A stretch of DNA of 64,000 bases from Mytilus edulis (lineage: Eukaryota), in assembly GCF_963676685.1 (NCBI RefSeq), contig NC_092353.1, positions 2,356,001-2,420,000 of the forward strand, in the 5' to 3' direction. Of the stretch, positions 1 through 64,000 are shown one piece after another; position 1 is the stretch's first letter, and each line of letters starts with the position of its first letter. Position numbers and translations under genes: made by a program. The notes under the pieces were generated by a model. The model did no database searches and was not told the DNA's origin. It was given only the letters and a program-made list of their open reading frames with translations.

Positions 1-3000
1 AGTTTTTCCGTCTGAAGGGCACTATTCTTCTTCTAGGGAGTTACGGTCGGTTGTATCACTACGCACCAATATCCAATAGGACTTGGAACGTTAACTGCAA
101 CGTGAAGGGAAACTGCCACGTTCTCGAGACCATCATTTGCATTAACATTTCTGTAGATTAAGGGAAAATTTCTTTCTGTTCAATGGCAGTTCAACTTCCC
201 ACTAGCCACTGAAGTCCACAAACTCATTCAAGGATTAAAAGGTTGTATGCCAGACTTAGGTTTTCATATGTTATACATATAATTTAATTACTATCCGTCT
301 TTGACATGCATACGAATATAAATCAAATGCTTTTCATTCCGTCAGACAAAATAGTGTAAGTTTGATATTATTTTAGGGTTTATGAAACAATAACGGCCCT
401 GTTCGACTGTGTTTCAATTGCGAAAAGCAATTATTTCGAATTAGATTTATCTTCTTACATGCAACACATTATCTTTACAATAAGGCTTTTTGTTAAACAT
501 GGTGCACACTTTATTTTATTGTAAATTATTGCAAACACCAAACCTTATCTCATATTGCAAGTATTATTTCACTTGTCTTAATTATATCACATATTACAAA
601 ATAAACAATTTAAACGGTGGTATCATAATACAGTTTAACAGAAGGGTGTCAAAAACAGGAAAAAGAGTGAAAAAATGGCCTCTGTATAGCTGACACTGTA
701 TCTCGGCATGACACAACAAAAAGGTAGTATTTTATACCAACCTGTTTCACTGCAATAAATCTTAATATATGGTGCAAATGACAACTTTTATAAGAAGATA
801 TTTGATCAATATGCAAATATCTCAAAGTATTCATATTTATTTTCAATTTTTTCACCTCGACCATAAAAAGGGTGAACTACTTACTTTATTATCATTAACT
901 GCAATGAACGATGAAGGTAATAGTTGTCAATTACACAACTTGCAGTTTTTCCGGATTTCTGTAAAATAAAAAAGTATGTCCTAGGTATGCTGGCAATCCT
1001 TAAAATACGTGAAAGAAACCGCTAATTTGACAAAAATAGTTTTCCTTGTCATTTTCTTTTTGAAAGATACGTGATGCGTAACCCACGCGCAGCACAGCAA
1101 TGTCAAATCTAAGCAATCCAGATTAAATTGATACAAAAAGGGGAAGTACCTTTGATCCTGAATGGAAAGGTATGGAGTGTTTGGCAAGACGGATAAGAGG
1201 ATAAGATAATATTAAAAAAGACGAGTAACCCAGGGTTTTTTGGTTAAGCAGGATAAGACATTTACACACGAGTTACATTGAGTGTGTCCAGTAGAGTAGG
1301 ACCAGACATTTAACACGAGTAACACGATGGAGCAGAAAAAATAATTGAAGCATAAATAAAATGGTGAGTGTGTTCAGTGGGGAAGATCGAAACATATAAT
1401 ACTAGTATCGCGGAGAGTGAGTCTAGTGGAGCAGGACAATCGATTCATTTTAACACTAGGAACACGGATGATGTTTATAGTGGAGCAGGCATTGCTAAGC
1501 TTTATGAAGACATGAGTGTTTGTTTTTTGGTGAGGTTAAATGTCCTCAATATTTTGTTTTTAAGAGGATAATGTTTGTGGATTTTTCTTGTTGTTTCCGT
1601 GTCTGTTTTTTACCTTTGGCCATGGTGTTGTTTTGGTTTTAATCAATTTACGCTATTGTTTTGCATTCTTGGCTCCTTTTTATTGTTTTGCAATAAATTC
1701 GAAAATAAATACTAAATCAAATTTAAAATATCAATACATTTCTCGGTATTGTATAAACTTAAAAATCAGTGACCATTTATCTCGGCTAAATTTTAAACTA
1801 TCCTCATTTTTTCAAGTCGTAGTCGAAAGTTTTATAGGGATAACAAATGATGGTGGTTGGTCGAATTTAAACATATTTTGCCCCTTCAAACTTTCCTCAT
1901 TAATTCTAATTTCAAATCAAAAATGAACATTGAAGTCAATATCTCCAAATAAGCGAGGATGTGTATTTATAAATCCCGTGTATAGCAATTTTAAAATAAA
2001 TGGCAAGAGTAGCTGTAAAGGTACATTGCATTTATAAGGCACAAACATAAATGTAGCTATTACATTTTTAAAACATGATCTTGATATTCGCACCACAAAT
2101 AGCCAACAGCCCTTCAGTCAGCAAAATTGACCCCTAAACGATTAAAATGATTTCTAAAAACGTTTGGTGAATCAGATACTGGGTACACTGTCAAGCAAAA
2201 AATATTAAAAAAAATTGAAATAGGCTGAAAGATGATACTAATTTGCATCAATCTTTCGTAGACCATTTTGCGTTCCATTTCACGCAGGAACTTGGAAAAT
2301 GCAAAACAAAAAAGTCAGATTGAAAGTTCAAGGTTGCAGCAGTGAAAATGTAATAATACCCAACGCCCGCGTTTTTACATGTATCACAGAATAACCATCC
2401 CAAGTGTGATAAATGATGATGAAGTACCCTTTGTACACAAAGTTTCATTTAAATCTACTTTTGCACGGTTTTCTATCTTTATCTTTTTGTGTTTTTTTAA
2501 ATACCACCATCGATTAAGTAAAGATAATAATATTTTTTGGCGGAAGTGACATAAAATATATGTTTGTCTTCCATTTCTCTGAATTGATACAATCCTTGCA
2601 ATCTGAGTAGTATATATTGTGTAAGACGCAAAAAACCTATTCAGTACTGAATTCACCTGTCGTAGTGCAGACATTATATAATAACAGAGCCAGATTATGT
2701 AACCTAATGACATTCTTTTACAGTAAGTGCGACATCTGGTGTCAGATTAACATAAGAAGTTCCTGTTATATTTGGTTACAGCAAAGCTTTGTGATTTTCA
2801 AAGAAATTTGATATGTAATTTATGATTTCCTTTAATATATGAAATTTAAACCCTATAGTCTATGATAACATTACTTTTGTAGTTTGATGGACCGTAAGCG
2901 GCCATATGTTACCAGTTTCGAGGTATATATATCTGAATGTTTAATCGCCTTTCACGCTTTTATAGTATTTATTTGATAAATTTACCCCCTGTATATTTTT

Positions 3001-4518
3001 TTACTTTAAAAGTTAATTTAAAATGTAAAATCATGTTCATCAAACAGACTCACAAGCTTATGTATTTATTGTATATGATGCAAGCTGTTAAATTTGATGC
3101 TGTGATTTTATTGTTTCTTATTCACACAATTATTATGCATCCGTGGTTTTTATTAAAATTTTAAATATATAATGGATATGCACATTTGTGTCAGTGACGT
3201 GGACGGGCGGATATTGAAATCTTAGACGGTGAAAATAAATCCCGAGATATATAGAGAAACAAGACAGAGTTTCGTGTTATATTTGTAAGAGTCTATCGTG
3301 TTTTGTTAGAGATACTAGATAAAATAAAATTAATTCTTTTTTTATTATTTATACATAAAATGACTGGCGATCAGTTAAACCTCATTACGTATTCTATATC
3401 TGCGTCCATTGACGTTTGTGGTACGTTCTTTCATAAATTTAGCTCATTTATTTCGTAACCTGCACCAATATATCAACCGTACTTAGTTTGTTCATAATCT
3501 TGACAAGAATTAGTAGATGATATTTTCTTCTACTACCCTTTTTCGGAATTCTTGACTACTAATATAATACTCCTACACAAATGTAAAATTCATAAAATTA
3601 TAATATCACTTTATATACTTTGCTAGCTCACTGATAGATGATTGTTTCTGTTCAATGTATACACAACTTTTATATACTAAGATCTTGCCATTCTGTCTGT
3701 TGTTAAGAATTGTGTGTTGTTTTGTAGTTGTATCTTGTTTGTTGTGTCGTCGTGTTGCTGTCTCAGCTGAAAAAAAAACCACCCAATATTATATATACAT
3801 TCTATTCAATTGTAAACAATTGGAATATGAGGAAACGATTTTCTTGAATCCAGAGCAGCAAGGTTATAACTATATTTTGTGACAAAATGTGATCATACCG
3901 TATTCAACAATAGCCAGATTTGGGTTTCTGTAAATATTGACAATGCAATTTCCAATAGGAACTCCTTTTACGGCTAAAACTGTACCACTTTTATTATGAA
4001 GTTTTGAAAAATTTGTAGGGCTACCCCAGATTTCAATATAAACAATATGCACATGTATATTTACTGGTAACATTCCCAAGTTGTGTCTCTGTGAGATGCA
4101 ACACAGAGAGAATAACTGGGAACCAGTATGTAAACAAATTAATTTTCTATGAATATTCTAGATCTCCCCAAAAGAGCCTAGGTTTGAGAAACATCTGTAT
4201 TTACAAAGTGCAACCTTTAATATAGCACCATACAACTCTAAAATCAAAAGAAATCTCCACGAATAACACTTTCTTAACCATTTCGTTAATACAATATATG
4301 AAAAGTTTCTCTTGAGAACTACACAAGGGTTTATGTTATTATTAACAGAAATTTGACCTAATATACCAATAACCAGTTTAGTTTTCATCTCGCGTGACAT
4401 GTATCTGTAAATATAAAAAACTTTATGGAATATTGTATAACAAAAACAAAATATACAATCCAAAAAATACGTCTCTGGGTGAATACCCGAACAATATAGC
4501 TGTTACATCTGGGTGGAC

Positions 4519-4618
4519 ATAAACTTTACATAGTATATCTTCACTCAATAGTACAATATTACAAGAATATAAACTTTACTTATTGTATCTTAAATCAATA
4601 GTACAATATTACAAAAAT
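4519..4618. repeat. 50-bp tandem duplication
   Basis: ataaactttac...tcaatagtacaatattacaa twice. Confidence 0.85.
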
Positions 4619-5810
4619 AAGTCAATTCATTAAGAAAAAAATGTCTTAAGTACTTTTTAGGGTAGTTTGATTTTATTTGATATTGTCAACTTACAGTATA
4701 TAAATGATATAAAAACAAACTTGATACAGGCTGAAGTGTCGTTACTATTGTAACCCGAGACTAGCTTCCTTTTCTATTCTTTGTCAAGAGTCAAACATCA
4801 ACTTTAAACCTGGGTCGGGCCTGGAGCAAGACACACTTTCCATTATACATAATGTTAAAAACCATGATTCAACTCCTTGTGCTGACAAGATGGGTTGTCT
4901 CTGAATATCGGGACAATACTGATTAGATAATTATTAAACAAGACTACAAATTTATGTCAACCGTAATTCCAGGGTGTTGAATATAAATTTAGCTGACCCG
5001 CATTTTTAACTGTTTAACGAATGATATTTTTATTGAAATTAAAAACCGGGGTGACTTTGAAGTTAAAAGTTTCCATAGCCCTCATTTGTTTATATGATCA
5101 ATTAATAACTTCGATTTAGCATTTTCTCTTTGAAATTGGTTTTTTTTTCAAAGTGAAGTAATTAATTGCCTAACATTCCATTTTTTTTTATGTTTACGTT
5201 TGTCCTCAGTGTCTTTACTTTAAATGATCAAATTATGCTTTTTGTTGCCCAAATTGGCAGCTTGAAAAAAATACACAATGTCACACACTAAAGAAGAGTG
5301 AAATAATCAACTTTAAATGGTCAGGAAAAGGTGAAAGTACGGAATTACTTCTGCATAATAAAAATGGCGTTGTTTTGTTATAAGAACAAATGGTATGGTA
5401 TGGTTCCAGTGCTGGTTTCTTTAATTACTTCTACATTATGTGGTCTCTGGTGGAAAGTTCTCTCGTTGGCAATCATCTACCCACATACTTATTATTTTTA
5501 AAGTTCGATCGAGGAAAACATATCAAAACTCAAAACCCAACAAAATTGAAACAAAATGTGTTTCGAATTTTCAGCCTAACCCTGTTTTATGTCAACTTTG
5601 TATGGGGGATGTAGTAATTTTAGTTAAAGCACTATTATATTATTCAATTGAAGATACAAACAAAATACATCATAATAATCAAAATTCTGTCCATGATCAT
5701 ACTGAATGGGGTGTGCTATGGAAGAAAGCATGCCCCCTCCCGGACAGCATCAGAGAACCAGTTGGTTTAAGTGATAAAAACACTATTATTGTTATAAACA
5801 CAACACGTGT

Positions 5811-5884
5811 TACTGAGTAACATCGATCAGGGACGCTCGGAACCGAATACTGAGTAACATCGATCAGGGACGCTTGGAACCGAA
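5811..5884. repeat. 37-bp tandem duplication
   Basis: tactgagtaacatcgatcagggacgctyggaaccgaa twice. Confidence 0.9.
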
Positions 5885-8800
5885 AGTTTGGAACTGTAAA
5901 ACAAAAGAACACTAAAGCCAAAAATGGCCTAGACAGCACAACAACACAAACTGTGTAAGGCATTTGTAAATATCCCAACACTTATGTCGTCGTATGCATA
6001 TTTGTTTTTAAAAACAACACATTTATTGATACACTTACATCAACGAAAAAACTTGCAGTTCTACTAACGATTATTTTACTTTTATAATTTTAAACTTTGT
6101 TCTACTCCTAAAAAGCTTCTTATTAAAGATCTATAAATGTAACTCCTTTTTGGTACCCCATTCTGTCAAAGACCCGGATATAATTGAAGCGTAGTCTGAA
6201 CCATGCCCCGGAGGCTGTCTGTCGTCCCCTGCTGACGATCACTAGCGATTTATACAAGCCAGATAAATCACATGGAAGATAATGACAGAACTTTACCTTC
6301 AAATTATATCCTGCATCTCATTACAACTAATATAATTAAATGCATGTAGATCTCGCTACTGAATATTAAGGTAGATTTAAGTGTGGGAACCGTCTTCAAC
6401 ATTCAGATTTAGGTACAAATTAGAGAAATTGCCACACGCGTCAATAACCCCGAGAGCTTCTGAAAATTGCTTAAAAGCTAACGATTTTTTTTCTGAATTT
6501 CTAATGAGAGTATTTGTTAGGGAGAGATAAAGGGGTCATTTTTGTAACAATAGGTAGGTTTTCAAATAGAACAGCAATAAAATTTATTAAATTAAACTTT
6601 TTATACAACTGGATACATATAAATGCTTTCAACGGGTGCTTTCAGTGCAGAATGTATGCGTGTATTATTAGTTGAATTAAAACATTTTTGTTTGTCATGA
6701 TTGTTCTTAATTATAGAAATTAAACGTAAAGAATACATTACAAGCTGAAAGTAAGTTTTCGTAATTACTCACTTCTTTAAAGTTCGACAACCAATTTTAT
6801 GAGAGGGCTCATTGGCTGAGGGATGTAGTTTTAAAGGGGATTTCAATTTTGTGAACATATTAATATTGCACATACAATGAATTGCAACAACATACAAATT
6901 AATAACATTAGCTCTTTATGTCTCTTGTTATTGGTGTCGTTTATATGCGTTCTCATTGACAGATTTATTCGTCTTATTGATATACATGTTGTTTAGAATG
7001 TTAAGTTCTTTGTGAATTATTTACATTGTACTAATTATAAGGCTTAAACCAAGGTTGCAACTTCGTCATTAAATTTTGGCAATACTTAGTTTAAGTCCAT
7101 ATTTTTGTCGTTAAAAACTATTGTCAATACTATACAAAACCAGCACCAATGTCGCTTTTTACTTTCCTTCAAAAGTTCCATTTTATATCGGAGCTTATAC
7201 GAGGCTCAGAGGTATTGAGAGATTTATGCCAAGTTTAAGTAATCCCCTACTACTGGCCATATAGTCTTATTCGAAGATAAACATTCTTTTGAAATCCCTC
7301 CGTGTTTCCCTTTTATGAAATTTTCTATAAATTAGTATAACTTTACGTTTTCAATAAGTCAATTTCTATTAAAACAGAATAATTGTTTTGTATTTGGCAT
7401 CCTTATCAAACAAATGCTTTAAGAAAGATCCTTATCAAACAAAAGCTTTCAAAAAGATCAACAATTTTAAAATCGTGTTCATAAATCAAGTCAAAGACCC
7501 CTTCAAAACGATTCATTTTTATTTTTGCTTTATTATCTCGAAATATGCAGTGCATATTAATCAATGTTAGGGAGGAAATTAAGATAAAACATAATACAGA
7601 AGGGTCGACGTCCATTAGTGTTTAAACCTTTACAAATATTCTAACAAGCTTGAAGAAGATTTGTCATGGTGAACTCCGACCTTCTATAGCATTAGATAAA
7701 CTAAGAAAAGATTGTTGTCCTTTTCGTATCAAATGTTTGCATTTGATAGTATAACCATTATTAATGCAATTTAAAATTTTAGAGCCCCTTTTAAAAAACG
7801 TGCTCTCCCGCTGTTAATAAAAACCTGTGCATTGCATTAAAGCTTGGTTTCCATAGAGTAGTCAGTCATCTCCGAAACTATTTGACAAGTTAGTGTTTAT
7901 ATATGTAATTTGCCAGTAAAATGTAAATATAAAAATTGCACCTCCATACGATTTTAGTATCCAATCAATGTAATGTTTTATTGCTATCAATGTCTTTGAC
8001 ACGAGTCAAATATTAATCGCAAAACGATCAAAAATCTCATTTATATCGAATCGTAATGGTTGCTTAGTTACATGGTGATTTTATGCCTTTGAATTTGCCA
8101 TAAAGGGAAGTAATTGATGTTATGAAATATAGACAAACATCGAAAGTAGATAAGCTGCTTACATTTTTGCAGTCACTTCACTTCCATAAATTTTCCAAAA
8201 TATAATTATGAAAAAAATGATTTCTGTCTGAAATCACATATTTAAAGTCTCAAAAAGTAGAAGAATTTGTTGATTTAAGAACGATAGTTGATTGTTATTT
8301 GATTTTTAAAGTGATATCGTCGGAATATTTATTTTGTCATAAACATGAAGTACTTATAAACCACTCTAATTTTCCCCTCTCCATACAGGTCTATTTTAAA
8401 AAAAAAAAGATAAATGAATTCAATTTAACATAATTTATAACTTACACCTATCAAGTACATCAAAGAGTTTTCAATTCGTATAAGTTACTTATTTGACTAT
8501 TCTTTTTAATCAACTTTAATTTATTTCTCGCTCAGGAACCCAAAATACGACCTCGAGTATGGAGTTCACGCGAGATCAATTGTCGTCTGCAAATTAACGT
8601 ATATGTCGTCTGTCACCAGAACCTTTTAGCGTATATTTGATTAAGGTGATGGGCAGTAATTTTCGGCAACAAAACTTGCAAAATTGCCATCATTATTGTT
8701 AGTTTAATAAAAGGCCGTCCGGCCCTAAACCATTGTCCACCTAAGGTCCATTGTTAGCAAGGTACATAAAAAGTCTACTTATAGAATGTATATGGGTTGA

Positions 8801-10894
8801 TCCTATATCAATTCACAGTTCGTTTTACATTAATAAATTTGTAGCTTTAAAATTTTATGAATAAAGATTTGTTCATTAACACGTCTAGAAGGTGGCGCGA
8901 AGCTTTGATCTTTTTCATGAAAAATGAATAAGGGCTGAACTTTTTTGTTGATGGTAAAAAACCACACAGCTAGATAAATTGATACGGTTAATATTTACGT
9001 TATGTTATTAATAATTAATCCCCTCATTTCAACATTGCAGCGTAGATTGTTTACTCAAGGTCGTTATGACATTGAAACGTTGAGATTTGAAAAGGTTGCG
9101 ATGTCGGGTGCAACTTTTATAATCATAACGAAGACGGAAAATGGAAGTTATGCGTATAACCATGGTATATTTCCCACGGGTTAAGGTGTTGACCTATTCA
9201 ATGACCTCTGTCCGAAGTATTTATGTATCCAACGGAAAATATTTCTAATAACAATAGCCTTCAAAAAGTGTCTATTTTCTTTTTATCTCAGTCGTTTAAC
9301 TTGGTTATGAAAAATATCCGTCAATCATTGTAATTTTCCGTCCATTCATTTCTATGCATAAATATTTTGTCCCAAAAAAGAGAATATAGTGATTCTTTTG
9401 TCCTTTATTTCACGTTGTAAACTTCAAACAAATTGTTTTATGATGTGGCAGTGACACAAAACATCTATTTGTAATGCATGAATATTTTGGTGTACGGAAT
9501 CTAAGATAGTTTTGATAACAACACTTGCTAGTATAACTGATTTTTAGGTATATTTGATTTAATGGTATGTAATTGCAGATAGTCAAACAAAAAGGATTGT
9601 ACACCTTTATACCTTATACTTGCGCTACGGTTACGATTTGTAGAACAGGAACTGACCGTCAAATCTAAAAGATCTAAATACTTCTCACATCAACATGAGT
9701 ACCGAAAGAGCGCACTGTTTTTGGTGCTCAACAGGAAGCGCTTCGCATGGTGCAATTTTTTTTTTTTAATTTCACAATAATTTAATACTATTTACTTTTT
9801 ATATACACAGAAATAATGAAATGATAAACTACAAACTTGTAGGACCACTTTGAAGTTCGAGATGTGGAATAAAATCTTGAAAGGCTTATGTTATCTTTAT
9901 TTTAAATCAATATTGTTAGTCTGGAGATGATATAGGATTAAGTTTAATCTCTTCTTGACAGAAAACTAGGAGATACCTGCGCAACCGAAGAAGACTTAAT
10001 AAGACTAGTTTGGAAGAGGTTTAATTCGGTGACAATTTCGAACCTTCAAGTGATGTATGGTAAAATTATATTGAATTTACTGTCAGGAGGGGTCATAAAT
10101 CTCAAACAAAAACAAATGCCCCTTCAAAATCGTTAAACTAAGATGTTTACTTACTTAAATCGTCTAACACGAGGTTTAAAGATTCAGTTTATTTTGACAT
10201 AAAGAGATTTAAAGATATTAAAATTATTTTCTCTCCGGCTGCATTAAAATGAAATTTATATATCATATCTGTCAGGTGTACATTTAATCTACGATTGACT
10301 CGTGCACTGCACGCGACATTATTCATAGCAAATATTTATTCTGCCACACTACGTGATGCGTACGCAACCAAAATTTTGGTACGTTTTTAATGTTTTACCA
10401 CGCGACATAAACTTGCAATAAATAATAGTTGGATGTTTTAAAAGTCTCGCCGTCGTCCCTTTATTACTAAATAGAATATTACATTATAATGCAAAGATAG
10501 TCTGGCTTAAAATGAAATCAATCTTTATGAAGGACCTGTGCTTTTATAAAATCACCTGCTTTTGAAATATTTAACAGTGTTAAGACATCAATATTTTAAC
10601 AGTTTTTTTTTTTTATTCACACACAAAAATGTTTTTTTTTCTTTCTGAAATTTGATAAACGATAGATAATTTTGAACGTCAGTGCATTTGGTTTATTTTT
10701 ATATGTGTTTTTTTTACTTATATATTAACCTTAAAAAATATCTTGTTTTTTAAATTAAATTAATTTATACATATCGCGTAAAATGCACTTTATTTTACAG
10801 CTGTTTCAATGCCATCTAATGTTTTTTAAAGATATATTTGGAACCTCCAAAACTCATCCACTGGAACCTCCAAAACTCATCCACTGGAACCTCT

Positions 10895-12309
10895 AAATAA
10901 AGGCAACAGTAGTATACCGCTGTTCAAAACTCATAAATCCATGGACAAAAAACAAAATCGGGATAACAAACTAAAACCGAGGGAAACGCATTAAATATAA
11001 GAGGAGAACAACGACATAACACTAAAATGTAACACACATAGACAAAATCCCACGAGAATAATATATATAAAACATCAAAACCAAATACATGAATTTGGGA
11101 TAGACAAGTACCGTGACACGTCTTATCGCAATGTGAATTTACACTCAAAAATAAGAGAAAACAAACGACACAACGTTATCATGTCATACACACAGAAACG
11201 AACTATAATATAACAATGACCATATTCCTGACTTGGTACAGGGCATTTTTAAAGGAAAAAATGGTGGGTTGAACCTGGTTTTGTGGCATGCCAAACCTCG
11301 CACTTTTATGGCCATGTGAAATATAACATCAAAATGACAACACAGGACTACAATATAAATAAATTGGAGAACACAATTGACAAAGAATCACACGAACAAC
11401 AGCCAACAAAAGGCAACAAGTTCAAAATTTTAATACGCCAGAAGTGTATTTTGTCCACACAAGACCTATGTGTGACGCACAGATACAAAAGTTTGAAAGC
11501 CGAAACGAGTACAAAGTTGAACAGCATCGAGGACCAAAAGATCAAAAAGGTTGTGCCAAAAACGGCAAGGGTTTTCTGTTAAGTTACCAGAAAATCCCTA
11601 TAATTTAGAGTAATTTATACTTTTGCAAACAGTAAATTTAATAAAATGAATATTCAAAAGATGTACATGATAAAGCTGAAGTATTAACTAATTACAGGAA
11701 ACAACTGAAATACATTTACATAACCAGACATTTGAAACACAAAAGTAGACACATCCGAATACGTTTAAACCTCTACGCCAAGTGACGTCCTATTTGAAAC
11801 TGAAAAATGACGAAAAAATGACGTCATTTGAATTAGTAAAACAGAGCATCAAAAAATGAAAAATGACGTCACATAAGAATGAATAAGATAGAATTAGGAT
11901 TAATTTAAGATTATATATTTGAACTAAATACTGATATTGCATTTAATAACAAAGCACATTTTAATTCTTATTAATATAAAACTGAGGTAGCAATTAACTA
12001 TATTATAAAACTATGTTCGGTTTGTTATGAATCTAACTTCAAACGTAAAATATCGTACTGATTACTTTGAACGAAATCAAATCTGATAAATGAAGGCGGT
12101 GATTAATTTTCTTTACCATAACACATAAATATAATAGAAAAGACGTCAACACATTTGACAAACTCCGATGAGAATTACAAATATAACATTAAACATTTAA
12201 ACTAAATACATGAATTTGGGAAGGATAAGTACCGTACCACGTCTTATAGTAATGCGAGTTCACACTCGGCAAAACAGTCACAATCGGGAATAAGTCACGT
12301 TTGGTAATT
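10895..12309. mobile_element. 1.4-kb composite non-autonomous element
   Basis: Flanked by aactcatccactggaa (10874-10889 and 12310-12325); diverged ~80-bp direct repeat at ~11070-11150 and ~12190-12270; decayed retrozyme module at ~11430-11650. Confidence 0.65.
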
Positions 12310-13705
12310 AACTCATCCACTGGAAAAAAAACAAAAAGTCCCAAACAGCAAGACAGTCTGTCGTTACGTGTATTTTGGCATTGCAAAAGGTCGTGTTTTT
12401 TCCTCTGACTGTTAATAATGTCTTTACACTAAATCCCCTATACACTAAATCCAATGGATGTTGGATGTGAACTGATTGATATTTTATTTTTTATTAGTTT
12501 TTATTGGCTTTGAACTAGCTGTCAGTAACTGCAAGTTCTCTCAGATATATACTTGGTTTCTTGTTTTGTTATTGAGGGTGAGGGATGGATATATATACTC
12601 TGACACGACCTGTCAGCGTTTTTTAAGTTTTTTTTATAATCTGTTGAGTTCAGCCATTTTCAACTGATATCTATAGTTTGTTCTTATGTTGATCAGTAAC
12701 TACACTGACACAGGTTAGAAAGAGGTTTGTGCGCTCACAAACATTTTTAACCCCACCGCAATCTGTATGTGGCTGTCCTAAGTGAGGATCCTGTAGTTCA
12801 GTGGTTGTCGTTGGTTCATGTCTTTTATATTTGTTTTTCGTAAATAGTTTTGTTTTAAAGAAGACCGTTAATTTCTTAGTTGAATCGGTTTAAATTTTCA
12901 TGTCGGGACCTTGTATTTCTGACTAATAGTAGTATACGTATGGGTTTTTCACATTGTTGAAGGTCATCCGGTTGCCTTTTATAATTACTTACATCCACTT
13001 CATTTAAAATTTGTTGGATAGCTGTCTCAATGACAAAAAATATCACATCTTATTCATATATAGCGCTGATGTAAAAAGTTTTAAAATAAATAACTTATCC
13101 AAGACACCGTAAACTCAATTTTGAACGCCTAGCGCGATTCTTAATGATCTGCGAAGATTTTTGTATTTTTTCCTAAATGGCCTGCAGACATAGTAATTAA
13201 TGCCGCCGCCTGTACCAAGACTATATATGTTTTCTAATTTTGCCACATGGCGTAAAACCGACACTGTACGAATCAAGACGAGGTCAGTACTTTTGTACTA
13301 TCTTAAATGACCTGTAAAACTCACAGTAATGCGGCTACTTCACAGACCATAACTTCTCCGACTGATGTTACTGAATGACATGCGCGTGTATTTAACTCTA
13401 TTATATAAAGAAAGATAAGGTTAGCACAGGGTTTTTTATCTCTCATACTCTTGTCTGCATGTACGAACGCATACAAACGTTCTTCTGTTGTGAAACTTCT
13501 AAAATGGTCTGTACAATGCATGTCAAGGTCGACCTAAATTACGCAGCTGTTGAACCTTGACTGATACATGTCAAGGTCGATCTATGAGAATCGACTCTGG
13601 AACCTTGACTTATATCAAGATCGTCCTATACTACTAGCCTGTGGAACCTTGACTGAGACAAACGACCATTTATTCAGCACTCGGCTAGCGAACACTAACT
13701 GAAAG

Positions 13706-14978
13706 TACAAGTAAATACCGACCATGCTGTTATTTAGCACACGTCTACAGAACCTGGACTGATACAAGTAAATACTGAACATGCTGTTATTAAGCACACG
13801 TCTACAGAACCTTGACTGATACAAGTAAATACCGACCATGCTGTTATTTAGAACACGTCTACAGAACCTTGACTGATACAAGTAAATACCGACCATGCTG
13901 TTATTTAGAACACGTCTACAGAACCTTGACTGATACAAGTAAATACCGACCATGCTGTTATTTAGCACACGTCTACAGAACCTTGACTGATACAAGTAAA
14001 TACTGACCATGCTGTTATTTAGCACACGTCTACAGAACCTTGACTGATACAAGTAAATACTGACCATGCTGTTATTTAGCACACGTCTACAGAACCTTGA
14101 CTGATACAAGTAAATACCGACCATGCTGTTATTTAGCACACGTCTACAGAACCTTGGCTGATACAAGTAAATACCGACCATGCTGTTATTTAGCACACGT
14201 CTACAGAACCTTGGCTGATACAAGTAAATACCGACCATGCTGTTATTTAGCACACGTCTACAGAACCTTGGCTGATACAAGTAAATACCGACCATGCTCT
14301 AATTTATCACACGTCTACAGAACCTTGACTGATACAAGTAAATACTGACCATGCTGTTATTTAGCACACGTCTACAGAACCTTGACTGATACAAGTAAAT
14401 ACCGACCATGCTGTTATTTAGCACACGTCTACAGAACCTTGACTGATACAAGTAAATACCGACCATGCTGTTATTTAGCACACGTCTACAGAACCTTGAC
14501 TGATACAAGTAAATACCGACCATGCTGTTATTTAGCACACGTCTACAGAACCTTGACTGATACAAGTAAATACTGACCATGCTGTTATTTAGCACACGTC
14601 TACATAACCTTGACTGATACAAGTAAATACCGACCATGCTGTTATTTAGCACACGTCTACAGAACCTTGACTGATACAAGTAAATACTGACCATGCTGTT
14701 ATTTAGCACACGTCTACAGAACCTTGGCTGATACAAGTAAATACCGACCCTGCTGTTATTTAGCACACGTCTACAGAACCTTGACTGATACAAGTAAATA
14801 CCGACCATGCTGTTATTTAGCACACGTCTACAGAACCTTGACTGATACAAGTAAATACCGACCATGCTGTTATTTAGCACACGTCTACAGAACCTTGACT
14901 GATACAAGTAAATACTGACCATGCTGTTATTTAGCACACGTCTACAGAACCTTGACTGATACAAGTAAATACTGACCA
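13706..14978. repeat. 57-bp minisatellite, about 22 near-identical copies
   Basis: Unit tacaagtaaataccgaccatgctgttatttagcacacgtctacagaaccttgactga; degenerate units extend left to ~13520. Confidence 0.98.
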
Positions 14979-15414
14979 GTTGTCTAGTCACAGAACCTTG
15001 CTTGAATTTATATAATTTGAATGAAGTGTATCAATACGAATTACTGTGTCGACTATAATTCACAAATTATAGCAATAGATTACATTTAAATGACATGAAA
15101 TGAAAATAAAACAAAGAAGTATGTTTACCTTTCAGTTTAATAGCCTATGAATATCTAATGAATAATGCTTCAAGCTGGTAATTTATAAAACGCATAATAT
15201 TTTACCAAGGTCGTATGCACGTGACACGAGCCATGATTTGATTATCAGAAAATCAGAAAATATCCTCAATTTGATTTCAGACCGTGACGTGTGATGAATT
15301 GTATACGATTTACTATCATTAGTTAAAGTCATGAATTGATGGTCAGTGACTCCTTTTTGCATCATTCAGACAAAACAGTGATTTCATTTTGTCCTCTGAA
15401 ATAATAATATGAAG

Positions 15415-15791
15415 AGAGCCGTGGTGTACTGGTTAGTGCATCGAACTACCAACACAAAGGTTCCTGGTTCCAATCCCGTTCGGGATGAAAATTTCAGGGA
15501 CTCAATTTTCGGCTCTCCCTTGACACTATTTGCGAATATGGTCTTGAGAAAATGATGATGGTCCGTCGGAAGGGGACGATAAATGGCTGACCCGTGTTAA
15601 GAGAGAACCATATCTCTTGCACGTTTAAGACACCCTTGTAGATTTCGAAAAAGAGCAGGCTAATGCCGCTAAAAGGCAGCACTCGCACCCGCAAAATGGA
15701 AAGGGATTAATATAAGTTGAAAAACTTGTTTCCAATCCACTATAAATAAATATGTTTATTACTGTGAGTTTGTTACTAAACTAAACTAAAC
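15415..15791 (+). mobile_element. tRNA-derived SINE with a Nin/Deu-like central domain
   Basis: A box TGGTGTACTGG, B box GGTTCCAATCCC, core ggggacgataaa...gcacgtttaagacaccc...ttcgaaaaagagcagg, (ACTAA)n tail, TSD taatatgaa (15405-15413 and 15792-15800). Confidence 0.85.
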
Positions 15792-16889
15792 TAATATGAA
15801 AAAGATCTTATATTTTTTTTTTCCAAAGTGTCGGGTCGATGAGCTTTTATAGACCTTTATAGTTCAAATAACACTTTCATTGCAAATAATTCGAACAATG
15901 TAAATATACATAATAAATATAGTTAAACATTGAAAAAATAAGTTATTCAAGAACCCAAACATTTCTATTTATAATGTTAAGTTTAGGTTTATAGGATTAA
16001 GAAATTGAAAAAGGCCCAAAAGTTGAATATTCGGGTTCAGTTCTAGTGTCTAATATATTGTGACACCTGAATCGACTCGACTACCGGTGATTTCTTGCAT
16101 AATGAATAAAGAAACATTCATCAGCGAACCAACTGAAAAGTAAATAAAATAAATTCCGGTTAGTTCACACATATTTCAATAGACGAATCGCCGGAAGTGA
16201 AATGACCTTAAGTCTAACCTCAAAAAGATGACCCGGTGTCAATGAAGACATTTAAAAAGTTTAATAGCAAGAAATTTTCTTCCCCTTTAAAATTTTACCT
16301 GTAAACTGAGAGACTTTTTGTGCAAAGGCGTATTTCGCCATAAACCGTTTTGTAGATATAGTTAATTTGTTTATACACTGCAATTTAATTTCTGTGTGGG
16401 ATTTTAAAATGAATGACTTCTAATGTGGTCACTGACTGAAGGTGAAGTCAACCAACATTGGAATGAGACTCTAATTTGAGCGTTACTCGATACTAGCTAC
16501 ATGTACATAATTATGTATATTTGTCACTTCTATTAAAAATTCAATACACTTGCTTGCCAAAATTATAGCTTATATAAAATAAGGAGCTGTGTTATGCTTG
16601 CCAATGGGACAATTATCTTCCAAAGTTCAAATGAAGTGGACGTAGTATAGATTTATGTGCGTAAATGTTAGGACGAGTCAACTCTTTTTTTAATCGTGCA
16701 TCTATTGTGTGTGACTATGTATTTAAAAGTCTTGTCTTGTCTACTTTATGTGACTATTCATTGTCATAATTTTGTCTTCTCTTCTCTATGTGCTAGTATA
16801 CGATAAACAACCAATCATTCAACTATATGTGACAGTTTCTTTTTCATCCCAATCATGTTTTGTCTACTGTTTATGTCCTTTTTGTTGTC

Positions 16890-17460
16890 CTAATCTTGTC
16901 TTGACTTTTTACTTGTTATAGTCTTGTCTTGACTATTTGCTTGGAATAGTCTTGTCTTGACTTTTTACTTTTCCTAGTCTTGTCTTGACTATTTACTTGT
17001 CCTAGTCTTTGTCTTGACTATTTGCTTGTCATAGTCTTGTCTTGACTATTTGCTTGTCATAGTCTTGTCTTGACTGTTTACTTGTCATAGTCTTGTTTTG
17101 ACTATTTACTTGTCATAGTCTTGTTTTGACTATTTACTTGTCATAGTCTTAGCTTGACTATTTACTTGACATAGTCTTTGTCTTGATTATTTGCTTGTCA
17201 TAGTCTTAACTATTTGCTTGTCATAGTCTTGTTTTGACTATTTACTTGTCCTAGTCTTGTCTTGCCTATTTACTTGACATAGTCTTTGTCTTGATTATTT
17301 GCTTGTCATAGTCTTAACTATTTACTTGTCCTAGTCTTGTCTTGACTATTTACTTGTCATAGTCTTGTCTTGACTATTTACTTGTTCTAGTCTTGTCTTG
17401 ACTATTTACTTGTCCCAGTTTTGTCTTGACTATTTACTTGTCATAGTCTTGTCTTGTCTT
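16890..17460. repeat. 28-bp tandem array decaying into related low-complexity sequence (to ~18400, including ~3.5 copies of a 37-bp unit at 18253-18385)
   Basis: Unit tagtcttgtcttgactatttacttgtca. Confidence 0.93.
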
Positions 17461-19839
17461 CTATATGTGGTTATTGACTTAACGGTCTCAATATTGTCTT
17501 GTCTATTATATGCGACTATTTGCCTGTTACAGTCTTGTCTTGTCTATTATATCTGAATGTTTGCTTGTCATAATCTTGTCTATTATATGTGACTATTTAC
17601 TTGTCACTTACAGTCTTGTTTTGTATGTGTCTTTGTTTGTTTTAGTCATTTTTTTTTTATTGTCTAGTATGTATGACTATTTATTTGTTAATCTTGTCTT
17701 GTCTACTTTATGTATCTGATCATTGTCACAGTCTTGTCTTGTTATACGTGCAATGGACGTTAGGCAACCAATCAATTAATCAACCTACTGTATATGACTC
17801 TTTTCCCCCAGTCATGTTTTGTTAAGTGTTTGTGGTCTTGTCTTATATACTAGTGCTATATTTGACTAAAGGTTTAACACAATAGTTTCTTGTCTGCTTT
17901 TTATGTTTATTTGTTTGTGTCAGTCCTGGTTAGCAAGAGTGGCTGTTTACTTGTTATATTCTTGTCTTGAGTATTTTGTGTGATTTTTGAATATATGTGT
18001 CTTATTATGTCTACTATTTGTGTGGTATTTTTGCTTGTCTCAGTCTTGTCTTCTTGTCGTATGCGACTATTTGTTCGTTCGAGTTATGCCTTCTAAGTGG
18101 GACTATGTGTGTATCACAGTTTTTCCGTAGTAATTTGTGTGACGATCCATAATATTTGTCCCAGTCTTCTCTACTGCATGTCAAGTTTTGCTTGTCCTGT
18201 ATGTCGTATATATGTGACTATATTTGCATGTCCCGTATTAGTCTGGTCTCAAGCGTGTGATTATGTACCTGGGCTTGTCTTTGTCTCAAGCATGTGACTA
18301 TGTACCTGGGCTTGTCTTTGTCTCAAGCGTGTGACTATGTACCTGGGCTTGTCTTTGTCTCAAACGTGTGACTATGTACCTTGTCTTACATGTTGTCAAA
18401 TGTGTCCGGCTATCTATTATTTGTTCCATAATTTTGTTCTCTACCATTTGTATCTATTTAAATGTGTTTGCCACAACCAAGTCTCGTCTATCGTTTGTCA
18501 CCATCTTATCTTATTATATCGATGCGTCTGTAACGTGGAGTTGAGCACGTTCCATATTTTATACGTCAGTTGGTCTTATTTGGCGGAAAATTGGCAATCA
18601 TACCAAACCTTCTTACTTGTATAAGTCTCGGTAAAATGTATTCACATATTTTTTGTAGGAATAGGACCATGCATAGATTAAAATACTGTCCGTCTACTTG
18701 TGTAGACACTTGTCTATTGTTGAAAACTCAAGCTTATATTTCTATAGATGTCTGTTAATCTTATTGTCTAGATGATTTGTTGTCGGATTACACATTACGT
18801 CTCTTTATATTGATACATCACTAAACAACATTGTATATACAACATGGAATCTCGCAAGAGGCATTGACATCTTATATGATCATATCCTTTCAACTGGAGC
18901 ATTTGAGAAATAAAGTTTTCTTGCGTCATCTCCGAATAGAAAACAAATATTTCATGTTTTTTTTTTTTAAAGTTAGTATTTTGATTTATATATTTTATCA
19001 GAGACAAAACAATATTGTAAATTTAGATCTACCAATATGCAGTAGAGTAATCTGACATTGTCATGCGTCACAGAACACATAACACCTCTGCGGTTTTTAT
19101 TGCAAGTGTCATTTCTGTTTGCCGAGACTTATGTTGTGACGTCCTTTCTTATACAAACTACCACTATATAAAGTTCTATAGTACAGATCACTTGTGGTTT
19201 TTAATTATATCCCCTGTAATCTCCTATCAATTTATGTTACCCTCAGATGTTGCCTTATTCTACTCTAGGGTAGCCATTATCAGACCAGTATCAGATGGGA
19301 AAGAAAACAATGCAAGCTTCCGTTCATTTACATATTAATATCCAAGATATTATATTTTATGCTTACACTATACAAACATTGCAAACCATAAAAAAAGCTA
19401 AGTTGAACCTTACTAAAACGAAGGTCATAGATTTAGCACGATATTTTTTTAGAATTAGACACCAACTTTCACTTCTTTCACCAAACGATGCTAGTATCCC
19501 ATGACAAAAAAATGTTATTTGACCGCAAAATAATTCATTCAACTTTTTTTAAAAGGAAAACACGATGTTCTCGTAGTTTATGAATTATATATCAATGAAA
19601 CAGCAACCGAACGACATAAAAATCAAGAGTTGGATACAGTATTTTATAACAATAACCAACGACAAGCTCTCAATCTTGATCTAAACATTGTGAAAAATTA
19701 AACAGAGAAAGATAAATCAAAAGACAAACAATGATATGGTTCCTGGTTTTGGACACGTACGTCTCGTCAGAAATGTAAATGAAAATGTCTTCACACCATC
19801 TAAGGGATATCGAAAATGCATATATAAAACAAAGATGAG

Positions 19840-20519
19840 TTATATAAATACTTTAGTTTTATTAAACATGTTTTACAAAATTGTAAATAGTATAAAAATT
19901 TACATAATACTTAATATATACACTCAAAAATAATTGCATAGATATTTCAAAACACGGGAATGTGTATTTTAAAAATTTAACTTAAAATTTCAAATATTTG
20001 TAAAACTTGTAAAACATATAACAAGGAAGCACTTTTATAATAATAAAAAACAATCTGTTTAAAACAGGTATGTCTTCTTGAACACATAGTCAATGCCACA
20101 ATTAATTTATGTCGATTATTGAACACATGCAGAATATATATAGTAAACATAACATTAATAACACGTGTATACTATAATGTGAACACATAGTATTGGTAAA
20201 TAACAAATACAATTATGCCAAAAAAACAGCGCACATTTGTAACTTTGAATTTAAAAAAAAAATACAGCCATTTCACTTACAACAGTGAGATTAATGTCAA
20301 ACAATCAATAAAATATGAACACATTTGGTTGGCCATTGAAAGTGTCATAGCTGCCTCGAGATCAATAACAAATACGGAAAGTCCTTTTGGAACAGTTCGG
20401 ATCAAATTCCATTCGGAAAACTCAGATTAATGTCCATTACCGATGATGCCACCACTTTAACCAATAATTAATGCCTGGAAGTCCTTCAGCTGGTGTCATC
20501 ATTCTCAACAAATAATATT
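19840..20519 (-). other. Predicted non-coding exon 2 (3'UTR) of the achaete-scute gene
   Basis: Minus-strand donor CAG|GTAAGC 9 nt after the stop (intron starts 21194); acceptor ttttattttataattgcag ending 20520; AATAAA at 19863-19858 followed by a U-rich tract. The 3' end is approximate. Confidence 0.6.
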
Positions 20520-21203
20520 CTGCAATTATAAAATAAAAATCATTTAACTAAAGTATTATTAATAAGTTTAAAATACTTTCATTTATTTAGTGTTTTTATT
20601 ACACTTTAAATAAATATAATGAGACAAATCTTACACTATTAAAACATCGTCACTCTCAGAACTTTTATACAAAAGTTTTTATATTAAACACTTTTATTAT
20701 TAAAGACAACCCTTTAAAGGTATGAAAACTGTTTTCATTGTCAAAATTAAAGAATTTTATTTCGCTTTCAAATGAAAACGTGGCTTTAATATTTTTATGA
20801 ATTAAATTGACTTTTTGACATTTTAGCTACATTTAATAACAATTGACATTCAGGTGTTTAAAAGGTCTAACGCTGTACACAAGTCTCTTTTGATCAAATA
20901 CCGACATCGGATGTATGCAACGTTAAATTTATATACAAAAAATTTAATAATTTCCTTCGTCATAGCTTTTCACATTTATTAAATAATAATGATTTCTGTT
21001 TCCTTTGCTTTTCATCTTTTTTTAATAATAAATCCATGTACATTTCTACCTTTTGATAAATGAAATGAGTCACCATCATATTGAATTAACTTTATGTACA
21101 AGACCCTAACATACTTGTAACAAAACAACATAATGGATTTTAGATTTAATAATAAAAATCCAGGTAGGAAAAACATGTAAAAATATATGCTTACCTGTAA
21201 AAT

Positions 21204-22172
21204 TTATAAGGGAAAAAATGACCTGAGATCAGGTAATTCGTCCTCCTCCGAGCTGAATGACTCTGATAGATTTTCTGAAGCGGACGGACTATGTTGCATA
21301 GAGATGTAACTGGTCGCTGGTGAATGCTGCATTGTCGGGCTATACTGGTACTGATAATTGTCCGAACTGTAACCAGAAGTTGTGGATCCGGTATCAAACG
21401 ACATTGTTTTATCCCCGGTGTAACCATTTTTCGTGTTGTCAAATGAAATGGTATTGTCCGGATTATAATTAAATGTTTGTAAAGGTTGGTATATCACTCG
21501 GGAATCCTGTATCTCATCAATTTCTTCATCAATGTTCTGATAAGCCATCACGTTATTAGTGTTATGATAGAGATTTCCACTTTGATAATTTTCCTTGTCA
21601 CTGAGACATTGTTCACTCTGACATACTGTCCTGTTGTCGTTGTTATTTTGATTATGTGAGAACTGTAAACTCTGGTGTATTTCACTGTCTACGTTTTGTT
21701 GTAATTTGCTCCTTGAATCATTTTCATTTTCGGAATCCATACTTTCACCATCAGTGTACATTAATAATTGTCGTAATTGTTTGATGTATTCAACAGCTGA
21801 CTTTAGTGTGTCAACTTTACTCAGTTTCTTGTTCTTTTTTCCGTCCGGGACATGATCCCTCAAAGTCTCGAATCCTGAGTTAACCATTTTCACTCTGTTT
21901 CTTTCCCTTTCGTTACGTCTAGCCACAGTTGCTGGTTGTGGTTTCGGAAGCAAATGGTGTAGTCCTTTTCCGTCTGTTCTACGTTTGCATCGCAGCATTT
22001 CTGGTTCTTTTGGTGAAAGTGGTTCCTGTTTCTTCAGCCGTCTTTGGGCTTGTACTTGTTGAGCTACTGTTGTTGTTGTTCTGACCAAAATAAACGGTCC
22101 TGTCATTTGAACTCCGTTATTATTTATTGAAGTTAAAGCTTGGATTGGAACCAAGCTTATGGTCGATGCCAT
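21204..22172 (-). CDS. ASCL: Achaete-scute family (ASCa / ASCL1-like) proneural bHLH transcription factor, uninterrupted CDS, 322 aa
   Basis: b[30 protein letters not shown]...[23 protein letters not shown]; upstream PEMLRCKRR motif typical of ASCL1/2-type proteins; acidic C-terminal motif [14 protein letters not shown] (cf. SPEEQELLDFTNWF). Confidence 0.96.
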
Positions 22173-22194
22173 GTTTGAAAAAGTTTCGTGTGCT

Positions 22195-22420
22195 AGTCGC
22201 GTGGTTGAATGTCGAAATTGCCTCGCGACCTGATGACAATATCGTCTGCTCTTAAAAACTTCGGAAATTCATAGATTGGGAGATTTAAATATCGCTGGCG
22301 TGATAAGCCCCGCCCATGCGTACAAAGTCACACCCGCGGCTTGCTTCTGTAAAAATTGTATAAACATTTAAATGTCCCTTAAATGTCAATCAACTTTCAA
22401 TCGTACGAACGTCGCGTGCC
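22195..22420 (-). promoter_or_regulatory. Achaete-scute proximal promoter with Hairy/HES site
   Basis: Minus strand: GGCACGCGAC (22420-22411), GC box GGGCGGGGC (22315-22307), TATA-like TATTTAAA (22292-22285), second CACGCG (22203-22198). Confidence 0.7.
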
Positions 22421-25035
22421 CTGATATAATCTTGCCTTAAAGAAAATTAAATGCATCAAAAGAGATGACAACGCCATTAGAGGTTGCTAACAGTACGCAT
22501 CGGTAAATTTTACCAATAAAAAACGATAAAGAATCGCAGATGGTCATATTAAAATTGTGATACTCCTAAATTAACAACCTGTTACTTCAATATGAATATT
22601 TGTTTTGTAAGATGCAATTATTAATATTCAAGAAACTTTACTGAACATACCGGTACATTGAACATATGATGTTCTCAACCAGTGAACTTAGTTTATTATT
22701 CGTCTCACTTCATTTAATTTCAATTTACATACACCCAAAAAATGGCGCCATCTTAGTTCATATCATAAAATGTATTTTAAATTAATTGTGACTTCTGATA
22801 CTTTGATCAATGTAAAGTTCTTAATTTGATTTCTGAGTATTCTAAATGATTACTATAATCTTTGAAGATTTTTGTCGGGTTTTCTCAATTTTTTTAGTCT
22901 ATCACTTTTGTCCAAAAAAAAATATGATACACTCATTTTTCAATGATACTTCCATTTGAGTAACAAAAAGAGTGTTTACAAAATTATTGGATTTGTTTGT
23001 TCAGTTAAATTAACAGTTTTTACAATTCAATACAATATGATTTTCGTTGATAAATATAATGCAAGATAATATTCTCGCCATAGACACATATACAGCATGT
23101 TTTAATGTTGTTAAAGTTATAAAGCTCCATATGGTAAACAGTTAAATTTTCTATTGAACAATATATAAAAAACCAAGTCATTTAAAACAAAGACGTTTTA
23201 AGTTTTTTTGTCTTTTCATTTACTGAAAAACTTTAAAACCATTTTTCTGTTTTACATTTATCTAATATTTAGTTCGTTATAAATGCTAAAATCTATATTT
23301 TTGTTTGCCCTATCACCCATTAACGGCATTGTTGAATATCTAATCGTCTCTTTTGAAAAAGGTATAAATGATAAGGTGGACACGTTCACGTAAGGACAAA
23401 TATAAGTCCACGCAGGTGGGTTTAAATATTAAAAAGGCCAGTACGATTGAAAACAAATTGGAATCCCGATTTTTGATATTTTGATATTAATATCAAAGTA
23501 ATTAAGATGTAATTTTTATCAGCGGGGAAACAATTTCTACATAAAACGAACCAAACCGTTAACTGACCCTTCTTGCTTGACTGACCAACAGAAATTTCAC
23601 GTTTTTTAATATATAAGCCCGATTAAGTACAACTTAAAGGGTGCATTAAACTATGAAAAGTATGCTTTAAATGGTCTTTATCATCAAGATACGAAGATTT
23701 AAATGTGAAAATTATTCTGTACCCATGGTATTTTTTTTTACAATATCTTACATATTATACACAAGCTATCTAGAAGCTCTCTACTGTAAAGAATATGTTT
23801 TTTGCACATGTATTTTTAAGTTACATCGGCCATATTTCACCTTAAAAAGAGTATGATATTTTAGTCATATAGACGGTCATAAAACTGTACTCAGAACTCG
23901 GAAAAGCGAGTACAGGATTGTGATTGGTTGATTTCTGAGTCTGAGTACAATTGTAATAAAATTTTAAAAGTTTATGGCTGTAGCCCCAAGTATCACCGTG
24001 TAGTTTGTAAGACATTTAACGTTGTATAGACGATGGTTTCACCTTAGCGGTTATTTAATTCTTCCCAGCACTCGTGCTTTCTTTCCGGAGTCAAAGATGG
24101 CTTACGTCGTAATTGGAATATTTTTTGGGTTGATCTTTGGTTTCAATGCTCTTCAACTTCATTTTTGATTTGACACTCCAACCGACTGATTCGAATTCTA
24201 CTGGGGGTTCTTCTGTAAGGCGGACTTACTGATAAGCCCAGTATCATTAATGCGTTTTTATATAATGATAAAATATCTGAATTACACTAGAACCCCTAGT
24301 TATTGTATTTATTGTTAATTTGTCTCGTCCTGAACATGCATGCTACATTTGCCACTGTAGGCATGAAGTAATCAAGACACTTGAATGTACCAAACTATGT
24401 CCGTACACCCTAAAACTCACGAATAAGACATTTCAAGGGAAAATTACACGCCCCCCCTCGTCCCCCCCCCCAAATTATGTAGCAAAGATAAAATTCCTAT
24501 GAATATAAATTTTTACGACGCCTTTTTTTATTGGACATGACACATTTGTGCTGGTGGATTTTTATATTTATCAAATGCACAAAAGTTCAACATTTAGACA
24601 GGACTCGAAATCTACCATGCAAGGACTATATACCATGGTTGCCGGAACATAAGTTATGTTTATAAGGTTACACTTCAAACATCCTGATAAATAGGACATG
24701 CCAATTCAAAGTTATATGCGCCAACATTTCGTTTAACTATTTGCTTTTTATTGATGTGAATAGATTCTTCATTAAATGAAACTGCATATTTTTGTAATTA
24801 AAAAAGATGTGCATACATTTATAACGGTCCTTCTTTGTGATAAGTCATTACAGTTGTGTTGTTTTCAATGAATATTCATATCAGCATAAATCACTGTCAA
24901 GTTTGTGGTTACGGGAGATCAAACTATGGACTGCTTGCAAGGAAGGTAAAAAGTAAAACATTAAAAAAAAGAAATTAAAATATTTGTCAGTCGGTGAGTC
25001 TACCTTGTTTAATTGTTTGACAGTATGATAAAATA

Positions 25036-25089
25036 CACGTGATAAAAAACACGGCACGCGCCAGGTGTTCCTTTAATGTAGGGCGGAGC
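25036..25089 (+). promoter_or_regulatory. Candidate enhancer: HES site overlapping an E-box, plus GC box
   Basis: cacgtg (25036), GGCACGCGCC (25053-25062) overlapping CAGGTG (25062-25067), GGGCGGAGC (25081-25089). Confidence 0.5.
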
Positions 25090-26493
25090 ATTTTAGGCTC
25101 GCGTTCATTAGAATTTAAAACCAGTTTGTAATACATATATCATCGTTGTTAGTATATCAAAAACGAAACAATTAAGAATACAACTGCTATGTGCAAACTA
25201 CAAAGACCTTGCCAAATTTAGATTTTTATGTGTAAACTAATTCTTAAAAGAACTTAAAATCTGTTAGCCGTGTTTTTTTATATTCCATTTAGTTTTGTTG
25301 TTCATGCCGGTTTGTTATTGTTTTTAGTGTTGCTTTTGGGTGCATTATATATAGCTTTACCTTCGACTGTATGACTTCATGTGAAGGCAAATTATTAGAG
25401 GTCTTTCCCGCGTCGGTTATTCGTGTGTTTGGTTGCGTTCTTATATCATTTTTCTATCAATGTATGCTGTCTACAAGTATATATGAAGCTCTTAAGTCAA
25501 TAAGTATATGGGGAAAAATATTTAAAATGTTTGAACTAATTATAAGATACATGTCCATTGTAACATGCTTAACATTCATTGAGAATTTAACTGTTTACTG
25601 TCAAATAAAAAACAAATTGTTTCGAAGACTATAAGTTAACGTTTAATATTTACTGTACCAATTTACTTATTTGGTTTAGGTTTAAATATAAGTCATATAT
25701 ATACCTTAAATTGCGTTTAACAATTTATTTTTTGTTTCTGACAGCATAAATTTGCTCCATGCCTATTTGTTTTGAAATATCTCCAAATATTTATAGCGTA
25801 TATATCTGTAAAATCAAAGAACAAACAAAGTCAATATTTTGATAAGGATATAAATAGTTGGCTGTTCGGCAATGCCTATAATTTGTTAATCGACCTTGAT
25901 GGTATAGGTTTCCGTATATAACAAGACTCAATCTATAATAGTGTACAAAACGTATTCCATGTCCCTGGGACATTTGTAATTTCATCTCTTTTTCAATTTA
26001 TTACGAAAATTTTGCATCACAAAAAGTATTTGTGGAGAAGGCTTAAAAAGAAATAGGTTACAAAACACATAATGTACTTGTGGGGTTGATTGAAAATAGC
26101 CGAGGTGTAACGAAAGGATTCGCTCATCTAAAGTCAGGTGTCCTAAATTAATGTTTTACTATAAATAATTTCGTAAAACTACAAGCAAGCTTTCAATTTG
26201 GAGACTTTTGTTCCGTCGTGATCAGAAGAATCTACGAGTGAATACACTCTTATGGGTATCGTAAAAAATGGTTAAATTAAATTTCTCGTCGAGTAGCGGT
26301 CGTTAGTCAATGTTACAACCACTCGTCTAACTCCAGGTGTGATCTAAGAATTAATTGTATTTTTTTTTAAATCTTGTAACAAATATGTTTAAAAAAGCAA
26401 TTTCTACAACTAGAATATTAATACCCATGATAAGTCAAAGTATAAAGGGTGTCAAGGTGGATGACACTTGAGGTTAAGAGGTCAAAAGTACAT

Positions 26494-27320
26494 TCTAAAT
26501 TTTATGGAAATATTCATTATAAAGCACAAAAATGTCAGTATTCTCCTCAGAAACTAACAAAACCTTTAAATAGACTTATTAAAAGGGGATATAGTTACGA
26601 TACTGTTGTCAGGTCATTAAAGATTGCATATTTTGGCTTTAACATTGATTCACTGATAGGGTCTTTGCATCGGAACTAAACACATTTATTTCTAAAAAAA
26701 ACAGTTGTTGGCATGACACGGGTTATGTTCTTCTCATATATTTTATGATAGTATGATACTAAACCCCTAACGGGAGGGATTGTACCTGATATTCATATGA
26801 TGAAGACATAATCTTTCAATCAGTTTAATTGAGGTCTGGAGCTGGCATGTCAGTTAACTGCTAGTAGTCTGTTGTTATTTATGTATTATTGTCATTTTAT
26901 TTATTTTCTTTTGTTACATCTTTTGACATCAGACTCGGACTTCTCTTGAACTGAATTTTAATGTGCGTATTGTTATTCTTTTACTTTTCTACATTGGCTA
27001 GAGGTATAGGGGGAGGGTTGAGATCTCATAAACATGTTTAACCCCGCCGCAATTTTGCGCCTGTCCCAAGTCAGGAGCCTCTGGCCTTTGTTAGTCTTGT
27101 ATGATTTTAATTTTTAGTTTCTTGTGTATAATTCGGAGTTTAGTATGACGTCCATTATCACTGTACTATTATGCATATTTTAGGGGCCAGCTGAAGGACA
27201 CCTACGGGTGCGGGAATTCTCGCTACATTGAAGACCCATTGGTTGCCTTCGGCTGTTGTTTGCTCTATGGTCGGGTGGTTGTCGCTTTGACATATTCACC
27301 ATTTCCTTTCTCAATTTTAT
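26494..27320 (+). mobile_element. 3' end of a retroelement, probably Penelope-like: ORF tail plus UTR ending in a dispersed repeat module
   Basis: KFYGNIHYKAQKC...LNRLIKRGYSYDTVVRSL...* tail; terminal module 27125-27320 recurs at 32134-32455. Confidence 0.55.
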
Positions 27321-27339
27321 TAAAACTTAAGGGTGATGG

Positions 27340-27556
27340 GAAAAGTAAAATCACAAAAGTACTGAACTCCGAGAAAAATTCAAAATTGAAACTCCCTAAT
27401 CAAATGGAAAATTAAAAGCTCAAGCGCATCAAAAGATTGGATAACAACTGTCATATTCCTGACTTGGCACAGGCATTTTCTTATGTAGAAAATGGTGGAT
27501 TGAACCTGGTTTTATAGCTAGCTAAACCTCGCACTTGTATGACAGTCACATCAAAT
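27340..27556. mobile_element. Dispersed non-autonomous repeat, family A (inverted copies ~39716-39863, 41322-41583, 45470-45692, 48236-48448, 54555-54895, 55545-55750)
   Basis: Shared blocks ttagctagctataaaaccaggttcaatccacc, cctgtaccaagtcaggaatatgacag, ggagttcagtatttttgtgatttt. Confidence 0.8.
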
Positions 27557-28649
27557 AGGAATGAGAAAGTACATGTAGGTGAAGGTTACACGATCAAAAT
27601 AAACATACAAGAATCAATTTACTAAAACATTTTATAACGGCAAAAACTATAACCGTTTCGTTAACCTATATAGAGAGATATAAAAGTTCGATGTGACTTT
27701 ATGTTTGCCTCTACTATTGACAAATATACACAACCTTTCTTGTGGACTTAATATAATTATGTGTGTCAAAATTATAATGGCATGACAGAAAATGAGGATT
27801 GACACCATGTAGATTGACAAAGTTCGAATGTTGTTTAAAAAAACCAGATTAGCCTTAAATAAAATATTAAAGAATTCCTATTCATTTGTCTATGGAATAA
27901 ATGGAAAATAATTTTCTTTCCACGCCATTAAAATTTCATTCTACAAATGTACTTGCCTCAGTTGACAACTTCAATCGATTACATAGACAAAAAAGTACGT
28001 TAACGCTTCAAACTGAGATTAATTAAATATTTCAATGGTGCTTAACAAAATGATGAACTCTCCTTTTTGTGAGGTAAGAAAGTGATAATAATGTTTGATT
28101 GTGATTGAGATGTTATCGGGTACTGTCAGGTTTTTGTGGCACGCGCTCATAGCGGGTACATAACCACACGAACTTCACACCCTTATAGACTGTCTACCTT
28201 GGAGTTAATAATTACCTGGTCAGGTAGGGGTGATATATGATGTGGTCACTCAGTAAATTCTTATAATTATAATCATTAAGCATTTTGTGGTAACGTTGTC
28301 GACTTTCGGTGATGACAGTTGTTCACCTGATTAGCATCGCTCCATTGTAGACGTTTGTTCAAATTAACCATCATTCGATCACAATCGGCAAACAAGCTGT
28401 TGACATGAATAATTTTCAATTTTTTTTTTTTTTTACTCCATAACAAAATTCGGGATTGGTATTTTTTTGGTATTTTTTTTATTATTATTATTATGATCAT
28501 CGAGTTTACTGTTTCACCTGTGTTCGAGGAACGGTTAAATTGTCTTTGAACTTTTTACAAGATTTTAAATGTATTTGAACTTAAAAATCGGGAGATTTGG
28601 TATGCCGGATTGCCAATCAGACAATAATCCAACAAAGTTAAAATGAAAT

Positions 28650-29320
28650 AAATGTTAGTAAATTATTATAGGCAATCGTACAACCTTCAACAATTAGAAA
28701 AACCCATACCAAATGTTAGTAAATTATTATAGGCAATCGTACAACCTTCAACAATGAGAAAAACCCATACCAAATGTTAGTAAATTATTATAGGCAATCG
28801 TGCAACCTTCAACAATTAGAAAAACCAATACCAAATGTTAGTAAATTATTATAGGCAATCGTACAACCTTCAACAATGAGAAAAACCCATACCAAATGTT
28901 AGTAAATTATTATAGGCAATCGTGCAACCTTCAACAATTAGAAAAACCCATACCAAATGTTAGTAAATTATTATAAGCAATCGTACAACCTTCAACAATG
29001 AGAAAAACCCATACCAAATGTTAGTAAATTATTATAGGCAATCGTGCAACCTTCAACAATTAGAAAAACCAATACCAAATGTTAGTAAATTATTATAGGC
29101 AATCGTACAACCTTCAACAATGAGAAAAACTCATACCAAATGTTAGTAAATTATTATAGGCAATCGTGCAACCTTCAACAATTAGAAAAACCCATACCAA
29201 ATGTTAGTAAATTATTATAGGCAATCGTACAACCTTCAACAATTAGAAAAACCCATACCAAATGTTAGTAAATTATTATAGGCCATCGTACAACCTTCAA
29301 CAATGAGAAAAACCCATACC
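28650..29320. repeat. 61-bp minisatellite, 11 copies, inside a dispersed repeat (~28590-29390)
   Basis: Unit aaatgttagtaaattattataggcaatcgtacaaccttcaacaattagaaaaacccatacc. Confidence 0.97.
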
Positions 29321-30349
29321 GTTTTAATTTGTCGGCTATAAAAAGACCCCAACATGAAAAATATTAAACAATTAAATTGAGATAACTAATGCTTATGATT
29401 AATTCCTAGATTTTTCATGATTTGAGACTTTAAGTCTAACGTATTCGTCCCAGTTCTTATAGAAGACTGACATCACCACCATCAAATAACCTTACCAGAT
29501 CTTACTAAAGGATGTTTATATTTTGACTGTACCGACCAAATATCAAGATATTATAGTATGTCTGTCTTAATTATTTTAACGGGAGGGGCAATGTACATAT
29601 ACATGTAGTTTCTATTCATCGATATAAATGTATGAAATTGGATTGTAATCTTAACCGAAAAAAGGAGGGAACTGACATGTAACTAATTATAGTACAATAC
29701 TGAACTATTGATCTCTATCAGTTGTACAAATTCCTTGGGGGTATCTGATTACCAATCTAGACACATTATCATATAACACAACTGTTGACTGTATTACATG
29801 GCCGTCTAATGCGTGAATTATTCATTAAATTTTTAACAGTTTTGGGCTAGTAAGTGTACTCTCTTTGATAGTATGTGTGATGTGATAAAATCAGTTTTAT
29901 GTATTTGCATATAAACTACAAGTCATAAATTTTAATAAGTTGATATTGAAATATTAAGAACAATCGGCCTTTAAAATGTTCAAATTAGCAATTGCTGAAT
30001 TTAAGTTTTGTTCTGAAGTGATATTTTTATAATCTGTCGCAGTATGGTTAGGCATCGATAAATAATTCATTCAATAAACTCGTCATAGATACCAGGAATT
30101 AATTTTGTACGCCAATCGTGAATTGCGATTACAAGACTCATCGATGACACTCGAGAGAAAAAAGTGATATAAGCAAGCAACCGAAAAAAGTACAAAGTCA
30201 TTTAAAAAATAATTTTAAAATAGATATAAAATAAGAAGATGTGATATGATTGCAATGAGACAACTATCTACCAAAGTTCAAAAGATATGGATGTACATGT
30301 AGGTATGCTGATTGGACTTCTCTAGGTAAAAACGAATAGATATACCACG

Positions 30350-30782
30350 TCCACTTGTATATTTATCCATCTGATGAGTTAAGCCTTTTTCAACTGATTT
30401 TTATAGTTCGTTCTTATGTTGTACTGTTATACCACTGTCCCAGGTTAGGGGAGGGTTGGGATCCCGCTAACATGTTTAACCCCGCCACATTATTTATGTA
30501 TGTGCCTGTCCCAAGTCAGGAGCCTGTAATTCAGTGGTTGTCGTTTGTTTATGTGTTACATATTTGTTTTTCGTTCATTATTTTACATAAATATGGCCGT
30601 TAGTTTTCTCGTTTGAATTGTTTTACATTGTCTTATCGGGGCCTTTTATAGCTGACTATGCGGTATGGGCTTTGCTCATTGTTGAAGGCCGTACGGTGAC
30701 CTATAGTTGTTAATGTCTGTGTCATTTTGGTCTTTTGTGGATAGTTGTCTCATTGGCAATCATACCACATCTTCTTTTTTTA
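30350..30782. mobile_element. Dispersed non-autonomous repeat, family B (other copies ~12380-13055, 63020-63335; inverted ~53545-53775)
   Basis: Shared blocks gcctttttcaactgattt, catgtttaaccccgcc, cctgtcccaagtcaggagcctgta, cattggcaatcataccacatcttct. Confidence 0.8.
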
Positions 30783-31466
30783 TATATAATTGTATAAGTA
30801 TCCACACTTTTACCTGAACACTGCCACCTCCCCTTAAAACCAAATTGTATGGGTTCATTTTTGAAGTGATATCGTGATGCCTTCCTTATATGGTGTTGAG
30901 ATGTCAACAAGGTCACTTAAGTTGTTGTATCTTTATACAATATATTCAATATTTTATTTTATTTAAATCTCATCTCTCATACAAAAAATACTTAGAACTT
31001 GATTTCTTCAGAATGAAATAAAATCTCGTAAATGGCAGGTTTACAAGGATATAACAAAGACAATTTCAAGTATTACAATTTTACATAACGGTTACCCTAA
31101 TTCTAAAACTGAAACCCTCAACTGACCAATTAGCTGACCGCAAAACAAATATGAGTAATGACCAATTTTGTGTATACAACATATCGTGTGCGGTCTATTG
31201 TTATGCTTATTGTTTGAATATTCTTCTCTCATCCTCTACAAAAGCAGCATATCATGTTTGGCATCCGGGTAATACTATCGTTAGCTAACAACAACAGTAA
31301 TATAAGTTCTGATAGTGTTTGAAAATGAGAAGATACGCTGTTGATCGAACAGAATTAAAGGTTTTGAAAAATCTGGTGAGGTTCTGCTGAAGTGACAGGA
31401 TTAAAATAGTTGACAATATTTTACATACTAGCCTATAGATATCCCAGTATAAAAACATGGTCAGTC

Positions 31467-31554
31467 TTGTATTGTGATAGGATTAGTAATTGTGTATATA
31501 TAATGCCACTATTGTATTGTGATAGGATTAGTAATGTTGTATATATAATGCCAC
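31467..31554. repeat. 45-bp tandem duplication
   Basis: ttgtattgtgataggattagtaat...tatatataatgccac twice. Confidence 0.9.
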
Positions 31555-32084
31555 GAAAGTAACGTATCTATAAGTAGTCTTCTACAGCGTTTCACGTTGC
31601 TTTCATATAGAACATGAAACATCCATGAAACTAAGTTAATTACCTGGATGTCAACCGCTCATTAAAATTCATGTACCTTTAACCAGATTTAAACACCAAT
31701 AACTTTCACAGTATTTGTCTTGATGGTTGCATTCTACAAGCACTGTGTTTACATAAAACCTACTTATAAGTTGATCATTTTACGCAAGGATTATAGGACA
31801 CATGTCTTCATTTGATCATGAAATCCTTCTCTGATCTGATTTTTTTTTAATACTTCACATATATTATGGTTTATAAATTTAGAGAACAACGCTATACATA
31901 GTCATTCTAATAGATAGATTCAAATAGCAAACCATGTCACCCTGGCATAGATTCAGGTACCAAAATATGTCATCATGGCTGATAGACTTAGAAGGCAAAA
32001 CATGTCATCATGGAAGATATAAAAACAAAACATATTGCCTTGACAACTAGATTTAGACAGACACATGACGACCAGACATTTGTA

Positions 32085-32790
32085 TTCGAGAGCAACGCAT
32101 GTGCACGACGACATCGAATCCAGACTTTCGAAATATATAATTCGGAGGTTAGTATGACGTCCATTATCACTGTACTAGTATAACATTGAGAAAGGAAATG
32201 GGGAATGTGTCAAAGCGACAACAACCCGACCATAGAGCAGACAACAGCCGAAGGCCACCAATGGGTCTTCAATGTAGCGAGAATTCCTGCACCCGTATAC
32301 ATAGTATACATTTTTTAAGGGCCATCTGAAGGACGCCTCTGGGTTCGGGAGTTTCTAGCTACATTGAAGACCCATTGGTGGCCTTCGGCTGTCGTCTGTT
32401 CTATGGTCGGGTTGTTGTCGCTTTGACACATTCCCCATTTCCTTTCTCAATTTTATTTCGAAAGTATGTTATTCGTTTGCAAGACTACAATCTCTTCTTG
32501 AGGTATAAAAACACCAACATAAACAACAAGCTTGAACTATTCAACAGAAATATAAAATATGTTCTGCTGTATGGATCAACAAGATGGCGAATCATATAAA
32601 GTGACATACAGAAAGTAGAATTATTCCTTTGCATCTGTCGTCTTAAAATACACAAAATCTTTTGACCAAATAAGATCAACAACCAATAATTTTCAGGAAA
32701 GAAGCAACTGCAAAAACATCACAGATAATTGAAACACAAATCGTTTTTGATGGCTAGGCCAGTTTCTGAGAATGCAAATTGAAAGAACAC
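32085..32790 (+). mobile_element. Decayed RTE-like LINE RT C-terminal fragment, interrupted by an insertion at 32134-32455
   Basis: DDIESRLSK|VCYSFARL joins across the insertion; then KLELFNRNIKYVLLYGSTRW...PNKINN...WLGQFLRM, with stops. Confidence 0.75.
32134..32455. mobile_element. Short repeat containing an inverted copy of its own 3' part
   Basis: TSD tttcgaaa (32126-32133 and 32456-32463); ~110-bp inverted arms at 32185-32295 and 32340-32451. Confidence 0.85.
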
Positions 32791-35700
32791 TGATCCATAT
32801 CGAGTGTGTGGTATATTTGTTCGAGTTGAGCGTAAATACGCGTTATAAGTAACATTTATGTGTAACAGTCCTAATTCACGAACTTTGTTAGAAATTATCT
32901 GTATTTAAGTCGGAATGTTTTTGTCTTTGTCATTTTTGTAAACCGTTGTTTCTTGCATATTTTTATTTAAATACGTCCTACCCCTTTTACATTCGTGCTT
33001 GACATATTATACAATAAACCATGGTTGATGGTTGACAACCACATGTTTTACTTTAGATGCACTTAGATGTACTTATTTGTGCTGTTAACTTGTTAGGTTG
33101 TCTTCCAGTGTCATTAACTCTATCGTTTTGATCACAATACGTTAAATAAAAAATGTTAAGGAAGCATCAAATTCGTTTGTTTTTAAAAACATTTTACAAT
33201 CATGGTGGTATTGATATAGTAGTATTAGGAGGTTAAATGCTCACGTACTTTCGAGGTATAGAATTATCACCTGTTACAATTACCTAGCACCTACTGCAAC
33301 CCTCTTCATTGCAGTCTCGCTCAGATAATTAAATATGAGATGTTTTCAGTGTCTTTTTATCCCGTTTGTTTGTCTGACTTTTCATCCATCAATAGGACGC
33401 TTAGATAACATTATACATGTAGACAATAAAACAAGGAAGCAGTGATCATAATTGCACATTTTTATCAGACATTTCCGTTGCATCTTTAAAATGAAGATCA
33501 TTCATTAGATAATTCTAGGTATCTTGATATCCAACGAGTACCTAGTATACCGAAAGTAAGTCGAAACCACCCGAAAGTACAAACGATCACAATGTAATTG
33601 CAAGTCAGCTAAAAAATCCACCCTTCTATTTATTTCATTAATTTAAAAGTACTTTCTGGGTCTATTTTTTGCAAATTATCACAACGTTGTGAAATATCTG
33701 TGCGTTATAACTGTCATTTAAACTCTTCAACCTGAACAGGTACATGTATTTAACATCAATTAACGTTGTCTGGTGTATTAAACTTGCCTCTCAAATGATT
33801 AATAAGTGAAAGCGATAACATGTAATTACACATAGTCAGAGACATACAATTAAAGTACCATCTATTCACAAGACACGCGTTTTGTTATTTTATACATTTT
33901 ATGAAGAGAGGGTGCCACGGGTCTTTCTTCTCAATCCAATTAAGTATTTGAGAAATATAAGGTACATATCATGCTAACTTGTTGTAGGGAGAACTTGAAT
34001 ACTATACTTCAAGCTTATTTTTTTTAAGCAATAGGTCTTTGTTTTTGTTGTAGTGCTGCCTTTCTAGAGGAAAGTACTTATCAATACGGAAAAAAAACCT
34101 GCGTTATTATCATATTTGAAAGTTATTATGCATGCATCTTTTATCTGCAATAACGAGACAGAAACATCCATGTATATTATATATACTGTCCTGAACTTTA
34201 GCCAAAATCCTGCATATATATGAAATAATTGTCTGTATGTGAATTAAGCAAACACCAATCAGAAATCAATGAAATAATTTTGTATATATACTTATCTTTC
34301 ACCTGACTTACTACAAGCTTCTGTTTTACTTTATTTCTGCGATGAATCCACCTCGAATATTCAGGATCGCTATGTATACAGGACAAGTTGTACAAGACAG
34401 GTCCCACTCTCTGGAAGCCTCTAACATACCAGATATTAAATTAGCATTTTACAAGGAAATGTATTACGTGATTTGTAGCTTGATATGCAGTGAAAGGATA
34501 CAATTGTCAATAAAAGAAATCAAAACACAACAGATGGTGAAATATAGTGCATAAACACAACAGTTGGTATAGAGTTACCATACACACGATCGTACTAATG
34601 ATACCATTTAAATAAACACCGCTTTCATGACATGTAATATCTATCGTTAAACTTTAATTTCAATCACAAACTTTGAAGCTTTAGTTTTAATACTTTTGAG
34701 ATTCAATGATCCTGAATAAGACGAACTTTACTAGAATAAAGTGAAGCATGAAAATGTAACATGCAAAGCCGATATTATGAAATGAACACATCTTGTATCA
34801 CTTAAGATACAACATATTTGCATACGCATCATCGCTTGCTGTCCGTCATGAAACAAAGCAGGGCAGAATGTTGCTAATTATTGTTAAATTCATTCATCTC
34901 GATATTTTCAGTGAAAAGCCAGCCAATGTATATCCCAACGACCTTAAACATGATGAACAGTTATGTCTATTGTAATTAATTGATTAAAAATAATGTTATC
35001 CCCTGATTTGATTGGTGTATATCAGTGTCCTCACTTGCATTTCTCCCACAGTAAAACCATGCAGACACATGGGTGTGGTCGTCTGTTCAGAATGTGTAAT
35101 TATGTCTGCAAATTTTCATCTGAAACGATTGGGCGAATTGAAATCAATGTTAGAATGTTGGATTGCAAAATAATTTCAGATATTGCCTCTTACTATAAAT
35201 ACTAAGAATTGAACATGACAGAAAAACATATTTCAAATCGCCCATTGACTTGCAAACTAAAAAGAAATGGTACATTTAAAAATCTTCTTAAGGAACTGGG
35301 ATTGACTCGAACTTGCAGTAAAATGATCGCCACCTTATAAATAGATGATAAACCACGTGGTTATCTTGTTATCGACTCCTAGGAGTCGAGATTAAGAATT
35401 GAACGATGGACAGTTAGTGCGTGAATTTTTCTTGCTACCTGATTGGAAGATATTACGAGACGTGAATAATCAAAGTTTATTGATTGGTTAGGACAATCAA
35501 AACCTAGTAAATGTCCTTCAATCCCATAGAGTATCGGATTTGTTCTCTCTATTTTAGCAATTAGATTTTGCCTGGTCATTAATCCTGCATATTCACGATA
35601 TTGGTACACAGGTAATTTTTATTTATAAATAGTCGAATCTTCTGAAGTTTCGTAAACAACAACGTTAAACGATATATAATACTACATAACGTGTGACCTC

Positions 35701-38700
35701 ACGTGTGTGGTAAAATTTGTTAATTGATGCACGTGGATATTCTAGTAAATGAATTAATCTACAAAGCAAGAGCACTTTCCATTTTCATCAGCTAAGAGTC
35801 GATTAGCCCTTTTTGAAAGGCTAACGCTTGTGTGGCTATTCTTGTTGATATTTTTCACAGATTTTGTATACAGCATTGTGATGGGTAAAGGTAAAAGGTA
35901 AAGATTTTGCATTTTATTTTTTTACCTCAAAATGACCTGTGAACTGTTTAGCAGATTAGTATATATTCGATGCTCAGTTAATCTAAAATGAACGTATATA
36001 TATGTACTGGAGCCTCGAGAATGCAGCGAAACATTTTAATCCTGCTATTTGATAACTTACCTTTACAGGGGATGTGAGCCTATTAAATTCTGTGAACAAA
36101 ACTAAGGATCAGAATGGTAATTAATACTGAAATCAGGTCAGTATAACACTCAAGTTATTCTGGCTTCTCAAGTGATATTGGCTCATATTCTCTGTTGAAA
36201 ATAATGAAGATTAATTTTGGTAATTAATGTTGAAATCAGGAAACTCCTGTTAATCGGGCTTCACTCATATTCCTTGGCAGTGTCATATTTTACCCCTACA
36301 GCTTATGTATATGTACAACAATGACGGAAGATGAGCACACTTCGTCTCTTCAGATTCCAAATGACATATCATAATACCAACTTAAGAGCATCATGATCTA
36401 CTATGGATAATGATAATAATAGTAATACTGTATTAACCAAATTTCAGTTCTTCAATGTACTGCATGCGTCCATTCACCTTGGTAAAACATTTCCACGTCT
36501 AAATTTCATGTGGGATAAATTATGAACCATGACGTCCCACGTCGCCAAATTTTTTATTAAGTTGATGCATAATTTTTATATTTATCTTAAAATGTCGACA
36601 TTTGTATTTATACATTTAGAAATAAAACTTTAGGATTTATATACATAATCTCATTAGTAAGTGATTAATGTTTTGATATGTTACACCATTAAACGACCAT
36701 TTCCCTTTTATCAAATGGCGTTTTAAGGTTCCAAGGGTGAAATTGTAAAAATACAAGTTAATTTAAGTTTATATCACTGAATTTAAATATGTACATGTAT
36801 TTATAATGTAAATGCAAAATAAAAGTCATAATTTATACATTTCATTTAAGCAGTTAAGATTAATATCTGCCTTATTTGCACTAACTTGGATACGTTCTTT
36901 TATAGGAATGTTCGTCATAATTGAAAGTATAAAAAGACTATATTGTGCAGTTTATCGATCAACGATGCCATATCCGACTGGATAGATAAGTCTCTGTTTT
37001 TCATGTTTCTGTATTTTAAAATACTAAGGGCCACATCACTCACATAGACCTCTCATTATCGTCCATCTTTGTTCTGCAAATGTATCATTCAGATTTTGGG
37101 ACCGTGATGGCCTTCGGCTGTTTTCTGCTCTATAATCGGAGTTTTCAATGGTCTCTTTGCCACATTCCCCATTTCCATTTCTATTTAATTGATTAAGGCT
37201 GCACAATGTCTACACACAAACAAAATGTACAGTAAAAGGCTGTCTTTTTGATACATTTGTAAACAGGGCTAATGAGAATGCAATGCTAGTATTTAATGTT
37301 TACAACATTGTGTGTGAGGTTATACATTTTATACGAGATAAGGTGACTAAGTTAGACAAAACTACGTGTCATATTTCATCTTAGCTGTTTTAACATTTAT
37401 CCATACTTTTCATTACTTTCAATGACTATGGAATAATAATAAAATGTTCAGCCATCATAGTTGTTACATCCTAATTTTATCACTTGCGACCCTCTATTGA
37501 CCAAATAAATAGCTTAGCTTAAAGGTATTTCTACCAAAAGAAGAAAAAAAAGAACGAATACCAGTGATGTTAACAGATATTTTAAAATATTCTTGAAGGT
37601 ATTTCTACTATAAGAAAAAAAATTGCCTATCAAAGATGTTAAGTGTGCAGAGATAACTATATCCCTTCAAGTACCATTCACTGTTAAGGAGAAGTGGATT
37701 TCGTCTCGTAAAACCACAAATAAACAAACAAATACGTCAGATCAAGGCATCAAATTACATATTTACCAATATAAGCTGGTGTTCGTTAAATGATTTTGAC
37801 AGTTCGTGTACCGTATCAATCTCTAAAAGGCGACAATTTTAAAATTTCCAATGTAAACAACAGCTTAATGAGCGTACTTGTACAAGATAAAACAATAAAA
37901 TTCAATTTATTATCATCCGTTCTATATTATTGTCCAATACTGACCGGTCGTTGACAATGAAAGGCAAACCACTTGGCAAGTTAATTACTGGATAACTAGG
38001 TACAGAGGATGGATGGTCTGTCAACCATATGCAACTACATATGAATACCGCTCAGTCGGATTATGTTACGTGCTTTTCGACATGATAACAGTCTGCATGA
38101 ATCCAGGTCACCTAACCTGGCGTATTGTTACGATATAGAATATCTATGTCTTTACTCTAATTACTAAATATCGCTGGATTATCAGAAACTAACTTGGTAT
38201 TATTATTTTTGATGTTTTGTAGAGCATGTACACTAAGAGAGTCTAAAAAGTAGTACAACCAGAATCATTTCGCATATGCCTTGACTAGAGAAGTCACAAA
38301 CTTTTCCTGACTATCGGGGAATGAAAATCACATTATTATTGACCACGTTATATATGATATCAATAATCGTGTTTACGGCACATTTTTTTTATGAATAACC
38401 TTTATCAGGTCACATCGAGAACAAACGGTAAAGAAGCACTTGTTCTCTAGGTTGTTATATTAACCTTTATGTCTGTTTGCTCAACCAATGTTGTCAATAC
38501 ATCGAAACTTTTAACTTGACAATTGTCATACAAGTTGGACGTTTGGCTAGCTATACAACAAGGTTTAACCTACCAACATGTACCAATTATACCAAAATGT
38601 ACCCAGTAAGGAATATAATAGTTGTTTTCTTTTCTTTCCGTTGGTTGAGATGGCGGATCGTTTGATTTTTTAAGGTTTTATAAACTTACTTTTTAATTTA

Positions 38701-38739
38701 CCTTGGCGTTCCTTTCTTTTTAATACATGTTTCCAAATA

Positions 38740-39100
38740 GTTGTGTAAAATACGGCCAACGCAATCTAAACATTGAGGCAAAAACAATCTTTGTGTTAGG
38801 AGTAATTCAAAATTTGATAAATAGTAAATGTACAGAAATATGAAATTTAATTGTCAACACAAAAGTTCTGACTACTGGGTTAGTGATACACTCGAGGCTA
38901 TAACGTCCACCCGAGTGACATCGACCCAGTGGTAGTAAAATACATAAAATAAACCAGGCTTATAATTTGCTCGCCAGACGCGCGTTTCGTCTACACAAGA
39001 CCCATCAGGGACGTTCGAGTCAAAGCAGTTGAAAGGCCTTATCAAATACGAGTTTTAAGAGCATAAAAAAACAAAACTATAAAAAGGTATTTGCCAAAGT
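38740..39100 (-). mobile_element. Diverged retrozyme-family copy, hammerhead at 39014-38971 with CUGAUGG core
   Basis: Reverse complement cgtccctgatgggtcttgtgtagacgaaacgcgcgtctggcg; flanks resemble the 59-kb unit. Confidence 0.7.
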
Positions 39101-41689
39101 TGAAGACGGTACTAGAAGAGAAGTTGATGATCCAATGTTTACTCACACTTTAAATATAAGAAAAAAACAAGACTACTGTGAACAGTTTTGGACCGATTTT
39201 ACTTGCATTTTACACTAACAATGTTAGGATTATTTTTTAACTAAAATAAGAAAAACATAGATAAATTCATTTTTAAGGACCAGTGTCTGATGGTAGAATA
39301 TTTTCAGTAGAATTTTATTTTTTTTATTCACGAAGGACGAAACTCTTACCGAGATAGTATCAATGACACGCGAGCGGTCTCGTGACATGAATTTTAAATG
39401 ATATGCAGAGAAGGCGTTGATGGATCGAATAATATATCCAATTTTCTGAGGCTAGATTTTACGCCGAGAAAAAATTAAACTAATTCTTATATTCGCCAGT
39501 CATATCATTTTAACACTGTATATCATTTTAATGTACCCCACATTTTCGTTTATACATCAATGTTACATACAAAATTTGTATTTGGTATTTCAAAATAGTA
39601 AAATTTTGTTATGAATAGAATTATTAACAAAAGTATGATAATAAAATGTACTGCATTTTAAAAGTCTCAAAAATCATCTTAGTCTGGTAAATTTTCCACA
39701 TTACCACCATTTTTTATAAGAAAATACCTGTACCAAGTCAGGAATATGACAATTGTTATCCATTCGTTTGATGTGTTTGAGCTTTTGGTTTTGCAATATG
39801 ATTAGGGACTTTCAGATTTGAATTTTCCTTGGAGTTCAGTATTTTTGTGATTTTTATTTTTTTCACATAATTGGTTTACCCCCATGCAAGTTTAATCTAT
39901 CGGGTGAAAAGTAGCTGTGCAAGTGAAGGAAATCCCATATAAAGGTCTAAATATATAATATTAAGACAATATGATTTGAGTATATTATGAATTAAATTCA
40001 AAGCAAATAATCTTTGGACTAGACCATCAAGTATAATGGTACAAATTTGTGTATGACTGTGTCTTTATCTTTGAAATACCAATAACCGAATGCCATTGTC
40101 AAGTCACAAACTATTTGATAAGATAATATTTCATCATTTTATAATTTACACGGATTCTGCAAAAGTGCAAACATTGAATGTGTTTAAAATAAACAAGGTG
40201 GAGAAAAAACTTCTTTCAAGGCACACGAACGTGATTTGAGAAATAGTATTATTGTCACGCATTGTAAATGGTGTATGAACCAGAAGCTCGGCACTGGGTT
40301 TCACTGATGTCGACATACTATTTTGATTTTTGTAATGAGATTTTTACAGTCCATGATATGTTTGTTATCATAATGGAAATTATATTTCTTTTCAAAAAAT
40401 TAAAGTTCAAATCAGAACGGTAACATTATAATGAGTGAGTTTTACAAACTAAATACCCGTGTTACTATGTGCAAAGTCAAATTGTAAACAGTAAAAAAGA
40501 TATAAAATACAGTTATGTTACAAAAGGGTTCGTTGGCGCCAGTGTTGTTGGAGCTCCAATAATGTAAAGTTAAACAAGAAAGGTTATTCAAAGAATCAGC
40601 TCAGTCAATACATATGATCACATTTTCGATTTTGTTTACTTTTTTATTATTTTTACTCGGATGTTTGGTATTTGCTTCTATTTTGTTATTTTGAAATTTT
40701 GCCCCAAAAAGTAATAGTCATTTATTTAAGGTCAACAAAAAAATGTGTCATACGTTTTTATCTCTGAAAAAACGGAGTATACCGATTCCTATGATAAATC
40801 TATTTTTTGTAATTAAAACACATTTCAATCACATTTTGAATTATAATACTTTCTTTTTTATTCTCACTTAAATGATTTACGGAAACTAACTGGTATTTTA
40901 TGAAATCATACTTGAAAAATCCTACTTTAAGGCATTCTTGCATAGATTTATATTTGTTTACGAGATGAAAATACTGATTGAATACGAAAATCCCTTTTTT
41001 TAAAGATCTCAATCTATCGTATTTTACATTTGACAACCTAACTATATACATTAGAAAAAATCCTATAGTTTCAAATGAAAAAAAGTAATATGGTAAGCAT
41101 ATCCTACTCCACATATGGCATCATTACTATTCTATCTAGCTTCGATGCTGTTGCTGATGTAACTTTTGTGGTAAATTTAAATATAGAGTTTCACGTAAAG
41201 AGGTCCCCCAAAAATACCGACAATAAAACAAATAATCAGATGAATACAGATGAAACAACTTTCGTCGTATGTTTTCATCATTTTTACCTGTTATATATAA
41301 AACAGAAGATGTGGTATGATTGCACGTCTGTTTGTTTTGTTCACACATCGTTGTCAAGATAATTGAATTTTGTGCGACTGTCATACAACTGAGAGGTTTA
41401 GCTAGTTATTAAACCAGGTTCAATCCACTATTTTCTACTTAAGAAAATGCCTGTACTAAGTCAGCAATATGACAGTCGTTATCAATTCGTTTGATGTGTT
41501 TGAGCTTTTGAATTTGCCTTTCGATTGCGCACTTTCTATTTTGAATTTTTCTCGGAGTTCGGTATTTTTGTTATTATACTTTTTATCAATACATGGCTTT
41601 ATTACTAAAAGTACAAGTTTATCAATATGGACCCGCTCGTATATACTAAAACTCTTCGTTGAATTGTATATTTTGATATTGACGCCTTA

Positions 41690-42281
41690 AAAAAGAGACA
41701 AAAAGATACCAGAGGGACAGTCAAACTCATAGATCGAAAAGAAACTAACAACGCCATGGCAAAAGAAAACCACAAGACAAACAGACAAACAATAGCACAG
41801 ACGACACACCATATAAAACTAAAGACTAAGCAACACGAACTTCAGGAAAAACTTGGGGTAATATCAGGTGGTCCGGAAGGGAAGCAGATCCTGGTCCACA
41901 TGTGGCACCCGTGTAGCTTATGTTATCACAAATCTGGTAAATAGTATAATTCCGTTGGTCACATTCGTGAAAAGGGCAGGGTATTGTAGTTACGACATAA
42001 GGAACATATCCGATACCTTTAACATAACGGTCAACCAACTCGTGATGGCGTCCGTAAAATTTACGAAGGGATGATTTCAACTTCACCATTTCGGACTCTT
42101 GGTTTAAAAGCGTCCTTGTGAGCAGCAATACTCTATCAAGGAAATCCCGATAGGAAATACAAGCCCGCGAATAACGTTTCAATTGGAAGATATATACTCC
42201 GTATGCAGACAAGCTGGAATGTTGCAGAATAGAAATGGAAAGTTCACAATTGGGAAGCTGAAATCATCTATTTTGTCGTAA
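41690..42281 (-). mobile_element. 3' fragment of a related Penelope-like element (RT thumb plus 3'UTR)
   Basis: YDKIDDFSFPIVNFPFL / AYGVYIFQLKRYSRAC...LKSSLRKFYGRHHELVDRY, homologous to the C-terminus of ORF 56931-57530. Confidence 0.85.
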
Positions 42282-45200
42282 CTTAAGCTACGGCGAAATA
42301 AAATAAAGCGCAGAATCGAAGAAGAATTCCTCCAAAGAACAGAAAGTCCTGCAAGCTTTTAAGCAGCCTTGACATTTGATATGTATCTACACAGTGATGC
42401 ATAAAATGTTTAACATAAATAAATATACAAGACAGTACAACAAACTGTACACACCACGAAACTCCTCCGATATAAGGACGTGAAAGTAAATTAACAAAAA
42501 TAATATTTACAACTTATAAATAAACATTATAATTCTATCACCTGAAGATATTTATTTGAAATGTTATTCCACATTTTTGTTATTGTTGATGACGATTTAT
42601 TAATCAGATTTTACAGGTATATAACTGTCATAATATATCAAATAAATGTAGGAAATTTGATAATTATATTGCTTGAAGAATTAGTAGAAATCATTTGAAG
42701 GGAGATATTGTTTTATTTATCTTGATAGTTATTGTTTAATCAGTAGACACGCGTCTTATCGCTTATTTTCTCTTATTCATATTTCAGTTTTGACAAGATC
42801 ATTTTCATAAATTATCAATTAATTACCTGTACACAAACATACCTGCTTTTACAAAATACATAACTACATTTATAAGAGCATTTTATCTTGATTAATGTAA
42901 CTGGTATGTAAATTTATATCAATATATTCATATTTTATTTATATTTATTAAACTGCATTTTCGAATGTATTCAACGTTGTGATATGCATTGAAATATACA
43001 ATTGTTGAATTACATAAATGCCACAAGATATTGCCACACCATTTACAACTCTTTCTACACCGTACTTAAATTTGCATTATTTGTAAATCGTAATAATATT
43101 TAGCACACAAGACATGCATAAATGAAACTGCAATCATATCACAAACTACGATTTAAATAAAATAATAAAAATATCAAGTACGTGAATCATAAGTTAAATG
43201 AATACCTGATATCCTAATGACCAATAACGAAAAGTAAGAAAATCTCAAAACTGTAGAACGTATGTGCTTTAGAAGCAGTTTAACTATTTATCACTAGTAA
43301 CAACTTACGTTAATGGTCACTTTGATTAATTGGCTGATTGTTTAACGTCATGTTGCATCAATATATAAAAGGTCTCAAGGTACTGTAAAAGTTTGCATGT
43401 TGCCCAACATATTGATGTAGATTTTTAATCAGTAAAAGCAAACAATTGAAATGATACTAGTAGTACTGAATAGAGACATCAGTAGTATTACGCTGTTCAA
43501 CAGTCGTAACACGATTTTCGAAGAAAACACGTCAACTCTAAGGAAAAAACAAACACAATGAACTGCTATAAAAACAAACGCCAACATACATAGAAACGGA
43601 CTATTTGATATCAAATGTTATATTCGTGACTTGGTACAGGACATTTAAAAAAATAATGGCGGGTTAAACCTGTTTTTTTGGCTAGTCAAACTTCCCGCTT
43701 TAAATCAATAATCAATTTTAAGAAGTTGATGCGACCATCGCCAACATTTTGAATAATAGTACGTACTGAATCTGGAACAGGTAATGCAAACATCGTCGAA
43801 AGTTGAAACAATAGAATTTTATCAGTTAATAACAGCATTGCCAATAGTTGGAACATAAATAATACATCAGTTAATGCCAGCCGCGCTAATAGTTGGTACA
43901 ATAATACTTAAAGAGTTAATGCCAGCATCACCAAAAGTTTAAATAATAGTACTGAATCTGTTAATGCAAGCATTGTCATTTGATAAAACTTTTATTTCTA
44001 TCTCTCTTTACTATAAGGGTAATAGTCAAAGAATGTATACGATATTTGGATAGATTAGTAAATTTTAGAAGTAAAAAATGTTATGTGAATATTGATGTAA
44101 AATTATCAAAATGTCATGCAAAAATATTAATTTATGTGCATTATATCACAGCAGATTAAGATAGCAAGAAATATATTAATACTATTGGAACCAATTGAAG
44201 AGTATAAAATATATATACATCTGATTTTGTGTGTGCATTTTTTTTAGTACATGAACTGCCTAAGTATCGTATGTTTATATTTGGGTTCACTTTATTAAAA
44301 AAAAGTATGCAAATAACATAATTAGAATGTCATAAGGTAATATTCCAAAATCTTTGAACGCTTTTATATCGTTTCACTTCTAATCCAATATTTATCACAA
44401 GTTGCTTATGTCTGTAAACACAACAAGTTTTGCTTCAATGAGAATACGACAAAAATCTCCTTTAATATATTTACTTTAACTAATTTATTTCTGTATTTAC
44501 AAATCAAAAATTGATAACACACGGAATAGTTTTAACCCAGGCTCATCTTTTTTTTTATCACCGATTAACTTCAAACAAAAGACAGATAGAATATTGTTAC
44601 ATTAAATCATGTAAATGAACCAATGGCACGCGAGATACTCGTGACATGAATATTAATAAGGACATGTCGGTGATTTTTGTGTAAGTAAGTTTTATGAAGC
44701 GTAGCAGCCACTGTTTGTGTAGTTCAGATTTCACATTAGAAAACGTCTGTACGCGTGTGTCAATTCCCTCTACACATATCGTATTAACTTTGCAATCGGC
44801 TTATTTTACACATATGAACGAGTCAAAATTTCTAAATTTGATTATTCTTTGATGCATGTTCACACAGAACTGTCTTGTAGCAAGTACAAATCAGTTAATA
44901 GTTACTATCAGTTTTAAAGACGATAGGATTGTTTATAAATACAAATAAAACAGTAAGAAGCTGCAGTTTTGTATCGAGCGATATTTCTCATTCCAGACCT
45001 TCGTGAATTTACTTGCAGTGTACGATGTAGAAGAGTTATTCACATTCTGATAAAATTTAGTGTTTCCGGTTATGTTTCTATCTAGTAGAACTACAAGAGA
45101 CCAAGTAATACAGAAATAAACAACTATAGGTCACCGTCCGGCATTCAAAAATGAGCGAAACAAATAATGAACATACTGTAGTGGCTCTTTCTAAGAAGCA

Positions 45201-45789
45201 ATTCACAATAAGCATATGAAAAGCGGCAAGATAGACTTCTCATTTAGATTCTGCAGAGGATATGCCTTAAAAAACTATAGACTACATTCTGTTCATACTT
45301 TGAACGCGCGATTATATGTCAAAGTTAATGTTGATATAACCATGTGCCTGTCAGTATAAGGAAACGGTCCCAGCACTTTAAATATTTCTATCCTTTAAGG
45401 GTGGATTTATCATAGATAAGTAAAATCGTATAATAAAAAAGCAATGAATGAGGATGTTAAATTTTATATATGCCTTTTTGTGCTTCTTTGTTACATATTT
45501 GTTTGTTTTTATAGTGATTAAGATTATAACACAATGTTGACTGCTGTACCCCTATGTTTGACATTTTTACATATTTTTTCTGTTTGTTTTGTTCACGCAT
45601 CGTTGTCAATATATTGAAATTTGATGCAACTGTTATACAAGTGAGTGGTTTAGCTAGCTATCAATCCAGGTTCAATCCACCATTTTCTACATGATGTAAT
45701 TGACTTCAAGTCATCGTACGGTCTGCATCAAATAACACGTGCAGTTTTTTTTTGTTTGTAAACAAATTTCAAATGTTCGTGTCTATCCT

Positions 45790-46020
45790 GTTTACAAAAC
45801 TTTGAAATTTTTGAAAAACTAAGGATTTTCTTATCCCTGGCATAGATTACCTTAGCTGTAATTGGCACAACTTTTTAGGAGTTTTGGATCCGCAATGCTC
45901 TTCAACTTTGTACTTGTTTAGCTTTATAAATATTTTGATATAAGCGTCACTGATGAATCTTATGTAGACGAAACACGCGTCTGGCGTACTAAACTATAAT
46001 CCTAGTACCTTTGATAACTA
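45790..46020 (+). ncRNA. Same retrozyme family, one hammerhead at 45944-45987
   Basis: gcgtca ctgatga atct tatgt agac gaaa cacgcg tc tggcgt (G10.1>A); flanks are the reverse complement of ~59152-59390. Confidence 0.8.
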
Positions 46021-47053
46021 ACTATAAAATTGTGTGACACGTTCGAAGTTCACGATATGGTAGCAAGTGTTAGGTGATACATGCATAACAGGAGATGCTT
46101 ACACCGTCGATGTTCCATGTCGTGCTCCTTTTACTCCATGCGACTCTCTAAGATTTTGTTGATTATATTGATCAATTTTTTTAATCAATTTTGTGAGATT
46201 TGAAAATCGTTTAATCACATTGTTGCCTTTATTTATTTATCTTTAATCAAATTTCAAACATTTCATTGAAAAATAAATGTGTTTATCTCCCCAAGTCCGT
46301 TTGAATCTGTCTTACATGTTTTTCTTCTTATTTGGTATATTTTTTTCTTTTCTTTTCAATCATCAGTTATGGTTGTAAAGACAACAATGTAAGAAATATT
46401 CCAAAACAATACTAACGAAAGCGTGATGAAAACTCAAGGGTATAATTGAGTATGCCCAATATATTTTCATATTCATACAGCTAATCAGTGACGCCCGATA
46501 TGGAAGGTTTAATTGATTAAGAGTTGCAAAGCATTGAAATCAAGAATTCCAAAATGGTTTGCCAAATTTTGTTATAGCCATGCATTTATCTTATATCTGG
46601 TGAAATGATTAGTTGTTCGAATAATTCAATATTTTTTAACATTAGATTTACAGAAATGAATGTATCACTAATATCAATGGCACAGAAGAGTGTTTAATAC
46701 TGGACAAGTGAAATAGATCCAGTTGTAGTGACTTCCTACTCGAAGATTGAAATAGATCCAGCAGTTATGAAAAAATTCCAATGACATTCTGCTTATAGTT
46801 GATACACCGGACGCCTGTTTCATCTTCAGAAGATTCATCAAAAGCACTGGACTAAACGAATAAGAAAGTAAAAGCAACATCGAATTTAAAGAACATTTTA
46901 CAAAGTCTTGCGAAAAAGTAAATATACGGTTTTAAAATCATCAACACTCAATGAAAAGAATAACCTGACTTTTGTTATATATTTATAGTACTTATATATA
47001 TATCGATTATCCATTCTGAGATGAGGATAATTCTGAGCACAGGTGAAGTTTAA

Positions 47054-47084
<31 letters not shown>

Positions 47085-47758
47085 AACCACCACCCACCAT
47101 TTTCACTTTAAGTTCTTTTTTCGTTCTCTCCGTCGACTTAATTTATTTCAAATTTCACAGGTAACACAATATTGAAACCAAACATGATTTGTATAAAAGT
47201 CTACCATTAAATACAAAATTTCACTTCGTTGTATTTGCTATGATTCATTACTAGCTGTGAATATTGGTAAAAATGACATGTACACTTTGTTTTAACCTTA
47301 CATGAATTAAAAGAAATGTTTGAAGAAATCAAAATTCGATTTAACCGATTGATTTGATTATTACTTTATGACACCTTTTGATTAAACTTTACATTGCTCT
47401 TGCTTTCACATGTTGGGATTTAAACGTTCCTGGCGAATGTAAATCTAGGAATTCATAATGGACGCATAAAATTGAAACAGTTTTCATTTTTCCTTTCATT
47501 TTACAAAAGAAAAGTAACAATTATATATCTTTTTTCACCATATATGTAAGGATGTAAGTAAAACTGAAAACTTATGAAAGATAAATATTTTTAAAAAACT
47601 GTTAAGAAGCAATCATCATTGTAATATAACGTTGTAAATTAAAATCTTTTGTTTCTGGGTGATGAAATGAACTACAAGTATTAATATCAAGGAAAGAAAC
47701 ATTAAACATATTTACACATTAACCATTAGTTAGAAAGTATTTATAAATAGCTTTCAAG

Positions 47759-47791
47759 GGCACGCGACAGCTGCATTTTTTGAGGCGGAGC
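47759..47791 (+). promoter_or_regulatory. Candidate distal enhancer: HES site overlapping a proneural E-box, plus GC box
   Basis: GGCACGCGAC (47759-47768) overlapping ACAGCTG (47767-47773), then GGCGGAGC (47784-47791). Confidence 0.5.
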
Positions 47792-49147
47792 TTAGATTAT
47801 AATTGACATTTCATTTCTTTAAAATAAGAAAATGAATACATATATAATAGATGTCTTTTCACCAATACCTACATAACACAAATATAAAGAAACTAGGCTT
47901 ACATTTCACATCAAAATATTAAAATTATATATGTCATACGCTGTATGGTTTTGTATATACTTTTGTCGGATACAGAATAAATTGTCCATTAAACGAAAAT
48001 CGACAACAGTTTACAATTGAGTTAAATATATTGGTTAATATTTTAAACTTTACATACACGTTTCTAAAATAATACTGGGTAAAGTTGTCTTTCATCATTT
48101 TGTGTATCTATTAAAAACTGTATTCAGATAAATATTAAATGTCTTGCAAAAATTTATTGATTGCAAGCCAACTTATATCGTTGTATTATTATACATCCAA
48201 TTATAAAGGCTAAAACAGTTATCGTTGTAAATATAATGGTATTTGATGCGACTGTCATACAACTGAGAGGCTTAGCGCTATAAAACCAGGTTAAATCCAC
48301 GATTTTCTACATTTGAAAATGCATGTACCAAGTCAGGAATATGACAGTTGTTGTCCATCCGTTTGATGTGTTTTATCATTTGATTTTGCCATTTGATTAA
48401 GGACTTTTCGTTTTTTTATTTTCTTCAAAGTTCAGTAATTTTGTGATTTTGTGACTTTGTGTATAGGGGCCCGTCACGACTATTATTATACCTAAACTTT
48501 TGGATCATTATATAGAAGATATCTCTTCTTTAAATATTCATATGGCTGTTGCCTGCGTTGATTTCTTATATCCAATTGAACCTGCTTTAAATGAAATGAC
48601 TTATAGAATTAAGGCTGAATAATATATCGAATCACACATTGAAGTTGGTTAAAAAAAAAGCTTTTCAGAACTGAAGTGGGGAACAAAACTGATTTCTCTT
48701 TTTGAACGTTCATTAATCACGTACAACCGTACAGCAGCACATGCATATGTTATCATTTGATGCCAGTCTTCAACAAATAGCATTACAAATACCGTGTTTG
48801 CATTGCGTCCCATAACAAACAGCATTACAAATACAAGTTGAATACTAGTATATTTCCTATACAATCCGTCCCGTCGTTCTTATGTAATTGATTTTGCCCC
48901 ACAATTATAGAAGTGCTTCTGGGGAAGTGTTCTATTGTGTGTTGCCCAACCTCAGGGATGTATCATCTTTCCTCGCTCTTTGGTTGTTTGTTTTTTTCCT
49001 CAATCCTTTTAATTACACTTCTTTCATCTCATACATTGACAATTAATCTTATATATACGTTCTGCAACATTTCATAATATTTACAATATATCTAATCGAT
49101 TTTTATTGTATCTCTGTTATGTTTTAAAGATATGTTATCATATGGAC

Positions 49148-49360
49148 ATGTGGATCAGGATCTGCTCACCCTTCCGGAGCACCTGAGATCACCCCTAGTT
49201 TTTGGCGGGGCTCGTGTTGTTTATTCTTTAGTTTTCTATGTTGTGTCATGTGTACTATTGTTTGTCTGTTTGTCCTTTTCATTTTTAAAAATGGCGTTGT
49301 CAGTTTATTTTCGATTTATGAGTTTGACTGTCCCTCTGGTATCTTTCGTCCCTCTTTTAT
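49148..49360 (+). mobile_element. Solo 3'UTR of the 41.7-kb Penelope-like family
   Basis: Reverse complement of ~41690-41905 (cccttccggagcacctgag...gactgtccctctggtatcttt). Confidence 0.8.
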
Positions 49361-50467
49361 CATCAGTTTCTAATTGACAATTTGAAGCTTTCTCATGCAG
49401 TGTCGCAATAGTTGTAGATTCTACAGACGATTTCTCATTGACCAGTTTAACTAACATGTGGGTTTTGTTTGATGATTAATTATAGTTCCTTTTTTTATTT
49501 GACCTTATGAAAAGTTGGTGTTGATGACAAGTGTTTAATACTCATAACTCGAGCGAAGAAAACAATTACATGCGTACAAAGCCAAGAAAAGTGAAATTGA
49601 AGCGACAGTAGCTCTCCAAATGTTTAACCTATTTTTTGCACACTTCTATTGTTCAAGTCCGTATGAGTCTTTCTAAATGAATTAATGTGTTGTGTTTTAC
49701 GTTGATGTATCATTGGTAAATGCCGTAGTATTTTTTATTTACTAGGATTTGTTACCGAGCGGAATGCTATAATCTAGCATTATAGTGCGCTATGTATTTC
49801 GAATATATTAAGTCACTTAACCCAGAAGGTATACAACTTTCTGACAGATTAAATGGTTATTTTACCATTAAGATAAAATAGCATGAGACGGTTTCAAGTT
49901 GTGTGTTTATATCTTCGTAGAGAGGATTACGAAAAGCATTTTGACACTTGAAACTTTAAAATGATTAGCGCAAAGCCATAAAACGTTTGGCATATTATCA
50001 TAGTCTCCGTAGAAAGCTTATATTAACATTTGTTTTGAGGAGTATTAGTGCCAAGACTATCTTTTAATGCATCAGGTGTTTTATTGTTATGGGCCAAAAA
50101 GAATAAAAATATTTATTAGTGTCGTCTTTAACATTAAAAGAGGGATAACTCAAGTAATTGAAAGGAGATTTTTTAGACATTAAAATGTTAAAAATTGCAT
50201 TATAATCTGTATCAGGTACAGAGTGTTATGGAAGTGCCGAGTAGGACTCAATTGTATTGTCAAATAGTGCCTACCTAATGAAATTATTCATAATGACTAC
50301 ATCATTACCTGTTATCGATTTATGTATCTATATGTAAATAAATCTATTTATCTTTTTACCTTTCAGCGCTTTGCAATTATGTCCCTTGTTCAATAATTTC
50401 TGATTTCGGTCTGATCTATAAGCTCTTTATTTTAAATAAGGTTAGAATTTTATAGTCTTTGTCTTCG

Positions 50468-50512
50468 ACCACTACTGAAGAGACATTAATTGTCGAAATG
50501 CGAATTAGGTGC
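50468..50512 (+). ncRNA. Hammerhead-like motif of a second family, probably decayed
   Basis: CTGAAGA-GACA(TTAAT)TGTC-GAAA-TGCGAA-TT; core and stem II are intact, stem I is weak. Confidence 0.55.
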
Positions 50513-51145
50513 AACAATATTAGTACCGTTTGAGTTCTTTTATAATCGTTACAAATATTGCTACCAACTTTCTTTACTTGAGTCATTTTCATAATTTAAT
50601 TTCCTTTTTAAAAATAATAAGACTGGTTAAATTACTAAGTTATGCCCCCTTTTTGTATACAAACATTTTTTTCTATATTTGTGTGTCAGCATTTCTGTTC
50701 AGTAAATTTAATGTATGTTGAATATAATAATATTTTGATTAATACTATGGTTTTGTTTTCAATGCTTTTGAAATTCGTTGACTTTTTGGCTGTCATTGCT
50801 TCTTTTTTTTATAACATATCGCCCAGAATGACAACATTAAATATTGAATGTATTATTCTATGTCAATACTGAGTGATTATAGTTATTCAAACTGATAAAC
50901 AAAGGTAATATACTTCAAAATTATATTCTTAGTTTTTATATTAGAAGAACAGGAGAATTATCCATTTTAAAATTGATAACTCTCTTTTTTGCAGTGGAAT
51001 GTTAAATAAAGGCAAAGTGTTGGCCTTTTCAAGACCTCTGCTTTGAACCCCACAAACAGCTGTATATTAAAAGTGACAAGTGATATATACTACGGACGCT
51101 CAAATCTCTTTCAACTTGCATAATACATTAATTGCATCGTAAAAT

Positions 51146-51322
51146 GGCTCATTTGTTACAAAATGTATGTTGCACAGTCATAAAGATCACACACATTCAT
51201 TCTAAAAGGACTCGTTTGTTACTAAATGCATATGGCCCAGTCATAAAGATCACACACATCCATTCTACACGGGCTCATTTGTGACTAAATGTATATGGCA
51301 CAAATACATAGATCACATAGAT
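51146..51322. repeat. Three diverged ~62-bp tandem units
   Basis: ggctcatttgttac..aaatgtat...cagtcataaagatcacacaca recurs. Confidence 0.75.
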
Positions 51323-51728
51323 CCTTTTGGACAATTAATTGTTCAGATTTATTGGAATGTGCAAATTTACAGTATTTAGGTATGAGAGTGTAAACATGCA
51401 TCGTTTACTCCTGTTAATGTCAGCGCGTTTAAAACTTGCGGATCTGTGAAGTGAAACTATATCGTATGAAGATTAACCCGACATTTATAAAGTTATCATA
51501 GATACCAGAATTACAACTGTGTACGACATACGCGCGTGTCGTCTGCGAAAGACTCATTAATGAAGCTCAAATAAAACAAAGTTAACACGACTTTGTTAGA
51601 TGCATTGATATCTTTTCATTTTATTTGTTTTTGTCTTTTTATGATACAATTGTATTTTCTTAATAACAATGATCAGTTGCTTGTATGATATCTTTTGTGA
51701 CCAAGCATTTTTTTTAGCCTTTTGAAAT

Positions 51729-52246
51729 GCATTAATAAGCGTTGGCAATATGTCTCGATCCACGAGTATTAATAAGCGTTGGCAATATGTCTCGATCCAC
51801 GAGCATTAATAAGCGTTGGCAATATGTCTCGATCCACGAGTATTAATAAGCGTTGGCAATATGTCTCGATCCACGAGCATTAATAAGCGTTGGCAATATG
51901 TCTCGATCCACGAGCATTAATAAGCGTTGGCAATATGTCTCGATCCACGAGCATTAATAAACGTTGGCAATATGTCTCGATCCACGAGCATTAATAAGCG
52001 TTGGCAATATGTCTCGATCCACGAGCATTAATAAGCGTTGGCAATATGTCTCGATCCACGAGCATTAATAAGCGTTGGCAATATGTCTCGATCCACGAGC
52101 ATTAATAAGCGTTGGCAATATGTCTCGATCCACGAGCATTAATAAGCGTTGGCAATATGTCTCGATCCACGAGCATTAATAAGCGTTGGCAATATGTCTC
52201 GATCCACGAGCATTAATAAGCGTTGGCAATATGTCTCGATCCACGA
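51729..52246. repeat. 37-bp minisatellite, 14 copies
   Basis: Unit gcattaataagcgttggcaatatgtctcgatccacga. Confidence 0.98.
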
Positions 52247-55200
52247 GTATTGATGTGTTGCCATATTCTAACAGTAATTTTATCATTTTGTAAATTTTAT
52301 AAATCTTTTCTTTTATGTGTCTGAGACTTATCGTTAACTTTATATGACAGATCAATAAGGGAACATAATTTGACACCCACTTAAAAGTGTCTAAATTTTA
52401 CAATAACGTAAGACGATAAATATTGGTCTATTGTATGTACTGAGTGCTTGTCATTTGATGTGGTGCTTGTTTTGGTATAGATATTGCATTTATTAAGATA
52501 CATAAGGGATACATTATGAACATGTAACATTGGAGCCACACACACACACACACACACAGAGAATGAGAGAGAGAGTTTTTAATTCGACAGAGTGTACGTC
52601 TCCAGGTGCATACGATATTTCAGAGTTCGCAATTCCTATCGTGATTTCCTCTATATAGACTGCTGCTTACGGGGAGGGGAGGCTTTAAATCAAGGCAACA
52701 CGTCATATATTGATTGAGAGAAAATAAATCCGCTTACAAACTACCGAAGGAAACACATCAACTATATGAGGAAATCAAACGATCAACATGAACACTGAAG
52801 TGCAAAACGAACATACAGTCAACACAGATAGATTTTTTTTTATAACAACTGCCATATGCCTGAAGAAGAACAAATTGTGGGTTGAACCGTTTTTTCGACA
52901 AGTCAATCCTCCCGCTTATATGGCAATGTTAAAAAACTATTTTAATAATGACAACAACACCACGTGACACAAATACAGTACAATCACACACAAGAACACT
53001 CATTACAGAGAAACGCGCTATAAAATATAAACAATAGTTGACACAACATGCAAACCGCAGAACAACAACGAACAAATTCAATCAACGACAGACAGAACAG
53101 GACATCACAAACAGTGACGCACTTATGCAATAAACTATATACAATTATTTTCGCAATACCAGTCCAAATACCTGTACGAAGTCGGGAATATGGCAGTCGT
53201 TATCAAAAAGTCAGTTTCTATATATGTTGGCGTTTGTTTTTGTTTGCTTGGTTTTTTTGTTGTTTTTTTTTCTTTTGCCAATTGGTCTCCACTTATAGTT
53301 ATGTTTTATTATTTGTAAGCCGGATTTGTTTTCTCTCAATCGAATTATGACAGCGTTATAATACCGTTGCCTTTATTAACTTGTTTGGATAACTTTTATT
53401 GTACATTCATTATAGCTTGCACATAATAAAATGAGAGTTCGGAATAATTTAGACAAAACAGCTCTTTTAAAAAAATGTTTTTGAATTAATTTATATCAAC
53501 TTTGTTAAGAGTCATTACTGCATCACAGACTAGATAATATAGATAAGAAGATGTGGTATGAATGCAAACGAGTGCCAATGAGACAACTCGCCATCCAAGT
53601 CACAATTAATAAATTAACCATTATAGGTCAAATGGCAAGTGTAAAACAATTCAAACAGGAAAACCAACGGTCTAATCCATATAAAAAAACAAGAAACACT
53701 TTTGGACAAAATCAACAAACGACAACCACTGAACATCAGTTCCTGAATAAGGACAGATTCAAACAAATGCAGCGGGCTCAAGTAGACCAAAGCCCATATC
53801 AAGGAGTTCAGCTTACTTACAACCTGATATATGATAAACACAACAATATCATCGTATTTAAAGCAAAACAAACAAATCTTGAAAACCCCATACCAAGCTA
53901 CTTTTTGACCAAATGCAGAATGTTCGAGCACTTCTTTGGGTCCATACCAAGAAAACTACATACAAATGATGTACATGGCGTATTAATCTTCAATACAGCA
54001 AAATACCTGAATCAGTTACTAACATTCAAAAGAAATTAAAATTACCTTCAACAGAGACATGAAGTGTGTTTCAAAAGTATTAAGTCCTAAATGACAAGTC
54101 TTAATATTTTCAAGGGAAATAAACGTGATTGATTGAATTCAAATTTGATAAAGCATCTCAGGAAGGCAAATACTCAGTAGAAATATCCTATATGTTCAGA
54201 TACACAAAGTCAAGTTATTTTCATAGTGTTGGTTGAGTTTTTTTTTCTGATACGTGGACGTAAGTCTTCCCGATTTCATCAGTAAAAAAGCAAAAGAAAT
54301 TTAAATCAGAAAATAGCTGAAGTGATCAAAGTTAACGCTGACAGGTGAAAGTTCCAATTTACTTTTTAATGAGATATGTGATATATATATTCTTGCAAAA
54401 TTTATTTAATACTTTTAATAATGTTTATGCAATAAAACATGTTTTGTACAATTTTAACCTATTTCTGAAATACTTCTAATCATTAGAACTTTACATTCTA
54501 TAAAGTGGGGACCGAAGTTACAATACTTTCTGTTTAGCAAAAAAACCCTCTTGTCCTTTCTAGTCACATATTTGTTTGTTTTTGTAGTGCTTAAGATTAT
54601 AAAACAATGTTGACTGCTGTATGTTTGACATCTTTATATTTTTACCATATTTTTTTTTCACGTATCGTTGTCAATATATAATGGAAGTTGATGCGACTGC
54701 CATATAAATGAGAACTTTAGCTAGCTATAAAACCAGGTCAGGCCGCCATTTCGACACGAGAAATTGCATATACCGAGTCAGGAATATGACAGTTTTTATC
54801 CATTCGTTTGGTGTGTTTGGTTTTGCAATTTGATTAGGGACTATCCGTTATGAATTTTCGTTGTAGTTCAGTATTTTTGTGATTTTACTTTTTTCTATGA
54901 CTAATTGCCTAGTACTAATAAATATCCTACTTTATTATGTCAATTCTGAGCCTTTGAAATTAAAAGTGGCTCAAGACATGTTTATGTTTATGTTGTGAAT
55001 AAATGATTTACAAATTATAAATTCTAATAATACGATTGGAATGTATGCATACCATTATACTCTGTTGGTAAAAGTATTCTATCTGTCAAAACTATTTGAA
55101 GATGACCTGTATTGAGTTAACATTTGCTTTACAACTTGTTAATATATCAAAAGTCACAAGTACGCTTTAATGTACTCCTCAGAAACCAAATCTAGTGGAT

Positions 55201-56689
55201 AAGCAATTTGATAATTTTATCATACACAGCCGGATACGATTATCCTTTCGATGCATCCAGTCTCGCACCTTCTATAGCTCATGTGGTTGCCTCAAAGTTG
55301 TTGCCTTGTCGGTTGACGAGATTTGAACAGCATTTAACTACCGTTGTTTAATTTTCGAATAAGCTTGAACATTAGATAGTTCTTTTCTTTGAGCGATAAT
55401 TCCGCTCTCGAAGTTGAGCACTATTTTCGAAAGACACCAGTTCTAAATTGGGGAACTTTTTTTAAATGATAAAAGCGTTCACAAGCAATCAGTTGGAATT
55501 CTATTGACAAAATATTACCTCCCGTGTAAACATTGAAAACTGGATGGAATTGTATGCCACTGTCATCCAAGTGAGAGGTTGGCTAGCTATTTAAACCAGG
55601 TTTAATCCAACATTACTACATAAGAAATTGCCTGTACCAAGTCAGGTGTCCATTCGTTAAATGTGTTCGGGCTTTTGACTTTGCCATTTGATTAGGGACT
55701 TTCGGTTTTGAATTTTCCTAGGAGTTCAGTATTTTTGTGAATTAACATTTTTTTTGGTCCAATTTTAACAAAGATACCATCAATTATTGATTTACGGAAA
55801 AACGTTCTGGTAAATTGTAAAAATTGAAATAATTTGAAATTAAAACAAAACTTCAACTCAATGTGATTTTTTTCTCCTAAAAAGCAAACGACCAGGCAAT
55901 AGAAGATAGGTGTAAAACTGGTTAAAAATGTTGCTATGCGAATTTATTCCTGGAGCACCAACTTCAATTTATTTTTTTACTGTCTATATACCTCTTTGAA
56001 ACATGTTTATTTTTCGTGTATATATACAAATAGACCAGTGTAAGTCGGGGGAAAAATCTAAAGGAATCGATAGTTATGCAGCAAAGATTGGCACTTTTGA
56101 AATGAAGTTACTCAGCAAAATCAAACAGGCCTTATCTCGATGTAAACATTAATAGTAGAAAGATACATATTTTATAGAAACAGTTATCTATTTAATGTAC
56201 ATGTGACAAGCAGACCGGTGTGCACAACAACGTATGTATGTAAGAGGATGCATACTTAGGGAAATTTTAACATGTTAAGGGCATTTTGGAACACTCGGCA
56301 AATTAGTGAAACGAACGAATGTTCTGTTTTGTACGTCCATGGTTTTTCCATTTTGTTTTTATTAATATGCGGTAAAGATTGACAGTTTTAAAATTTTAAT
56401 TCACAAGCATCTTCCAAAATTATCTCGATACATATTAAACATAAAACATCAGGTGTTTGCATGTATGTTTCTAATAACACACTTTAACAAATAGTATCTT
56501 TAAAATGTACAATATAATGATTTAGAAATAACTTTTGATCAGTATCGTCACTGGTATTGTTTTTTTACTGTCTTTCTCGACTTTATCATAAGAAGAGTGA
56601 ATTGTCTTTTGTTTTCGTATAATGGAAATCCCACTGCAATAGTTAGTTGTAGTATAACATATTTAAATTAAAAAAAAAACAGATCAAAG

Positions 56690-58225
56690 AAACAAATATA
56701 ACTCAAAGATAATAAGACAATAACAATAAAAACCAATGAGTAAACAAAGACTCGTAAAACCAAAAGACATTTACATCAACAGTTATAAATAATAAATAAG
56801 AAACAACACAAACTCCACTCCAAAAAACCGGGAGTAAAATCAGGTGATCCGGAAGGGTGAGCATTTTCTGCACCGTATACGGTCCCCGTCGTGTTATTTC
56901 ATTGTTCAGTCCGATAATGATGGAAGGTTATTATGACTGAAGAAGAATATCAGATATGATTTCTGACACACTTTTGTCATAATGGCCAATCAGCTCATGA
57001 TGGCGACCGTAAAATTTCTTGAGTGATGACCTTGATTTGATTGATTCATAGCCCTGTCTTAGCAACTTTTGAGAAAGTAGTATTCCTCGTTCAACAAAAT
57101 CAGCGTACTTTAAGCTAGCTCTAGAGTAACGTATTAATTGAGACACATATACTCCATATGCTGGTGCCGCTGGGATGTTGCTACACAGAAATGGAAAGTT
57201 CACTATAGGAAAATTAAAGTCATCGCGTTTGTCATAAATTTTGGTATTTGACCTACCATCAGTAGTCATTTCGAGAAAAAGGTCTAAATATGAAGCAGAT
57301 TTATCTGTGTCGGTAGTATCTCTAATTTCAAGTTCACTTGGATATATTAAATGTAAGTGATCACTGAATCTATTATTATTAAGAGACAGTACATCATCAA
57401 TATACCGAAAGGTGAAATTAAAAAACTGGGCTAATTTCTTTTCTCCTTTCTGTAAAAGCCCTTGGATAAATTCTGCTTCATAGGAATACAAAAACAAATC
57501 TGCAAGTAGAGGAGCGCAATTGGTACCCATTGGGATTCCAATAGTCTGTTAGAAGACCAAACCTTCAAATTCAACAAATATGTTGTGAATGAAAAATTAT
57601 AGCATGGCAGTGATATCCTCTTCGGTGTATGTTTTGCTCGACTCTGTATTATTTTTAACAAAGTAAGCTGAATTCCTGCCCAAAACTAGATAACTAAAAC
57701 GTCTATTGCCCTTTTTGTTAAAGAAACATAATCTGACGAGTTCTTTCAGTCGAGCTTTAAGTTAGTATGTGGATTAACACCAAAGGAGATTAGAACCGAT
57801 TTGTGGTTTTCCAGGATCTCCTGATTCGTAAGCGTACTTAGTGTATATGTAGGATTTCCAAGTGTGTTATTTATCCCGAGTTCCTTAATTAGGCAGTCAA
57901 TGTAGTGTTTCTTGCAAACAAAAACAATATTGTTTGAGGCTTTGTCAGCTGGAACGACAACATATTTGTCATGGAGGCAAGACAACTCCTCTATGACATG
58001 AGGGTCTTTAAAGATAGAAGGAGCTTTGGTGCTCATTGATCCTTTAAGCTAACTAACTCTTATCTAAATCAATGACCTCACTGATTTTACCCACTCCGAA
58101 AGAGTGTCAACTTCAACCTGTTCTCTTTTTGCCCAGTCTTTTGCATAATCCTCAACAGAATCCATTTGTAGTTTGAAGTTATGCTTCCAATTGATTGGCT
58201 GTGGCTCTCTGTAGATCTGACCCTT
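56690..58225 (-). mobile_element. Decayed, 5'-truncated Penelope-like retroelement (Naiad/Chlamys-like layout), RT plus 3'UTR
   Basis: YREPQPINW, VVVPADKASNN, GIPMGTNCAPLLADLFL, FRYIDD, YDKRDDFNFPIVNFP, KKFYGRHH. The ORF stops after the thumb with no GIY-YIG. Stops, a frameshift and an internal deletion are present. Confidence 0.88.
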
Positions 58226-58734
58226 GGACAAAAGTTGTAGTTATTGACTATGTCAAGTTGTCAAGTAAGTTATACAAGTTATTATCTTTTTCTAAACGAA
58301 AATGTACAAATAATTACTTGTACAAGTATATTTGCTCAAGTAATAACTTATATGATGACATTGTACTTATAGTTTTTATGCAACTTATAACTTTTACACG
58401 ACATTTGTATATATTTATTATGAAGAGAAACATTTAAAGCATCTCAATTTGTGACGTACCATATTATGATTTACAAAATCACTAGTGAACCAGAAGGTTG
58501 GGCAGATCATTTAAGATGGAACAAGATTTAGATTTACAAAAACATTTATAAAAAGTTTTAATTTTATCTACGTTTGTTAAAAGTCACCAACTGACTCTTA
58601 AATAGTAATTGCAGCTAACGTGTGTCTACACTCGAAGGAGTCTGAGTTAAGCACCGTTACATTGTACCAATGGTCAACATATTTATAAAATGACTGTGTA
58701 AGTTATGTTTTCGATCAATGATATTCTTTTTCGG

Positions 58735-58861
58735 ATAACCGTTTTTGGAACCCCTGCTGAGGATAGAGGGGAGGTAAAATAGACATGATAAATAATGGTG
58801 TCTTTGATAATATTGATGTTGCCAAAACTTTATTCTATGTTTCCTTTTCAGCTGTTGATAT
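58735..58861 (+). pseudogene. Degenerate duplicate of PM20D2 exon 2
   Basis: ITVFGTPAEDR/GKIDMINNGVFDNIDVA aligns to exon 2; acceptor AG mutated to GG, 1-nt deletion, 21-nt deletion removing MMVHPSP; donor gtaagt retained. Confidence 0.85.
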
Positions 58862-59151
58862 GTAAGTGTTTAATTTAAATGGTAAAATTATATGAAACAC
58901 GGAAACATATTCAATGATGGCATTTGGAATTTAAGATGTTTTTAAACGGAACACTGTTTTTGTAAAATGTAGCGTACAAAGTAAACATAGTTTTATCATA
59001 CATAGGTTATGCAATATACATACCACTGGAATGCATGCTATCATACTTTGATTTAAGTTTAAATTGAAAATAAGCTTGATTTTGGTTTACAATGACCTTC
59101 AAATCTTAAGCATAGTCAAGATCATCCGTCAATTAGACAAACGTTCACAAT

Positions 59152-59577
59152 ATAGTTATCAAAGGTATCAGGATTATAATTTAGTACGCCAGACGCGCGT
59201 TTCGTCTACATAAGACTCATCAGTGACGCTCATATCAAAATATTTATAAAGCCAAACAAGTACAAAGTTGAAGAGCATTAAGTATCCAAAATTCCAAAAC
59301 ATTGTGCCAAATACGGCTAAGGTAATCTATGCCTGGGATAAGAAAATCCTTAGTTTTTCGATTAATTCAAAGTTTTGTAAACAGAAAATTTATAAAAATG
59401 ACCACATTATTGATATGTTTGTCAACATCGAAGTATTGACTACAATTTACTACATTTATATGCACATTACCTGGTCAGTCTGAACAATAAATAAACTCAT
59501 CAAAGGTACCAGGACTAAATTTAGTATATATGCCAGACGCGGGTTTCGTCAACAAAAGACTCATCAGTGACGCTCAT
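59152..59577 (-). ncRNA. Retrozyme-like repeat with two minimal type I hammerhead ribozymes (59229-59186 and 59573-59530)
   Basis: Minus strand GCGUCA-CUGAUGA-GUCU(UAUGU)AGAC-GAAA-CGCGCG-UC^UGGCGU, and a second copy CUGAUGA-GUC(UUUUGUU)GAC-GAAA-CCCGCG-UC^UGGCAU. Both catalytic cores are intact. Confidence 0.85.
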
Positions 59578-59682
59578 AATTATTACGTCATGTTCAATCT
59601 TTCGGTCAATTTCCCGACTTATGCAATGCAGTAAATTAAGTAATGTTCAGATAATTACTTGCAGTCAATTCATTGCTGTTAA

Positions 59683-60072
59683 GGATGTTTGCTCCTCCAT
59701 TTTTTGATTTTTTGCCAGATTTTCGGAATTCTCTGGTTTTATCCATGTATTGTCATTAAAAAAATGTGCCCTCTAACCCCTCCTTTTCTTTTCATAATTT
59801 TATTAAATAAAGTTTAAAAAGCCATATTTCAAAATTTTATAAAATTCTTGTTATTTTTACATAGTTTTTGAAACAAATAAGGTGCCAATGTTAAATATAT
59901 GAAAAATCTAGAGAGAATTATTTCCCGCCAAATTTTCAATTGCTTATATCTCCAAAATGAGCACACTGACCCTCCATTTTTTTCTAATTTTTGAGTTTCT
60001 TTATTAATATATTATCAATTCATAATAGTCTTTTAAAAAGCTTGTTATTTTTTAACAAAGTAGCGAACATCC
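59683..60072. mobile_element. 390-bp MITE with TTAA target duplication (Kolobok-like termini)
   Basis: ttaa|GGATGTTTGCT ... AGCGAACATCC|ttaa. Confidence 0.75.
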
Positions 60073-62475
60073 TTAAGTGTCTTTTTAGACAACTTTTTTT
60101 TTAAATATGATGTTCAAGTGTACAACTACTCAATAATCTGAACTAAGACTGAACTGAAAAAAAAATCACAAATAAATTTCTGATTGCAAGCAAATTGTCT
60201 GAACTAAACTGATGTTACCGTAGTGGAAAAGTCTGAAAATTTACTGAAAGAAATATTCAGATCAAAATGACCGTTAGAGATCAAAATTTGTTTACCAGTG
60301 ATTGATGACACATACTTCTCACAAGTTATGACTACTAATTACAGCGCCATAACTATATACTTGAAATTTTTTTTTACGGAAAACGTACAAACAAAGCATC
60401 AGAGTTATCGTGATTGAAGTATAACCGAAAGCCATAGTAATGCTAGTGACAAAATTGCACTTTCTTTGCAGAAAATCACAAAATTAGGCATTAACACTAT
60501 TAGGTCATTTTTTACATATCTATATATTACAAAACACGTACTACTGTCTGTCCTGAATAAACTTGAGATATGTGTTAGTTTGAGATAATTCAGTTTCATT
60601 CAAAATAAGTTAATATAAGCTTAATGGGGTAACTATTCGACAAACATGTATATTTTATTATTTTTGTTTTGATTTGAATATTAGAGATAAATATTAGATT
60701 TAATGGTGTCATCTGACTAGTAAAATTGATATTTTATTTTAGGAATAATAAACAAAGGCGGTATCGGGCCAAATATCATACCAGAATTTACTGAACTAGA
60801 GTACTACTTCAGAGCGACAAACAAAAAAAGGATAAGATGGACTGAGAGACCAGATGAAATCTTCTTTTGATACGTCATCAACATCCACTGGATGTCAGGT
60901 GAAGTATACTGTCATTTTAAGACATACCAATCTGAATGCAAACATACATGGCATAGTTGTATAAAAATGTGAAAAATAAAAAGTAATTACAACTAAAATC
61001 AATAACCACAAAACGTTTGAAGTAACTTGTATAGGCCTTAGACTTTAGAACATTATAATAAGCCACAAGTCTGTAATATATTGGTTCTATAGACTGTATA
61101 TTCAAATTAGTAACATTCTGCTGAAGAACGTTATGGCCTTTATTTTGCATTTAAAACTATCAAATGGTTTACACCTTTTGCCTTGTCATTGTTTGTTATG
61201 GTCAACCTAACATCGTTATTATTTCGGATTAATTTTATGGTAAAAATCCATTTACATTAATTCTGATTGCACGAAACACATCTTAAAACAAGGCTACAGT
61301 ATATAATTAAATCCTTTAACCACGAAAAAACTCAGTGTACTCAGTATTTTGGTTTCATATGCAATGCCAAAGAGTAGTCCATGGTAAATGCTTCCAAATC
61401 TTTATGCTGTATTAAGGTTAAACAAGTTATGACGATACCAAGGGACAATCATAAATAGTAAAAAGAGTGGAGCACCCAAAAGTCCATCAAGATTATACTA
61501 AAACTAACGATTAGGGTATATGAATCCACCCAAAGAAATGATGGAAGAAATCAAGTGCTCTTGAAAAGTGACGTTATATGATGCACAAGAGATGACATAA
61601 GTTTCTTGTGATCTAATATCTATGCCATAAGATGGCGTTCATTACGATCATTCAAAATATATATGGCTTTTTGGCACTGTTTCTTGAATAATAATTAATT
61701 AATATTTTAAAAAGTACATGCTATTTCTATGAAATTTATCACAAATATATATATTTACTTGTGACACAAAACTATTCAACGATACACTACTGATTTGTTT
61801 TCTGTATGTTGATATATTTTTTCATTTTTTCATTTTTGTCTTTGAACAAAATTTGAACGAGATTTCTATAACCATACTGTGATTAATTGTACTTGAAAGT
61901 ATTCTTTGTGGAAAGTAAATTCGTAATTTATAAACACTAGATCGTTTTTTAAACTCGATAATTTATAAAAGGTACTAGTATTGAAAGTTTAGAAAACGTC
62001 AAACCTTATTTTAGCATCTTGTGCATTTACAAAGGCTAAGCCTGAACCTTCCAAACAGTGATAAAAAGTTGATTTCAAACTAAACAAATAATCTCAAACG
62101 TATTATAACATTTCCTTACATATATTTGATCACATATTTAAGAATATTTTACTTCATCGGTCAGATTTATGTGGTGCTTGGCGTCCCTAAAAACTTTCTC
62201 TACTTTATTTTGTTATTATCAATGATCATGCACCGGTAATTATAATTGTATCAAATTACATTTTGTTTGGCAATGAATTTCTCTTGTATCCTGCATGTCA
62301 TTGAATAAATCGTAAATTCATGCACGTTATAACTACTACTTTGAATAAACTGTTTTAAATAAATTAGATACTCAATATTATAACATTCGCTTTCAGAGAA
62401 TATACGTAACCACAAGCATAATTATATAGACAAACTATAAGCACAAGAAAACTGGTTAATATTAATATTATTAAA

Positions 62476-62841
62476 ATGGATTTCTTAAAACAGTCCATAA
62501 TTCAAGCAATCGACGAGGCTTCAGAAGAACTAGAAGAACTGAGCAAAGATATATGGCAAAATCCGGAACTTTGCTTTATGGAACATTATGCGCACGAAAA
62601 ACTAACCAATTTTCTTGAACGTAAGGGCTTCGTCGTTACCAAGAAATTTATTTTAGAGACTGGATTTAAAGCTGAAGTAGGCACAACCAAAATGGGACCC
62701 AATATTGCTGTAATTTGTGAGTACGATGCGTTACCGGTTATCGGACATGCATGCGGACATAATTTGATTGCCGAAGCTGGTGTTGCCGCTGGTCTTGGAA
62801 TAAAAGCAGCATTGGGGAAAATGGAAAAACCATTTGGCAGG
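62476..62841 (+). CDS. PM20D2: M20 peptidase domain-containing protein 2-like, coding exon 1
   Basis: IWQNPELCFMEHYAH, IAVICEYDALPVIGHACGHNLIAE are M20D/ACY1L2 motifs; phase-0 donor AGG|gtaagc at 62841/62842. Confidence 0.92.
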
Positions 62842-63464
62842 GTAAGCAAAACTGTTACTTGAAGGTTAACGTAAGGCTAGAAAATGAAGAGAAATAGTCA
62901 TCTGCAACACATACCCTATGATTGTATAAGGATATGATTTAGGCAGCTTTGTACCAGCAGTGACAACCTACAATATTTCGAAATAAACTTGTCCAAGTCT
63001 TAGAAACATGATTTCTTATTAGTGGTTATTTGCTTTGAACTAACTAGTAAGTGCGAGTACTCTAGATCTCAGTTCTGTATTACGTCTTTTTGTTGTGAGG
63101 GATGCATAAATACACAGTCACGTCCGGTCTGTGTTCTTTCCAAGATGTTTTTTTTCTGCTTTTTAATGATCTGATGAGCCTTTTTCAACTGATTTTCATA
63201 GTTTGTTCTTATGTTGTACTGTTATGCCACTGTTAAAGGTTACTGGAGGGTTGGAGGATTCAAACATGTTTATCCCGGCCTCATGCTTTATCTGCCTGTC
63301 CCAAGTCAGGAGCCTGTAGTATAGTGATTATCGTATGCAATGCTGTTTAATGAATTTTGACTGCCCATTTAAATGAGACAAATTGCCGCCGTTTTTATAA
63401 GTCAACATTTGAACAAATGAATAATGATTAAACGTGTCTTTTATAAATTTTTTTGGATTTTCAG

Positions 63465-63613
63465 ATAACTGTTTTAGGTACCCCTGCAGAGGAAGGAGGG
63501 GGAGGAAAGATTGACATGATCAATGCTGGTGTATTTGATAATATTGATATAGCTATGATGGTTCATCCCTCTCCAGAAACTAGCTCTCATTGTTCCTCAA
63601 CAGCGATTGATAG
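63465..63613 (+). CDS. PM20D2: PM20D2-like coding exon 2 (gene continues beyond the window)
   Basis: Acceptor ttttcag|; reads ITVLGTPAEEGGGGKIDMINAGVFDNIDIAMMVHPSPETSSHCSSTAID in frame with exon 1; donor AG|gtaata. Confidence 0.92.
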
Positions 63614-64000
63614 GTAATATTCTTATTGCTATTGATATCGATTTACTAGTATTTGACAAATTAAAAATACCATATAACGTCTCCATAGTATCATATTAAG
63701 ACATCGATACAAAAAAATGTTTAAATACAAAAATACAAAAAAATACAGTAGACATAACGAACTTTCAGAACTTACTAAAATCTAGATTCATGATGAAACT
63801 TACTATTTCATAATTACATATTTTTTCGGTAAAAATATTGTTTCTTAAAACCCTATGTCTGTTAATCAAATACATTCCGATACTCGAACTGATCATTTAT
63901 AAAAATCAATGATATTTCAAAACGGCTTTTCTCAAATGCATTGCACTTTTTTTCCAAGCAAGAGTTTATTTAACAGGGTTACTATCAAATACATTGGGAA

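What the first reader, a model, noticed from the sequence alone, without database searches (positions are those of the whole stretch)
20079..20324. Four perfect miR-317 8mer sites in the predicted 3'UTR of the proneural achaete-scute gene
Seen: TGAACACAT occurs at 20079, 20120, 20180 and 20316, i.e. AUGUGUUCA four times in 250 nt of the minus-strand transcript, in otherwise non-repetitive sequence. I noticed only one other TGAACACA in the window (~34783). Known: protostome miR-317-3p begins UGAACACAGCUGG, so its 8mer site is UGUGUUCA. A rough estimate at ~31% GC gives about 0.01 such sites per 700 nt. Inference: a dedicated miR-317 repression of achaete-scute in mollusc neurogenesis, analogous to K/Brd/GY-box control of fly Notch-pathway genes. 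I know of no description of this link.
Basis: partly seen in the sequence, partly recalled or inferred. Interest (0 to 1): 0.82.

Follow-up and report, generated by a model that had tools for sequence, protein, structure and literature searches.

The report
MicroRNA-317 sites in mussel proneural gene
The tail of a mussel's achaete-scute nerve-cell-fate gene carries four exact docking sites for the old protostome microRNA miR-317, and a distant clam shows a similar cluster, so this is a well-supported but still untested new microRNA-target pair of the ordinary kind.

Summary
TGAACACA(T) lies on the + strand at 20079, 20120, 20180 and 20316, which is UGUGUUCA in the minus-strand mRNA. The window holds only two other copies.

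The gene is a Mytilus achaete-scute bHLH gene with a single-exon CDS (22172..21208). RNA contigs from three studies and two species labels show a 675-nt GT..AG intron starting 13 nt after the stop. All four sites lie in the second exon, which is entirely 3'UTR (20519..~19953), and are unchanged in every contig.

That exon is single-copy. One site pair descends from an old 136-nt duplication; the others share no flanks. In 20,000 shuffles of the UTR the motif never reached three copies.

The same genome has a mir-317 hairpin with a perfect seed, inside the conserved mir-317/277/34 cluster. Papers report miR-317 expression in M. galloprovincialis.

A heterodont-bivalve orthologue (L009) has two 8mers and one 7mer-m8 within 336 nt downstream, all sense-strand. 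One has 8 nt of extra 3' pairing. Whether they lie in its mRNA is unproven.

No repression, co-expression or neurogenesis data exist. Verdict: a new member of a known kind, of moderate interest.

The parts
21208..22172 (-). Single-exon CDS of the achaete-scute (ASCL1-like) bHLH protein, 321 aa, stop TAA at 21210-21208, C-terminal motif [14 protein letters not shown]
   Evidence: Translation. Pfam HLH PF00010, E 3.5e-19. 100% identical to the M. galloprovincialis 'achaete-scute complex protein' and 93% to M. coruscus ASCL. Alignment with mollusc orthologues.
21195..22250 (-). Exon 1 of the transcript: 5'UTR, CDS and the first 13 nt of the 3'UTR. The 5' end lies at or beyond 22250.
   Evidence: RNA contigs X1 (21195-22244), X2 (21195-22250) and X10 (21195-22115).
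20520..21194 (-). 3'UTR intron of 675 nt, donor TACAG|GTAAGC, acceptor TTGCAG|AA, beginning 13 nt after the stop codon (by the usual rule, too close to the stop to trigger NMD)
   Evidence: The joint 20519/21195 'skips 675, CT..AC' appears in contigs of all three runs (table 5); sequence read. Low-depth contigs inside the intron (20815-21079, depth 3-4 against 43-70) fit pre-mRNA or retained intron.
19953..20519 (-). Exon 2, made entirely of 3'UTR. Contigs end at 19953 (X2), 19987 (X1) and 20065 (X10), and no depth is seen below 19862. Single-copy in the genome.
20316..20323 (-). miR-317 8mer site 1 in mRNA order (UGUGUUCA), with upstream flank ACCAAA
   Evidence: Unchanged in X1, X2 and X10.
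20180..20187 (-). miR-317 8mer site 2 in mRNA order, with UACCA 6 nt upstream (complementary to miR-317 nt 14-18). Paralogue of site 1 through the 136-nt duplication.
   Evidence: The variant at 20179 and the X1 'AT' insertion after 20186 both keep TGAACACAT.
20120..20127 (-). miR-317 8mer site 3 in mRNA order. It shares the 14-mer TGTGTTCAATAATC with the L009 site at 14888.
20079..20086 (-). miR-317 8mer site 4 in mRNA order, the most 3' of the four
20170..20441 (-). Two units of an old 136-nt tandem duplication (20170-20305 and 20306-20441), now 48.5% identical. The miR-317 site is one of two blocks kept perfectly.
   Evidence: (D3, D8).

Best explanation
The four UGUGUUCA motifs are canonical 8mer target sites for miR-317-3p in the 3'UTR of a Mytilus achaete-scute (ASCL1-like) proneural bHLH mRNA. 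Shown: the sites are exact complements of miR-317 nt 2-8 with an A opposite nt 1. They sit in the transcribed, spliced 3'UTR in sense orientation. The same genome encodes miR-317 within the conserved mir-317/277/34 cluster. Inferred: AGO-loaded miR-317 binds the four closely spaced sites (136, 60 and 41 nt apart), recruits the deadenylation and decay machinery, and strongly lowers ASC mRNA and protein wherever miR-317 is present. That would limit the proneural factor to a short pulse or to cells without miR-317. A sense-strand cluster of three seed matches downstream of the orthologous gene of a heterodont bivalve suggests that the link predates the split between pteriomorph and heterodont bivalves.
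For: The sites and their chance expectation come: never 3 or more copies in 20,000 shuffles, with a mean of about 0.04 per UTR. They are not a repeat or transposon.

The transcript structure, with all four sites in exon 2, appears in three runs from three studies and two species labels. The 8mers are invariant, while 8 substitutions and 3 indels hit other parts of the exon.

mir-317 evidence: one exact 19-nt match in the genome; Rfam RF00720 matched over the full model length, E 1.4e-4; the hairpin folds at -41.2 kcal/mol, z -9.0; mir-277 lies 10.6 kb and mir-34 14 kb downstream on the same strand. miR-317 reads are reported in M. galloprovincialis (PMC7773633; PMC11067994).

L009 is a heterodont orthologue: 66-69% identical to Mercenaria, Ruditapes and Mya and a reciprocal best hit to this gene. 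Its only three TGTGTTC words in 15.8 kb on both strands lie in sense orientation within 336 nt, downstream of the stop. Three within 400 nt occurred in 0 of 5,000 shuffles, and only one other triple was found in about 970 kb of control strand sequence.

The L009 site at 15216 adds 8 contiguous pairs to miR-317 nt 14-21 (p 0.0015). CCA, the complement of miR-317 U14-G16, lies within 12 nt upstream of 5 of 7 sites against a background of about 10%. All 7 sites share the mRNA-sense orientation. The UTR has no K, Brd or GY boxes and no mir-34 or mir-277 seed matches.
Against: There is no functional test. There are no data on where or when miR-317 and ASC are expressed relative to each other. The papers show miR-317 in haemocytes and in whole or adult tissue, not in neural precursors.

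The Rfam score of 30.7 bits is below the family's gathering score of 56.

The absence of variants in the 32 site bases across the Mytilus contigs is not significant on its own (about 50% by chance).

3' pairing of the Mytilus sites is not better than in shuffles (p 0.06-0.6). Predicted local accessibility is unremarkable, and low for site 20120.

The L009 sites lie 3.9-4.2 kb past the stop. Their place in the mRNA rests only on a GTAAGC donor 38 nt after the stop and a plausible acceptor near 14866.

Two of the four Mytilus sites are duplicates of one ancestor, and the CCA statistic is post hoc.
Confidence: 0.68

Rival explanations
1. The repeated (CCAAA)UGUGUUCA element is the binding motif of a sequence-specific RNA-binding protein, or of another small RNA with the same seed. 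It would control ASC mRNA stability, translation or localisation independently of miR-317.
For: All four Mytilus sites share a ninth base (A) that does not pair with miR-317 G9. A CCAAA flank recurs in 4 of 7 sites, so the conserved unit is longer than a seed. Strand specificity (7 of 7 in sense) fits any RNA-level reader.
Against: From my own knowledge, the core fits none of the RBP motifs I considered (Pumilio/FBF UGUA-type, Bruno, Musashi, Smaug, AU- or GU-rich elements). The exact 7-8-nt core with a terminal A is the signature of an 8mer seed site. The flank CCA/ACCA/AGAUACCA is itself complementary to miR-317 nt 14-21. A matching miRNA gene is in the genome.
Confidence: 0.12
2. The cluster is a neutral by-product of local duplication and chance in an AT-rich UTR and has no regulatory role.
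For: Sites 20180 and 20316 come from one 136-nt duplication. Genome-wide, triplets of the word are common in satellites: 1,896 matches against 2,609 for the reversed control. Variant-free sites across the Mytilus contigs are not significant.
Against: The duplicated units have decayed to 48% identity, yet the site is kept perfectly. The other site pairs share no flanks. The exon is single-copy and not a satellite. No shuffle of 20,000 reached 3 copies. An independent sense-strand cluster sits behind the heterodont orthologue.
Confidence: 0.1
3. The motifs act at the DNA level as transcription-factor sites of a downstream enhancer or silencer of the ASC locus. For example, xGTTCA resembles a nuclear-receptor half-site (a resemblance recalled from memory).
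For: Developmental genes often have downstream enhancers. A first-reader note describes enhancer-like grammar elsewhere in the window (untested).
Against: All 7 sites in two species have one orientation, that of the mRNA (p about 0.016 if orientation were free). They are exact 8-9-mers without the degeneracy usual for TF sites. They lie inside the exon, not in the adjoining intron or intergenic DNA.
Confidence: 0.05
4. The UTR acts on the miRNA rather than the reverse: it is a sponge or a target-directed miRNA degradation (TDMD) trigger for miR-317.
For: The L009 site at 15216 has a seed, a 3-nt bulge and 8 nt of 3' pairing (nt 14-21), which resembles TDMD-type architecture. Four sites on one mRNA could also titrate a miRNA.
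Against: The Mytilus sites lack extensive 3' pairing. A proneural transcription-factor mRNA is probably of low abundance: depth was 0 in the one raw RNA run sampled (X21). The pairing does not reach the miRNA's 3' end.
Confidence: 0.03

Closest known systems
K-box, Brd-box and GY-box motifs in the 3'UTRs of Drosophila E(spl)-C and Bearded-C genes, which are sites for miR-2/11/13, miR-4/79 and miR-7 (Lai and Posakony; Lai 2002; Lai et al. 2005; from my own knowledge)
   Same: Several exact 7-8-nt motifs, complementary to the 5' end of conserved miRNAs, are clustered in the 3'UTRs of genes of the Notch/proneural neurogenesis network and were recognised first as repeated UTR words.
   Different: There the targets are Notch-responsive repressors and Brd proteins, not the proneural activator itself. 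The miRNAs are different. This UTR has no K, Brd or GY box. The fly sites are validated experimentally and these are not.
Drosophila miR-317 (mir-317/277/34 cluster)
   Same: It is the same miRNA family, with the same seed and the same 8mer definition, UGUGUUCA (PMC11482908), and the same genomic cluster. In fly testis, loss of miR-317 raises Notch signalling, so the family already touches the Notch/proneural network.
   Different: No achaete-scute target is reported in the papers searched. The fly phenotypes concern germline tumours, immunity and behaviour, not neurogenesis.
Multi-site heterochronic UTRs (lin-4:lin-14, let-7:lin-41) and miR-9a:senseless in fly sensory-organ precursor selection (from my own knowledge)
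   Same: A developmental regulator is switched off or buffered by one miRNA through several sites in its 3'UTR. miR-9a:senseless acts in the same proneural circuit.
   Different: The lin-14 and lin-41 sites are mostly bulged or imperfect, whereas here there are four perfect 8mers. Nothing is known here about timing or phenotype.
Earlier miRNA-target prediction for an oyster achaete-scute gene (Cgi-Mir-375-P4 : CGI_10017647, miranda prediction, PMC7488030)
   Same: It is a computational miRNA-target prediction for a bivalve achaete-scute-like gene.
   Different: It names a different miRNA (miR-375) from a generic whole-transcriptome prediction, with no site cluster described. miR-317 is not mentioned in that paper.

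Membership tests
Canonical animal miRNA target site (8mer seed site) for miR-317-3p | Perfect Watson-Crick complement to miRNA nt 2-8, with an A opposite nt 1 | tested here: met
   The miR-317 3p arm read from this genome is TGAACACAGCTGGTGGTATCTTT (L001:1501-1523). All four sites read TGTGTTCA in mRNA sense.
Canonical animal miRNA target site (8mer seed site) for miR-317-3p | The site lies in the 3'UTR of a transcribed mRNA, in sense orientation, more than 15 nt past the stop codon | tested here: met
   Spliced contigs from three runs cover 19953-20519 joined to 21195-22250, and the GT..AG intron sets the strand. The sites are at positions 210, 346, 406 and 447 of the 580-nt spliced UTR.
Canonical animal miRNA target site (8mer seed site) for miR-317-3p | The cognate miRNA gene is present in the same genome | tested here: met
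   G000:C5:81836733-81836817: exact mature match, RF00720 E 1.4e-4 but below the gathering score, stable hairpin z -9, flanked by mir-277 and mir-34, the latter above its gathering score.
Canonical animal miRNA target site (8mer seed site) for miR-317-3p | The miRNA is expressed in the organism, in or next to cells that express the target | tested here: inconclusive
   Papers report miR-317 in M. galloprovincialis haemocytes (PMC7773633) and in all eight molluscs sampled (PMC11067994). It rises after metamorphosis in Rapana (PMC5714496). There are no data for neural precursors or larvae of Mytilus.
Canonical animal miRNA target site (8mer seed site) for miR-317-3p | The site is conserved in orthologous UTRs | tested here: inconclusive
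   The sites are identical in two Mytilus species labels, which are too close to be informative. A heterodont orthologue (L009) has 2 8mers and 1 7mer-m8 in sense orientation downstream, but their place in the UTR is inferred.
Canonical animal miRNA target site (8mer seed site) for miR-317-3p | Seed-dependent repression of the mRNA or protein by the miRNA | not testable with these tools
   This needs a reporter assay, AGO-CLIP or miRNA inhibition.
Achaete-scute family bHLH (ASCa / ASCL1-like) | A bHLH domain of achaete-scute type, with the conserved N-terminal and C-terminal motifs of mollusc orthologues | tested here: met
   PF00010 E 3.5e-19. The best named hits are achaete-scute or ASCL1-like proteins of molluscs, arthropods and vertebrates. 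The N-terminal [13 protein letters not shown] and the C-terminal [14 protein letters not shown] motifs are shared with scallop and oyster proteins. No phylogeny was run to place it among the ASCa paralogues.
mir-317 microRNA precursor (Rfam RF00720) | Score at or above the Rfam gathering score (56 bits) | tested here: not met
   The score is 30.7 bits, E 1.4e-4 in 3 kb, over the full model length 1-93. Identity is supported instead by the mature arm, which matches the family consensus through nt 21, by the hairpin fold and by synteny with mir-277 and mir-34. The loop and 5' arm diverge from the insect-dominated model.

The most novel reading that the evidence does not exclude
miR-317 repression of the ASCL1-like proneural gene is an ancient regulatory link, at least as old as crown bivalves (roughly half a billion years) and possibly lophotrochozoan-wide. 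It would be kept through site turnover and duplication, reinforced by 3' supplementary pairing (CCA/ACCA/AGAUACCA to miR-317 nt 14-21), and housed in a dedicated 3'UTR exon behind a conserved intron placed just after the stop codon. This would be the spiralian counterpart of miRNA control of the fly Notch/proneural network, acting on the activator itself.
Probability: 0.35. Interest if true: 0.62.

Novelty: new member of a known kind. Interest (0 to 1): 0.45.

Why it matters
Post-transcriptional control of proneural genes is well worked out in flies and vertebrates but almost unknown in spiralians, and miR-317 has few validated targets anywhere.

Four perfect 8mers in 245 nt is an unusually strong and clean prediction. 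It concerns a single-copy UTR exon, a known miRNA and a key neurogenic transcription factor. Reporters and miRNA inhibition in mussel or oyster larvae could test it directly.

If the heterodont cluster is confirmed, it would be one of the few miRNA-target pairs shown to persist across deep molluscan divergences. It would also tie miR-317, recently linked to Notch signalling strength in the fly testis, to the Notch/proneural circuit more generally.

The mechanism itself, seed-mediated repression, is entirely conventional.

Tried and rejected
Scans of genome contigs and viral contigs with the ASC alignment found nothing. The metagenome scan gave 80 loci, but only L009 was a bivalve orthologue with downstream sequence. 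L010 ends inside the CDS.

2. A genome-wide count of TGTGTTCA triplets was uninformative. It gave 1,896 matches against 2,609 for the reversed control, nearly all in satellites.

3. ASC paralogues in the same genome (L120-L130) have no cluster of sites within their 1.5-kb flanks.

4. Repeat or transposon origin was rejected.

5. The window has no Rfam family above its gathering score.

6. 3' supplementary pairing of the Mytilus sites is not significant. Predicted accessibility is unremarkable.

7. The shared 12-mer TTACAAATGTGC between the Mytilus exon 2 and L009:12955 was judged to be chance. About 0.3 such matches are expected (my own rough estimate), and it is not collinear with the sites.

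8. The second perfectly kept block of the old duplication (the AGATTAATGTC pair) varies between Mytilus contigs at 20424 and 20428, so it is probably not constrained.

9. The raw RNA run X21 gave no depth over the gene, so it gave no information on strand, ends or expression level.

10. Earlier scan notes held nothing bearing on this finding.

The 13-nt and 567-nt UTR pieces were joined only inside local scripts, for counting and shuffling.

Full report
**Observation.** TGAACACA occurs on the + strand at 20079, 20120, 20180 and 20316, each followed by T. The window holds two more copies, at 34783 (+) and 1369 (-). The word is not enriched window-wide (6 found, 5.06 expected), so the signal is the cluster: four copies in 245 nt on one strand.
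- Neither Tandem Repeats Finder nor the repeat finder places the sites in a larger repeat.
- The 567-nt exon that holds them matches only itself in the 1.37-Gb genome.
- In 20,000 dinucleotide-preserving shuffles of the 580-nt spliced UTR, the word appeared 0, 1 or 2 times in 95.8%, 4.1% and 0.1% of cases, and never more.
- Only 3 of 20,000 shuffles had any 8-mer with at least 3 G/C in 4 or more copies.

**Independence of the sites.** At an offset of 136 nt, segments 20170-20305 and 20306-20441 are 48.5% identical, against 29 +/- 3.9% at other offsets (z 5.0). The flanks of sites 20180 and 20316 are 48% identical (z 3.0), while all other site pairs are at background. Two sites therefore descend from one old tandem duplication, which leaves at least three lineages. 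The duplicated units have decayed almost to background, yet the 9-mer is intact in both, which itself suggests constraint. The only other intact block, AGATTAATGTC at 20288-20298 and 20424-20434, varies between Mytilus contigs (20424, 20428).

**The gene and its transcript.** The minus strand encodes a 321-aa bHLH protein (22172..21208; PF00010, E 3.5e-19).
- It is 100% identical to the M. galloprovincialis 'achaete-scute complex protein' and 93% to M. coruscus ASCL.
- Orthologues in scallops, oysters and gastropods share its N- and C-terminal motifs.
- Laid on 17600-22800, contigs from three runs (three studies, two species labels) each join 22250/22244/22115..21195 to 20519..19953/19987/20065.
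- The joint skips 675 nt with CT..AC on the + strand, which is GT..AG on the minus strand.
- The runs are only guessed to be RNA, but the splice shows a processed transcript and fixes its strand.
- The donor (TACAG|GTAAGC) lies 13 nt after the TAA. By the usual 50-nt rule (established knowledge) the exon junction should not trigger NMD.
- All four sites lie in exon 2, at UTR positions 210, 346, 406 and 447 of about 580.
- Low-depth contigs inside the intron suggest some unspliced RNA, in which the sites would still be 3'UTR.
- Across the contigs there are 8 substitutions and 3 indels in exon 2, and none alters an 8mer. The X1 'AT' insertion after 20186 and the 20179 variant both keep TGAACACAT. 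This is not significant on its own (about 50% by chance).
- The raw RNA run X21 had no depth on the gene.

**The miRNA.**
- The genome has one exact match to the first 19 nt of the miR-317 sequence I recalled, at G000:C5:81836781.
- The surrounding 85 nt match Rfam mir-317 (RF00720) over the whole model. The score is 30.7 bits, E 1.4e-4, below the 56-bit gathering score.
- It folds into a hairpin of -41.2 kcal/mol, z -9.0 against shuffles.
- mir-277 lies 10.6 kb downstream and mir-34 (57.1 bits, above its gathering score) 14 kb downstream, both on the same strand. As I recall it, this is the conserved protostome mir-317/277/34 cluster.
- The 3p arm reads UGAACACAGCUGGUGGUAUCUUU, so UGUGUUCA is its 8mer site. 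A Drosophila paper uses the same site definition (PMC11482908).
- miR-317 reads are reported from M. galloprovincialis haemocytes (PMC7773633) and from all eight molluscs in a survey that included this species (PMC11067994).
- In Rapana, miR-317 rises after metamorphosis (PMC5714496).

**Other species.** A metagenome scan with the ASC alignment returned one useful contig, L009.
- Its 336-aa ASC protein equals P0071 and is 66-69% identical to the Mercenaria, Ruditapes, Mya and Dreissena proteins. The source is therefore a heterodont bivalve of unknown species.
- Its best hit in the Mytilus genome is this gene (E 1.8e-30, next hit 3.4e-19).
- A GTAAGC donor lies 38 nt after its stop, echoing the Mytilus 3'UTR intron. 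A pyrimidine-rich acceptor lies near 14866.
- The only three TGTGTTC words in the whole 15.8-kb locus, on either strand, are at 14888 (8mer), 15074 (7mer-m8) and 15216 (8mer), all in sense orientation.
- Three such words within 400 nt occurred in 0 of 5,000 shuffles, and two 8mers within 400 nt in 0.18%.
- Across all 80 metagenome loci (486 kb, both strands) only one other triple of 7-mers exists.
- The site at 15216 is preceded, after a 3-nt gap, by AGAUACCA, which is complementary to miR-317 nt 14-21 (p 0.0015 against flank shuffles).
- The site at 14888 shares the 14-mer TGTGTTCAATAATC with Mytilus site 20120.
- CCA, the complement of U14-G16, lies within 12 nt upstream of 5 of the 7 sites, against about 10% of background windows. 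This statistic is post hoc, and some of the sites are duplicates of each other.
- ORFs in the L009 downstream region have no Pfam match.
- Whether the L009 cluster lies in the ASC mRNA remains an inference.

**Mechanism.** The shown steps are seed complementarity, location in a real 3'UTR, presence of the miRNA gene, and its expression in the species. The rest is inferred from established miRNA biology. AGO-miR-317 would bind four AU-rich-context 8mers spaced 136, 60 and 41 nt apart and promote deadenylation and decay. This would clear or damp ASC mRNA where miR-317 accumulates and so sharpen a transient proneural pulse. The Mytilus sites have no significant 3' pairing and ordinary predicted accessibility. 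The UTR has no K, Brd or GY boxes and no mir-34 or mir-277 seed matches.

**Rivals.**
- An RNA-binding-protein motif, or another small RNA with the same seed. The extended CCAAA flank and the constant ninth base (A) favour this, but the flank is itself complementary to miR-317.
- A neutral product of duplication and chance. This is weakened by the shuffles, the single-copy status of the exon and the heterodont cluster.
- DNA-level transcription-factor sites. This is weakened because all 7 sites have one orientation, are exact words and lie within the exon.
- A sponge or TDMD trigger. Only the L009 site at 15216 has that look.

**Novelty.** No paper in the library links miR-317 to achaete-scute or to proneural genes. 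One oyster study predicted miR-375 for an achaete-scute-like gene (PMC7488030). In fly testis, loss of miR-317 raises Notch signalling (PMC11482908), which is a thematic link only. This is a new, strong but untested member of a well-known kind of regulation.

**Housekeeping.** The spliced UTR was joined only inside local scripts for counting and shuffling. Database and genome searches used exon 2 or the CDS by reference.

Noticed in passing
window 20520-21194 (-); L009:11044-~14866: The ASC gene has an intron wholly within the 3'UTR, starting 13 nt after the stop. The heterodont orthologue has a GTAAGC donor 38 nt after its stop. A conserved intron just past the stop, close enough to escape NMD, that sets apart a 'regulatory' 3'UTR exon may be a feature of bivalve ASC genes.
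   Followed up: partly
G000:C5:81836733-81850875 (L001, L132, L134): The mir-317, mir-277 and mir-34 hairpins lie on one strand within 14 kb. As I recall it, this is the conserved protostome cluster, intact here in Mytilus.
   Followed up: yes
G000:C10:2273538-2273825 (+) and G000:C10:2302959-2303246 (-) (L120, L121): Two further achaete-scute-like bHLH genes lie 74 and 104 kb from this gene on the same chromosome, with two more at C10:1.67 Mb and 38.2 Mb. This is an ASC gene cluster, in line with the ASCa/ASCc linkage reported for lophotrochozoans (PMC5381572). None has a miR-317 site cluster within its 1.5-kb flanks.
   Followed up: partly
window 20288-20298 and 20424-20434 (-): A second block, GACAUUAAUCU in mRNA sense, is kept perfectly in both units of the old 136-nt duplication in the reference. 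The 20424-20434 copy varies in contigs X1 and X10, so constraint is doubtful.
   Followed up: partly
window 19957-19963 (-): ACAUUCC, which I recall as the 7mer-m8 match to the miR-1 seed, lies at the very 3' end of the UTR, 4 nt from the end of the longest contig. It may lie at or beyond the poly(A) site.
   Followed up: no
window 18590-18623: A 34-nt stretch is matched at 90-95% by many high-depth RNA contigs that continue into unrelated sequence. It is probably a fragment of an expressed dispersed repeat, unrelated to the ASC transcript.
   Followed up: no
window 34783-34791 (+): A fifth TGAACACAT lies 12.6 kb upstream of the ASC start, in the region where another first-reader note sees enhancer grammar. 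It is a single copy and within chance expectation for the window.
   Followed up: no
L029:8506-8688: This is the only other triple of miR-317-type 7-mers among the 80 metagenome ASC-related loci. It is antisense to, and upstream of, the bHLH match in a contig of unknown animal origin. I used it only as a control.
   Followed up: no

Follow-up and report, generated by a model that had tools for sequence, protein, structure and literature searches.

The window analysed here, a 64,000-nucleotide stretch of the Mytilus edulis genome, raises the question of whether two short motif groups upstream of an achaete-scute (ASC) gene form a repeated regulatory grammar. According to an earlier note on this DNA, each group combines a HES site, an E-box and a GC word. 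We give about even chances to the reading that these modules are redundant regulatory switches, where binding by a HES repressor would prevent binding by an activator of the E-box and vice versa. The ORF proposed as their target contains an HLH domain (PF00010, E 3.6e-19) and is 100% identical to a Mytilus achaete-scute protein, which identifies it as an achaete-scute family gene. It belongs to a three-gene ASC cluster on C10 that also includes the ORFs 2273394+ and 2303453–. A contig from run X16, presumed to be RNA, joins 21195 to 20519, and the downstream exon extends at least to 20121. The features of the locus are collected in Table 1.

Table 1. Features of the ASC locus, in window positions.
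Feature	Positions	Strand	Remarks
3' UTR intron of ASC gene, GT...AG	20520..21194	–	splice dinucleotides and run X16 contig
Achaete-scute (ASC) bHLH gene	21204..22172	–	322-aa single-exon ORF
Promoter GC box TGGGCGGGGC of ASC gene	22307..22316	–	
TGATTGACA word just 3' of proximal HES site	22384..22392	–	
Proximal HES class C site GGCACGCG(AC)	22413..22420	–	241 bp before ATG, gene orientation
Extra class B box CACGTG	25036..25041	.	starts 17 bp before module 1
Module 1, GGCACGCG-C-CAGGTG-N14-GGCGGAGC	25053..25089	+	HES site 25053-25060, E-box CAGGTG 25062-25067, GGCGGAGC 25082-25089
Single HES class C site	28138..28145	+	without adjacent E-box or GC word
Single HES class C site	44625..44632	+	second CACGCG at 127 bp
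Module 2, GGCACGCG-A-CAGCTG-N10-GGCGGAGC	47759..47791	+	HES site 47759-47766, E-box CAGCTG 47768-47773, GGCGGAGC 47784-47791
Divergent Xaa-Arg dipeptidase (M20 peptidase) gene, first coding stretch	62476..62862	+	rival target

The positions and spacers first reported for both modules match the sequence exactly, and the distances claimed from the gene (2.9 and 25.6 kb) are correct, with 2881 bp and 25587 bp separating the modules from the ASC start codon. Both modules are reversed relative to the gene and are 33–37 bp long. Each contains the bHLH-R core CACGYG and one of the window's two copies of GGCGGAGC. None of the changes listed in two contigs of ~1% divergence falls in module 1, a comparison with almost no power. 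Two of the claims made for these words needed qualification. The HES site and E-box, whose centres are 7 bp apart, were said to overlap; this is real because the CA of the E-box is the end of the 12-bp optimal HES site (excerpt of PMC1950541), giving 2 bp in common, but the 6-bp cores lie 1 bp apart and do not overlap. The E-boxes were also said to be proneural. That of module 2 fits the Ac/Sc site definition RCAGSTG (excerpt of PMC6070291) on both strands, whereas module 1, with CCAGGTG, fails this consensus.

To judge how unusual these words are, we counted them across the genome. All five GGCACGCG copies in the window (22413-22420 on the minus strand; 25053, 28138, 44625 and 47759 on the plus strand) lie 5' of the ASC gene, as had been stated; shuffled sequences had a mean of 0.15 and 0/100 reached 5. 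The earlier note had named beforehand a similar frequency genome-wide as grounds for abandoning the idea. With 1323 copies in 1.368 Gb, 0.062 are expected per 64 kb, so that the Poisson probability of the window's five is ~7e-9, although real sites cluster beyond Poisson (two other clusters in the first 100 matches listed). The motif is therefore rare genome-wide, and this check did not refute the idea. The pattern GGCACGCG-N5-35-GGCGGAG has 2 matches in 1.37 Gb, against ~0.44 expected genome-wide, and these are the two modules. The probability that both E-box-bearing sites would have GGCGGAG is ~1e-7, calculated on a background of 1.25 Mb of tiles for a word picked after it had been sighted. 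The pairing GGCACGCG-N-CAGSTG has four matches genome-wide, representing three loci. With CA counted as HES flank, the ~49 non-repeat sites should yield 0.23 (P=0.002), and two of the four matches are in the ASC cluster (P=1.4e-4). The module pattern is thus exact and beyond chance. As a genome-wide grammar the three-part form fails, being present at the ASC locus alone. Outside the window, HES-to-E-box spacers of 0-12 were flat at about one match each. The E-box plus GGCGGAGC without a HES site was not enriched (17 matches versus 64 for a control word), and among 40 sampled GGCACGCGMCA sites GGCGGAG was found within 100 bp of none and a loose GC word near one.

The modules could in principle be chance occurrences or fragments of dispersed repeats, because two repeat families carry look-alike words. 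One is tRNA-SINE-like with a class B version of the words (129 pattern matches, with flanks common to 26 of 30 fetched); the other carries GGCACGCGACA (25 of 40 sampled). We regard this explanation as largely refuted and very improbable, given the low chance probabilities and the single-copy nature of the modules. Each 171-bp module region matched only itself in a genome search, a lack of matches that is no proof of rarity, and scores against the two repeat profiles were at most 0.6, with a median of 0.2 for scoring controls with planted cores. The claim that the modules are not repeat fragments therefore held. Two broader signals were rejected: the surplus of GCACGYGNCAGSTG, a relaxed composite (129 versus 17), is mostly the SINE-like repeat, and the excess of GGCACGCGMCA (131 versus 26 for the control), considered as an extended HES signature, comes in 25 of 40 sampled cases from one repeat; with this repeat subtracted ~49 are left versus ~42 expected.

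The only locus with the HES and E-box composite beyond the two modules is at C10:18286162. There it precedes the first coding exon of an Orange-domain-only gene by 2376 bp, in the same reversed orientation. Its E-box is CAGCTG with purine flanks and it lacks GGCGGAG; the 1-bp spacer is common to all three loci. SoxC has five upstream copies of GGCACGCG. In a panel of 20 genes there were five copies in total versus 0.39 expected, and 16 of the 20 panel regions have none. This single further locus and the five-site cluster upstream of SoxC are new. Near five other near-spacing HES/E-box matches and C1147, no developmental regulator was recognised among long ORFs inspected by eye in 10-kb stretches. 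A GGCACGCG cluster at C1:112.76-112.82 Mb was rejected as a set of independent sites since it consists of two pairs of duplicated sequence; we take the exons around it to be esterase-like.

Another possibility is that, with the HES sites functional, the E-boxes and GC words were left behind by a single small duplication long ago. In that case there would be no grammar, and just one of the copies, or just the HES component, would matter. The modules are alike in orientation, in their T-rich spacers and in a TTAG soon after the GC word, and the three-part form is found nowhere else in the genome nor in 80 foreign loci. The flanks had been called unrelated, and no homology between them was detectable: among random pairs, 3.4% and 17% equalled the scores of the 300-bp flank alignments, with the upstream value of 3.4% being borderline. 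Even so, we consider a duplication unlikely, because all three words are intact whereas neither the length nor the sequence of the spacers agrees, as selection on the words would leave, and because the HES and E-box pair recurs at an unrelated locus beside the Orange-domain gene.

A less probable alternative is that the modules are silencers, in which HES occupies the class C site while Snail, Scratch or ZEB, or HES-tethering ASC/E dimers, read the E-box, the sites acting additively rather than in competition. Snail and ZEB repressors also recognise CAGGTG. The failure of CCAGGTG to fit RCAGSTG is in line with this, as are the further CACGTG upstream of module 1 and the fact that E(spl) proteins repress through E-boxes via association with Ac/Sc (excerpt of PMC2958161). 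However, the CAGCTG with purine flanks in module 2 and at the third locus is the arthropod SOPE E-box consensus (same excerpt). Overlapping bases would also be needless for additive repressors. To our knowledge, CAGCTG is not a Snail/ZEB word.

Less probable again is that one multi-finger protein, or a cooperating pair of bHLH dimers, recognises the 15-bp HES and E-box unit as a whole, and/or that module 2 regulates the peptidase gene. The 1-bp spacer is identical at 3/3 loci, but this is explained by the shared CA flank, and the E-box core varies (GG or GC). The peptidase gene lies nearer to module 2 than ASC does (14.7 versus 25.6 kb), yet the other four sites of the window and those of the paralogs point to ASC. 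Nine GGCACGCG copies lie in the 264 kb surrounding the ASC cluster, and each of the three paralogs has one of them in a proximal position; around two more distant bHLH genes there are none in 200 kb. The full 10-mer ggCACGCG(A/C)C is present at three of the five window sites (22413, 25053 and 47759), and 28138 and 44625 have only its first nine bases.

We also looked for these features at ASC loci of other animals. A proximal GGCACGCG, no more than 1.2 kb away and on the gene strand, was found at 10 of 33 foreign ASC loci versus 0-2 of 33 for control words, and additionally at L079; its position is the same in L079 and L080 as in the window. TGATTG(A/G) follows within 70 bp at 5 of 12 foreign proximal sites; we presume the TGATTGACA word to be PBX/TALE-like. 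By contrast, conservation of the three-part module gained no support: in 80 foreign ASC loci, with long upstream sequence available for just two close ones, there was neither an exact composite nor a HES site paired with GGCGGAG, and the relaxed composite occurred once (L149, downstream of the gene). The two close loci, L080 (10 kb upstream) and L081 (5.2 kb), lack the module and have no upstream block that aligns to the window. L079 does align, and its sequence ends ~600 bp upstream.

The HES-site part is not new, since fly achaete is known to have GGCACGCG(A/C)C as its Hairy/E(spl) class C site. Rebeiz, Stone and Posakony reportedly placed such a site upstream of achaete-scute genes in 2005. 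The fly achaete Hairy oligo has the same 10-mer as the mussel proximal site and continues ...ACAG, giving 12 bp identical to module 2 (excerpt of PMC449821), and Mash1 (Ascl1) has a class C site to which Hes1 binds (excerpt of PMC1950541). The proximal position is alike in mussel and other animals. What differs is that in the mussel the site is present five times across 25 kb, twice joined directly to a full E-box with GGCGGAGC after it, whereas no full E-box follows the CAG of the fly site. In the P+R code, the dual SOP enhancers of neuralized (neur4D and neur1B) are two separate modules that combine proneural E-boxes with bHLH-repressor CACGYG sites; these sites are not described as overlapping in the excerpt of PMC6070291, whereas mussel P and R share bases and are followed by a third word. 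Mussel module 1 fails the P definition of this code. When conserved proneural sites of fly neur enhancers were mutated alone, they were largely dispensable (same excerpt). The arthropod SOP enhancer (SOPE) of achaete-scute and asense genes likewise combines E-boxes for autoregulation with repressor boxes close to a gene of the ASC family, but its alpha and beta boxes are loosely ordered across 250-1100 bp (excerpt of PMC2958161) compared with <40 bp in fixed order here. The mussel modules are thus a local variant of a known proneural-plus-repressor code, in which the HES-on-ASC repressor link is long established.

Returning to the competitive switch, established HES/ASC biology makes it very probable that each of the five GGCACGCG sites is a target of HES dimers, which recruit Groucho and keep ASC off. 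The geometry suggests that, when HES falls, an ASC/E-protein dimer could take the E-box at both modules, with positive autoregulation and mutually exclusive occupancy; we rate this slightly below an even chance. The weakest step is the tentative assignment of GGCGGAGC as a putative GC-box input from an Sp/KLF zinc-finger factor, which may be an independent helper because its spacing is loose (10 or 14 bp). The GC word, with GGGCGG in module 1 and AGGCGG in module 2, resembles what we take to be Sp motifs. The two modules, which have motif content in common, are candidate shadow (dual) enhancers. More doubtful is a wider circuit in which the overlap switch (HES 12-mer and proneural E-box with a common CA) sits on both sides, twice at ASC and once at the bivalve Orange-domain-only protein, a possible HES antagonist, and in which homotypic GGCACGCG clusters mark a direct HES regulon of three ASC genes, SoxC and NeuroD-, neurogenin- and Ptf1a/Fer-like genes.

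Because the HES-on-ASC link is established, the surprise is limited. Evidence for a role of Notch/HES lateral inhibition in spiralian neurogenesis is mixed: in Platynereis larval neurogenesis Notch has no major role (excerpt of PMC5356439), but in regeneration Platynereis ASC genes increase upon Notch inhibition (excerpt of PMC13172424). The modules provide the exact bases to mutate in a mollusc. Changes to GSTG only or to the HES core only separate the two inputs and thus give a clean test of direct DNA competition versus protein-tethering HES repression. If true, the HES regulon would be readable from sequence alone, providing the first testable cis-regulatory map of mollusc neurogenesis.

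The open reading frame on the minus strand encodes an HLH protein identical to a Mytilus achaete-scute (ASC) protein. A contig of a probable RNA run covers this frame from 22244 and is spliced in the 3' UTR, over a GT-AG intron directly after the stop codon, an arrangement that vertebrate ASCL1 shares. The gene belongs to a three-gene ASC cluster spanning less than 105 kb, and each of the three genes has its own proximal GGCACGCGAC in gene orientation, at most about 250 bp from its start. There are 9 HES sites in the 264-kb cluster region and none in the 100-kb stretches that surround two more distant bHLH genes.

Features in the window and at other loci of the mussel assembly (G000; C1, C10 and C13 are contigs and L-numbers fetched loci)
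Feature	Position	Strand	Detail
Module 1	25053-25089	+	E-box CAGGTG
Module 2	47759-47791	+	E-box CAGCTG
HES site	22413	-	
HES sites	25053, 28138, 44625, 47759	+	
Proximal HES site with TGATTG(A/G)C	22384-22420		
ASC open reading frame	21204-22172	-	
ASC 3' UTR intron	20520-21194		directly after stop codon
Tandem repeats and reverse-transcriptase-like fragment	13592-15145, 16852-17500, 28528-29437, 51618-52394, 56931-57530		units of 57, 28, 61 and 37 bp
ASC cluster	G000:C10:2273394-2378172		three genes
Third composite	C10:18286162		HES site and E-box
Predicted promoter	C10, near 18286850		GCAGGTG, CACGCG, CCAAT box
Orange-domain-only gene region	G000:C10:18.19-18.29 Mb		L037, L038, L045-L047
SoxC locus	G000:C1:69662550-69668766		L180
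HES-like paralogs	G000:C13:45.68 and 45.74 Mb		L204-L207
Third GGCGGAGC	G000:C10:2426051		L033

Both modules lie where the earlier note had placed them, and the five copies of GGCACGCG that it described, all 5' of the ASC gene, are present. Shuffled windows held a mean of 0.15 copies and 0 of 100 reached five; the whole assembly (1.368 Gb) has 1323 copies, or 0.062 per 64 kb. The composite of HES site and E-box, GGCACGCG-N-CAGSTG, had four matches genome-wide, namely the two in the window and two copies, 99.8% identical, of one other locus. When spacers of 0-12 bp were considered there were 15 matches, with 4 (3 loci) at spacer 1 and 11 at the remaining 12 spacers. GGCACGCG followed by GGCGGAG within 5-35 bp occurred twice in the genome, in modules 1 and 2, and GGCGGAG was beside 0 of 40 other sampled HES sites.

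A dispersed-repeat origin of the modules was rejected because neither scores against either look-alike repeat profile, and the third locus likewise has no score. All five HES sites in the window are single-copy among 126 tiles. These data make it very improbable that the modules reflect chance or a repeat. Two mussel repeat families do contain bHLH words and could spread them. One (L238-L266) is tRNA-SINE-like with tandem CACGTG and CAGGTG, and the other (L268-L307) contains a full HES class C site. The class B composite had 129 genome matches, with SINE-like repeat flanks common to 26 of the 30 fetched, and 25 of 40 sampled GGCACGCGACA sites were one repeat. Because repeat controls removed two apparent genome-wide enrichments, we claim no genome-wide grammar. 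The window also contains tandem repeats and a fragment that is presumably a reverse-transcriptase-like repeat common in the mussel genome. The module 1 and module 2 regions each match only themselves in the genome. It is unlikely that the modules are a relic of duplication. A third GGCGGAGC, inside the peptidase gene region and without a HES site, shares AGGCGGAGCTTAG with module 2.

The overlap of HES site and E-box proposed in the earlier note holds for the 12-bp HES site, whose last two bases, CA, are the first two of the E-box, but not for the 6-bp cores, which are 1 bp apart. Because CA is shared, the overlap is real but less surprising, GSTG alone being extra (P = 0.0048 given CA). In the ASC cluster, 2 of 4 CA-ending HES sites continue as an E-box (P = 1.4e-4). 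Genome-wide this occurs at 3 loci versus 0.23 expected (P = 0.002), an expectation that rests on about 49 non-repeat sites extrapolated from 40 of 131. The spacing suggests that two bHLH dimers with centres 7 bp apart would clash. Modules 1 and 2 match the optimal 12-bp HES site at 10 and 9 of 12 positions, and the module 1 E-box does not match RCAGSTG, the proneural consensus given in PMC6070291. That the modules are simply additive silencers seems rather unlikely.

The repressor word in the modules is the already known HES class C site, which Rebeiz and colleagues in 2005 reportedly described as ancient upstream of ASC genes. Hairy binds ggCACGCG(A/C)C and a fly achaete probe includes GGCACGCGACAG (PMC449821), and Hes1 binds the Mash1 class C site, with tggCACGTGcca the selected optimal site (PMC1950541). 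For foreign ASC genes we used the best 80 of 224 loci on metagenome contigs, which collapse to 54 distinct bHLH peptides; the 33 with at least 800 bp upstream entered the proximal-site count and the other 21 were left out. GGCACGCG was within 1.2 kb on the gene strand at 10 of these 33 loci and on the opposite strand at 1, and five control words occurred at 0-2 of them. The closest relative, L079, also has GGCACGCG in an upstream sequence of just 622 bp. TGATTG(A/G)C follows the proximal HES site by 7-37 bp in the mussel and at 5 of 12 foreign proximal sites (L079, L080, L101, L110, L121), and may be another ancient element in ASC promoters. At HES-like genes and at neurogenin-like ones it also comes after class B sites.

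The third composite precedes, by 2376 bp, the first coding exon of a gene whose 206-212 aa product has a weak Orange domain (Pfam scores below cut-off, E 0.04) and lacks a bHLH. Among 11 relatives found, 2 carry PF07527, and the named ones are from Mytilus and Pinctada. Its orientation to its gene is reversed, as in modules 1 and 2, and it lacks GGCGGAG. Given the promoter predicted near 18286850, this composite may lie within an initial non-coding intron. The gene region also holds two extra copies of the last exon.

Twenty bHLH, Orange and Sox regions of 20 kb each, chosen before counting, held 5 HES sites versus 0.39 expected; dropping a paralog copy leaves 4 (P = 7e-4). No site was present in 16 of these regions. 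Two extra regions, picked post hoc, have HES sites near neurogenin-like and Ptf1a/Fer-like genes; we use these names and NeuroD as resemblances. The densest GGCACGCG cluster among the first 100 matches listed was 5 sites in 4.3 kb, located 0.9-5.1 kb on the 5' side of a SoxC gene whose top matches are SOX11 and SOX4. One is followed by CAGCTG at spacer 8, and two CGTGGGAA Su(H)-type words lie beside the five within 5.2 kb, making SoxC a candidate direct HES and Notch target. A literature search for SoxC-proneural-Hes in molluscs gave a tunicate review as its sole match. An upstream block common to two HES-like paralogs contains a HES site and, after it, GTGGGAA and CCACGCCC, which we take to be Su(H)-type and KLF-type words.

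The exact composite and the HES site-to-GGCGGAG arrangement were each found at 0 of 80 foreign ASC loci. A relaxed composite occurred at one, L149 (CACGCGACAGGTG), 3.6 kb downstream of an ASC match related to mussel cluster gene 2. More than 3 kb of upstream sequence was available for 15 of 54 foreign loci, with L080 and L081 the only close relatives among them, so no deep conservation is shown and Mytilidae lie outside this test. Two other labelled organisms have contigs that cover module 1, and none of the differences listed falls in it; those hidden from the listing number 4 of 17 and 1 of 3, and the expectation is about 0.3 changes. A divergent Xaa-Arg dipeptidase gene lies 14.7 kb from module 2. 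It is quite unlikely that HES site and E-box form a single composite site or serve another target gene. In Platynereis, Notch has no major role in larval neurogenesis (PMC5356439), though ASC genes go up when Notch is blocked during regeneration (PMC13172424).

We propose, at roughly even confidence for the whole and from sequence, that HES dimers most likely repress ASC via all five sites. In the modules, as HES falls, an E-box dimer, probably ASC/E, would take its place, and a GC-box factor would act as a helper at loose spacing. By sequence, the modules would work like the P+R code of proneural E-box and bHLH-repressor sites and like the arthropod SOP enhancer (SOPE). Our searches of the literature on HES sites, ASC genes and mollusc neurogenesis turned up no account of the three-part form with its overlap, though an earlier description may exist. 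Together, these data indicate that the modules are a real, locus-specific, non-repeat variant of the known HES-on-ASC regulatory link, with the Orange-domain-only gene and SoxC as useful side leads.
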